Of a stretch of DNA of 64,000 bases, positions 1 through 64,000 are shown piece after piece. The stretch's first letter is position 1, and each line of letters begins with the position of its first letter. Below the pieces are notes generated by a model that saw only the letters and a program-made list of their open reading frames with translations, was not told the DNA's origin and ran no database searches. The DNA lies in contig NC_092673.1 in assembly GCF_964355755.1 (NCBI RefSeq), forward strand, positions 18,659,648 to 18,723,647. Reading direction: 5' to 3'. This DNA comes from Antedon mediterranea (lineage: Eukaryota > Animalia > Echinodermata). The translations under genes and the position numbers were made by a program.

Positions 1-1890
1 ATGGCATCAATGTTTTTCTCAAAGCAAATTAGCCTAATAATGCCACATTTAGACACATGATTCATTGATTTCTGATATTCTGTACTTGTGTATGCATTAC
101 TAAAATAGTAGTTAATATATTTCATTTATAATGTATGTATAAACATATATTCATATTTTTTTAAACATTTTTAAATTTAAAAATTTTTACAATACCTATC
201 TACCTTTCTGATATTGTTACTATTATATATTATTTTTTGAGGCAGCAATAAAAAAAAAATTAGAACAATTAATTTGAGTTATACTGTACTATGTTAGTTC
301 AGGAGATGAAGTGTGTGTGGGCAGAAACTAGTGTGTTGGAGGTTGGTGGTGTGAGGTGTATAGTTGTCACTTTAAGATCTAAATTAGATGTTTTCTGAAG
401 AAAAGAAGTAAGCGCATACGCTTTCAAACAACTCCAAGAAGATTCACACAAAAATAATTACTTTCCAATAAAGTAGTATAACAGTGTATATTACAGTACA
501 TTGAATAAACTCGAGCGGAATAATAACGCACATAAAAAAACATTCATTTTCTTTTCGAAAAGTGCCCTCTCTAGTTTTCTATTAATTTATTAATAATTAT
601 TATTAATTAATGAGTAATATGAACATATTTTTAACATTCAATGCTGGAAGCTGGTTCTACTCCTAACAAAGTTTCATATCTCCAAATTTCATCAACGTAT
701 TCAAAGCACTTCAATATTAAATATCACATTTAACATAAAAATTCGGGTTTTGGATAGAATTTTGCTTAAAAACATATACAAAAAACATCGATAAAAAATA
801 CTTTTCGTATTCAAAAACATTTGATACTTGGTATAAATGTTCACTATAGGTTGCTCTATTCACAGAAAAAAAATTGCATTCATGAACGTTTTTTGTTGGT
901 TGTTTTTTCAAAATAGTTATTAGCTTGAAAAAAACGAGTTGGAATTGTATGGTCTTTCATAAGTGTACATTTTGTAAAAACGTAAATTTAAAAAATCAGT
1001 GATATGGCTTGATAGTTATTTTTGGTTTGCAATATGGATGGAGCAACCTATATTGAACATTTATACCAAGTATAAAATGTTTTTGAATACGAAAAGTATT
1101 TTTTATCGATGTTTTTTGTATATGTTTTTAAGCAAAATTATATCCAAAACCTGAATTTGTAATGTTAAATGTAATTTATTTAAGTGCTTTGAATACGTTG
1201 ATGAAATTTGGAGATATGAAACTTTGTTAGGAGTAGATACAGTTTCCAGCATTAAATTTTAAAAATATGTTCATATTACTCATTAATTGATAATAATTAT
1301 TAATAAATTAATAGAAAACTAGAGAGGGCACTTTTCGACAAGAAAATGAATGTTTTTTTATGTGTGTTATTATTCCGCTCGAGTTTATTCAATGTACTGT
1401 AATATACACTGTTATACTATTTTATTGGAAAGTAATTATTTTTGTGTGAATCTTCTTGGAGTTGTTTGAAAGCGTATCCGCTTACTTCTTTTCTTCAGAA
1501 AACATCTAATTTAGGTCTTAAAGTGACAACTATACACCTCACACCATCAACCTCCAACACACTAGTTTCTGCTCACACACACTTCATCTCCTGAACTAAC
1601 ATAGTACAGTATAAGTCAAATAAATTTTTTAATTTTTTTTTATTGCTGCCTCCAAAAATATTATATAATAGTAACAATATCAGAAAGGTAGATAGGTATT
1701 GTAATAATTTTTAAATTTAAAAATGTTAAAAAAAATATGAATATATGTTTATACATACATTATAAATGAAATATATTAACTACTATTTTAGTAATGCATA
1801 CACAAGTACAGAATATCAGAAATCAATGAATCATGTGTCTAAATGTGGCATTATTAGGCTAATTTGCTTTGAGAAAAACATTGATGCCAT
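1..1890. repeat. Long inverted repeat (arms ~1-856 and ~1041-1890, ~185-bp spacer); may extend left of the window
   Basis: 1-50 ATGGCATCAATGTTTTTCTC... is the exact reverse complement of 1841-1890; pairing continues with few mismatches to ...ATAGGTTGCTC(856) / (1041)GAGCAACCTAT... Confidence 0.95.
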
Positions 1891-3724
1891 TGGCCTATAC
1901 AAAAATCAAGGCAATTAGACAAAATATTTACATAAACAATTAATACTAATATTGGTAGGCATAAAATAATAGTGTATATAAACTTTCCTTAAATAATAAC
2001 AGTATAGGGCCTTACCAATTTATTTAATACATAATATATAAATAGTCAATATAATTAAATTTTAAACTCATTACCGGCATTATAAATAATATTTTAAAAA
2101 GATAAGAATGCAAGTAAATATCAGATTCATAGTCCTCATTATACACAATGATTTCCTACTATCACATATTAAAATATAAAACAATCATGTAGCCTTTAAT
2201 TTCTTTACATGGAGGTCTATTCAAATAAATTTAAATAAAAGGGTCATAATATGTCTTCGTCTCCAGTTCGTGGAAATTGAAGTTAGGATTCCATCATTTC
2301 AACAACAAAAAATATTCAAAATATCCTGCCAGTTTGCATTCAAGACCTGCAACCTGCTTAGTTTTTAATACGAGTACTGCTTTCTATACACATAACTTTG
2401 ATTTCTGCAAAAAAAAAAAAAACTCTGTAATAATGTACTTTAAATACTGTAATAATCTAGGTATAGATTATGTTGACCGGGCCAGTTAGAGGGCGTTCGA
2501 CTGTACTACCATAAGTCCTGTAGGTGTATACAACTTATTTCTTGTCTACAAAGTGTATAGTAGTATGCTAATGGTACTATTATTAGATTAGGTAGTTGGG
2601 AGTAGTTTGGAGAGATACATCTATCTATAAAAGAGTACTGTATATATGGAACTATCTGTGTTAGCCGCCTTTGTATTTTTAGATATAATACCAATAGGTA
2701 CTATGTATTGGGAAACAATTCAACAGTTATGAATAAAAAAAGTCCTATGTACTCTGTATGTTGGAGGAAATACGCATAAGAGCAAATAAAGCCTTGACCA
2801 CAGGGTGTAAGTCACTATTTTGAATCAGTAGTATGACTTCTTAAGAAGTAATTTAAAAATTATCATTGTATGATCAAAAAGAAATATTATAATATCTAAC
2901 TTTCTCCTTTATATAATAAATATATTATTTTATCCAAGGGGTGGCAAACACAAGTGTTCACATGTCTTGTTAAGTATTGCACCTTTGTCCTGTCTTTATG
3001 TTTTCTGTAATGTCACTGCACTAACGGGTGACCGGTAAACGAGCTCCGCTCTTACGGTTATCCATCCATATAAGTTGTTCATCTCTTATGTTCAGAAATT
3101 GAAATGGTAAATAAACTGAAACTGTGCTTATGTGGTACAGGTTGACGAGCCAGGAATGATGGTAGTGCCAGTATACCGTGTAGTTTAGCCTCAAGGCAAT
3201 ACCATGTAGCTGGAGTAGCTTGGACAAATACAGTAGAGATTTATGAGACTTGGTGTGTGATGATTCAGTATGATAAATTTGTGCTGTGAAAGACAAAATT
3301 GTAGAATTAGGAAGAAAATATTGTAAAATATAACAAGGAAATTATACTATAGTATAATTAAGGAGTAACCGTATAATACATAATTAATAGTAATAAAGGC
3401 AATGGCAATTACTTATATTATGTATACATTACAATAATATTACAAATAAATTCATATATTATTTTATTATGATAAGGAAATCTGTTTTAGAATGAGAAAA
3501 AGTCGTCCCAACCCAGATTTGAACCCAGCTATCAATAAAGCTATAAAACAAAATAGACCATATTGTAGCCGGACTGGGTAGCGTAGACTTACTTGAGGCC
3601 TAGGCATAGTACGATTAGCTAGAAGGATACAGGTCAACCCGTACGCATGCCATGCCAACACGCTCGTACCCAAATTTTGGTTTACATATATCCAAAATTT
3701 TGGCTTACTCGTACCCATCATGGG

Positions 3725-4035
3725 CTGCCTAGTAGTAGTAGTAGTAGTAGTAGCCTAGCCTAAGGCAGCAGGCCCGGCCCTAGCCTACTACAACTTAAGT
3801 CTAGGCCTAGCCTAGTACTAGTAGGCCTCTAGGCCTAGCCTAGGCCCTAGTAGTTAACATCATACATACGCCCTAGAGCCTAGTATATTCCTACCTACTA
3901 CTCACTAGCTAGGCCTAGGTAGTAGCAGTAGTAGTTATTGTAGTAGTATTATTGTATTGTAGTATTAGTTGTAGCTGTCCGGTGATCCTTGGTCACTTGT
4001 CTAGATCCCCTAGTAGGCCTAGGCTAGGCCTAGTA
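3725..4035. repeat. Low-complexity (TAG)n / CTAGGCCTAG-rich tract
   Basis: Runs of agtagtagt and repeated ctaggcctag / gcctag motifs. Confidence 0.8.
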
Positions 4036-4506
4036 CGTAGTTATTCTTCAACAGTCACAATTCAGATTCTGCCGGCCGCTGATTGCTAGTGAACAGGGGG
4101 AGGGAGAGAAAGAGTTAGAAGAACTGAAATAAGCCGTGACGTATAATAAACATCATACAAAATAATAATATAACTAACGAATCCGTATAATATAATAATG
4201 TTGTATGTTATAAAGTAAAGTAAATGCGTTTAATATAATACAATTATATTATAATATAATGTATTTTATTAATAATATAATATTAAATGTTCATAATATA
4301 ATGCTAAAACCAAATAATATAATACAAAAAGTCAATAATTTGTTACATTTTTCACATAATATATTAGAAATAGATATAATATAATGCTAAAACCAAGTAA
4401 TATAATGCAAAACGTATAATTCATTACAATACAATATATAATATAATAAAAAAATGATATAATAATATAATATTTTGAATACTTCAGACAGCTGAGGCTT
4501 GCCATA

Positions 4507-7397
4507 GATGATGGAGGTATGACCTGCATGCACTGATTAACAACATTAGGCTAAAAATAATAATATAAATACACACTGATGATGGAGGTGTAACCTGCAT
4601 GTACTGATTAACAACATTAGGCTAAAAATAATAATATAAATACACACTGATGATGGGGGTATAACTTGCATGTACTGATTAACCACATTAGGCTAAAAAT
4701 AATAATAGAAATACACACTGATGATGGAGGTATAACCTGCATGCACTGATTAACCACATTAGGCTAAAAATAATAATATAAATACACACTGATGATGGAG
4801 GTATAACCTGCATGCACTGATTAACAACATTAGGCTAAAAATAATAATATAAATACACACTGATGATGGAGGTATAACCTGCATGCACTGATTAACAACA
4901 TTAGGCTAAAAATAATAATATAAATACACACTGATGATGGAGGTATAACCTGCATGCACTGATTAACCACATTAGGCTAAAATAATAATATAAATACACA
5001 CTGATGATGGAGGTATAACCTGCATGTACTGATTAACAACATTAGGCTAAAAATAATAATATAAATACACACTGATGATGGAGGTATAACCTGCATGCAC
5101 TGATTAACAACATTAGGCTAAAAATAATAATATAAATACACACTGATGATGGAGGTATAACCTGCATGCACTGATTAACCACATTCTAGGCTAAAAATAA
5201 TAATATAAATACACACTGATGATGGAGGTATAACCTGCATGCACTGATTAACAACATTAGGCAAAAAATAATAATATAAATACACACTGATGATGGAGGT
5301 ATAACCTGCATGCACTGATTAACCACATTAGGCTAAAAATAATAATATAAATACACACTAATTATGGATGTATAACCTGCATGCACTGATTAACCACATT
5401 AGGCTAAAAATAATAATATAAATACACACTGATGATGGAGGTATAACCTGCATGTACTGATTAACAACATTAGGCTAAAAATAATAATATAAATACACAC
5501 TGATGATGGGGGTATAACTTGCATGTACTGATTAACCACATTAGGCTAAAAATAATAATATAAATACACACTGATGATGGAGGTATAACCTGCATGCACT
5601 GATTAACCACATTAGGCTAAAAATAATAATATAAATACACACTGATGGTGGAGGTATAACCTGCATGCACTGATTAACAACATTAGGCTAAAAATAATAA
5701 TATAAATACACACTGATGATGGAGGTATGACCTGCATGCACTGATTAACAACATTAGGCTAAAAATAATAATATAAATACACACTGATGATGGAGGTGTA
5801 ACCTGCATGTACTGATTAACAACATTAGGCTAAAAATAATAATATAAATACACACTGATGATGGAGGTATAACCTGCATGCACTGATTAACCACATTAGG
5901 CTAAAAATAATAATATAAATACACACTGATGGTGGAGGTATAACCTGCATGCACTGATTAACAACATTAGGCTAAAAATAATAATATAAATACACACTGA
6001 TGATGGAGGTATGACCTGCATGCACTGATTAACAACATTAGGCTAAAAATAATAATATAAATACACACTGATGATGGAGGTGTAACCTGCATGTACTGAT
6101 TAACAACATTAGGCTAAAAATAATAATATAAATACACACTGATGATGGGGGTATAACTTGCATGTACTGATTAACCACATTAGGCTAAAAATAATAATAG
6201 AAATACACACTGATGATGGAGGTATAACCTGCATGCACTGATTAACCACATTAGGCTAAAAATAATAATATAAATACACACTGATGATGGAGGTATAACC
6301 TGCATGCACTGATTAACAACATTAGGCTAAAAATAATAATATAAATACACACTGATGATGGAGGTATAACCTGCATGCACTGATTAACAACATTAGGCTA
6401 AAAATAATAATATAAATACACACTGATGATGGAGGTATAACCTGCATGCACTGATTAACCACATTAGGCTAAAATAATAATATAAATACACACTGATGAT
6501 GGAGGTATAACCTGCATGTACTGATTAACAACATTAGGCTAAAAATAATAATATAAATACACACTGATGATGGAGGTATAACCTGCATGCACTGATTAAC
6601 AACATTAGGCTAAAAATAATAATATAAATACACACTGATGATGGAGGTATAACCTGCATGCACTGATTAACCACATTCTAGGCTAAAAATAATAATATAA
6701 ATACACACTGATGATGGAGGTATAACCTGCATGCACTGATTAACAACATTAGGCAAAAAATAATAATATAAATACACACTGATGATGGAGGTATAACCTG
6801 CATGCACTGATTAACCACATTAGGCTAAAAAATAATAATATAAATACACACTGATGATAGAGGTATAACCTGCATGTACTGAAACCACATTAGGCTAAAA
6901 ATAATAATATAAATACACACTGATGATGGAGGTATAACCTGCATGTACTGATTAACAACATTAGGCTAAAAATAATAATATAAATACACACTGATGATGG
7001 GGGTATAACCTGCATGTACTGATTAACAACATTAGGCTAAAAATAATAATATAAATACACACTGATGATGGAGGTATAACCTGCATGCACTGATTAACCA
7101 CATTAGGCTAAAAATAATAATATAAATACACACTGATGATGGAGGTATAACCTGCATGCACTGATTAACCACATTAGGCTAAAAATAATAATATAAATAC
7201 GCACTGATGATGGAGGTATAACCTGCATGCACTGATTAACCACATTAGGCTAAAAATAATAATATAAATACACACTGATGATAGAGGTATAACCTGCATG
7301 TACCGATTAATCACATTAGGCTAAAAATAATAATATAAATACACACTGATGATGGGGGTATAACCTGCATGCACTGATTAACCACATTAGGCTAAAA
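4507..7397. repeat. 71-bp tandem satellite, ~41 copies
   Basis: Unit GATGATGGAGGTATAACCTGCATGCACTGATTAACAACATTAGGCTAAAAATAATAATATAAATACACACT starts at 4507, 4578, ...; head-to-tail with no spacers. Confidence 0.98.
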
Positions 7398-8783
7398 ACT
7401 AGATTTGAACTCGTCACTTTGACGAGTTAGTTATCCGCACGACAAACGGCACGCGCACGTCATACGTTGGAATTTTGCACACGGAAAAAGATTATGGCAT
7501 TTTGACCTGAATTTAAGAATATCATATGCTGTTAGTGCTGAATTCTGTCAATTTTGTGTCATATAGTATATACAGTGCAAACGGTATAATCTGTATACAT
7601 GTTACATACAGTGTAGAATAGGTGAAATTACGGGACCCCACGTTTATTCTTATTTTTAACATGGCGACGGTATCAAAATGAAACACTAAGATAGCAATTT
7701 CGGAAAGACATTATCTCAGCAACCACATATTAATGTGTAGAAGAAATTTGAGTACGTAAAATATAGATGTGCGGCCTTTTAAATGTGATGAACTATTACG
7801 CGAAATATGAAAATACGACTTTTTTTATTCAACTGGCCACATGATGACGTCACAACATCCGATTGGAAAAATGTTTGACGTCATAAAAATTAAAATATGT
7901 TTAACTCAAGTGAAAGATAGTTGATTGACCTAGATAATATAAAAATCGGGGTGAAAATGGAAAACAGATAATTGGAGATGCGCTCTATTAAATGTGATGA
8001 GCTATGATGAAAGATACAAAAATCCTATATTTTATATTCGCGTGGCCCCACGATGACGTCACAATGTCCGGTTAGCCATATTAATGCATGATCCAATATC
8101 TACAATTCATCAACTTCCAGAATATGTAATAAAAACAACTTTCACCGTTTAGTTTAGGAACTACGACTGTTTAAAAAAAGGCATAATTTTGAAGAATTTT
8201 TGAACTTTTTCATCAAAAACCTGGGCAAATTATCAAATTCTACGTGCTCGTATGACATGATTTTAAGTCGAAATTGTTTAAAAATTGGTAAAATTACTAG
8301 AAAAGGCTGGAAAAACATAAATCGTGAGAAAAAATATTTTCTCTTGCGCTACGTGCGCACGCGCGCGTAAAAAAATTGCTCGCGCTTGGGAATTTTTTAA
8401 ATGCTTAAAATGACATGAAACGCATAGAAAGTTGATTAGAAATTGATTTTTCGCATTTTCAAATTTTAAATGCGCGTGCCATTTTTTTTCTACATACAGT
8501 TAGCGCAAGATATAAATTAAACTTTTGCTAAGTTTCAATTTAAATTGTTGAATGGTTTTTGATCTATGTTAAAAACGCGAAATTCATAAAAACGCACGTA
8601 AGTCACATTGCGCAACTCTGACGTCATTCAAAAATAGGAGGTGCACAACTTCACGTGAATGCCCATATGTCGACAAAGTTATGAAATGTTATGTTAACAC
8701 GTTTTAGAGATATGCTCTGCACAAAAAGTGAGAGAGAAAGACCGAAGAATAATGTGAAAAACTAGATTTGAACTCGTCACTTT
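7398..8783 (-). mobile_element. Helentron-type non-autonomous element (HINE family 1): one copy lacking its adjacent 5' end, plus a truncated second 3' end at 8761
   Basis: On + strand: ACTAG, hairpin AACTCGTCA-ctt-TGACGAGTT, subterminal repeat AGTTATCCGC; body homologous to the copies at 14724-24658. Confidence 0.8.
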
Positions 8784-9040
8784 ATAGAAAAATAGAAACT
8801 TTTTTCAAAAAATTACCATAAATTAAGCTTTTTTGACCCTTGACCTCTAATGTTTGAATATGTCAATATCTCGGTAACTATTTGTCCTAAAAAGTTCAGT
8901 TTGGTGTCAAATTGTTTAGAATATACACATTTATATTTGCTCTAACAAAATATTTTGTCAGAATTCAATTGGAAATGTCATTTTGAGCTATGACCCATCG
9001 TTTTGCATATAATAGCAATTAATAATCTATAAAAAGAGAT

Positions 9041-9298
9041 CGAGAGAGGGGAGGGGGTTGGGGTGGATGGAGAGACACATATTTTTGTTACATGTTACAC
9101 AAATGTTAAACTCTGTCTACACTATAACATTTTTATGCGACAAAAAAATGTGATGTGCCCATATATGGACACGATGAATGACATATCACTACCATATTTG
9201 GGCACATCACACCTTTTTTGTTAAACTAGTTTATAGTGTAGACAAACATGTAAAAAATATGTTTCTCTCCATCACCCCAACCACCTCCCCCTCTCTCG
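9041..9298. repeat. Imperfect ~260-bp palindrome (MITE-like)
   Basis: CGAGAGAGGGGAGGGGGTTGGGG...GTGATGTGCCCATATATGG pairs with CCATATTTGGGCACATCAC...CCCCAACCACCTCCCCCTCTCTCG. Confidence 0.75.
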
Positions 9299-10399
9299 CT
9301 TTTCCAATGCTACTGCATGCATCTATACACATCAAAATGACCGGAATTGTACTGGAAAGTTTTTAGCTACATTTGAAAATAAGTCCCAGAGGATGGGTGT
9401 ATTGTAATGTTATCAGAATTATGGCAATTGTTTGTAGTGGGAAAGTTTTAAAACTACATTTGAAATATTTGCTAATAATATCACATGCTATTAAAGATAT
9501 ACTTATTTTCCCCCTGACAAAAGTAATTTTGACAAATATTTTGGTTGAATATGCAATTTTAATGTCACACATAATAGTTTCACCAAAAATTGGATTGAAA
9601 AAAAATGATATAGTGCATACCCAAAAAAACTGTAATTCAAAGCAAAAAATAGGCTGGAAGTCAATAGTGGGGTTCACATGGAACATATATGTCTAGAAGA
9701 AGTGGATTTAACAATTTTCTACTAACTGGACTAACCTTGACAAATCCCGTTCTTTGGTACAATTACCGGTATGTCTAGTTAATTAAATTTCATAAAATCC
9801 TGGTATTGGAGATTTTAAATGCTATTTTATGTAAAAAAAAAATCATCTATTTCTTTTATTTATCCCGATGTTGTTTACTTTTAACTTCTGATTACAAACA
9901 ATTGGTCATTTTACTTTCTGTGTTAAATTTTGTATTCTATTTTTCAGTATAGTAAATATTTTAGGCCTACCATCTTCTAATATCTATTAGACCTCTGTCC
10001 TCGTCAGACATAGTTCATTTAATTTTTTAGGACATTTTATGGGGTACACAATGAAGAATGACCATATTCTTTGCAATTCAAATGTTAAATATGAAAATGA
10101 AATGGGTTAAAAAATTCTTCAATTTCATTGGTGCAAATGAGGCTAAAGGCCACCCGCTGGGTTGTTAATTGGATTACCCTCATAAAATAACTGGCTATCC
10201 TTGGATTTACTTCTAAATCCAAGCAGCAATAATTGTCCAGAAAAAAAACATCATCCGGACATAATTGAGCGTTCACATCCAAATTATGGTGAGATCATGT
10301 AGATAATCTACTTAAATTAACTAGCCATAGTTCGATGTGAACGCCACTACTGTTTATTTTGTCTTTAAAGTGATATTTACTCTATTTTTTAGATTAGCT

Positions 10400-11000
10400 C
10401 TTTGATTAAACACCTCTTCCAATGCAGTGAAGATCTTAAGTGTCGCCTTACTAATCTTCCTTAACTTCTCTTTGAACGATCGTAATCAATATTTGTTGAG
10501 GTATAATATTTCCCTCTAATATGGTAATGCCTGTTTCATTGAGTCAAATGCTTTCTGATAATCTCTAAATCAAAGATTTGGTGATATTCATTTCCTTTTT
10601 ATTTTAGTTGATTGACAAACTGTATAAGATGGTACTGTATAAAGCCTTATATATTGGTTTATTTACTTCTAGTCGGTCTCTGATTTTGTTTTTTGATTAC
10701 TTTTGTAAATTATGTGTGTACATGTGATAATGTTCGTTTGGTCGGTAATGGTTGATGTCAGTTTTGTCATGTTTTTGTGGATTAAAGTATAATTATCATT
10801 GCTTCTCTTAATTTCTTCTGGTTTCAAAGATTTTGTTGTATAGTGTTATGAGCTGGATGTGTTATTGCCTCATCAAGCCAAGATGGTAATTTTGACTGCT
10901 CACTGGTTTGTTTTCCTTTTATATTCCACTACAGTATGTTCTTGAAAAGAAATCAGCTTTGTAATTAATTTGTCTTTGATCCTTTTCAGATTTCTAATAT
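10400..11000 (-). mobile_element. Highly degenerate non-LTR retrotransposon (LINE) remnant; boundaries approximate
   Basis: Minus strand near 10563-10540 translates DYQKAFDSM, matching the LINE reverse-transcriptase DxxKAFDSV motif; surrounding frames are disrupted. Confidence 0.45.
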
Positions 11001-11394
11001 TTTAAACATATGTTTTTCTTTTCTTCGCTTTTTCCTCACTTTTTCCTCACTGTTTAAACATTTTATTTTTTCAGCATACTTCAAGCAATTAGGTCATATG
11101 TTTTATGAGTATCAAATCACATTGGTTAATTATTCTTTTCTTTCTTTAAGATCCTGATTTTCTTTCTTTTTTTAAAATGTTATTTAAGTTTTAAGTTTAT
11201 CTAATTTTTTGTTGATATTAAGTGTTGCTCTTACGGTGTAGGCCTACCATGCGATGGAATTATATATTGAAATTAAATTAAACATTAAGTTTTAAGAAAA
11301 TTGTAAAAGGCTAAATAGGATATTGAATGTAGTTCTGGTCCATTAAATCTATATTTTAGGTATATTATTATAAGTATGACACACGCACGCTTAA

Positions 11395-12018
11395 AGCCCC
11401 ATTCCCTACGTTTTTTAGATCTAATTTAAGATCACAAACTATATTTAATGTAAAAATAATACTATATGGTCCTATTGCAATAACTTTTTTCGTTTTTAAA
11501 CGGTTAAAAATGTGAAAAATAAATCGATTCTAATAATTATAGCGGCCCGCTATAAATCCCAAAATGCATTGCGCGCGGATTGATATTTTTGTTTTTCACC
11601 TGTAATTCGCCCACTTTTCGATCGATCGTGAAGCCAAAACAAATGGAAGACTCCTAACTTTTCAGCGAAAATACCGGGTTTTCCCCAATTTGTATCAACG
11701 GAGTCTGGCAAAAATAGAAAGACAATTAATGCAGCAACTATACAACGTCAGGCTAGGTATATAGCTAGCGTACGATGTTCGTATGTTATCGATGTTTACC
11801 AGCTAGGCCTACAAAACTAAGCCTAGCTAGGCTAGGCCTAAGACCGTCCACGAGAGGTCGATCGCCGCGAGCTATTTAGGTAGTGCATTGTTTCTCACTT
11901 TTTATCATAATTTACCATAAAACGTACATTTAAGACAAGGAATGACATGGTTTAATGTTTTTAAAGTGATATATGTATTATTTTTCAAAAAACGTCCAAA
12001 ATTGCAGGGAAGGGGTCT
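11395..12018. mobile_element. Kolobok-like non-autonomous DNA transposon
   Basis: TTAA on both sides (11391-11394, 12019-12022); imperfect TIR AGCCCCATTCCC / GGGAAGGGGTCT (10/12 match); superfamily inferred from TTAA + AG termini. Confidence 0.5.
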
Positions 12019-15000
12019 TTAACAGTATATCCTGGTCATACCTCAAACTGGCATTTCCAGTAAAAATATGATAACATCTTCTATTAGAGCTAATATAAAT
12101 GTTTACATTTTGAACATTTTGACACCAAATTGAACTTTTTATGACATTTGGTTACAGAGATACAGACATATTTAAACATTAAAGGTCAAAGGTCAGTAAA
12201 TGACATTTCCTGTGGATTTGGAAGAACATGTTTAATTAGAGTATATATAAATATGTATGCTCTTAACAATTTGAAACAAATTTCAAGAAATTTTGACCAG
12301 TAGTTATTGAGATATAGTAAGCCGAAGTCAAAGGTCAAAACATTGAGAAATTACATTTCCGGTCGTTTTTTTGAAAAAAGTTCTATTAGAACGAATATAA
12401 ATATGTACCCTCTGATCTATTTGACATCAATATCATTTCAATTGTCAAACCCGTTGCGGAGATATGGCTGTTTAAGATAGAAATATAAAAATTGAGGTCA
12501 GAGGTCACAGAGGTCAAATCAGATTTCCAGTAACTTTGTTTTGGTATCTCCATATCATGTTCTATCAACATGCCAAAGGGCACACTTGTATCCACTATGG
12601 TAACATCATTTCCCCTTAGGGACTGGACTATATATCTACAACTCATCACCTTCCAGAATATGTAAGTAAAAAAAAGTTTACCTCGTAGTTTAGAATCTAT
12701 GATTGTTTAAAAAAAGGCATAATTTTGACGAATTTTTGAATTATTTCTTTAAAAACACACACAAATTGTATAATTCGACGTGCTCGTATGACGTAATTTT
12801 AAGTCTAAATTGTTTTAAAATTTGATAAAAATACTATAAAAGGCTGGAAAGACATAATTCACGCAAAAAAAGATGTTTTTAGCGCTACGTGTGGACCACG
12901 CGCGTAAAATTGTTCGCGCGCGTGGGAATTTTTGACATGCTCAAAATGTCATGATCAGCGTAGAAAGTTGATTAGAAATTAATTTTGCGCATTTTAAATT
13001 TTAAATGCGCGTGCGCGTAACTTCGTTTAAAAAATGCCATTTTTAGTGCACAAAAAGTTAGCGCAAGATATAAATTAAACTTTTGCTAAGTTTCAACTTA
13101 CATAGTTATATGGTTTTCAAAATAGAGGAGAAATGCGCGTGCGCGCGTAACGTCTTGTAAAACATGGCATTTTTAATCCACAAAAAGTTTGCCCTTGATA
13201 TGACTTAAATTTTCAGAAAGTGTCAAAATAAAATTATGCTTGGTTTTTAGCCTATGATCAATCATAAAAAATCATAAAATCGCACGTAAGTCACATTGCG
13301 CAACTCTGACGTCATTCAAAATAGGAGGTTCACAACTTCACGTAAATTCCCATATGTTGACAAAGTTATGAAATGTTATGTTTACAAGTTTTTGAGATAC
13401 GCGAGACACAAAAATGGAGGAGAAAGAAAGAAGAATAATATAAAGAAAAAAAAAAGATCCAGGACGATTACAAGGAGTTATCCGCTACTAAGCGGATAAC
13501 TAATAAAGAAAAAAAAAAGAAAAGATCCTTACAATAACAAGGGCTTATCCGCTTGAGGCGGATAACCAACTAGATTTGAACTCGTCACTTTGACGAGTTC
13601 AGGTTATCCGCGCAAACGCAATATGCACATACTTAACCATATGAACCTCGACAATTATTATGCCATCCTATGACATGAAATACATGTTTACAGTACTGAA
13701 TTGTACCTATTATATAGCATACATTATATTACAGTATTTTACAGAATAAACTGTATATGTTATATACAGTGTAGCATAGACAAAATTACGAGACCCATCT
13801 TTTAAATCCAATTATTAACACGATGACGTCATCAAATTGACATATAAAGATAACAATTTTAGAAGATAATTATCTAATTAATTACATTAAAACAAATTTG
13901 AAAAATTTTGGCCACGTAAAAGTGAGATGCGCTCTATTTAATGTGATGAGCAATAACGAAAGAGTAAAACATCCTATATTTTACATTCGTGTGGCCATAC
14001 GATGACGTCATAACATCCGAGGGGTAAATATTCTGCATGAATTCATATCTACAACAAATCTGCTTACATATCAAATTAAAAAAATTGGGGGTCATGGATG
14101 ATCCTGAGGAGCTATAATAGATTTAAAAAAAGCATAATTTTGACAATATTTTGTCACTTTTGCAACTAAAATGCGCGCAAATTGTCTAAATCAACGTGTT
14201 CGTATGACGTCATTTTAATTTGAAATGATGTCAATCTTTTTTAAAATGACTAGGAAAGGCTGTAAAATTATAATTCAAGAGAAAAACACACGATTTTTAT
14301 GCTCCGTGCGCACCTTACACGTAATTTTTTTCGCGCGCGTGGGAATTTTTGACATGCTCAAAATGTCATGATCAGCGTAGAAAGTTGATTAGAAATTAAT
14401 TTTGCGCATTTTGAAATTTTAAATGCGCGTGCGCGCGTAACTTTTTGTGAAACATGCCATTTTTAATCCATAGAAAGTTTGCTCTTGATATGACTTAAAT
14501 TTTCACCAAGCGTCAATATTAAATGACTTTTGGTTTTTAATCTATGATCAATCATTGAAATTCATAAAATTGCGCGTAACTTACGCTGCGCGACTCTAAA
14601 GTAAAAAAACGAAATGTCCTGCACTTCTACAGTTAAAGGTCAATCTTCTGACAAAATTATACGATGTAATGTTGATAAGAATTTGAGATACACGTGACAC
14701 AAAATTCTGGGAAAGAAAGAAGAACTAGACATGAAACTCGTCACTTTGACGAGTTAGTTATCCGCACGACAAACGCCACGTGCACGTCATACGTTGGGAT
14801 ATTGGACACAGAAAAAGATTATGGCATTATGACCTGAACTGAAGAATATGATATGTTGTTATTACTGAATTCTGTTATTTTGTGTCATATAGTATACACA
14901 GTACAATCTGTATACATATCACATACAGTGTAGAATAGATGAAATTGCGGGACCTGCTATTTATTCCAATTTTTAAAATGTTGACGGTTTCAAAATGAAA

Positions 15001-16529
15001 CGTGAATGTAGCAATTTCGGAAGGAAATTATCTCAGCAGAAACATATTAACGTGTAGAAGAAATTTGAATACGTGAAATATTAATGCGCGCTCTTTTAAA
15101 TGTAATGAACTATAACGCAAAAGATGAAAATATGACTTTGTTTATTTAACTGGCCATATGTTGACGTCACAACATCTGATTGGCAAAAAGTTCACATGAT
15201 TTTGTATCTACAATACAATAGCTTCCTGAAAACGTTTTAATCGTGATTATCACATTTTATTCTTACAAGCTATAACAGATTAAAATTTACTGTAAAGATG
15301 AAATTAATGACCAACGTAATTTAAATTTTTAGGCATGATGACGTTAAAAAAATTAAAAAAATTTTAATTCATGCAAAAGATAGTTGATTGACCAAGATTA
15401 TATTAAAATCGGGGTGAAAATGGACAACGAATAAGTGGAGATGTGCTCTATTAAATGTGATGAGCAATAACGAAAGAGACAAAAATCCTATATTTTACAT
15501 TCGTGTGGCCATACGATGACGTCACAATGTCCGGTTAGCCATATTAATGCATGATCCGATATCTACAACTCATCAACTTCCAGAATATGTAATTTAAAAA
15601 AAAGTTCTCCACGTAGTTTAGAATCTATGACTGTTTAAAAATAGGCATAATTTTGACGAATTTTTGAACTTTTTCATAAAAAAAGCACGTAAAGTATCCA
15701 ATTCAACGTGCCCGTATGACGTAATTGTAAGTCGAAATTGTTTTAAAATTGGTAAAATTACTATAAAAGGCTGGAAAAACATAATTCAATAAAAAAAAAT
15801 ACTTTTAGCGCTACGTGCGCACCACGCGCATACAATTGTTCGCGTGCGTGAGAAATTTTGACATGCTCAAAATGTCATGATCAGCGTAGAAAGTTGATAA
15901 AAAATTAATTTTGCGCATTTTGAATTTTAAATGCGCGTGCGCGCGTAACTTTGTGTAAAACACGCAATTTTTTTTCCACAGAAAGTTAGCGCATGATATA
16001 AATTAAACTTTTGCTAAGTTTCAATTTAAATTGTTATATGGTTTTCAATCTATGTTAAATACGCGAAATTCATAAAATCGCGCGTAAGTCACGTTGCGCA
16101 TTTCTGACGTCATTCACAATAGGAGATGCACAACTTCACGTGAATGGCCATATGTTGACAAAGTTATGCAATGTTATGTTTACACGTTTTTGAGATACGC
16201 GAGACACAAAAGTAGAGGAGAAATGCGCGTGCGCGCGTAACGTCTTGTAAAACATGGCATTTTTAATCCACAAAAAGTTTGCCCTTGATATGACTTAAAT
16301 TTTCACAAAGTGTCAAAACAAATTTATGCTTGGTTTTTAGTCTATGATCAATCATAAAAAATCATAAAATCGCACGTAAGTCACGTTGCGCAACTCTGAC
16401 GTCATTCAAAAATAGGAGGTGCATAACTTCACGTAAATGCCCATATGTTGACAAAGTTATGTAATGTTATGTTTACAAGTTTTTGAGATACGTGAGGCAC
16501 AAAAATGAGGGAGAAAGAAATAAGAAAAA

Positions 16530-18115
16530 ACTAGACATGAAACTCGTCACTTTGACGAGTTAGTTATCCGCACGACAAACGCCACGTGCACGTCATGCGT
16601 TAGAATTTTGCACACAGAAAAAGATTATGGCATTATGACCTGATCTGAAGAATATAATATGTTGTTAGTGCTGAATTCTATCAATTTTGTGTCATATAGT
16701 ACAGTATAAACAGTATAATCTGTATACATATTACATACAGTGTAGAATAGGTGAAATTACGGGACCCGCCATTTATTCCATTTTTTAACATGGCGACGGT
16801 ATCAAAATAAAACACTAAAATAACAATTTCGGAAGGATATTATCTCAGCAACAACATATTAGCGAGTAGAAGAAATTTGAATACGTAAAATATAGATGCG
16901 CGCCCTTTTAAATGTGATGAAATATTACGCAAAATATGAAAATACGCCTTTTTTTATTCAACTGGCCATATGATGACGTCACAACATCCGATTGGCAAAA
17001 TGTTTACATGAATTCGTATCTACAATCCCTTAGCTTTCAGAAAACGTTTTAATCATGATTATCACTTTTTATTCTGATGAGCTATAACAGATTGAAATTT
17101 ACTGTAAAGATAAAAATAAGTCACCCACGTTATTTACAATTTTCGACATGATGACGTCATAAAAATTAAAATATTTTTAACTCATGCGAAAGATAGTTCG
17201 TTCACCTAGACAATATCAAAATCGGGGTGAAAATAAAAAATGGATAAGTGGAGATGCGCTCTATTAAATGTGATGCGCTATGACGAAAGATATAAAAATC
17301 CTATATTTTATATTCGCGTGGCCATACGATGACCTTATAATGTCCGATTAGCCATATTAAAGCATGATTCCATATCTACAACTCATCAACTTCCAGAATT
17401 TATAATTTAAAAAAAGTTCACCTCGTAGTTTAGAATCTATGAATGTTTAAAAAAAGGCATAATTTTGACAAATTTTGACAAATTTTTGAACTTTTTCATC
17501 AAAAACGCACGTAAATTATCCAATTGGATGTGCCCGTATGACGTAATTTTAGGTCAAAATTGTTCAAAAGTTGGTAAAATTACTAGAAAAGGCTGGAAAA
17601 ACATGAATCACGCGAAAAAAATTTATTTTCAACGCTACGTGCGCACCGTGCGAGTAAAAATATGCGCGCGCGTGGGATTTTTTGACTTGCTCAAAATGAC
17701 ATGAAACGCGTAGAAAGTTGATTAGAAATTGATTTTTCGCATTTTGAAATTTTAAACGCCCGCGCGCGCGTAACTTCGTGTGAAACATGCCATTTTTTTT
17801 CCACAGTCAGTTAGCGCGAGATATAAGTTAAACTTTTGTTAAGTTTCAATTTAAATTGCTATATGGTTTTCGATCTATGTTAAATACGCGAAATTCGTTA
17901 AAACGCGCGTAAATCACGTTGCGCAATTCTGACGTCATTCACAATAGGAGGTGCACAATTTCACGTGAATGCCCAAATGTTGACAAAGTTATAAAATGTT
18001 TTGTTTACAAGTTTTTGAGATACGCGAGACACAAAATTGACAGAAAGAAAGAATAATACAGAAAAAGATGATTTCATACAGTTACAAGGAGTTATCCGCT
18101 ACTAAGCGGATAACT
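16530..18115 (-). mobile_element. Complete HINE family-1 copy (~1.6 kb) inserted in the poly(A) tract of another copy
   Basis: Both termini intact; flanked by A-runs with no TSD, i.e. a TT target on the element strand. Confidence 0.85.
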
Positions 18116-19212
18116 AAAAAAAAAAAAAAAAAAAAAAGTAACAGGACGATTACAAGGAGTTATCCGCTACTAAGCGGATAACTAATAAGATAGAAAAACT
18201 AGATTTGAACTCGTCGAGTTCGGGTTATCCGCGCATACGCAACATGCACATACTTTAAACTATATGAACCTCGACAATTATTATGCCATCCTATGACATG
18301 AAATAAATATTTTTACAGTGCTGAATTGTACCTATTTTGTAGCATACATCATGTTACAGTATTTACAGAATACACTGTATGTTATATACAGTGTAGCATA
18401 GACGGAATTTCGAGACCCATCTTTTAAATCCAATTATTAACACGATGACTCATCAAATTGACATAAAAATAACAATTTTAGAAGATAATTATCTAATTAA
18501 TTACATTAATACAAATTTAAAGAATTTTGGTCACGTAAAAGTGAGATGCGCTCTCGTTTAAACGCAATGAACTTTTACGCAAGAGGTGAAAATATGACTT
18601 TTTGAATTCAACTGGCCATATGATGACGTCACATTTTTTTCCACAGAAAGTTAGCGCATGATATAAATTAAACTTTTGCTAAGTTTCAATTTAAATTGTT
18701 ATATGGTTTTCAATCTATGTTAAATACGCGAAATTCATAAAATCGCGCGTAAGTCACGTTGCGCATTTCTGACGTCATTCACAATAGGAGATGCACAACT
18801 TCACGTGAATGGCCATATGTTGACAAAGTTATGCAATGTTATGTTTGCACGTTTTTGAGATACGCGAGACACAAAAGTAGAGGAGAAATGCGCGTGCGCG
18901 CGTAACGTCTTGTAAAACATGGCATTTTTAATCCACAAAAAGTTTGCCCTTGATATGACTTAAATTTTCACAAAGTGTCAAAACAAATTTATGCTTGGTT
19001 TTTAGTCTATGATCAATCATAAAAAATCATAAAATCGCACGTAAGTCACGTTGCGCAACTCTGACGTCATTCAAAAATAGGAGGTGCACAACTTCACGTA
19101 AATGCCCATATGTTGACAAAGTTATGAAATGTTATGTTTACAAGTTTTTGAGATACGTGAGGCACAAAAATGAGGGAGAAAGAAATAAGAAAAAAAAAAA
19201 AAAAAAAAAAAA

Positions 19213-20793
19213 ACTAGACATGAAACTCGTCACATTGACGAGTTAGTTATCCGCACCACGACAAACGCCACGTGCACGTCATAAGTTGGAATATTGCACA
19301 CAGATAAAGATTATGGAATTATGACAAGAACTGAAGAATATGATATGCTGTTAGTGCTGAATTCTGTCAGTTTTGTGTCATATAGTATATACGGTACATG
19401 CAAACAGTATAATCTGTATACATATTACATACAGTGTAGAATAGGTGAAATTACGGGACCCGCCATTTATTGCAATTTTTAACATGGCGACGGTATCAAA
19501 ATGAAACACTTAGATAACAATTTCAGAAGGAAATAATCTCAGGAACAACATATTAACGTGTAGAAGAAATTTGAATACGTAAAATATAGATGCGCACCCT
19601 TTTAAATGTGATGAACTATTACGCAAAATATGAAAATATGACTTTTTTTATTCAACTGGCAATATGATGACGTCACAACATCCGATTGGCAAAATGTTTA
19701 CATGAATTCGTATCTACAATCCTATAGCTTCCAGAAAACGTTTTAATCGTGATTATCACATTTTATTCTGATGAGCTATAACAGATTAAAATTTACTGTA
19801 AAGATAAATATAAGTGACCCACGTTATTTACATTTTTAGACATGATGACGTCATAAAAATTAAAAAATTTTTACTCTTGCGTAAGATAGTTGATTGACCT
19901 AGAAAATTTCAAAATCTGGGTTAAAATGGAATACTGTTAAGTGGAGAGGCGCTCTATTAAATGAGATGCGCTATGACGAAAGATACAAAAATCCTATATT
20001 TTATATTCGCGTGGCCACACGATGACGTCACAATGTCCGGTTTGCCATATCAATGCATGATTCCTTATCTACAACTTATCTTCCTGGATATGTAATTTAA
20101 ACAAAGTTCACCTCGTAGTTTAGAATCTATGATTGTTTAAAAAAAGGTATAATTTTGACAAATTTTTGAACTTTTTCCTCAAAAACGCACATAAATTATC
20201 CAATTCGACGTGCCCGTATGACGTAATTTGAAGTCGAAATTGTTTCAAAGTTGGTAAAATTACTTAATAAAAGGCTTGAAAACATAAATCACGAGAGAAA
20301 AATTGTTTTCAACGCTACGTTCGCACCGCGCGTGGGAATTTTTTACATGCTTAAAATGACATGAAACGCGTAGAAAGTTGATTAGAAATTGATTTTTCGC
20401 AATTTGAAATTTTAAACGCGCGTGCGCGCGTAACTTCGTGTGAAACATGCCATTTTTCCCCCATAGTCAGTTAACGCAAGATATAACTTAAACTTTTTTT
20501 CAGTTTCAATTTAAATAGTTATATTGTTTTCGATCTATGTTAAAAACGCGAAATTCGGAAAAACGCGCGCAAGTCATGTTGCGCAACTCTGACGTCTTTC
20601 AAAAATAGGAGGTGCACAATTTCAGGTAAATGCCCACATGTTGACAAAGTTATGAAATGTTATGTTTACACATTTTTTAGTTACGCGAGACACAAAAATG
20701 ACAGAAAGAAAGAAGAATACAGAAAAAAAAAAAAAAAAAAAAGATGATGAAACAGGACAGTTACAAGGAGTTATCAGCTCAATGCGGATAACT
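19213..20793 (-). mobile_element. Complete HINE family-1 copy (~1.6 kb) inserted in a poly(A) tract
   Basis: ACTAG/hairpin end at 19213 and palindromic end AGTTATCAGC-tcaat-GCGGATAACT at 20793. Confidence 0.85.
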
Positions 20794-20858
20794 AAAAAGT
20801 AACAGGACGATTACAAGGAGTTATCCGCTACTAAGCGGATAACTAATAAGATAGAAAA

Positions 20859-22431
20859 ACTAGATTTGAACTCGTCGAGTTCGGGTTATCCGCGCATACG
20901 CAACATGCACATACTTTAAACTATATGAACCTCGACAATTATTATGCCATCCTATGACATGAAATAAATATTTTTACAGTGCTGAATTGTACCTATTTTG
21001 TAGCATACATCATGTTACAGTATTTACAGAATACACTGTATGTTATATACAGTGTAGCATAGACGGAATTTCGAGACCCATCTTTTAAATCCAATTATTA
21101 ACACGATGACATCATCAAATTGACATAAAAATAACAATTTTAGAAGATAATTATCTAATTGATTACATTAATACAAATTTAAAGAATTTTGGTCACGTAA
21201 AAGTGAGATGCGCTCTCGTTTAAACGCAATGAACTTTTACGCAAGAGGTGAAAATATGACTTTTTGAATTCAACTGGCCATATGATGACGTCACAACATC
21301 TGATTGACAAACTATTCACATGAATTCGTATCTACAATCCAATAGCTTCAAGAAAACGTTTTAATAATGATTATCACTTATAACTCTGACGAGCTATAAC
21401 CGATTGAAATTTACTGTAAAGATAAAAATAAGTGACCCACGTTATTTACATTTTTAGACATGATGACGTCATAAAAATTAAAATATTTTTAACTCATACG
21501 AGAGATAGTTGATTGACCTAGACAGTATTAAAATATATGAGGAAATGGAATACGTATAAGCGATATGCGCTCTATTTAATGTAATGAGCAATAACGAAAC
21601 AGTAAAAAATCCAATATTTTACATTTGTGTGGCCATACGATGACGTCATAACATCCGAGGGGTAAAGATTCTGCATGAATTCATATCTACAACATATCTG
21701 CTTACATATTAAATTTTAAAAAATGGGGGTAACGGTTGATCCTGAGGAGCTATAATAGATTCAAAGTAGGCATAATTTTGACAATATTTTGTCTTTTTTT
21801 GCAACTAAAACGCACGCAAATTGTCTAAATCAACGTGTTCGTATGACGTCATTTTAATTTGAAATGATGTCAATCTTTTTTAAAATGACTAGGAAAGGCT
21901 GGAAAATCATAATTCAAGAGAAAAAAACATGATTTTCATGCACCGTGCGCACCATACGCGTAAATTTTTTCGCACGCGCGGGAATTTTTGACATGCTCAA
22001 AATGTCATGATCAGCGTAGAAAGTTGATTAGAAATTAATTTTGCGCATTTTGAAACTTTAAATGCGCGTGCGCGCGTAACTTCTTGTAAAACATGTCATT
22101 TTTAATCCATAGAAAATTGACCCATGATATGAATTATAATTTTATTAAGTTTCATGAAACAATATTTGTTGGTTCTAAAGTTATGATCAGTTATAGAAAT
22201 TCATAAAATCGCGCGTAACTTACGCAACGCGTATCTGACATCGTCCAAAAGCTTGGCTGCACATCTACCCTTCAATGTCAATCTTTTTACCAAGTTATAC
22301 AAAGTTATGTTCACAAGCAATAGAGATATGCTGGTCACAAAATCCGGGAAAGAAAGATTAACAAAGAAGATGAAAAAAAAAGATATTTACAATCACATAT
22401 GGGTTATCCTGCAACTAAGTTGCGGATAACC
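20859..22431 (-). mobile_element. HINE family-1 subtype B copy with collapsed 3' hairpin
   Basis: ACTAGATTTGAACTCGTCGAGTTCGGGTTATCCGC ... GGTTATCCTGCAAC-taa-GTTGCGGATAACC. Confidence 0.8.
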
Positions 22432-23069
22432 AAAAAAAAAAAGATCCTTACAATAACAAGGGGTTATCCGCCAAGTGCGGATAACCAACTAGATTTGAAC
22501 TCGTCACTTTGACTAGTTCGGGTTATCCGCGCAAACGCAACCATGCACATACTTAACCATTTGAACCTCGACAATTATTATGCCATCCTATGACATGAAA
22601 TAAATATGTTTACAGTGCTGAATTGTACCTATTATGTAGCATATCATATTACAGTATTTTACAGAATAAACTGTATATGTTATATACAGTGTAGCATAGA
22701 CGAAATTACGAGACCCATCTTTTAAATCCAATTATTAACACAATGACGTCATCAAATTGAAATTTTAAACGTGCGTGCGCGCGTAACTTTTTGTGAAACA
22801 TGCCATTTTTAATCCATAGAAAGTTTGCTCTTGATATGACTTAAATTTTCACCAAGCGTCAATATAAAATGACTTTTGGTTTTTAATCTATGATCAATCA
22901 TTGAAATTCATAAAATTGCGCGTAACTTACGCTGCGCGACTCTAAAGTAAAAAAACGAAATGTCCTGCACTTCTACAGTTAAAGGTCAATCTTCTGACAA
23001 AATTATACGATGTAATGTTGATAAGAATTTGAGATACACGTGACACAAAATTTTGGGAAAGAAAGAAGA

Positions 23070-24658
23070 ACTAGACATGTAACTCGTCACTATGACGAGT
23101 TAGTTATCCGCACGACAAACGCCACGTGCACGTCATACGTTGGAATATTCCACACAGAAAAAGATTATGGCATTATGACCTGAACTGATGAATATGATGT
23201 GTTGTTAGTGCTGAATTCTGTCAATTTTGTGTCATATAGTATATAGTACTTGAAACGGTATAATCTGTATACATATTACATACAGTGTAAAATAGGTGAA
23301 ATTACGGGACCCCCGTTTATTCCTATTTTTAACATGGCGACGGTATCAAAATGAAACACTAAGATAGCAATTTCGGAAGGATATTATCTCAGTAATAACA
23401 TATTAACATGTAGAAGAAATTAGAATACGTAAAATATAGATGCGCGCTCTTTTAAATGTGATGAACTATGACGCAAAAGATGAAAATACGACTTTTTTTA
23501 TTCAACTGGCCATATGATGACGTCACAACGTCGGATTGGAAAAATGTTGACATGAATTCGTATTTACAATACAATAGCTTCCAGAAAACGTTTTAATCAT
23601 GATTACCGCTTTTTATTCTGACGAGCTATAACAGATTGAAAGTTACTATAAAGATGAAAATAAGTGACCCACGTTATTTACATTTTTAGACATGATGACG
23701 TCAAAAAAATTAAAATATTTTTAACCCATGCGAAAGGTAGTTGATTGACCTAAAAAATATCAAAATCTGGGTTAAAATGAAAAAAGGGTAAGGGGAGATG
23801 CGCTCTATTAAATGTGATGCTCTATGACGAAAGATACAAAAATCCTATATTTTATATTCGCATGGCCATACGATCACGTCAAAATATCCTGTTAGCAATA
23901 TTGATGCATGATACGATATCTACAACTCATCATCTTCCAGAATACGTAATAAAAATAACTTTTACCGTTTAGTTTAGAAACTAAGACTGTTTTAAAAAAG
24001 GTATAATTTTGACAAATTTTAAGGAATTTTTGAACTTTTTCATCAAAAACGTACGTAAATTATCCAATTCGACGTGCTCGTATGACGTTAATTTTAAGTC
24101 AAAATTGTTTAAAAGTTGGTAAAAGTACTTGAAAAGGCTGGAAAAACATAAATCACGAGAACAAAATTGTTTTCAACGCTACGTGCGCACAGCGCGCGTA
24201 AAAATATGCGCTCGTGTGGGAATTTTTGACATGCTCAAAATGACATAAAACGCGTAGAAAGTTGATTAGAAATTGATTTTTCGCACTTTGAAATTTTAAA
24301 CGCGCGTGCGCGCGTAACTTCGTGTGAAACATGCCATTTTTTTCCCACAGTCAGTTAGCGCAAGATATAACTTAAAGTTTTTCTAAGTTTCAAATTAAAA
24401 TGTTATATGGTTTTCGATCTATGTTAAGTACGCGAAATTCATAAAAACGCGCGTAAGTCACGTTGCGCAACTCTGACGTCATTCACAATAGCAGGTGCAC
24501 AAATTCACGTGAATGCCCACATGTTGAAAAAGTTATAAAATGTTATGTTTTTGAGTTACGCGTGACACAAAAATGACAGAAAGAAAGAAGAATACAGAAA
24601 AAAAAAAGATGATGAAACAGGACAGTTACAAGGAGTTATCCGCTGAATGCGGATAACT
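23070..24658 (-). mobile_element. Complete HINE family-1 copy nested in an internally deleted subtype B copy
   Basis: ACTAGACATGTAACTCGTCACTATGACGAGTT ... AGTTATCCGC-tgaat-GCGGATAACT. Confidence 0.85.
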
Positions 24659-25246
24659 AATAACATAGAAAAAAAAAAAAAAAAAAAAAGATCCTGACAA
24701 TAACAAGAGGTTATCCGCCAAGTGCGGATAACCAAAAAAAAAAAAAAGATCCTTACAATAACAAGGGGTTATCCGCCAAGTGCGGATAACCAAAAAGATG
24801 ATGATGATGATTTCGTACAATCACAAGGAGTTATCCTGCAACTTTGTTGCGGATAACTAACAAAGAAGATGATGAAGAAAAAAAAAGATATTTACAATCA
24901 CATGGGTTATCCTGCAACTAAGTTGCGGATAACCAATTAAAAACCTGCTCCCTCCCTTACCTTACAAAAAATGCTTCTGTCAGTCTATCCACCTAATTAT
25001 GAACATGGCCTTAAAGAAATCCTTTTCCAACCTAGGGTCTTTTTGTGCAAACATTTTGCCACAAAATGAAGAGAAATGTAAACAATGTTTTGTTAGTTTT
25101 CAAAATCTAAATTGTTTGAGTAATGCAATTTAAAAAAGAAAGGTAATATGAAATTATTCTTTTCAAACTGAATGCTTTTAAGAAAAGTTCCGTCTTTTAT
25201 CTTATGACTTTTTTGGAAAAATGATTTCTCGTTAAAATATAATATA

Positions 25247-25671
25247 CTAGTAAGTGCTCACAGATGCTTCTCGAATACATAAACTTTGGTAAATAACTGA
25301 AAATTGCACTGTACACAAGGCAAATGAATACAGATATGATGGAATTTATGTAGTCAAATATAATTGTCATCCTGAGAATTACCTTAATGTTGTTTATTAC
25401 ATGGTATTGTTCACCAAATTCCTGTCTTGGTACATTTGATGATGGGATGGTATCAGGCTTCATGATATCATATGATTTTCATCGAGGCAATATGGTTCAA
25501 ACTAAATTTGTTATCGTTAATATCTAACTTAACTTAATTATGATATTGGTTTCATTGGGTGTTAAAAATCAGTACTGAAAGTATTTACCAACTTTCTCTA
25601 CCATTGAGTATAAATTCTAGAAGTTGCACTTAATTTACTGAAATTTCCCATTACCTAAATTTATATGTAAA
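25247..25671 (-). mobile_element. Old internally deleted Helitron present in every repeat unit (first copy shown)
   Basis: Reverse-complement similarity to both ends and an internal patch of the Helitron at 46487-47764 (CTAG...CAGATGCTTCTCGAATACA; ATTTATGTAGTCAA; CAGTAC.GAAAGTA..TACCAACTTT; TTAC.TAAATTTATAT.TA). Confidence 0.75.
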
Positions 25672-25992
25672 TTCATTATACTGTACTGCTTATTGGCCTC
25701 ATATTTTTAACATCTAAACATTTGTTTGTACAATTTTATGTAATATGTATTTTATTAATGTTTACATTTTGTGATTGATATTGTACAGTAAGTAGATTTT
25801 AATGATTACTTACATTAAGTAATAGGCTAACAATTACTAGATCTGATCCATGGTAATATATTATATTTGTTTTCATTTATCAATAATTAACAATTAGGAT
25901 TATTTACCACATTATTTACAGCAGCAAAAAACAAACAGTTCACATAATGTCTGTTGTCAGTATTTATAAACTTCATTATGATTCCTTTCCAG

Positions 25993-26103
25993 GATGGTGA
26001 CACTCTATTACATTCATATCTGGGGAATGAATATACACCTATTACCTTAGAGATAGTGATGTGTCTCATTCAGCATGGGGCACCAGTAGCATTGCAAAAT
26101 AAG
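25993..26103 (+). CDS. Ankyrin exon A1: DGDTLLHSYLGNEYTPITLEIVMCLIQHGAPVALQNK
   Basis: ttcctttccAG acceptor, GTaaat donor, 111 nt, phase 0-0. Confidence 0.9.
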
Positions 26104-29100
26104 GTAAATGTACAGGGATTTGCTAGTGTAATAAGCTAACATTCTATAGATATGCTGAAGTAAACCATTTAATGAGAGAAAAAAGTAAGCACATTAACAA
26201 AAATCAAATTTGATGTAAACAAACCAAATAAAAAAATAACTCAATAGTTTATATGATTTATGATAACAAACAAATTTAAAGTATACAGTTACCTATCACA
26301 TAACATACATCTTTAATTTTCTTAATGAACAAAAAAATCTACTTTTTTTATATGTTCAGGTGAATCAGTATAATTTTGTTTACATATTTTTGACCGTAAA
26401 ACAAATATAAATTGCTCATATGTAGCTGTAAAGATAGCAATGATTGACAATGGTCTAAACAACTAAAAATGTTTATGTTAAAAAAATTAATAGAATCTGA
26501 TTTTAATAAAAAATAATTATTAATTAAAAACCTGCTCCCTCCCTTACCTTACAAAAAATGCTTCTGTCAGTCTATCCAGCTAATTATAAACATGGCCTTA
26601 AACTACATCTGGAGATCCGTTTCCAACCAGGATCTTTTTGTGAAAACATTTTGCCACAAAAGGAAGAGAAATGTAAATAATGTTTAGCCTTTAGTTTGTG
26701 GTTTCCAAAATGTTTGAGCAATGCAATTTAAAAAAGAGAGCTAAAATGAAATTATTCTTTTCAAACTGAATGCTTTAAGAACAGTTCCGTCTCTTATCTT
26801 ATGACTTTTCGGGGAAAAATGACATTATTAAAGTTGATATATAAAATTTGATACTAGTAAGTGTCAATAGATGGTTCTTAAATACATGACCTTTGGTAAA
26901 TAACTGAAAATTGTTTAAGTACAAAGCAAATAAATACAGATATGTTGGAATTTATGTATAGATTATTAATTGTTAATAACCTGCTCCCGCCCTTTACTTA
27001 CTTTACTTTACTTTAATAAAATACTTCTGTCAGTCTTATCACATACAGCCAGTATGAATATGGCCTTAAAGAGATCCTTTTCCAAACAAACATTTTGCAC
27101 AAAAGGAAGAGAAATGTAAATAATGTTTAGTTTAGTAAAAATGTTTGAGCAATGCAATTTCAAAAAGAAATCTAATATGAAATTATTCTTTTCAAACAGT
27201 GCCGTATCTTATCTTTTGTCTTTTTGGAAAAAAATTATTCTATTAAAGTTGCCAGTTAAAATTTGATATACTGGTAATTAAGTGCCCACAGATGGTTCTT
27301 TCGAATACATAAACTTTGGTAAATAACTGAAAATTGTCTAAGTCGCACTGTACACAAAGCAAATAAATACAGATATGATGGAATTTATGTATTCAAATAT
27401 AATTGTCATCCTGAGAATTACCTTAATTTTGTTTATGACATGGTATTGTTCAACAAATTCCTGTCTTGGTACATTTGATGATGGGATGGTATCGGGCTTC
27501 ATGATATGATATGATTTTCATCGAGGCAAATGATTTAAACTAAATTTGTTATCGTTAATATCTAACTTAGCTTAATTTACTGAAATTTCCCATTACCTAA
27601 ATTTATATGTAAATTCATTAAACTGCTTATTGGCCTCATATTGTTAACATCTAAACATTTGTTTGTACAATTTTATAAAATACGTATTTTATTAATGTTC
27701 ACATTTTGTGATTGATATTATACAGTAAGTAGATTTTAATGATTACTTACATTAAGTAATAGGCTAACAATCACTAGATCTGCTCCATATTATATTTTGT
27801 TTTCATTTATCAATAATGATAATTAGGATTTTATCACATTATTTAGCAGTAATTGTTGTTGTTTGTATTAACAAAAAAAACAATTTCACAAGGCCATGTA
27901 AAAAAAAAATTGTTGATCATCCTTTTTTTTTAAAAAAAAAGTCAGGAGGAAGGGAGGCTTTTTTTTTTTTTTTTTTTAATTATTATCTTTAATTTTTTAT
28001 TATTATCGACTCAGCTTAGACTGGGCCGATACTTTGATCATACCATCTCCCTTTCCGGGCTTCCTATCACTGGCGTACACTGTAGGCAACGTAGGCTTAT
28101 CGCCCACGACGGATTCACCGTCGAACTTCCTCGTGTACAATTCAACATACAACTCTGATAATGTTACAACAGCCGTAACTTCGCAGCCAAACCAATCTTT
28201 AATCGGCGAACTACTACCCTCGCGGGTAATAGAAAGTACCACAAAAGACATTTAAGCTGCATAAATACGTATCAATAAAGATCTATTGTTCGCAAATCAC
28301 GTGTAAAAAGAACCCACGCTGTACAGCAGGCCAGCGAAAAAAATAAACAAAATCAAGCTAGATACCCGTATCTTGCACATGCGCATATTGATACTATCAA
28401 TAGAGGGCCAGATAATCGCGATGAATTTCTGAATTTTGTGATCGCGACGACTGATCTGAGGTTGAAAAACGGGATTTTCGTCCGGATTTTCACGGTTTAA
28501 AAAAAAAAAAAAAATAAATGAGGCGGGCCGATTTTCGATGTCGGGCGAGGACGATCAACAACCTTTTTTTTTACATGGCCTAATGTCTGTTGTCAGTATT
28601 TATAAACTTAATGATTATTATTCCTTTCCAGAATGGTGACACTCCATTACATTCATATCTGGGGAGTATATATATTGCACCTACCTTAGAAATAGTGACA
28701 TGTCTCATTCAGCATGGGGCACCAGTAGCATTGCAAAATAAGGTAAATGTACAGGGATTTGCTAGTGTAATAAGCTAACATTCTATAGATCTGCTGAAGT
28801 AAACCATTTAATGAGAGAAAAAAGTAAGCACATTAACAAAAATGAATTTTGATTAAAACAAACCAAATAAAAAAATAACTAAATAGTTATATATGATTTA
28901 TGATAACTGATTAAAAGTGTACAGTTACCTATCATATAACATAAATCTTTAATTTTCTTAATGAACAAAAAAATCTATTTTTTTTATATATTCAGTTATT
29001 AATTAACAATTATTGACAATGGTCTAATTAATTGTAAATATGAAATAAATAAAATGTGACAACTACTAAACAACTAAAAAATGTTAATGATAAAAAAATT

Positions 29101-32100
29101 AATAGAATCTGATTTTAATAAAAAATGATTATTAATTAATAATGTGCTCCTTCCCTTATCTTACAAAAAAATGCTTCTGTCAGTCTATCCAGCTAATTAT
29201 GAACATGGCCTTAAAGAAATCCTTTTCCAACCTAGGATCTTTTTGTGCAAACATTTTGCCACAAAATGAAGAGAAATGTACACAATGTTTTGTTAGTTTT
29301 CAAAATCTAAATTGTTTGAGTTATGCAATTTAAAAAAGAAAGGTAATATGAAATTATTCTTTTCAAACTGAATGCTTTTAAGAAAAGTTCCGTCTCTTAT
29401 CTTATGACTTTTTTGGAAAAATTATTTCTTGTTAAAATATAATATACTAGTAAGTGCTCACAGATGCTTCTCGAATACATAAACTTTTGTAAATAACTGA
29501 AAATTGCACTGTACACAAGGCAAATAAATACAGATATGATGGAATTTATGTAGTCAAATATAATTGTCATCCTCAGAATTACCTTAATTTTGTTTAATAT
29601 ACGGTAATATTGTTCACCAAATTCCTGTCTTGGTACATTTAATGATGGGATGGTATCAGACTTCGTGATATGATATGATCTTCATCGAGGCAAATGATAA
29701 ATTTGTTTTGATCGTCAATATGTACACTGGTCAGTGTTCTCCCCAGGATTCAAATCAAGCGTCACGCTTCGGGGGGGGGGGGGGGGCATTCCGACACTAA
29801 GTACTTGAGTCACAGCCCCACCATGGTTGGGGCTTTGGCGAAGCGATTTTTGGTAATTTACCCCCTAGATGGCTGGAAATGGTACTCTCGCACATAACAT
29901 TTATGTTGAATGACACCTCTGGTTTGGCCGGAAATAACACTTATAGCGCGCTAGCAAACAACAAAACGATCGTAGCCAACTTTTTCCGCCGATAAACATA
30001 CGCGAAGAAACATTTTTTGCTTTCATTACGAACGTCAGGGGGAAGCCCCAATGAAAAAAATAGGCCTAATCTATTAGCCTACTCATCAGTAGGACAACTC
30101 TAGTTGGCCGGAAACGAAACTTTATAGCGCACTAGCAAACAGTAAAACCATCGTAGCATACTTTTTCCGCCAGTAAACATACGCGATAAAAAAATGTTTT
30201 TGCGTTCAATACGAACGTCAAGGGGAATTCCCCGATGAAATAAAACTAGGCCTACTCATGAGTAGAACAACTCTGTAGTTGGCCGGAAAGACACTTCATA
30301 GCGCGCTAGCAAACCGCACGATCGTAGCCTGCTTTTTCCGCCGGTAAACATACGCGATAAGAAACATTTTTTGCGTTCATTACGAACGTCAAGGGGAATT
30401 CCCCGATGAAATAAAAAATGCCTACTCATCAGTAGGACAACTCTGTAGTTGGCCGGAAAGGACACTTCATAGCGCGCTAGCAAACAGCCCGATTGAGCCT
30501 ACTTTTGCGCAGGTAAACATACTGTACGCGATATATGAAAAAAAAATATGCCTCATCAGTAGGCAACTGTAGTTAGCCGGAAACGACACCTCATAGCGCG
30601 TTAGCAAACATTAAAAACGATCGTAGCCTACTTTTTTTTTCGCCGGCGGGTAAACATATGCAATAAAAAAACATTTTTTGCGTTCAAATACAAATATCGG
30701 GGGCAAGTCCCGATGAAATAAAACTAGGCTTACTCATTAGTAAGACACCTCAAGTTGCCCGGAAATAAGACTTCATAGCGCACAAGGAAATAGGAAAACA
30801 TTCGAAAGAGAGACATGGCAGTAACAAAACACGTGCTTACATCTCTCGGCGGCGGCCGGTGAAAGCACCATGTGACATACAGTATCGCAGTACTGATATC
30901 ACAATACCATGTGACATCCCTTGTCACTCGACTTTCTCACGAAGTAGGGCCTAAAACATTCTAGCACCGATGTACAAATGTACCTTAAGTTAAGTGAAAT
31001 AAGACTTTAGCACACTAGCAAATAGGAAAACGATCGTAGCCTTCTTGAATGTATTATACGATCAAAGCAGCTAGCATTGAATTGCGCCTAGAAATCATTT
31101 GATGACGTCATCGATATTTATTTTTAATACACATAACATTTTTACAAGAAAAACAATACAATCAATCATTTACTTTATTTACAATATACAAGTTACTACA
31201 CTTTAGACAACAGCCAAATACTAGAGATCGAAAGAGAGACATGGCAGTAACAAAACACGTGTTTACATCTCTCGGCGGCGGCGGCCGGTGAAAGCGAGTC
31301 TCAGTTGTTTAACACTTTGTTACGCAGTCTTTTGTTTTTCGTCTAGTGGTCATGTCACGTGTCTCGTATGCATTAGGCTCTTTATGCATGCCGCGCCTCA
31401 GCTCTAGAAAAGTACCGTACCTGCCTGTTAATCTATTTTTAGATTGTTGTGGTTGATATTTTTAAGCGTCACGGATAAGGTTTTAAGCGTCACGGCCGAC
31501 CGTAAAGCGTCACGGTAGAGAACCCAAGCGTCACGGTACCGTGATGCTTCAAAGGCCTGGGGAGAACACTGCTGGTTTTCATTAGGTGTTAAAAATTAGT
31601 ACCGAAAGTATGTACCAACTTTCTCTACCATTGGGTAAAAATTATAGAAGTTGCACTTAATTTACTGAAATTTCCCATTACGTAAATTTGTAAATTCATT
31701 AAACTGCTTATTGGCCTCATATTTTTAATATCTGAACATTTGTTTGTACAATTTTATGAAATATGTATTTTATAACGTTCAAATTTTGTGATTGATATTG
31801 TACAGTAATTAGATTTTGATGATTACTTACATTAAGTAATAGACTAACAATCACTGAATCTGATCCATGGTAATATATTATATTTTGTTTTCATTTATCA
31901 ATAATGATAATTAGGATTTTATCACATTATTTAGCAGTAATTGTTGTTGTTTGTATTAACAAAAAAACCCAATTTCACATAATGTCTGTTGTCAGTATTT
32001 ATAAACTTCATGATTATGATTCCTTTCCAGTATGGTAACACTCTATTACATTCATATCTGAGGAATGTATATACTGCACCTACCTTAGAAATAGTGACGT

Positions 32101-35100
32101 GTCTCAAGCAGCATGGGGCACCAGTAGCATTGCAAAATAAGGTAAATGTACAGGGATTTGCTAGTGTAATAGGCTAACATTATATAGATCTGCTGAAGTA
32201 AACCATTTAATGAGAGAAAAAAGTAAGCACATTAACAAAAATCAAATTTGATTAAAACAAACCAAATAAAAAAATAACTAAATAGTTATATATGATTTAT
32301 GATCTGATTTAAAGTGTACAGTTACCTATCATATAACATAAATCTTTAATTTTCTTAATGAACAAAAAAATCTATTTTTAAAATATATTCAGTTATTAAT
32401 TAACAATTATTGACAATGGTCTAATTAATTGTAAATATGAAATAAAATGCGACAACTACTAAACAACTAAAAATGTTTATTAAAAAAAATAATAGAATCT
32501 GATTTTAATAAAAAATAATTATAAATTAAAAACCTGCTCCCTCCCTTACCTTACAAAAAATGCTTCTGTCAGTCTATCCAGCTAATTATGAACATGGCCT
32601 TAAAGAAATCCTTTTCCAACCTAGGATCTTTTTGTGCAAACATTTTGCCACAAAATGAAGAAAAATGTTTTGTTAGTTTTCAAAATCTAAATTGTTTGAG
32701 TAATGCAATTTTAAAAAGAAAGTTAATATGAAATTATTCTTTTCAAACTGAATGCTTTTAAGAAAAGTTCCGTCTTTTATCTTATGACTTTTTTGAAAAA
32801 ATGAATTCTCCTTAAAATATAATAAACTAGTAAGTGCTCACAGATGCTTCTCGAATACAAGAACTTTGGTAAATAACTGAAAATTTTCTAAGTCACAGTG
32901 TACACAAAGCAAATGAATACAGATATGTTGGAATTTATGTAGTCAAATATAATTGTCATCCTGAGAATTACCTTAATTTTGTTTATTGCATGGTATTGTT
33001 CACCAAATTCCTGTCTTGGTATATTTGATGATGGGATGGTATTAGGCTTAATGATATGATATGATTTTCATTGAGGCAATATGGTTTAAACTAAATTTGT
33101 TATCGTTAATATCTAAATTAGCTTAATTAGGTTATATGCATTATCATGCATATAACCTCTTGATTCTGTCAAAATCTTTATTTATTTATTTATTTATTTA
33201 TTCTTTCCTTAGCACTATTTTGTCCGTGAATTATCTTGATATCAGTTTCATCTATCTAAGTCAATTTTTCAGAGTATATTCCTTATGGCCAGGAATCGAT
33301 GTGGTTATATTTTCACGATGCGTATTCAAAAATTACGCGGTCTACGCGCGATTTTACGAAATCACGTTTGTAATCATATCTTCACAAGCATGAATCACAA
33401 TTAAACAAAATTTGGTACTCATAAATTTCAGGTCATATTTCATCATATGGCAATACAGTTACGTGCGTAGCGCATATAACGCTTGCGTACGCGCGCTTAA
33501 AATGTTCAAAATTGTCAAAATTTATTTTCGATGAAATTAGAGTACGTTTCAGGCAATTTTAAGCGTTTAAAAAATTGCCATGAGTGCGCAGATTTTTGCA
33601 CGCGCACTGCGCGTTATACGTTAATGCGCACTCTTTTTGTCCGATTTCGGTTGTACAACCTTTCTTTAATAATATCATCATATTTTATTCACTTTTCAAC
33701 GCGTAATTGCCTTATACGAGCACGTCAAAAGTGACAGGCTACGCACGTGTAAGTTAACAAAATGGTGAAAATATGCTAAATTTTAAAATTAATATAGATC
33801 GTCAGAATGCTCGGGAACACATATTTTTTATTTCATTTTCTTGAAGTGTATGTATCTTATGTATGATTTATTATTAAACTAAGGGAACAAAAGTTGATTA
33901 AGCCATGATTAATTGCATATTAAATTAAAAAAAATAATTTCGACAATCAAACAAATTATGACATTTTCTTAGGCCAAAATAACAAACTTAACATTAACTT
34001 TCATCCTTCAAAAGTTCATATATTAAAGTTAAAAGTATATAGTTTGACAGTGCATCATTTTTGTACATTTTTAGAGATGTCATCATAGTAAAAAATTATA
34101 ATTCATTGCGGTATGTAATAATCTATCTGCACCAAAGTGGTTACTGCATAGTAAATACACGGAGGAAGTTTTTCTACAATTTTTAGTCAGTTGTGTATGG
34201 CTCGGTGGTGTGTGGTCGTGTCTATGGCACTCCAGGTACCGAGATCGAGTCTCACCTTGGGAAACGAAATAAGATTTTTTTTTTATTAACCGTATTGTTT
34301 GTTCAAATTTATTTCTTAGTGTATATATTATACACATGATTTATAATGAAATCTAGATAAAAAATAACTTATGTCTTTATTATTATGTAACAGCAAATGT
34401 GGTTTATGACATTATACGCAGAGGGATCTTTGATCGGATTGTAATACCGGCTATTGTATTCACGTTAGCAAGGTCCTATCATATATTATAAATAATTAAA
34501 GAATCTGAGAAAATCAATGAATCAAAATATCATTTAAAAATCAATTATCTTTATTTTAATTATCAATGCATATAACCTATAATTCGTCATAGTGACGAAT
34601 TAAATCTAGTTATGACATTGGTTTCATTGGGTGTTAAAAATCAGTACCGAAAGTATGTACCAACTTTCTCTACCATTGAGTATAAATTCTAGAAGTTGCA
34701 CTTAATTTACTGAAATTTCCCATTACCTAATTTTAAATTTATATGTAAATTCATTTAACTGCTTATTGGCCTCATATTGTTAACATCTAAACATTTGTTT
34801 GTACAATTTTATGAAATATGTATTTTATTAATGTTCAAATTTTGTGATTGATATTGTACAGTAAGTAGATTTTAATGATTACTTACATTAAGTAATAGGC
34901 TAACAAAATCACTAGATCTGATCCATGGTAATATATTTCATTTATCAATAATGATAATTAGGATTTTATCACATTATTTAGCAGTAATTGTTGTTGTTTG
35001 TATTAACAAACAAAAAACAATTTAACATAATGTCTGTTGTCAGTATTTATATTGCTTCATTATGATTCCTTTCCAGTTTGGTGACACTCCATTACATTCA

Positions 35101-38100
35101 TATCTGGGGAGTAGATATACACCTACCTTAGAAATACTGACGTTTCTCATTCAGCATGGGGCACCAGTAGCATTGCAAAATAAGGTAAATGTACAGGAAT
35201 TTGCTAGTGTAATAGGATAACATTATATAGATCTGTTGAAGTAAACCATTTAATGAGAGAAAAAAGTAAGCACATTAACAAAAATCAAATTTGATTAAAA
35301 CAAACCAAATAAAAAAATAACTAAATAGTTATATATGATTTATGATCTGATTTAAAGTGTACAGTTACCTATCATATAACATAAATCTTTAATTTTCTTA
35401 ATGAACAAATAATCTTTTTTTTTTATATATTCAGTTATTAATTAACAATTATTGACAATGGTCTAAATTAATTGTAAATATGAAATAAAATGCGACACCT
35501 ACTAAACAACTAAAAATGTTTATGTTAAAAAAATTAATAGAATCTGATTTTAATAAAAAATAATTATTAATTAATAACCTACTCCCTCCCTTACCTTACA
35601 AAAAATGCTTCTGTCAGTCTATCCAGCTAATTATAAACATGGCCTTAAACTACATCTGGAGATCCTTTTCCAACCTAGGATATTTTTGTGCAAACATTTT
35701 GCCACAAAAGGAAGAGAAATGTAAATAATATTTAGCCTTTTAGTTAGTGGTTTCCAAAATTTAAAATGTTTGAGCAATGCAATTTAAAAAAGAAAGCTAA
35801 TATGAAATTATTCTTTTCAAACTGAATGCTTTAAGAACAGTTCCGTCTCTTATCTATGACTTTTCTGGGAAAAATGACATTATTAAAGTTGCTATATAAA
35901 ATTTGATACTAGTAAGACCCCATTTACACTTCATCGACGATTTCTTAGCCGGCCCGAAGTCGGCCCGACGCCGGCTTTCTTTTTAGCCCGCAATGTGTTT
36001 ACACTTACCCAAAAAGCCGGCCTCGGGCCCTTACTATTGTGTTTACACTTGCTCTCGCGGAAGAGTGCTCGATGATACGATTTCGCTACATTCACGTCAT
36101 ATCCGCTCATGTGCGTCTTAAAAAGTTAATATTATAAGCGTTGTCGATCTACACTAGGCCTAGGCCTATCAACTTTATCAAAAAAGAATCAAATAACGGT
36201 ATTTAATATGGATCAAAACAATTGTATTATTGCTTTACTACTAATGTTTGCGTCTCGTTTTCTAAAGAATAGTAGTAGATCATACGCCTTTTTCACGAAA
36301 CGGAAGACATCTTCGATCGATGACGACACAAACAATGCCGTTCAACGAAGCGTAACCAACAGAAATAACATAGCGTTTTCAGCCTATTTTCGGAGGAAAA
36401 GTTACTTAAAAATTCGTAACGCCTCAACGGACAGTCGTATGGACAAAATTTTTACTGTAAAATGTTCTTTAAAGATTAGCCTATAGAACTGTGTGATTAA
36501 AAAAAATTATAATTTTTTTTTCACTTCTTAAGTCCATCGAAAAAAACACCACAGTTTATAAGCATAGGCGATGGTGTCCTGAAATCCCCTGAAAACGCTA
36601 TGTTATTTATGTTGGTTACACTTCGTTGCACGGCATTGTTTGTCATAGATCGGAAAAAGGCGTATACATCTTCACCAATTTAATTTCAATGAAGAATTTC
36701 CGATTCATCAGCAATAAGTTTCGTAAACTTAAAGCTATAGTTGACCCAGAACGTTCATTTTATGACCGCGAGTGTTTGCACTATACGAAGTGCCGGCCCG
36801 AAGCCCGCAATTGCCGGCCCGAAGCCTACTCTAGACTAGGCTCAAAATTGAGCCGGCTCGAGGCCGGCTCGGTTGTTCCCAGAGTGTTTACACTTGTGCA
36901 CTTTTGGCTCGAGCCGGCCTCGGGCTCGCTAAAAGCTGAAGTGTAAATGGGGTCTAAGTGTCAATAGATGGTTCTTAAATACATGACCTTTGGTAAATAA
37001 CTGAAAATTGCACTGTACACAAGGCAAATAAATACAGATATGATGGAATTTATGTAGTCAAATATAATTGTCATCCTGAGAATTACCTTAATTTTGTTTA
37101 TTGCATGGCATTGTTCACCAAATTCCTGTCTTGGTACAATTGATGATGGGATGGTATAAGGCTTCATGATATGATATGATCTTCATCGAGTCATGATATG
37201 ATATGATCTTCATCGAGGCAAATGGTTTAAACTAAATTTGTTATCGTTAATATCTAACTTAAATTAATTATGATATTGGTTTCATTGGGTGTTAAAAATC
37301 AGTACTGAAAGTATGTACCAACTTTCTCTACCATTGAGTATAAATTCTAGAAGTTGCACTTAATTTACTGAAATTTCTCATTACCTAAATTTATATGTAA
37401 ATTCATTAAACTGCTTATTGGCCTCATATTGTTAACATCTAAACATTTGTTTGTACAATTTTATGAAATATGTATTTTATTAATGTTCAAATTTTGTGAT
37501 TGATATTGTACAGTAAGTAGATTTTAATGATTACTTACATTAAGTAATAGCCTAACAATCACTAGATCTGATCCATGGTAATATATTATATTTTGTTTTC
37601 ATTTATCAATAATGATATAATTAGGATTTTATCACATTATTTAGCAGTAATTGTTGTTGTTTGCATTAACAAAAAATACCAATTTCACATAATGTCTGTT
37701 GTCAGTATTTATAAACTTCATTATGATTCCTTTCCAGGATGGTTACACTCCATTAAATTCATATCTGGGGAGTGTATATACACCTACCTTAGAAATAGTG
37801 ACGTGTCTCATTCAGCATGGGGCACCAGTATCATTGCAAAATGAGGTAAATGTACAGGGATTTGCTAGTGTAATAAGCTAACATTATATAGATCTGCTGA
37901 AGTAAACCATTCAATGAGAGAAGCACATTAACAAAAATCAAATTTGATTAAAACAAACCAAATAAAAAAATAACTAAATAGTTATATATGATTTATGATA
38001 ACTGATTTAAAGTGTACAGTTACCTATCATATAACATAAATCTTTAATTTTCTTAATGAACTAAAAAATCTATTTTTTTTATATATTTATTAATTAACAA

Positions 38101-41100
38101 TTATTGACAATGGTCTAATTAATTGTAAATATGAAATAAAATGTGACAACTACTAAACAACTAAAAAATGTTTATGTTAAAAAAATTAATAGAATCTGAT
38201 TTTAATAAAAAATGATTATTAATTAATAATGTGCTCCTTCCCTTATCTTACAAAAAAATGCTTCTGTCAGTCTATCCAGCTAATTATGAACATGGCCTTA
38301 AAGAAATCCTTTTCCAACCTAGGATCTTTTTGTGGAAACATTTTGCCACAAAATGAAGAGAAATGTACACAATTTTTTGTTAGTTTTCAAAATCTAAATT
38401 GTTTGAGTTATGCAATTTAAAAAAGAAAGGTAATATGAAATTATTCTTTTCAAACTGAATGCTTTTAAGAAAAGTTCCGTCTCTTATCTTATGACTTTTT
38501 TGGAAAAATTATTTCTTGTTAAAATATAATATACTAGTAAGTGCTCACAGATGCTTCTCGAATACATAAACTTTGGTAAATAACTGAAAATTGCACTGTA
38601 CACAAGGCAAATAAATACAGATATGATGGAATTTATGTAGTCAAATATAATTGTCATCCTGAGAATTACCTCAATTTTGTTTATTGCATGGTATTGTTCA
38701 CCAAATTCCTGTCTTGGTACATTTGATGATGGGATGGTATAAGGCTTCATGATATGATATGATCTTCATCGAGGCAAATGATAAATTTGTTTTGATTGTC
38801 AATATAGTACACTGGTTTTCATTAGGTGTTAAAAATTAATAGCGAAAGTATGTACCAACTTTCTCTACCATTGGGTAAAAATTATAGAAGTTGCACTTAA
38901 TTTACTGAAATTTCCCATTACGTAAATTTATATATAAATTCATTAAACTGCTTATTGGCCTCATATTTTTAATATCTGAACATTTGTTTGTACAATTTTA
39001 TGAAATATGTATTTTATAACGTTCAAATTTTGTGATTGATATTGTACAGTAATTAGATTTTAATGATTACTTACATTAAGTAATAGGCTAACAATCACTA
39101 GATCTGATCCATGGTAATATATTATATTTTGTTTTCATTTATCAATAATGATAATTAGGATTTTATCACATTATTTAGCAGTAATTGTTGTTTGTATTAA
39201 CAAAAAAACCCAATTTCACATAACGTCTGTTGTCAGTATTTATAAACTTCATGATTATGATTCCTTTCCAGTCTGGTAACACTCTATTACATTCATATCT
39301 GAGGAATGTATATACTGCACCTACCTTAGGAATAGTGATGTGTCTCATTCAGCATGGGGCACCAGTAGCATTGCAAAATAAGGTAAATGTACAGGGATTT
39401 GCTAGTGTAATAGGCTAACATTATATAGATCTGCTGAAGTAAACCATTTAATGAGAGAAAAAAGTAAGCACATTAACAAAAATCAAATTTGATTAAAACA
39501 AACCAAATAAAAAAATAACTAAATAGTTATATATGATTTATGATCTGATTTAAAGTGTACAGTTACCTATCATATAACATAAATCTTTAATTTTCTTAAT
39601 GAACAAAAAAATCTATTTTTAAAATATATTCAGTTATTAATTAACAATTATTGACAATGGTCTAATTAATTGTAAATATGAAATAAAATGCGACAACTAC
39701 TAAACAACTAAAAATATTTATTAAAAAAAATAATAGAATCTGATTTTAATAAAAAATTATTATAAATTAAAAACCTGCTCCCTCTCTTACCTTACAAAAA
39801 ATGCTTCTGTCAGTCTATCCAGCTAATTATGAACATGGCCTTTAAAGAAATCCTTTTCCAACCTAGGATCTTTTTGTGCAAACATTTTGCCACAAAATGA
39901 AGAGAAATGTAAACAATGTTTTGTTAGTTTTCAAAATCTAAATTGTTTGAGTAATGCAATTTTAAAAAGAAAGTTAATATGAAATTATTCTTTTCAAACT
40001 GAATGCTTTTAAGAAAAGTTCCGTCTTTTATCTTATGACTTTTTTGAAAAAATGAATTCTCGTTAAAATATAATAAACTAGTAAGTGCTCACAGAACTTT
40101 GGTAAAACTGAAAATTGTCTAAGTCACAGTGTACACAAAGCAAATGAATACAGATATGTTGGAATTTATGTAGTCAAATATAATTGTCATCCTGAGAATT
40201 ACCTTAATTTTGTTTATTACATGGTATTGTTCACCAAATTCCTGTCTTGGTATATTTGATGATGGGATGGTATTAGGCTTCATGATATGATATGATTTTC
40301 ATTGAGGCAATATGGTTTAAACTAAATTTGTTATCGTTAATATCTAAATTAGCTTAATTATGACATTGGTTTCATTGGGTGTTAAAAATCAGTACCGGAA
40401 GTATGTACCAACTTTCTCTACCATTGAGTAAAAATTCTAGAAGTTGCACTTAATTTACTGAAATTTCTCATTACCTCAATTTATATGTAAATTCATTTAA
40501 CTGCTTATTGGCCTCATATTGTTAACATCTAAACATTTGTTTGTACAATTTTATGAAATATGTATTTTATTAATGTTCAAATTTTGTGATTGATATTGTA
40601 CAGTAAGTAGATTTTAATGATTACTTACATTAAGTAATAGCCTAACAATCACTAGATCTGATCCATGGTAATATATTATATTTTGTTTTCATTTATCGAT
40701 AATGATAATTAGGATTTTATCACATTATTTAGCAGTAATTGTTGTTGTTTGTATTAACAAAAAAAAAACAATTTGATTTCACATAATGTCTGTTGTCAGT
40801 ATTTATATTACTTCATTATGATTCCTTTCCAGTATGGTGACACTCCATTACATTCATATCTGGGGAGTGGATATACACCTACCTTAGAAATACTGACGTT
40901 TCTCATTCAGCATGGGGCACCAGTAGCATTGCAAAATAAGGTAAATGTACAGGAATTTGCTAGTGTAATAGGATAACATTATATAGATCTGCTGAAGTAA
41001 ACCATTTAATGCGAGAACAAACCAAATAAAAAAATAACTAAATAGTTTATATGATTTATGATAACTGATTAAAAGTGTACAGTTAGCTATTATATAACAT

Positions 41101-44100
41101 AAATCTTTAATTTTCTTAATGAACAAATAATCAATTTTTTTTATATATTCAGTTATTAATTAACTATTATTGACAATGGTCTACTTCATTGTAAATATGA
41201 AATAAAATGCGACAACTACTAAACAACTAAAAATGTTTATGTTAAAAAAATTAATAGAATCTGATTTTAATAAAAATTAATTATTAATTAATAACCTACT
41301 CCCTCCCTTACCTTATTACAAAAAATGCTTCTGTCAGTCTATCCAGCTAATTATAAACATGACCTTAAACTACATCTTGAGATCCTTTTCCAACCTAGGA
41401 TATTTTTGTGCAAACATTTTGCCACAAAAGGAAGAGAAATGTAAATAATATTTAGCCTTTTAGTTAGTGGTTTCCAAAATTTAAAATGTTTGAGCAATGC
41501 AATTTAAAAAAGAAAGCTAATATGAAATTATTCTTTTCAAACTGAATGCTTTAAGAACAGTTCCGTCTCTTATCTTATGACTTTTCGGGGAAAAATGACA
41601 TTATTAAAGTTGCTATATAAAATTTGATACTAGTAAGTGTCAATAGATGGTTCTTAAATACATGACCTTTGGTAAATAACTGAAAATTGCACTGTACACA
41701 AGGCAAATAAATACAGATATGATGGAATTTATGTAGTCAAATATAATTGTCATCCTGAGAATTACCTTAATTTTGTTTATTGCATGGTATTGTTCACCAA
41801 ATTCCTGTCTTGGTACAATTGATGATGGGATGGTATAAGGCTTCATGATATGATATGATCTTCATCGAGGCAAATGGTTTTTAAACTAAATTTGTTATCG
41901 TTAATATCTAACTTAACTTAATTATGATATTGGTTTCATTGGGTGTTAAAAATCAGTACCGAAAGTATGTACCAACTTTCTCTACCATTGAGTATAAATT
42001 CTAGAAGTTGCACTTAATTTACTGAAATTTCTCATTACCTAAATTTATATGTAAATTCATTAAACTGCTTATTGGCCTCATATTGTTAACATCTAAACAT
42101 TTGTTTGTACAATTTTTATGTATTTTATTAATGTTTACATTTTGTGATTGATATTGTACAGTAAGTAGATTTTAATGATTACTTACATTAAGTAATAGCC
42201 TAACAATCACTAGATCTGATCCATGGTAATATATTATATTTTGTTTTCATTTATCAATAATGATAATTAGGATTTTATCACATTATTTAGCAGTAATTGT
42301 TGTTTGTATTAACAAAAAAACCCAATTTCACATAATGTCTGTTGTCAGTATTTATAAACTTCATTATGATTCCTTTCCAGGATGGTGACACTCCATTAAA
42401 TTCATATCTGGGGAGTGTATATACACCTACCTTAGAAATAGTGACGTGTCTCATTCAGCATGGGGCACCAGTAGCATTGCAAAATAAGGTAAATGTACAG
42501 GGATTTGCTAGTGTAATAAGCTAACATTATATAGATATGCTGTGGTAAACCATTCAATGAGAGAAGCACATTAACAAAAATCAAATTTGATTAAAACAAA
42601 CCAAATAAAAAAATAACTAAATAGTTATATATGATTTATGATAACTGATTTAAAGTGTACAGTTACCTATCATATAACATAAATCTTTAATTTTCTTAAT
42701 GAACAATAAAATCTTTTTTTTTTTATATATTCAGTTATTAATTAACAATTATTGACAATGGTCTAATTAATTGTAAATATGAAATAAAATGGGACAACTA
42801 CTAAACAACTAAAAAATGTTTATGATAAAAAAAATTAAAAGAATCTGATTTTAATAAAAAATGATTATTAATTAATAATGTGCTCCTTCCCTTATCTTAC
42901 AAAAAAAATGCTTCTGTCAGTCTATCTAGCTAATTATGAACATGGCCTTAAACTACATCTGGAGATCCTTTTCCAACCTATGATCTTTTTGTGCAAACAT
43001 TTTGCCACAAAATGAAGAGAAATGTACACAATGTTTTGTTTGTTTTCAAAATCTAAATTGTTTGAGTAATGCAATTTAAAAAGAAAGGTAATATGAAATT
43101 ATTCTTTTCAAACTGAATGCTTTTAAGAAAAGTTCCGTCTCTTATCTTATGACTTTTTTGAAAAAATGATTTCTTGTTAAAATATAATATACTAGTAAGT
43201 GCTCACAGATGCTTTTTGAATACATGAACTTTGGTAAATAACTGAAAATTGCACTGTACACAAGGCATATAAATACAGATATGATGGAATTTATGTAGTC
43301 AAATATAATTGTCATCCTGAGAATTACCTTAATTTTGTTTATTGCATGGTATTGTTCACCAAATTCCTGTCTTGGTACAATTGATGATGGGATGGTACTG
43401 TATCAGGCTTCATGATATGATATGATCTTAATCGAGGCAAATGATAAATTTGTTTTGATCGTCAATATAGTACACTGGTTTTCATTACCGTATATTTCGG
43501 TATATAAGTCGCACTTTTGACACGCAAATTTGACCTCTAAATTAAGGGTGCGTCTTATACACCGAACATAAATGCCTCACCACACAGTGTACATATCGTC
43601 ACCTCGTTGGCTAGGCTAGGCCTAGCTACAGTGTACTAACGTAACGGCAACCTGCTTCTGCCTAGTTTTCAAGGCATTTTAGCGTGATGTTATACTAAAT
43701 ATGATGAAAAGATTTGTTTATTATGGAGCTGTTTTAGGCGCTCCGAGAAAATTTCATTTGTAAACGTTTACGATTGGAATAGATAGTATTTATTTATAGT
43801 TATACGCACGATCGCCGACCGCCGTACCCCCAGCGCAAGCCCTTCTTGGCGGCCACATGTTGTACGGTATTCGACTAGTATATTCTCCAGGTGATTATAG
43901 CATGGACCTAGCGTACACACTTCTCGGATACATAGATACTAATCGAATACGATTGTCCGTGAAAACGTGCGCCCTCTTGAAATGATCGAGCGAGGCTAGC
44001 CCACACACGTGCGTGTTACACACACGGTCATGCACTCGATGTTGCGGGTGCGAAACTCGTGAATAACAAGTTAGAAACAACTTGTTGAGGCTGGCCGCGG

Positions 44101-47100
44101 CCGAGCCTAGGTAAGAAAAAACCTAAATAAAGGACGCCGTTGTAGATATAACAAAATATATTATTACAATAAGATTGATTCCGGGATTGATTACAATATA
44201 AAAAAAACATTGTTTTGATGAAATATAAGGTGCGTCTTATACATCGACGATACAAAAAACACCGTGGTTAGGATTCCGGCACCGGAACCCAACTGCCCAG
44301 CGTTAGGGAATCCGACACGCTATTGCGCATGCCCAGAGCGAGGTAATCGGCGACTCTATACTATACCAATTCTTTGACTATACAGCGATGGATCATTTCA
44401 TAGCTACGCCACACGGCGAACTAGCCTAGATGCCTACTAATGCGGGATCCACTAATCTAGGCTAGGGCTACCAGTTAGACGTGACCAGTGGGCCTATTTA
44501 TTTTGTAATTAAAAAATGGTTGCTTCATTCATATATAAACTTTTCATATCATTATGAATTATATAATTACATGACTAGTTTTATGATTTTTCATAACGCA
44601 TTTAATATACTGTACATAACATGCAATCACAAGTTGATTTGTTGACGGCAGCCACCGCGTGGATGTGAAAAAACTGTTCGGGAATTCGGGGTCGCAACGT
44701 TAAAAACAGCATTACGATTCTTAGATAGATACTGATTCTTATTAATATCATTATAATTATTTTAACGCGTGGCGTAGTCGTATTTTAATTATTAATTCAT
44801 GTATGGCATAGGCCAAGTTTCATCCATCTCTCGCTCGCGCAACGACTCGACTATCTAGGCTACAGTAAATCCCTATAACACTCCGACTCTAGGTGTTGTG
44901 GTGTGTGGCACTATTAGTGCAAGCTATAATTCACTTCCCAGAGCTCTGGGCATGAGCAATATCGTGTCGGATTCCCTAACGGTGGGCAGTTGAGTTCCGG
45001 TGCCGGAATCCTAACCACGGCGTACAAAAAATACCGATATTTTACTCTCAGTTAGGGGGTGCGTCTTATACACAGGTGCGACTTATACACCGAAATATAC
45101 GGTAGGTGTTAAAAATTAGTACCGAAAGTATGTACCAACTTTCTCTTCCATTGAGTAAAAATTCTAGAAGTTGCACTTAATTTACTGAAATTTCCCATTA
45201 CCTAAATTTATATGTAAATTCATTTAACTGCTTATTGGCCTCATACATTATGTTAACATCTAAACATTTGTTTGTACAATTTTATGAAATATGTATTTTA
45301 TTAATGTCAAAATTTTGTGATTTGATATTGTACAGTAAGTAGATTTTAATGATTACTTACATTAAGTAATAGGCTAACAATCACTAGATCTGATCCATGG
45401 TAATATATTATATTTTGTTTTCATTTATCGATAATGATATTTAGGATTTTATCACATTATTTAGCAGTAATTGTTGTTGTTTGTATTAACAAAAAATACC
45501 AATTTCACATAATGTCTGTTGTCAGTATTTATAAACTTCATTATGATTCCTTTCCAGTCTGGTGACACTCTATTACATTCATATCTGGGGCGTGGAGACC
45601 CTACCTTAGAAATAGTGACGTGTCTCATTCAGCATGGGGTACCAGTAGCATTGCAAAATAAGGTAAATGTACAGGGATTTGCTAGTGTAATAGGCTAACA
45701 TTATATAGATCTGCTGAAGTAAACCATTTAATGAGAGAAAAAAGTAAACACATTAACAAAAATCAAATTTGATTAAAACAAACCAAATAAAAATAATAAC
45801 TAAATAGTTATATATGATTTATGATAACTGATTTAAAGTGTACAGTTATCATATAACATAAATCTTTAATTTTCTAAATGAACAAAAAAATCTATTTTTA
45901 AAATATATTCAGTTATTAATTAACAATTATTGACAATGGTCTAATTAATTGTAAATATGAAATAAATGCGATAACTACTAAACAACTAAAAATGTTTATT
46001 AAAAAAATTAATACAATCTGATTTTAATAAAAAATAATTATTAATTAAAAACCTGCTCCCTCCCTTACCTTACAAAAAATGCTTCTGTCAGACTATCCTG
46101 CTAATTATGAAAATGGCCTTAAAGAAATCCTTTTCCAACCTAGGATCTTTTTGTGCAAACATTTTGCCACAAAATGAAGAGAAATGTAAACAATGTTTTG
46201 TTAGTTTTCAAAATCTAAATTGTTTGAGTAATGCAATTTAAAAAAGAAAGGTAATATGAAATTATTCTTTTCAAACTGAATGCTTTTAAGAAAAGTTCCG
46301 TCTCTTATCTTATGACTTTTTTGGAAAAATGATTTCTCGTTAAAATATAATATACTAGTAAGTGCTCACAGATGCTTTTTGAATACATGAACTTTGGTAA
46401 ATAACTGAAAATTGCACTGTACACAAGGCAAATAAATACAGATATGATGGAATTTATGTAGTCAAATATAATTGTCATCTTGAGAATCTATATATAAATT
46501 TACGTAAGGGCAAAATTCGGTAAATCGCGCCTTACTTCTAGAATTTTTACTCGATGGTATATAAAGTTGGTTCGTACTTTCGGTACTGATTTTAACCACC
46601 TGATGTAACCCTGTTTACTAATTAAATTAAGTTAGATAATTAGTTATTGACGATTAAAACGAATTTAGGTTCAACGATTTGCCCCAAATAGGGGTGTTTT
46701 CCGATCGTGGTATACACTGTCTAATGGATGTCCATCTTGAAAAATACCCGCCACAAAAATGCGAGGAGGCTTCGCATTTTCCTATCTCCTCCTACGATAA
46801 TTTTTTTTAATAGCTGAAAACTGGTTGAACAGCTAGAGTACAGCATCATAATGTTGAAGACGGGCCGATTTTCTTTAAAAAATACTATTTTGATAGATTT
46901 AATATACGATTATACAAATGTATTGATTTGCGATGAATGGAACATCCCAATCTCTCAGTCTGCCAGAGTTTGGTTTAACACAAGTAGGTAGATTTATGAG
47001 CCCTTGGTTTAACACATACGGTAGGTAAATATATGGGCCCTTTGAGAATAAACTTGAGCAATACTGTAAATACCTATTAACTATTTTTTTTCTTTTTTTT

Positions 47101-50100
47101 TCTTACTGTGAATGTTCGTACTGTTGGATGTAATATAAAAATATATACAAATAAACGTTATTACTGAGATTGTGGATAGGCTCTACTGTTAGATATATAA
47201 ACACATTATTATATACACATAAACTTTATACTGACAGTTCTTTCTCAACGTTTGTATTAATTAATAATTACCAACAATATAAACGTCGTAGTGGTGTATC
47301 GTGACATGTACTTTAATATTTCAATCGATTATGACAGTGACAGTTTTAACAAGGTATTAAATCGCAAATGTTTTACTGTATTTAGAGGTATATTATTTAT
47401 AGGCGTATAAAACATGAAAAAAATATTTCGTTACTGAGTGGATAAAGAATATATTTAAAAATTGTTCCTCTTTGCACCTATCCGCTTTCCCATCCCTCAA
47501 CCCTAATGTTACATAAAAAACACAAATTGGGTTTCTTTAAATGAGTCCAAATCAAAAATTTGGACTCATTTTGTGATAAGTTTCTCCTTCGGAAGTAATT
47601 CCCAGGGTGCTAATTTTAGTTGACTACATAAATCATTGTGTCTATTTATACGTTTCTGTATACGACAATTATAGTATATTATAGTCCTGCGGAACGTACT
47701 TTGAAATCGCCAGTTTTGTTACGCTGAAGTTTCTGTGTATTCGAGAACCATCTGTACCATCTAGTTACCTTAATTTTGTTTATTATATGGTATTGTTCAC
47801 CAGTTCCTGTCTTGGTACATTTGATGATGGGATGGTATAAGGCTTCATGATATGATATGATCTTCATCGAGGCAAATGATAAATTTGTTTTGATCGTCAA
47901 TATAGTACACTGGTTTTCATTAGGTGTTAAAAATTAGTACCGAAAGTATGTACCAACTTTCTCTACCATTGGGTAAAAATTATAGAAGTTGCACTTAATT
48001 TACTGAAATTTAATTCCCATTACGTAAATTTATATATAAATTCATTAAACTGCTTATTGGCCTCATATTTTTAATATCTGAACATTTGTTTGTACAATTT
48101 TATGCAATATGTATTTTATAACGTTCAAATTTTGTGATTGATATTGTACAGTAATTAGATTTTGATGATTACTTACATAAGTAATAGGCTAACAATCACT
48201 AGATCTGATCCATGGTAATATATTATATTTTGTTTTCATTTATCAATAATGATAATTAGGATTTTATCACTTTATTTAGCAGTAATTGTTGTTGTTTGTA
48301 TTAACATAAAAAACAATTTCACATAATGTCTGTTGTCAGTATTTATAAACTTCATTATGATTCCTTTCCAGAATGGTGACACTCTATTACATTTATATGT
48401 GAGGAGTTTTCATTGGGTGTTAAAAATCAGTACCGAAAGTATTTACCAACTTTCTCTACCATTGAGTAAAAAATTCTAGAAGTTGCACTTAATTTACTGA
48501 AATTTCCCATTGCCTAAAATTCATTAAACTGTTTATTGGCCTCATATTTTTATTTGCTGAACATTTGTTTGTACAATTTTATGAAATATGTATTTTATTA
48601 ATGTTCAAATTTTGTGATTGATATTGTACAGTAAGTAGATTTTAATGATTACTTACATTAAGTAAATAACAATCACTAGATCTGCTCAATGCTAAGATAT
48701 TCTATTTTGTTCTCATTTATCAATAGTCGACAATTATGATTATTGACCACATTATTTAGCAGTAATTTTTGCTATGGTTTGGGTTGACAAAGAAAACCCA
48801 AATTCACATAATGTTTGTTGTCAGTATTATACACCAGCAACATTGCAAATAAGGTAATGTACAGGGATTATACAGGGATATTTCATTTGTTTCTGGATAG
48901 TATCCAAATATTATTTGCTTTGAAAGTTTATATTAAAACTATTTGTTGTTTTATATTATGGCTCAAACATTTTAACACATCTACCTACTGTTCCAAAGTA
49001 AACTTTTATTCAATTTATCTCTCTCTCTCTCTTCCATCTTTCAATGTTGAAGGAGGTAGGCTTAAACAGTAACACTCAAGTTTTTGTTTGGATACAGGAG
49101 TTATAATTGGCGCACTGTACAAGTTGATGTCATTTATTGGCAAATAGTAATTTCTATTCACGTCCTAATTTATGTTAAAAAATAGTAAATCTATGTGTTA
49201 TCACGTGATGCTCTTTCATCCAATCTCTAGATGGTAAATGTTTGAGCCATGACATAATACTGTATGTATGTGATGCGTAATTAAAGTGTGTTATATTGTA
49301 TATCAATAATTTCTCAAAACTACTAATAACTAAACCCATTTTTTTAATAGGATGGAAATACACCTGTCTCAGTTTTAGAAAATAACGGGTGGATAAGGGA
49401 CCAGGGTAAAACTGAAATTTTAAACTTCTTTAAAAGTAAGTGAAATTTTAATTATTAAAATTTTGGAATCAACTAGTTTTCATTACAAACGATAAAGATT
49501 TGATTTCTTGTCCCAAATGAAGAAGAATGCCCATATCAAAACTAGAAAATTAGCATTTATGATATCATTCACATGTTCAGATGGCAATAGATTAAATAAT
49601 CCACTGGGATTGTAGTATACATGGAAGTTGTGATATGTTGCAAGATGTAAAAACCTTATTTTTTATGATTTGAAAATTGCAAATAAATTAGGAAAATTAT
49701 TTTGCCATTACGATAAAAATACACAAAAATGCAAACTTTAAAATTCCTTTGAATTAACAATATTGAATAAATTAGGCCACACTTTTTTTTTTATGGAACG
49801 TCATTTTTCACATCAAATCAATCTCTTTATTCATCAATACATCAAAACAATTATACATAAACAAAATAAAGATGTGAAGATGAAAGGGACCTCCAAGAAA
49901 CCCAAAGGGACTTGTGATAAAAGGCCCACTATAAGCTAGTTACAAAAAAGACATACAAAAAATAAATTAATAAAATTAATAAAAAATCCAGTATAGACAA
50001 ATACACGGGATGCGCATTGTTAAGGAATATTTGAACTTTATTAATTGCATATAAATGTAAATGTATATTTTTTTTTTAATGTAATCTATTTTATATATAC

Positions 50101-53100
50101 CGTAATGGTAATATTTAAAATATGTATTCGCAATCGAGGCAAACAATTTACGATAGGAGGAGATAAATATTGAATTTAACAAGGCCATATAGATGGCTGC
50201 AGTCGCTTGCTCAAGTTAGTGTTTACCAACCGACCGACATTGTGAGTTGTAGAGTGGCGTTGCACATGACTAAAAATCTAATTTTCTTGTTAATCCCATT
50301 TTTTGTTTCCACAATGAATGAATTTTCTTCACATACTTTTAAGCCAGATTAAGAATACTATTTCTCTGTATGTAAAATTAAGCATCATACATAATGTATT
50401 TTACCTTGGCTCCTATAATTGTATTATCTTACGACTTACCTCCCATGCAAATAGGCACAAAATAATAAGTAATATTTGAGCATAAACGCTTAAATTATTG
50501 TAAAAGTTGTTATAAATTAATGAGCTTTCAGTAGAGTACTTACACACAGAATAATAGAATATAAAGTTTTATACTTATAAGGTTTCCTTCCACACATACT
50601 ATGTTTTATTAATTATTATCTTACATGTTTATATAATTATTATTATATGTATTTTTAATATGTGTGGAGAATATTTATTCAATATCTATTGAATATTGCA
50701 TAAACAAATTGAATTGAATTGCAAATATTTATCCTTGGCTTGGTGTAGGCCTACTAAAAAAGGTTGAGAATACAGAACCAAAACTGATAGTAATGTATGA
50801 CAAAGTGAACAAACTTTTATAGTCTAAGGAACTTTCTTAGCCAATACATACAAGATTAAACCATTAGGTAAGAGTTCAAAATCTATTTCAAAGACCCATC
50901 CCTATAATTTTCGACTTTTTGTAAAAATAATGCAATATTACTTTAAAAACATTAAAACAGGTTATTCCTTGTCTTAGATGTACGTTTTATGGTAAATTAT
51001 GATAAAATGAAAGAAACAATGCACTACCTAAGTAGCTCGCAGTTTATTTATTATTATAAAGTTGATTAAAATCATTAATAAACTTATATTAGTTTTCAAC
51101 TTTCTGATCGTACCAGACGTAGCCATAGCCAGTGGAACAAAGCAAATCATTAACTTGTTTAGCCCAACAATGTTCATTTCTATTAGTTTTTCTTAGTTGA
51201 AACATGTAACGTTTAAAAGGAAATCTATTTTGATCCATTTCAATGATTTGTAACCAATAATGAATAATAGAAATAAAGCAATCAATGTTTAAGGATAGTC
51301 TGCCTAATTCTGATTTGACAGCCACGCTGGATGCGCTGTTTCCAATGCCTAAAATAAATCTTGAAAAACGTGTCCGTAAATGATCAATTGGTGATAAATT
51401 CGAAAATCCCCATGTCTCCCGTAAATTAAAATTGGTAAAACTTTGTCAAAAATGTGTTTCCATATATTCTCTGGTAGGTATTTTGTTTTGCTATTAATTG
51501 ATTGTAAATAGTTACCATACGTTGTTTGCTTTTTGACAATTGTGTTCAATTGTGTTATTCCACTGACCATTTGAATTGAAAACCACTTCCAAGTAAGTAT
51601 ACGATTTAACAACTTCCATTTTAATGTTTATGTAATACCATTTTTCATATTTCCTTAATTTTTCACCTTTTTTAAATACCATTATTTTTTATTTGTTTAC
51701 ATTTACACTAAGACCCCATATGTCACAAAATATTTCCAATATAATTATTAAATTTTGTAAGCCTTTACTGTGTCTGCAAATAGTAATAAATCAGCAGCAT
51801 ATAGCAGATGGTTTATAAAGCAATCCGGCTCGAGTTATCTTTATTGTGTTTTGACAAACAGGTATAAAAACAAAATTGATTTCTGGTCATAAAACAGAAT
51901 ATAAATAAAAACATTCAAAAAGTTCAAAGCATATTGAAAACTTACGATAGATGTTTTTAATCGCATTTCCTACTGCCTCATTCTGAATCATACCAGTTAT
52001 TCATTTCAGAATTACTTTATTTGCACTTTACCCATTGAAACCATGCTAATCAACCATATGTTGCTATAATTTCAACGATTTAGATTCAGGATCGCTGTCA
52101 AAAAATGTTGCATTTACGTCTATATGTTTGGATGAGTTTGAGTTCCACAATTTTTTTTGGACATAATTTAAATTAATAACTGTAGTTGTTAACTGTATAC
52201 ATTGTAGTTAAAAATATACATTATTATTATAGTATATTTAGAATGAATGATTGCTTGTACACAGTCACCCACAAGTGTTTGTAAGGCTTTGTATCACACA
52301 GAGCCTTATATAACCTTATACCATTGAAAAAAAAAAGCTATGACTTTTAATATAGTGTTTTTTATGAAAATATATAATATGTAATATTTTTGTTTTGTGC
52401 ATTTTTTTAGATTTACCAAGTACTGTTGATGAGCAATTTCAAACACAATTTCAGAAACAGACAAGTGACGAACAGAAAACAAAACTTCTTAAGCCAGAGA
52501 GTGGTAAGTTTAAGAATAAGAGCTGCTGTATGTTTTATGATTGTATCTATATATAATTTAACAGAATTGTGATTAAAATGGGATTTCAGTAAAGAGAGAA
52601 TTAGACGCTAATGTTATTTAAAAAATCATTTCTGAGCAGTACTGTAAAAAGGCGAAAAAGGGTGCAACTGATAACAAATAACAAATGGAGAGATTTTATT
52701 TATCATAAATAACAGTTGATTGTTTCCATTTAAAATACTGTAATAATGGAATGAAGCTAGTTTGCAGATTTATGTGGCATGCTTGCTTGATTTTTGCTTG
52801 ATTGTTGATTTTTAGGTTATAATTATGCATTATCATGCGATCACGCGATCTACGCGCGATTTAACGAAATCACGTTTGTAATCGTATCTTCACAAGCATG
52901 AATCACTTTTAAACAAAATTTGGTACTCATAAATTTCAGGTCATTATTTCATCATATGACAATACAATTACGTGCGTAGCGCATATAACGCATGCGTACG
53001 CGCGCTTAAAATTTCCAAAATCGTCAACATTTATTTTCAATGAAATTAGAGTACGTTTCGGGCAATTTTAAGCGTTTAAAAAATTGCCATGAGTGCGCAG

Positions 53101-56100
53101 ATTCTTGCACGCGCACTGCTTGTTAAACGTTAATGCGCACTTTTTTTTGTCCGATTTCTGTTGTACAACCTTTCTTTATATAATATCATCATATTTTATT
53201 CACTTTTCAACTCGAATTTGCGTTTTCTTACGAGCATGTCAAAAGTGACAGGCTACGCACGTGTAAGTTAACAAAATGGTGAAAATATGCTAAATTTAAA
53301 AAATAATATAGATCGTAAGAATGCTCGGGAACACATATTTTTTATTTCATTTTCTTGAAGTGTATGTATCATATGTATGATTTATTATGAAATTAAGAGT
53401 ACAAAAGTTGATAAAGTCATCATTAATTGCATTTTAAATTAAAAAAAATTTATTTCGACAATCAAAAATTTATGACATTTTCTTAGGCCGAAATAACAAA
53501 CTTTAACTTTCTTCCTTCAAAATAAAAGTTCATATATTAAAGTTAAAAGTATATAGAATACAATGTGGTTAATGATATTATACGCAGAGGGATCTTTAAT
53601 CGGATTGTGATACCGGCTATTGTATTCGCGTTAGCAAGATCCTATATTATAAATAATTAAAGATTCTGAGAAAATCAATCAATCAATATATCTTTTAAAA
53701 ATCAATTATCTTTATTTAAATCAATGCATATAACCTAATTCTAGTTTTTTTTTACTTTATTTACTCCAGATGTTTAAAAAATCTATTAAAATCTTGATTC
53801 AATTTTCAGATATTGCTGCACGTGAATTAGATTTTCAGAAAGCATACAATGAAGCCTTGAAAGATGGATCCGTTCCAGTCAATCTTGGAATGCTTAAAGT
53901 GATTGGGCAAGAAGGAGTGGGTAAAACATGCCTCATCAATGCATGTCTTGGAAAAGAGTAAGTAGTAGTAGTAGGACAGTGAAATGAACATTACAAAATA
54001 TTTGTGAGTCAACTAAGAATTACAAGCCAGCCAACTTTATTGATTTGTTTTTGATAAACTACCACTTTTTAAATATTGCAGTGATAGATAACAATAGTTG
54101 AATAAAAACGTCTATAAATATATAAATCGGTTTCTACAATAATCATAACACCATCAAATTTTCTATTGATTATAGAATTTACTTTTAGGCTTGTATTTAA
54201 AAAAAAGATCATACGAATGGTCGGATAACTTGACTTCCTAAATGTATAATTAATGAATATATTAAAATGGTTTTGAAGTAAAAGGAGAAAAGTGCATGTT
54301 TTACAATACCTGTACTTAAAATGACTGAAGTTCATAATTGGTTTCAAATATTTTTGCCAGATTTGAGGAAAAGCATGTAGTTACAGATGGCATAGCGGTA
54401 ATAAGAACAGCAAGCACAACATGGACAGAGGCTAAAGCTGATAGTGGTAAACATGAATACATTTAGCATATTACTCTTCCCACCATCATACGTTATGTAA
54501 CAATATTATCAATAATAATTATTATCATAGACACAGACAAGTTCACAATGAAATGGAGACATAGAATTGAATTCAATGCATACAACTGTAGTATGGTGTC
54601 ACATTTTCACAATTGTTACTCTATGATCCCTTTATAACGCGCAAGTTACTGTATGTTACATTTTATGATGATGTACTGTAATTGTAATTTTACATTGACA
54701 GTGGTAAAATATCCAAAGTATAGTCACATATGAACGTATCTACTGAAATAATATGTACACACTTTCTCTTTCTCTACAGGTAATACAATACAACAGTATA
54801 CAAAAATGGTCACTGACAAATTGAGAAAAAAGAAAACTGTAAACGTATGTCAGTAATAGTGTAATGAAAACGGGTCTAGGACAACTACCCCCTGGACAGC
54901 TACCACCCGGACAATAACCCCCTGGACAATCACCCTCCTAGGACAACTACCCTCTTAGGACAATTACCCTCTTAGGACAATTACCCCTAGGACAACTACC
55001 CCCTAGGACAACTACTAACTTCAAAACATAGGGAGAGAGATTGATCTTAAATGAAAGACTGTTTGATTGACTGGTGCAGCTAGGAAAACTGTATGTTCCT
55101 AGATTTATATACGGCATCTTCATGTCACACAAGAATAAAATAAGCCACCCCTTTATTTTTCAAGATTGGAATACATTTTAATAATTTTATCAATTCTCGT
55201 TTAATGTAAAATAACTGCTGACGATACGCATATTAAAAAATTCAAAAGCTTTCATATAAGATCAATCTCTCTCCCTCTGTTTTGAAGTTCAGTAAGTTTT
55301 ACAAGATCGTAATTATAACCTACGGTGTAGGTGTCATGATATAGGTGTGGCTGTTCAGAGGGTGTTGTTTTCCTAGGGGAATAGCAGTTGGATTAGAGGG
55401 TAGTTGTCCTAGTAGGGTAGTTGTCCTAGGGGGTAGTTGTCCTAGGGGGTAGTTGTCCTAGGGGGTAGTTGTCCTAGGGGGTAGTTGTCCTAGGGGGTAG
55501 TTGTCCTAGGTGGGAGTTGTCCTAGGTGGGAGTTGTCCTAGGTGGGAGTTGTCCTAGGGGGTAGTTGTCCTAGGGGGTAGTTGTCCTAGGGGGTAGTTGT
55601 CCTAGGGGGTAGTTGTACTAGGGGGTAGTTGTACTAGGGGGTAGTTGTACTAGGGGGTAGTTGTCCGGGTGGGAGTTGTCCTAAGGGGTAATTGTCCGGA
55701 TGGTAGTTGTCCTAGGGGGTAATTGTCCGGACTTTAGTTGTCCTAGAGGGATCATTGTCCGGGTGTTAGTTGTCCGGTTGTTAGTTGTCCGGGTGGTAAT
55801 TGTCCGGGTGTTAGTTGTCCGGGTGGTAATTGTCCGGGTGGTAATTGTCCGGGTGGTAATTGTCCGGGTGGTAATTGTCCGGGTGGTAATTGTCCGGGGG
55901 TAGTTGTCCTAGGGTGGTAGTTGTCCGGGCGGTAGTTGTCCAGGGGATAGTTGTCCTAGGGGGTAGTTGTCCTAGGGGGTAGTTGTCCGGGTGGGAGTTG
56001 TCCTAAGGGGTAATTGTCCGGATGGTAGTTGTCCTAGGGGGTAGTTGTCCTAGGGGGTAGTTGTCCTAGGGGGTAGTTGTCCTAGGGGGTAGTTGTCCTA

Positions 56101-58217
56101 AGGGGTAATTGTCCGGATGGTAGTTGTCCTAGGGGGATACTTGTCCGGATGTTAGTTGTCCTAGAGGGATCATTGTCCGGGTGGTAGTTGTCTGGGTGTT
56201 TGTTGTCCGGGTGTTAATTGTCCGGGTGGTAGTTGTCCGGGTGGTAATTGTCCGGGTGGTAATTGTCCAGGGTGGTAATTGTCCAGGGTGGTAATTGTCC
56301 GGGCGGTAGTTGTCCGGGCGGTAGTTGTCCAGGGGGTAGTTGTCCGGGGGTAGTTGTCCGGGCGGTAGTTGTCCGGGCGGTAGTTGTCCGGGCGGTAGTT
56401 GGCCAGGGGGTAGTTGTCCAGGGGGTAGTTGTCCAGGGGATAGTTGTCCAGGGGGTAGTTGTCCAGGGGGTAGTTGTCCAGGTGGTAGTTGTCCAGGTGG
56501 TAGTTGTGCAGGGGGTAGTTGTGCAGGGGGTGATTGTCCAAGGGGTAGTTGTCCTAGGGTGGTAGTTGCCCTAGGGTGGTAGTTGTCCAGGGGGTAATTG
56601 TCCTAGGGGGTAGTTGTCCTAGGGGGTAGTTGTCCGGGTGCTAGTTGTCCTAGGGGCTAGTTGTCCGGGGGTTAGTTGTCCGGGGGTTAGTTGTCCGGGT
56701 GGTAGTTGTCCGGGTGGTAGTTGTCCGGGTGGTAGTTGTCCGGGTGGTAGTTGTCCGGGTGGTAGTTGTCCAGGGGGTAATTGTTCCGATACGAATGAAA
56801 ACATAAAATGAACTAGATTTAATTCGTCACTATGACGAATTATAGGTTATATGCATTGATTTAAATAAAGATAATTGATTTTTAATATATATATTGATTG
56901 ATTGATTTTCTCAGAATCTTTAATTATTTATAATATATGATAGGACCTTGCTAACGCGAACACCATAGCCGGTATCACAATCCGATCAAATACATATGCG
57001 TATAATGTCATAAACCTCATTTGTTGTTACATAATAATAAAGACATAAGTTAATTTTTATCTAGATTTCATTATAAATCATGTGTATAATCTATACACTA
57101 AGAAATAAATTTGAACAAACAATACGGATAATAAAAAAACATTTATTTTGTTTCGTTTCCCAAGGTGAGACTCGATCTCGGTACTTGAATGCTATAGACA
57201 CGAGCAAAGACCACCGAGCCATACACAACTGACTAAAAGTTATGGAAAGATTCCTCCGTGTATTTACTATGCAGTACCCACTTTGGTGCAGATAGATTAT
57301 TACATACCGCAATGAATTATAATGTTTTACTATGATGACATCTTTAAAAATTAAAAAAAATGATGCACTGTCAAACTATATACTTTTAACTTTAATATAT
57401 GAACTTCTTAAGGAAGAAAGTTAACGTTAAGTTTGTTATTTTGGCCTAAGAAAATGTTATAATTTGTTTGATTGTCGAAATTAATTTTGTTAAATTTAAT
57501 ATGCCATTAATGATGACTTAATCAACTTTTGTTCTTCTAATTTCATAATAAATCATACATATGATACATACACTTCAAGAAAATTAAATAAAAAATAGGT
57601 GTTCCCGAGCATTCTAACGATATATATTAATTTTAAAATTTAGCATATTTTCACCATTTTGTTAACTTACACGTGCGTAGCCCGTCACTTTTGACGTGCT
57701 CGTATAACGCTGTTTCGCGTTGAAAAGTGAATAAAATATGATGATATTATTAAAGAAAGGTTATACAACAGTAATCGGACACAAACAGTGCGCATTAACG
57801 TTTGACGCGCAGTGCGCGTGCAAAAATCTGCGCACTCATGGCAATTTTTTAAACGCCTAAAATTGCCTGAAACGTACTCTAATTTCATCGAAAATAAATT
57901 CTGACAATTTTCAACATTTTAAGCGCGTGTACGCATGCGTTATATGCGCTACGCACGTTATTGTATTGCCATATGATGAAATATGACCTGAAATTTATGA
58001 GTACCAAATTTTGTTTAAAAGTGATTCATGTTTGTGAAGATATGATTACAAACGTGATTTCGTTAAATCGCGCGTAGACCGCGTAATTTTTGATTACGCA
58101 TCGTGAAAACATAACCACATCGATTCCTGGCCATAAGGAATATACTCTGAAAAATTGACTTAGATAGATGAAACTGATGCCAAGATAATTCACGGACAAA
58201 TAGTGCTAAGGAAAGAA

Positions 58218-58256
<39 letters not shown>

Positions 58257-61200
58257 AGATTTTGACAGAATCAAGAGGTTATATGCATATCATGCATATA
58301 ACCTAATAAAGTAGTATACCTACAGGACTATTGCAAACCAGTCACTTAGGCTTTCTTTCTAAATGAATCAATGATGCATTTATGAGCGGCTATTTCATTT
58401 TTTTTTTTGCTTCAATCCTTTTAAAATTTACTCTAAAAATTAATTTGGTTTTTCTTTTGAGAGTAAATAATATTAGTTTTTCTTATATTATCATTTATTT
58501 CATTTTTATATCCATATATTGTTTTTGTTTTATGTGTCAGATTGACATGAAACCACCTATAGATGATGATGATGGTATTGTTGTTGACTACAATAACCAT
58601 GGCAACAATGATGGTATGTAACTTTCTCTTAAATTTTAATTATAATTACACAAGACAAAAACATTCTAATTATTCTTACATTTTTGTAGTAAAAGCACTA
58701 ATAAATAAGTTTAACATGACAGTCCAACTTATACAACGTAATTTTGAAAACTACAACCATTTTTCTATATACATACAACGTACATTTCTAGTTGAACAAA
58801 AACATTTTTCTAAACTTTCTATTATTTAAAAGTCGAAGATAGCCAGGTCTCGGGTCCATTCTATTGTCGCCACAGATTGATATCTTCAACAGTACTTCTA
58901 TGAACGGATGATTAGGTGGGAACACAAACGCTAGTTGATCATACCCAGTACCGTTTTGATCGTACGATTAATCGGGAAACCACCTCACGACATAGTCGAA
59001 AGACGCTGTACATGCAGGCTTGATGGGCATGTTTCCAAGTTAGCAAAGTTAAACAAAGATGAACTAAAACACTTAATTAAAACCTTAAAAGGGGCTTACA
59101 AAGATGCTTATTTTTTTGTATGAATCTAGAAGAATCAAAGTGAATTCACAGTCTACACCTACTATATAATATACATAAATATATACTGGGCTTATACAAA
59201 TGTGCAGATTAATAGTTTGTACATATTAAAGTATCCTTTCATATCTACCATCCCCTTTCACTTACCTTCCCGGTGCGAAAGCTCATATGATGATAATGAA
59301 GACAACTATACTCATAGTAACTTTTTAACTGACTGATTAAATATGATGAATTAAAATTTTTGAAATAAAATTATGCTTGTTACGCCGTTTGTGGAATGAC
59401 CAAAAAATTTGTTTCCACTACAGGTACTGATACAGCTACTCAAGCTGTTCCATTTGATACAGATCAACAATTAGATAAAGATGTAATCAAGAAAGTTGAG
59501 GAAAATAAGGAGGAGACTTTGGAAGAAACATTCAACATCTGGGACCATGGGGGACAATTAATATACCATGGTCTACATCGGGTAAGTAGGTTTCTGTATA
59601 GACTAACATGATTGTATGGCCAAGGTATAGTTGGTCTCCCGTCGTGCTGATCTGGTAGGCGCTTCACTGCTGGCTGCTGTTGGTCAGTGTCAGTGGTCAA
59701 GCTCACTTTTCAGTTAAGCTTGAGGACAACTATTAATACCTTTACCTTTTACCTTTATGAAAGTCTTTATTATATTAATATGTATTGTCCCCTGAAAAAA
59801 TAATTCTTAAAATTTTTTTTTTAATATTCCATTTTAATGTAACATAATAGTTATCCACTTTGACCACAAATTGGATCGAAAAAAAAAATGTATATACCTG
59901 AAAAAATGTAATTTAAAGCAAAAAATTGTCAAATTGGCTACCAGCCAATGGATTTTTATATTTTGTCAATTTATAAGTGAAAACATTATTTTTTTCGTTT
60001 TTTTTTTCAATGGAAGTGATTAACTTTATTAAAACTACAAAATAAATATTCAAATTCTGATTTAATTAATCTTCATTTTTCATGTTTTTGGGGGACAATA
60101 CATCTTTAAGGTCCACATACAATTAAAAATAATATTTGTTCATATGTTGTCAAAAGGCCTTCAAGAATATTAATCAGTCAATATTTAAATATTTTTGCAG
60201 ATGTTCATGACACTTCAAGCACTATATATTGTTGTGTTTGATCTCAGTAAACCCTTGGATGATCTTGCTACTTTCATTGATTCATCTGGAGTAAGTATTT
60301 CTAGAGCATGGCAGCAGTAAGGTATTGTGATTGAACAAGTCTTCTAATTTATAAGAACAGTTTTTAAAAACTAAGCATTTCAAGTTTAACTGTGGTTAAT
60401 TGTTCTGTAATTCTTTTTCAGAGGAAATTTCAACATCATTGGACCAATCTCCAGTTCATATTATCTTACATGCTGTCAGTTTATTCTCATAGTCGTATTG
60501 TGGAAGAAGATGAGGAAAATGAAGTTGACAAACCAACTATCCTTATTGTGGGTACACACAAGGGTAAGCTTGGTAAGACTGAAAAACAGCAAAATGATGA
60601 GGTTAATACTTCTTTTGTTTCTATATCATTATAAATAGCCACAACCAAAGATACATTGCAGTTGTAACTGTTTTTAAATATTACTTTAAATAAATTACAA
60701 AATTGACACATTCTTATTATGCGTAAACTGTTATTAAAATTATTTACAAACAGGCAGAAAAGGTGTTTAAAATTATTCAAGATGTGCTTAAAACTAAACC
60801 ATATGGAAATCATGTCTACCACAAATATTTTGCCATTGAAAACAGTCAACCAACTACAGATAAGAGCTTTAGTGATCTCAAACAAGTTATTGATACACTT
60901 ATGAAAGCATTAGAACAGCCTTTTCCTTTAAAGTGGATGCGTTTTCGATGTGATCTACATGATCTAAGAGGAAAAAAACAGCCCTCCTTTTCTTTGTGTC
61001 CTTTAAAAGAGGTAAATGTTATTTGTTTTGTTTACATTTTTCGAAATATTAAGTCGCAAGTATCTATCAAGTATCTAAAAAAAAAATTAACGTTTCTAAA
61101 TATAAGTACCCTTTAATTAAAAAATGTCCATAGCCTAGCCAATTAGATTACAATATCCAAAATCAAATTTTCATCTCAGATATTTGCTGCCATTGTTTTA

Positions 61201-64000
61201 TTTATAAATTGTGTGTTTGAAAATACTGAGGTAATTAGCCATTGAAATTCAATATTTCAAACTATTTTTTCATATAATACCCACATTTTTTATTTAATTC
61301 TGAATAATACTAATTATTATTTCTTTTAGATCAAAATTCTGACAAGTAAGAATGGTATTGTTGAAGAAAAAAACAAATCAGTCCTGCTTAACTTCTTGTA
61401 CGATCTTGGTGAAATTGTTTACATGCCTGACAACAAATTATTAAGAGATAAAGTCGTGCTTGATCCGATGAGGCTGGTTGAAATTGTCACCAAATTTGTA
61501 ACTGTGGTTCCCCCAAAATATCCCGTAAGTAGACTCATGTAATGTCTTGCATTGTAAAAACGTGTTGCCGTAGTATAATTACTCCTGTTCTGTGTAATTT
61601 ATTATTCCTTAGCAAAGAATTTGTCATTGATAATATTTGATAGAGATGCTTAACATTTTCTATAGATAAAATAAAAGTATGCCGTAAGGCATCATTTGTA
61701 ATTCACTGTAATTTTTTTACAAGTTTTAATTAGTTCACTTTTAATATTCTGCTTTCAATCTATTATAATTGAAGAACTATAAAAGTGAATAGCAAACTAA
61801 CTTGGAGTCATTTCACAGTTTAACCCTTTTACTGCGTGTACCCGGTATTACCGGGTATAAACATGTCGTCCAACTGCATATAACCATCATTACCGGGTAT
61901 GCCGGTATTAAACTATTTTCCTGCACTACATGTGACCTCTATATTTTTTAATATCGTCTTCTGTAATGATGTCATTAGTATGCAAATTACCATTTTTTTA
62001 TCCACCACAAAAATATTTACAAAATTATCTCATTTAGTAGGTTTTTGCAATTTATTAAAAATCACCTGTCTCTCATTGTTACGCACAGTGAAAGGGTTAA
62101 ACCACAATACTGTATTATACCAAATACCAACACATGGTTCATCTATATTCTAAATGCTATTTCCGTCATCCTCACAAAATACGATGCATGGTTGATAGTT
62201 GGTTTTTTTTTAGGCCGCTAAATTTAGAGAATCTTTTGATAAGCTGGACAAAGGCATACTGGAAGAAGACTTGTTGCGAAAATTATGGAAAGATAGTAAA
62301 GTTGACAACGGAAAGAATTTTGAGTTCCTTGTAGCACTGATGATTCAATTAGGTTTTATTTGTGAGAGGAAGACAACCATCAGCCAAGATGTGGCAAGTA
62401 CATCTACAGTAGGTTTTGTTTCTTTAATCTTTCATTTTATGCATGTAAGATTTGGGATAAAAAGTATTATTTTAATAGTTTGGATGTTTAATGTTCAGAC
62501 AAAGCTTGAATAAACTTTCTAATGAAAATGTCTACATGACAGAGTATCTTTAGTTTGCTTAAAATAGTTTAAATGGCATTGTTACAAATTAACAATTTCA
62601 GAAATCAGTTGGAAAACGATCCTTTTTTGTGCCACTGCGACTTGCTATCAAGACAAGTAAAGTGAGACAATTACCTGATGATTCACAATCTATCAGCAGG
62701 CCTATCTATTATGACTTTGAGGGATATCTGCCAGACGTGTTGTTTCCGTATTTAATTATTGAATTCCTTAACAAATTTCAAAAGGAAGGAGTTAACCCAA
62801 TACTCGCATGTAATTATGCAGAACTTTACCTCGACGAAAATCATCATGTGACTTTGTCTCTTGACAAATTTATTACTAAGAATGATGAGCGAAAGTTCTT
62901 GTTAAAGGTAATATATAATCTCTAATGTTCAATAAATATCACTAAATTATGAAAGTTAAATATTGTTGCTTAGTCTTTCCCTGATCTGTCATGTCAGAAT
63001 CTACTTTAAATGCATATAAAACTAAAACTAAATTCTGATAACAAAACATTACATCTATTTTTACTTTCTAGATGGCTATTAAAAGAACAGATTCTTTTGA
63101 TGAAACGAGTAATGAGGAGCCTTCAGCTGAAGCATGTAAATTGGTATGTATCTATACCAGTTTTGTTATCTATCTATTTGAAGGTAGTTTATGAAAATAC
63201 ACGTAGAAAGTTTTCTCCTCAATTTTTTGTCAGGTTTGCTTGATGTCTGAAAATGTCTGCATATTTACAATGTATACTGATTTTAAAAACCAATTACATA
63301 TTACTTTCCAACATTGCATTGTATAGTATAATAATGAATGTCTATGAGTTGGATGGTAAGAATATTTTATGAGTTGAAAGATTGACTGCACTATTTTTAA
63401 CAAAGCATAGCCGAAAATAGAGCAATCAATGAATAACATATTCTCTCCATTCAACGAATACAAAACATTCATTATTTATTTTATAACACACCTATTTTTG
63501 ATTAAATTTGTCCATCGTAAATCAGTGACGAATGTTAGGTCCGGGAAGCTAGGTCATTTAAAAAGGCGGTGATCCAACTTTGGACACGGAGTAGAACCGT
63601 AAACAGCGTAAACAAATTACATCCATGTTCTCTTTTATTTTTGTAATTGAATTGTAATTAATTTTAATATGTATCTGCCTATTCAAAGATTTATTCCCAA
63701 TCAAGTTTTCAGATTTACACCATAAATCTAAAAACATTGCCTGCCTCACATTACATAAAATTTCTAACTTTGTAAGCTACTGCACCATTGATGCTTTTAT
63801 ATTTGTTGATATGATATTTGTTAAATTCAATTAAATTCAAATCAACCTTAAATTTATATCTTTAGGTTTTGTCAACAGTTGAGAAGTCATTCAAGCAATC
63901 TAAAGATGGTGGTAGAAGAGGGATTCCATTCAAGAGATGCATTCCTTGTCGGTGTAGTGATCAATTAGACAAAAAGCATTTTCAAATTCTTAAAGATTTC
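25993..64000 (+). CDS. Ankyrin-repeat + Roc-COR (ROCO family) GTPase gene, partial at both ends; 24 coding exons reconstructed
   Basis: All exons listed below join in frame through GT-AG introns without stops; motifs GQEGVGKT (P-loop), TDGI (switch I), WDHGGQ (switch II), VVFDLS, VGTHK, FAIEN, P.PLKW, FLYDLG.I.Y, VVLDP..L are the Roc-COR signature order. Confidence 0.92.
27892..28580. mobile_element. MITE with GGCC termini, PIF/Harbinger-like
   Basis: TIR GGCCATGTAAAAAAAAAA..TTGTTGATC / GATCAACAA..TTTTTTTTTACATGGCC; interrupts tttcaca|taatgtc seen intact in other units; TAA on the right, left TSD imperfect. Confidence 0.75.
28632..28742 (+). CDS. Ankyrin exon A2: NGDTPLHSYLGSIYIAPTLEIVTCLIQHGAPVALQNK
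   Basis: AG/GT boundaries, 111 nt, phase 0-0, TPLH motif. Confidence 0.9.
29732..31571. mobile_element. Non-autonomous TIR transposon with CAG ends and 5-bp TSD
   Basis: Perfect 16-bp TIR CAGTGTTCTCCCCAGG / CCTGGGGAGAACACTG; CTGGT duplicated at 29727-29731 and 31572-31576; subterminal AAGCGTCACG repeats; internal ~175-bp tandem repeats at ~29925-30800. Confidence 0.9.
32031..32141 (+). CDS. Ankyrin exon A3: YGNTLLHSYLRNVYTAPTLEIVTCLKQHGAPVALQNK
   Basis: AG/GT boundaries, 111 nt, phase 0-0. Confidence 0.9.
33129..34610 (+). mobile_element. Complete HINE family-2 element
   Basis: 5' palindrome AGGTTATATGCA-ttatca-TGCATATAACCT, (TTTA)n, 3' TGCATATAACCT + hairpin AATTCGTCA-tag-TGACGAATT + CTAGT; empty site gcttaattatgacattgg at ~40352. 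Confidence 0.9.
35077..35184 (+). CDS. Ankyrin exon A4: FGDTPLHSYLGSRYTPTLEILTFLIQHGAPVALQNK
   Basis: AG/GT boundaries, 108 nt, phase 0-0; not in the ORF track. Confidence 0.9.
35916..36954. mobile_element. PIF/Harbinger-like MITE
   Basis: TIR GACCCCATTTACACTTCA / TGAAGTGTAAATGGGGTC; TAA TSD; subterminal GTGTTTACACTT and GCCGGCCCGAAG repeats; empty site actagtaagtgtc at ~41629. Confidence 0.9.
37738..37845 (+). CDS. Ankyrin exon A5: DGYTPLNSYLGSVYTPTLEIVTCLIQHGAPVSLQNE
   Basis: AG/GT boundaries, 108 nt, phase 0-0. Confidence 0.9.
39272..39382 (+). CDS. Ankyrin exon A6: SGNTLLHSYLRNVYTAPTLGIVMCLIQHGAPVALQNK
   Basis: AG/GT boundaries, 111 nt, phase 0-0. Confidence 0.9.
40833..40940 (+). CDS. 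Ankyrin exon A7: YGDTPLHSYLGSGYTPTLEILTFLIQHGAPVALQNK
   Basis: AG/GT boundaries, 108 nt, phase 0-0. Confidence 0.9.
42381..42488 (+). CDS. Ankyrin exon A8: DGDTPLNSYLGSVYTPTLEIVTCLIQHGAPVALQNK
   Basis: AG/GT boundaries, 108 nt, phase 0-0. Confidence 0.9.
43488..45102. mobile_element. Tc1/mariner-superfamily (pogo/Tc2-like) non-autonomous element
   Basis: TIR CCGTATATTTCGGT.TATAAGTCGCAC / GTGCGACTTATACACCGAAATATACGG; TA TSD; interrupts ttttcattaggtgtt seen intact in other units. Confidence 0.9.
44260..45022. mobile_element. Mutator (MULE)-like MITE nested in the mariner-type element
   Basis: ~80-bp TIRs (C.CCGTGGTTAGGATTCCGGCACCGGAAC...CATGCCCAGAGC); 9-bp TSD TACAAAAAA at 44251-44259 and 45023-45031. 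Confidence 0.88.
45558..45662 (+). CDS. Ankyrin exon A9: SGDTLLHSYLGRGDPTLEIVTCLIQHGVPVALQNK
   Basis: AG/GT boundaries, 105 nt, phase 0-0; not in the ORF track. Confidence 0.9.
46487..47764 (+). mobile_element. Non-autonomous canonical Helitron
   Basis: 5' TCTATATATA, 3' CTAG, inserted between A and T of tgagaa|ttacctt with no TSD; empty site intact in other units; 3' hairpin not clearly seen. Confidence 0.85.
48372..48406 (+). pseudogene. Truncated ankyrin exon A10 (NGDTLLHLYVRS...)
   Basis: Intact acceptor but only ~35 nt of exon before the sequence jumps back into intron sequence; read-through hits TAG near 48477. Confidence 0.8.
48832..48853 (+). pseudogene. 3' remnant of ankyrin exon A11
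   Basis: caccagcaacattgcaaataag|gtaatgtacaggga; acceptor and most of the exon deleted. Confidence 0.75.
49351..49435 (+). CDS. Terminal (capping) ankyrin-like exon: DGNTPVSVLENNGWIRDQGKTEILNFFK
   Basis: ttttttaatAG acceptor, GTAAGT donor, 85 nt, phase 0-1, which is exactly the phase needed to join the array to the next exon. Confidence 0.85.
50179..50272 (-). mobile_element. Possible internally deleted third HINE-like element
   Basis: AACAAG + small hairpin GCCAT-atag-ATGGC, AGTCGC, ccgaccgac tract, degenerate terminal palindrome agtggcgttgcacatgact + A-run. Confidence 0.35.
50750..51830 (-). mobile_element. Degenerate LINE ORF2 3' fragment (CR1/L2-like)
   Basis: Minus strand reads HLLYAADLLLFA (decayed YADD), ..FCDIWGLSVNVNK*KIMVF, FDKVLPILIYG and AVKSELGR...YW, with frameshifts and stops. 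Confidence 0.75.
52411..52503 (+). CDS. Linker exon: (N)LPSTVDEQFQTQFQKQTSDEQKTKLLKPES
   Basis: ttttttAG / GTAAGT, 93 nt, phase 1-1, open frame. Confidence 0.8.
52814..53745 (+). mobile_element. Internally deleted HINE family-2 copy lacking the 3' hairpin
   Basis: Homologous to 33129-34610; ends TGCATATAACCT-aatt-CTAGT. Confidence 0.85.
53810..53957 (+). CDS. Roc exon with P-loop GQEGVGKT
   Basis: DIAARELDFQKAYNEALKDGSVPVNLGMLKVIGQEGVGKTCLINACLGKE; phase 1-2, GTAAGT donor. Confidence 0.93.
54361..54446 (+). CDS. Roc exon with switch I (FEEKHVVTDGI)
   Basis: ttttgccAG / GTaaac; 86 nt, phase 2-1. Confidence 0.88.
54780..54844 (+). CDS. Roc insertion exon: GNTIQQYTKMVTDKLRKKKTVN
   Basis: Strong polypyrimidine acceptor tctctttctctacAG, GTATGT donor; 65 nt, phase 1-0. 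Confidence 0.78.
54871..56793. mobile_element. Foldback (TU-like) element with 15-bp tandem-repeat arms
   Basis: 8-bp TSD AATGAAAA (54863-54870, 56794-56801); left arm ~9x GGACAACTACCCCCT, right arm ~90x AGGGGGTAGTTGTCC; inner non-repetitive inverted pair ~55020-55058 / ~55250-55287. Confidence 0.88.
56812..58304 (-). mobile_element. Complete HINE family-2 element
   Basis: Reverse-complement copy of 33129-34610 with both termini and (TAAA)n. Confidence 0.9.
58541..58613 (+). CDS. Roc insertion exon: IDMKPPIDDDDGIVVDYNNHGNND
   Basis: gtgtcAG / GTATGT; 73 nt, phase 0-1. Confidence 0.75.
59424..59581 (+). CDS. Roc exon with switch II (FNIWDHGGQLIYHGLHR)
   Basis: 158 nt, phase 1-0, GTAAGT donor; resembles Roc WDF(A/G)GQxxYxxxH. 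Confidence 0.93.
59779..60105. mobile_element. Short TIR element (Kolobok-like MITE)
   Basis: ATGTATTGTCCCC (59780) / GGGGACAATACAT (60091-60103); TTAA close to both ends. Confidence 0.55.
60201..60290 (+). CDS. Roc exon: MFMTLQALYIVVFDLSKPLDDLATFIDSSG
   Basis: tttgcAG / GTAAGT; 90 nt; Roc A.Y..VFDLS strand. Confidence 0.92.
60422..60601 (+). CDS. Roc exon with G4 region (PTILIVGTHKGKL)
   Basis: 180 nt, phase 0-0; donor gag|GTtaat is weak but frame-consistent. Confidence 0.85.
60754..61011 (+). CDS. Roc G5 (YFAIENS) and start of COR (PFPLKW)
   Basis: 258 nt, phase 0-0. Confidence 0.9.
61330..61524 (+). CDS. COR exon (LLNFLYDLGEIVY...DKVVLDPMRLVEIV)
   Basis: 195 nt, phase 0-0, GTAAGT donor; matches COR L.FLHDLG.I.Y and V.LDP.WL motifs. 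Confidence 0.92.
61824..62096. mobile_element. piggyBac-like MITE
   Basis: TTAA TSD; TIR CCCTTTTACTGCGTGTA / TACGCACAGTGAAAGGG. Confidence 0.85.
62214..62408 (+). CDS. COR exon (KGILEEDLLRKLW...FLVALMIQLGFIC)
   Basis: 195 nt, phase 0-0, GTAGGT donor. Confidence 0.9.
62602..62907 (+). CDS. COR exon (RSFFVPLRL...YLPDVLFPYLI...)
   Basis: 306 nt, phase 0-0. Confidence 0.9.
63072..63143 (+). CDS. Exon: MAIKRTDSFDETSNEEPSAEACKL
   Basis: ttactttctAG / GTATGT; 72 nt, phase 0-0. Confidence 0.8.
63866..64000 (+). CDS. Exon running off the window: VLSTVEKSFKQSKDGGRRGIPFKRCIPCRCSDQLDKKHFQILKDF
   Basis: atctttAG acceptor; frame open to the end of the window. Confidence 0.8.

What the first reader, a model, noticed from the sequence alone, without database searches (positions are those of the whole stretch)
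25993..49435. Modular one-repeat-per-exon ankyrin array on a ROCO GTPase: candidate diversifying intracellular receptor
Seen: nine recently duplicated exons, each exactly one ankyrin repeat, all phase 0-0 with near-identical splice sites, then a capping exon and Roc-COR. Any subset can be skipped, lost or duplicated without a frameshift (2^9 possible subsets). Known: brown-algal (Ectocarpus) ROCO genes have an analogous one-LRR-per-exon shuffling system proposed as a pathogen sensor. Inference: this may be an animal, ankyrin-based counterpart; I do not recognise a described example, but cannot search.
Basis: partly seen in the sequence, partly recalled or inferred. Interest (0 to 1): 0.85.

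Follow-up and report, generated by a model that had tools for sequence, protein, structure and literature searches.

The report
Feather-star ankyrin cassette ROCO sensor
A feather-star gene strings nine recently copied exons, one ankyrin repeat each, in front of a ROCO GTPase, and their predicted binding-face residues change faster than the neighbouring introns, so it is likely a fast-diversifying intracellular sensor, although its transcript and its target are untested.

Summary
Nine intact exons (105-111 nt, AG/GT, phase 0-0) each encode one ankyrin repeat in a ~1.55-kb exon+intron unit, and they join in frame to a cap exon and Roc-COR. Two decayed copies lie before the cap. No N-cap or start exon lies in the 25 kb upstream. 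The host is most likely the crinoid Antedon mediterranea; its public gene model omits the array. New here: omega is 3.1 (p=0.019), with the excess at DARPin-type binding positions and a length-variable loop, while framework sites match the intron rate. Units 3-5 were copied as 6-8, and the units recombine (p=0.0005). At least 12 ANK-Roc models lie on five contigs, with 1-8 repeats detected. In one paralogue, isoforms labelled X1/X2 differ by exactly one repeat. The ANK-cap module sits on a Roc clade only 27-29% like its usual partner, so it was likely transplanted. Best reading: a germline-diversifying ANK-Roc-COR-DED sensor, like brown-algal LRR-ROCOs and fungal high-internal-conservation NLRs. 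Splicing, expression and immune function of this locus are untested; 2^9 is only arithmetic. The scan noted a similar mussel gene before.

The parts
24935..25992 (+). Partial first intron unit; the array's 5' edge, cut off against a repeat-rich block
   Evidence: Matches positions 484-1534 of unit 5 at 89%; the donor-side part is found nowhere upstream
25993..26103 (+). Ankyrin exon A1 (37 aa), the most diverged unit
28632..28742 (+). Ankyrin exon A2 (37 aa)
32031..32141 (+). Ankyrin exon A3 (37 aa), sister of A6
35077..35184 (+). Ankyrin exon A4 (36 aa), sister of A7
37738..37845 (+). Ankyrin exon A5 (36 aa), sister of A8
39272..39382 (+). Ankyrin exon A6 (37 aa)
40833..40940 (+). Ankyrin exon A7 (36 aa)
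42381..42488 (+). Ankyrin exon A8 (36 aa)
45558..45662 (+). Ankyrin exon A9 (35 aa)
48372..48404 (+). Decayed tenth copy: intact acceptor and 33 nt of exon, rest deleted; reading on meets a stop after 35 codons
48828..48853 (+). Decayed eleventh copy: 3' end of the exon with an intact donor, no acceptor
49351..49435 (+). C-terminal capping exon (85 nt, phase 0-1)
   Evidence: homologous caps follow the last repeat in paralogues P0036, P0040, P0007, P0043
51285..51374 (+). First exon of public models P0002/P0003; likely a filler exon rather than the true start
   Evidence: P0017 and P0036 put unrelated sequences before the same next exon
52411..52503 (+). Linker exon between cap and Roc (phase 1-1)
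   Evidence: the same order ANK-cap-linker-Roc in paralogue model P0036
53810..61011 (+). Roc GTPase exons (53810-53957, 54361-54446, 54780-54844, 58541-58613, 59424-59581, 60201-60290, 60422-60601, 60754-61011): G1 GQEGVGKT, G3 WDHGGQ, G4 VGTHKG; COR begins in the last
61330..64000 (+). COR exons (61330-61524, 62214-62408, 62602-62907, 63072-63143, 63866 onward); the gene runs off the window, and P0002 continues to a DED-like end

Best explanation
The nine exons form the ankyrin domain of what is likely one ANK-Roc-COR-DED gene, predicted to act as an intracellular non-self sensor whose binding surface is diversified mainly in the germ line, by copying, recombining and losing exon units under positive selection. 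Shown: the exon layout, block duplication, recombination, decayed copies, excess amino-acid change at the variable positions, and a multi-locus family with differing repeat numbers. Inferred: stacked repeats present a variable concave face plus a length-variable loop; binding would shift the Roc-COR monomer/dimer switch; the C-terminal DED-like domain would recruit DED partners such as FADD or caspase-8-like proteins and start death or defence signalling. Skipping of single repeats is possible and probably adds some variety, but is secondary and untested here. The ANK-cap module was likely moved onto this Roc clade by exon shuffling at the phase-1 intron after the cap.
For: Layout and open frame. 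Codon model omega 3.11, LRT against omega=1 p=0.019; without the four loop columns omega 5.0, p=0.008. Minimum changes: 32 non-synonymous on 82.5 sites, 4 synonymous on 28.5, 152 intronic on 678 (p=0.028 and 0.005). By class: six DARPin-equivalent positions 0.67 per site (p=0.003 against introns), loop 1.16 (p=8e-6), framework 0.175 against intron 0.224 (p=0.56). Three sister pairs: 10 non-synonymous, 0 synonymous (p=0.048). Exon length differences are all multiples of 3, against 9 of 41 intron gap runs. Recombination p=0.0005. The end of helix 1 and the loop also vary most in arrays P0040 and P0065. Paralogue P0034 folds as an ankyrin stack, pLDDT 89, TM 0.80 to DARPins. P0040 has the whole architecture N-cap, 8 ANK, cap, Roc, COR, DED. 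P0036 joins ANK-cap-linker-Roc at 74% identity to the window model. P0187/P0048, labelled X1/X2, differ by one whole repeat. The two Roc clades are split 100/100; the window's ANK-cap is 52-62% identical to P0040, P0007 and P0187 while its Roc-COR is 27-29% identical to P0040 and P0007. P0002's end is 37% identical to the DED region of P0020.
Against: The public model of this locus omits the array. No N-cap or start exon in 1-24935, of which 79% is repeated DNA. Only about 330 coding bases per alignment, few synonymous sites, and recombination can inflate omega; without the loop and with all nine exons, non-synonymous against intron is p=0.096. Site classes were drawn after I had seen the alignment. 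Six of the 10 sister-pair changes lie in framework codons (20, 23, 26, 33) and framework sites are not more conserved than introns, which also fits relaxed constraint. An intact orphan acceptor at 48372 has to be bypassed. G4 lacks the usual Asp. Pfam DED does not reach E 0.05 on P0002. No ligand or immune data.
Confidence: 0.6

Rival explanations
1. The array is an orphaned, 5'-truncated copy. It was diversified while part of a working gene, but now has no start exon and is a young pseudogene or a donor reservoir for gene conversion; Roc-COR is transcribed from another first exon or not at all.
For: The first unit is cut at 24935 against a repeat block; no N-cap within 25 kb; the public model starts at 51285 and near-twin P0003 shares that start; two decayed copies; many family models are fragments; framework rate equals intron rate.
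Against: Nine of 9 exons keep frame and both splice sites despite several insertions in the introns; 14 downstream exons stay in frame; P0036 links the same cap and linker; introns in this gene already hold large repeats.
Confidence: 0.2
2. Combinatorial splicing is the main generator: each cell or transcript picks a subset of the nine cassettes, in the manner of Dscam or of the spliced brown-algal ROCO repeats.
For: Symmetric phase 0 and near-identical splice sites; paralogue isoforms X1/X2 differ by exactly one repeat at the same boundary; up to nine splice forms are reported for Ectocarpus ROCOs (PMC11378527 section 15).
Against: Duplication, recombination and selection in the DNA already explain the variety; three pairs are near-duplicates; one such isoform pair among the 30 proteins looked up, though that look-up groups only by 90% identity.
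Confidence: 0.12
3. A working but non-immune gene: the array binds a fast-changing self partner (allorecognition, gamete or transposon conflict) or is a scaffold drifting by unequal crossover.
For: Ankyrin repeats are generic binders; no ligand or induction data; ROCO proteins have many non-immune roles (PMC11378527 section 15).
Against: Drift would not concentrate change at binding-face positions in several independent arrays; DED or death domains in the family point to death signalling.
Confidence: 0.07
4. The array is an assembly artefact.
For: Tandem repeats are hard to assemble; no record spanning the array was seen.
Against: All nine peptides differ; units differ by 2-15% in their introns and carry different insertions; pieces of the module stand in a second sample and in a related organism.
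Confidence: 0.01

Closest known systems
Brown-algal LRR-ROCO genes with type I LRR exons (Zambounis 2012, PMC3341825: abstract and section 15 read; Teng 2024, PMC11378527: abstract, section 15 and passages read)
   Same: ROCO GTPase with an N-terminal repeat array, one repeat per symmetric exon, variable repeat number, inactivated exon copies, recombination, diversifying selection, clustered paralogues.
   Different: Ankyrin instead of LRR; phase 0 instead of phase 2; 105-111 nt with a length-variable loop instead of a fixed 72 nt; no inverted exon copies found; DED-like end; an animal; splicing not shown for this locus.
Fungal NLRs with high internal conservation, e.g. Podospora HNWD and ANK/TPR types (PMC13449251, passages read)
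   Same: Near-identical repeats with a few hypervariable positions, repeat exchange between paralogues, an NTPase switch and a death-type effector. The paper states that such NTPase-plus-HIC proteins also occur in animals.
   Different: The switch is Roc-COR, not a STAND ATPase; repeats are N-terminal and each is its own exon; allelic length polymorphism is untested.
Metazoan ROCO proteins DAPK1, LRRK1/2, MFHAS1, and bacterial LRR-AP-GTPase-COR conflict systems (PMC6337361, PMC4104024, PMC8195603; passages read)
   Same: Roc-COR tandem; ankyrin repeats and a death-fold domain occur in the family; the bacterial forms pair fast-evolving N-terminal repeats with variable C-terminal effectors.
   Different: No kinase in P0002; a lineage-specific multi-copy family rather than a conserved gene; G4 reads THKG. 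Teng 2024 lists ANK-ROCO only for oomycetes and Gonium in the passages read.
DARPins (designed ankyrin binders; PMC8229355, PMC8683736, passages read)
   Same: N-cap, stacked near-consensus modules and C-cap; variable residues either side of the Gly before TPLH and at the end of helix 1, as seen in the DARPin chains aligned.
   Different: Natural and genome-encoded; adds a 2-7 residue insertion between the helices. The standard numbering of randomised positions is recalled, not from a call.

Membership tests
ROCO proteins | Roc domain | tested here: met
   PF08477 E=1.2e-14, 55 bits, cut-off 27, on P0002, which is 99.8% identical to the window model; the best 11 PDB sequences are prokaryotic Roco-type entries and LRRK2
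ROCO proteins | COR directly after Roc | tested here: met
   PF16095 E=2.7e-12, residues 386-525 of P0002
ROCO proteins | G1-G5 nucleotide motifs | tested here: inconclusive
   G1 GQEGVGKT and G3 WDHGGQ present; G4 is THKG or THKA in all Antedon clade-B models that showed it, THRD in Anneissia relatives; G4-G5 are said to vary in Roco (PMC6337361)
ROCO proteins | GTP binding, hydrolysis and dimer switch | not testable with these tools
   needs biochemistry
Ankyrin-repeat domain | Ank profile and helix-turn-helix stack with caps | tested here: met
   4 of 4 exons scanned hit Ank, 2 above cut-off; paralogue P0034 model pLDDT 89.3, TM 0.80 to DARPins; the window's own spliced domain was not folded
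Brown-algal exon-shuffling ROCOs | LRR repeats on 72-nt phase-2 exons | tested here: not met
   ankyrin repeats on 105-111-nt phase-0 exons; not a member, works alike
Brown-algal exon-shuffling ROCOs | One repeat per symmetric exon, with dead copies and recombination | tested here: met
   no copies on the opposite strand
Brown-algal exon-shuffling ROCOs | Diversifying selection on repeat exons | tested here: met
   omega 3.1, p=0.019; small sample, recombining, so moderate strength
Brown-algal exon-shuffling ROCOs | Alternative splicing of repeat exons | tested here: inconclusive
   no usable RNA for this locus; a paralogue's X1/X2 models differ by one repeat
HIC-type NLRs | STAND ATPase (NACHT or NB-ARC) | tested here: not met
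   no such Pfam hit on P0002; not an NLR
HIC-type NLRs | Repeats with high internal identity and hypervariable sites | tested here: met
   72-81% identity to the first repeat, mean column identity 85%; site classes
HIC-type NLRs | Cell-death effector domain | tested here: inconclusive
   P0002 end is 37% identical to the DED region of P0020 but has no Pfam DED hit itself, and it lies outside the window
HIC-type NLRs | Repeat-number polymorphism among alleles | not testable with these tools
   no genome held; contigs too short
DAPK1 / LRRK kinases | Protein kinase domain | tested here: not met
   no kinase hit on P0002 or P0040

The most novel reading that the evidence does not exclude
Crinoids carry a natural DARPin library: a multi-locus family of ankyrin-cassette ROCO receptors that diversify by germ-line repeat shuffling, by swapping the whole sensor between Roc clades, and by skipping single-repeat exons, giving individuals or cells different intracellular recognition repertoires wired to a death effector domain. 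This would be a deuterostome, ankyrin-based counterpart of NLR-type immunity built on a GTPase.
Probability: 0.25. Interest if true: 0.85.

Novelty: new variant of a known kind. Interest (0 to 1): 0.62.

Why it matters
If expressed as modelled, it extends the brown-algal and fungal design of shuffled-repeat sensors to an echinoderm, with a different repeat and a Roc-COR switch. It gives a testable case for a receptor role of the many unexplained invertebrate ROCO genes. Public annotation misses the array at this locus, so such sensors are likely undercounted. The same surface that engineers randomise in DARPins is the one that changes fastest here, which makes the family a source of naturally selected ankyrin binders.

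Tried and rejected
No genome is held, so paralogue DNA and the region upstream of the window could not be read. No RNA holder was listed among 10 runs; this is no evidence on expression. Four runs were laid on 34950-49900: all are contigs, the one guessed as RNA covers introns and repeats in 30 of 30 bins like DNA, and none of the 15 joints shown has GT..AG ends (343 not shown); uninformative on splicing. The cap-to-Roc join was not covered by any laid run and stays open. Contig depths were not used as copy number. N-cap search with 3 paralogue N-caps gave no real hit, best E 0.43; all stored proteins against 1-25000 gave no hit at E 1e-4. Seven intronic or upstream ORFs gave no Pfam hit near a cut-off; that 51092-51627 is an antisense LINE remnant is my recalled impression and was not confirmed. 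Literature searches listed no paper describing crinoid or other animal ankyrin-exon ROCO arrays; the library lacks most subscription journals, and no supplements were read. Passages of PMC11463336 and PMC9334734 describe ROC fused to caspase or TIR in lophotrochozoans but no ankyrin cassette. In one search one DARPin-equivalent column was off by one; one search corrects it. A1's intron was checked for a lost exon and holds only an internal duplication and an insertion. No complex prediction was run, since no partner is known.
Full report
Observation. Six-frame ORFs, repeat searches and BLAST show a tandem array on the + strand. Nine exons of 105-111 nt start after TTCCTTTCCAG and end before GTAAATGT; all are phase 0-0 and open. 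Four of 4 scanned hit Pfam Ank. The unit that was copied is exon plus intron, about 1.55 kb; units 5-7 are bare, while the others carry an internal duplication or different insertions. After A9 come two decayed copies, one keeping its acceptor (48372) and one its donor (48854), then the cap exon. The cap and 13 further exons join in frame to give 995 aa, and the gene runs off the window.

Identity. A COR exon search returned 33 proteins among 100 candidates; 26 are named Antedon mediterranea, 4 Anneissia japonica, and 3 are window-identical and unnamed. Twenty-four of the 33, including those three, lie on one 36.19-Mb contig, so the host is most likely A. mediterranea and the locus sits in a cluster. 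Model P0002 matches the window from 52411 on at 99.8% but begins with an exon at 51285 and omits the array. Other models put unrelated sequences before the same linker exon, among them ANK-cap in P0036, so the public first exon looks like filler. That is inference; no transcript was seen. P0002 has Roc and COR-A above cut-off and no kinase. Its end is 37% identical over 153 aa to the DED region of P0020.

How the array evolves. Trees of the downstream intron and of the exon pair A3 with A6 and A4 with A7, and trees of the upstream intron and exon pair A5 with A8, so a three-unit block was duplicated. Trees of six intron blocks disagree, and a neighbour-incompatibility test on 72 informative sites in units 2-9 gives p=0.0005 (unit 1 left out). 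Exons differ more than their flanks: mean 9.1% against 5.8% and 6.3%, with pN 0.111 and pS 0.032. Minimum change counts are 32 on 82.5 non-synonymous sites, 4 on 28.5 synonymous and 152 on 678 intronic. A codon model gives omega 3.11 (p=0.019 against 1) and 5.0 without the loop (p=0.008). The excess sits at exon codons 1, 3, 11, 12 and in the loop 13-17; framework sites change at the intron rate. These positions line up with the residues that vary among DARPin chains, which bind through their concave face (PMC8229355 passages). Against this: the data are small, recombination can inflate omega, the classes were drawn after seeing the alignment, one sub-test is not significant (p=0.096), and 6 of 10 changes between sister exons are in framework codons.

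Family. A profile of the nine exons against 1.84 billion representatives put crinoid proteins at ranks 1, 2, 4, 5, 7 and 12; the other top hits checked were generic many-repeat ankyrin proteins. Two more searches added members. Of 16 Antedon models examined, 12 have at least one family-type repeat plus a Roc G1 motif, with 1-8 repeats detected by pattern, which undercounts. They lie on five large contigs. P0040 is complete: N-cap, 8 repeats, cap, Roc, COR, DED. Repeats mostly group by gene (nearest neighbour in the same gene for 25 of 40), but the window's repeats interleave with those of P0034, P0035 and P0036 on the same contig, which means recent locus duplication or exchange. P0034 folds as a capped ankyrin stack. 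P0187 and P0048 carry the labels isoform X1 and X2 and differ by one 36-aa repeat cut at the same boundary. That such labels rest on transcript alignments is my recollection and was not checked. Anneissia has ANK-Roc models with more distant repeats.

Module transplant. Roc domains of 24 rows split into two clades at 100/100 (midpoint root, models lacking G1 or G3 left out). Most ANK models use clade A. The window and P0036 use clade B, whose other members carry DED or kinase in front, or nothing annotated. The window's ANK-cap is 52-62% identical to three clade-A genes while its Roc-COR is 27-29% identical to two of them, and similarity ends at the cap's phase-1 donor. A move from A to B is the simplest reading, since ANK-clade A also exists in Anneissia, but the direction was not tested with a root. 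Clade B in Antedon has G4 THKG, without the Asp.

What is missing. No N-cap or start exon lies in the 24.9 kb upstream, which is 79% repeated DNA. The gene either has a first intron longer than that or is 5'-truncated. No usable RNA was found. One search does show the exon with both flanks in a related organism (X9 record 26, 21 mismatches) and a diverged module in sample S1, the best holder (X1 record 1).

Mechanism and comparison. The best reading is an ANK-Roc-COR-DED intracellular sensor diversified in the germ line (0.6). It works like brown-algal LRR-ROCOs and fungal HIC NLRs but belongs to neither: it has no LRR and no STAND ATPase. It is a member of the ROCO family by Roc plus COR. Rivals are an orphaned array (0.2), splicing as the main generator (0.12), a non-immune role (0.07) and misassembly (0.01).

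Novelty. Eight literature searches listed no description of an animal ankyrin-exon ROCO array. The design principle is in print for brown algae and fungi, and NTPase-plus-HIC proteins are said to occur in animals (PMC13449251 passages). This scan has earlier notes on a mussel ankyrin-cassette ROCO gene and on a choanoflagellate ankyrin-exon array; I did not test them. Interest 0.62.

Noticed in passing
window 60422-60601 and clade-B paralogues: The Roc G4 motif reads THKG or THKA in the Antedon clade-B models that showed it, against THRD in Anneissia relatives and THxD in clade A; the guanine-specifying Asp is lost clade-wide.
   Followed up: partly
window 48372-48853: The intact acceptor of one decayed copy and the intact donor of the next could define a 482-nt out-of-frame pseudo-exon with a stop, which would give an ankyrin-only product or decay if used.
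   Followed up: no
window 27891-28581: A 691-nt element with terminal inverted repeats (AGGCCATGT...ACATGGCCT) sits 50 nt upstream of A2's acceptor; no other copy in the window.
   Followed up: partly
window 33122-34570, 56852-58311, 52840-53728: An insertion in the intron after A3 has a 92% identical inverted copy in a Roc intron and a further partial copy.
   Followed up: no
window 42555 and 48236: Runs X8 and X5, but not X1 or X9, hold a contig that joins these places with 13 letters between (letters listed for X5): a module with a very short intron, either another locus or an allele not seen in X1.
   Followed up: no
window 1-24935: Repeat-rich block: a 1.9-kb inverted repeat at 1-1890, a 71-bp satellite of 40.7 copies at 4507-7398, and elements present about 7 times across 13000-25000.
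   Followed up: partly
window 55398-56784: A 15-bp GC-rich minisatellite of about 90 copies inside a Roc intron, with an inverted short array at 54876-55015.
   Followed up: no
proteins P0001, P0003, P0039, P0005: Near-identical Roc-COR paralogues (95-99% for P0001, P0003, P0005) on the same contig end in different DED-like tails, and P0003 shares the 51285 first exon, so the segment was duplicated very recently.
   Followed up: partly
proteins P0007, P0025, P0026: Odd architectures in the family: ANK-RocA-COR-RocB-COR in one model, OGFOD2-like before Roc, and kinase-Roc-COR-Death; some may be annotation fusions.
   Followed up: no
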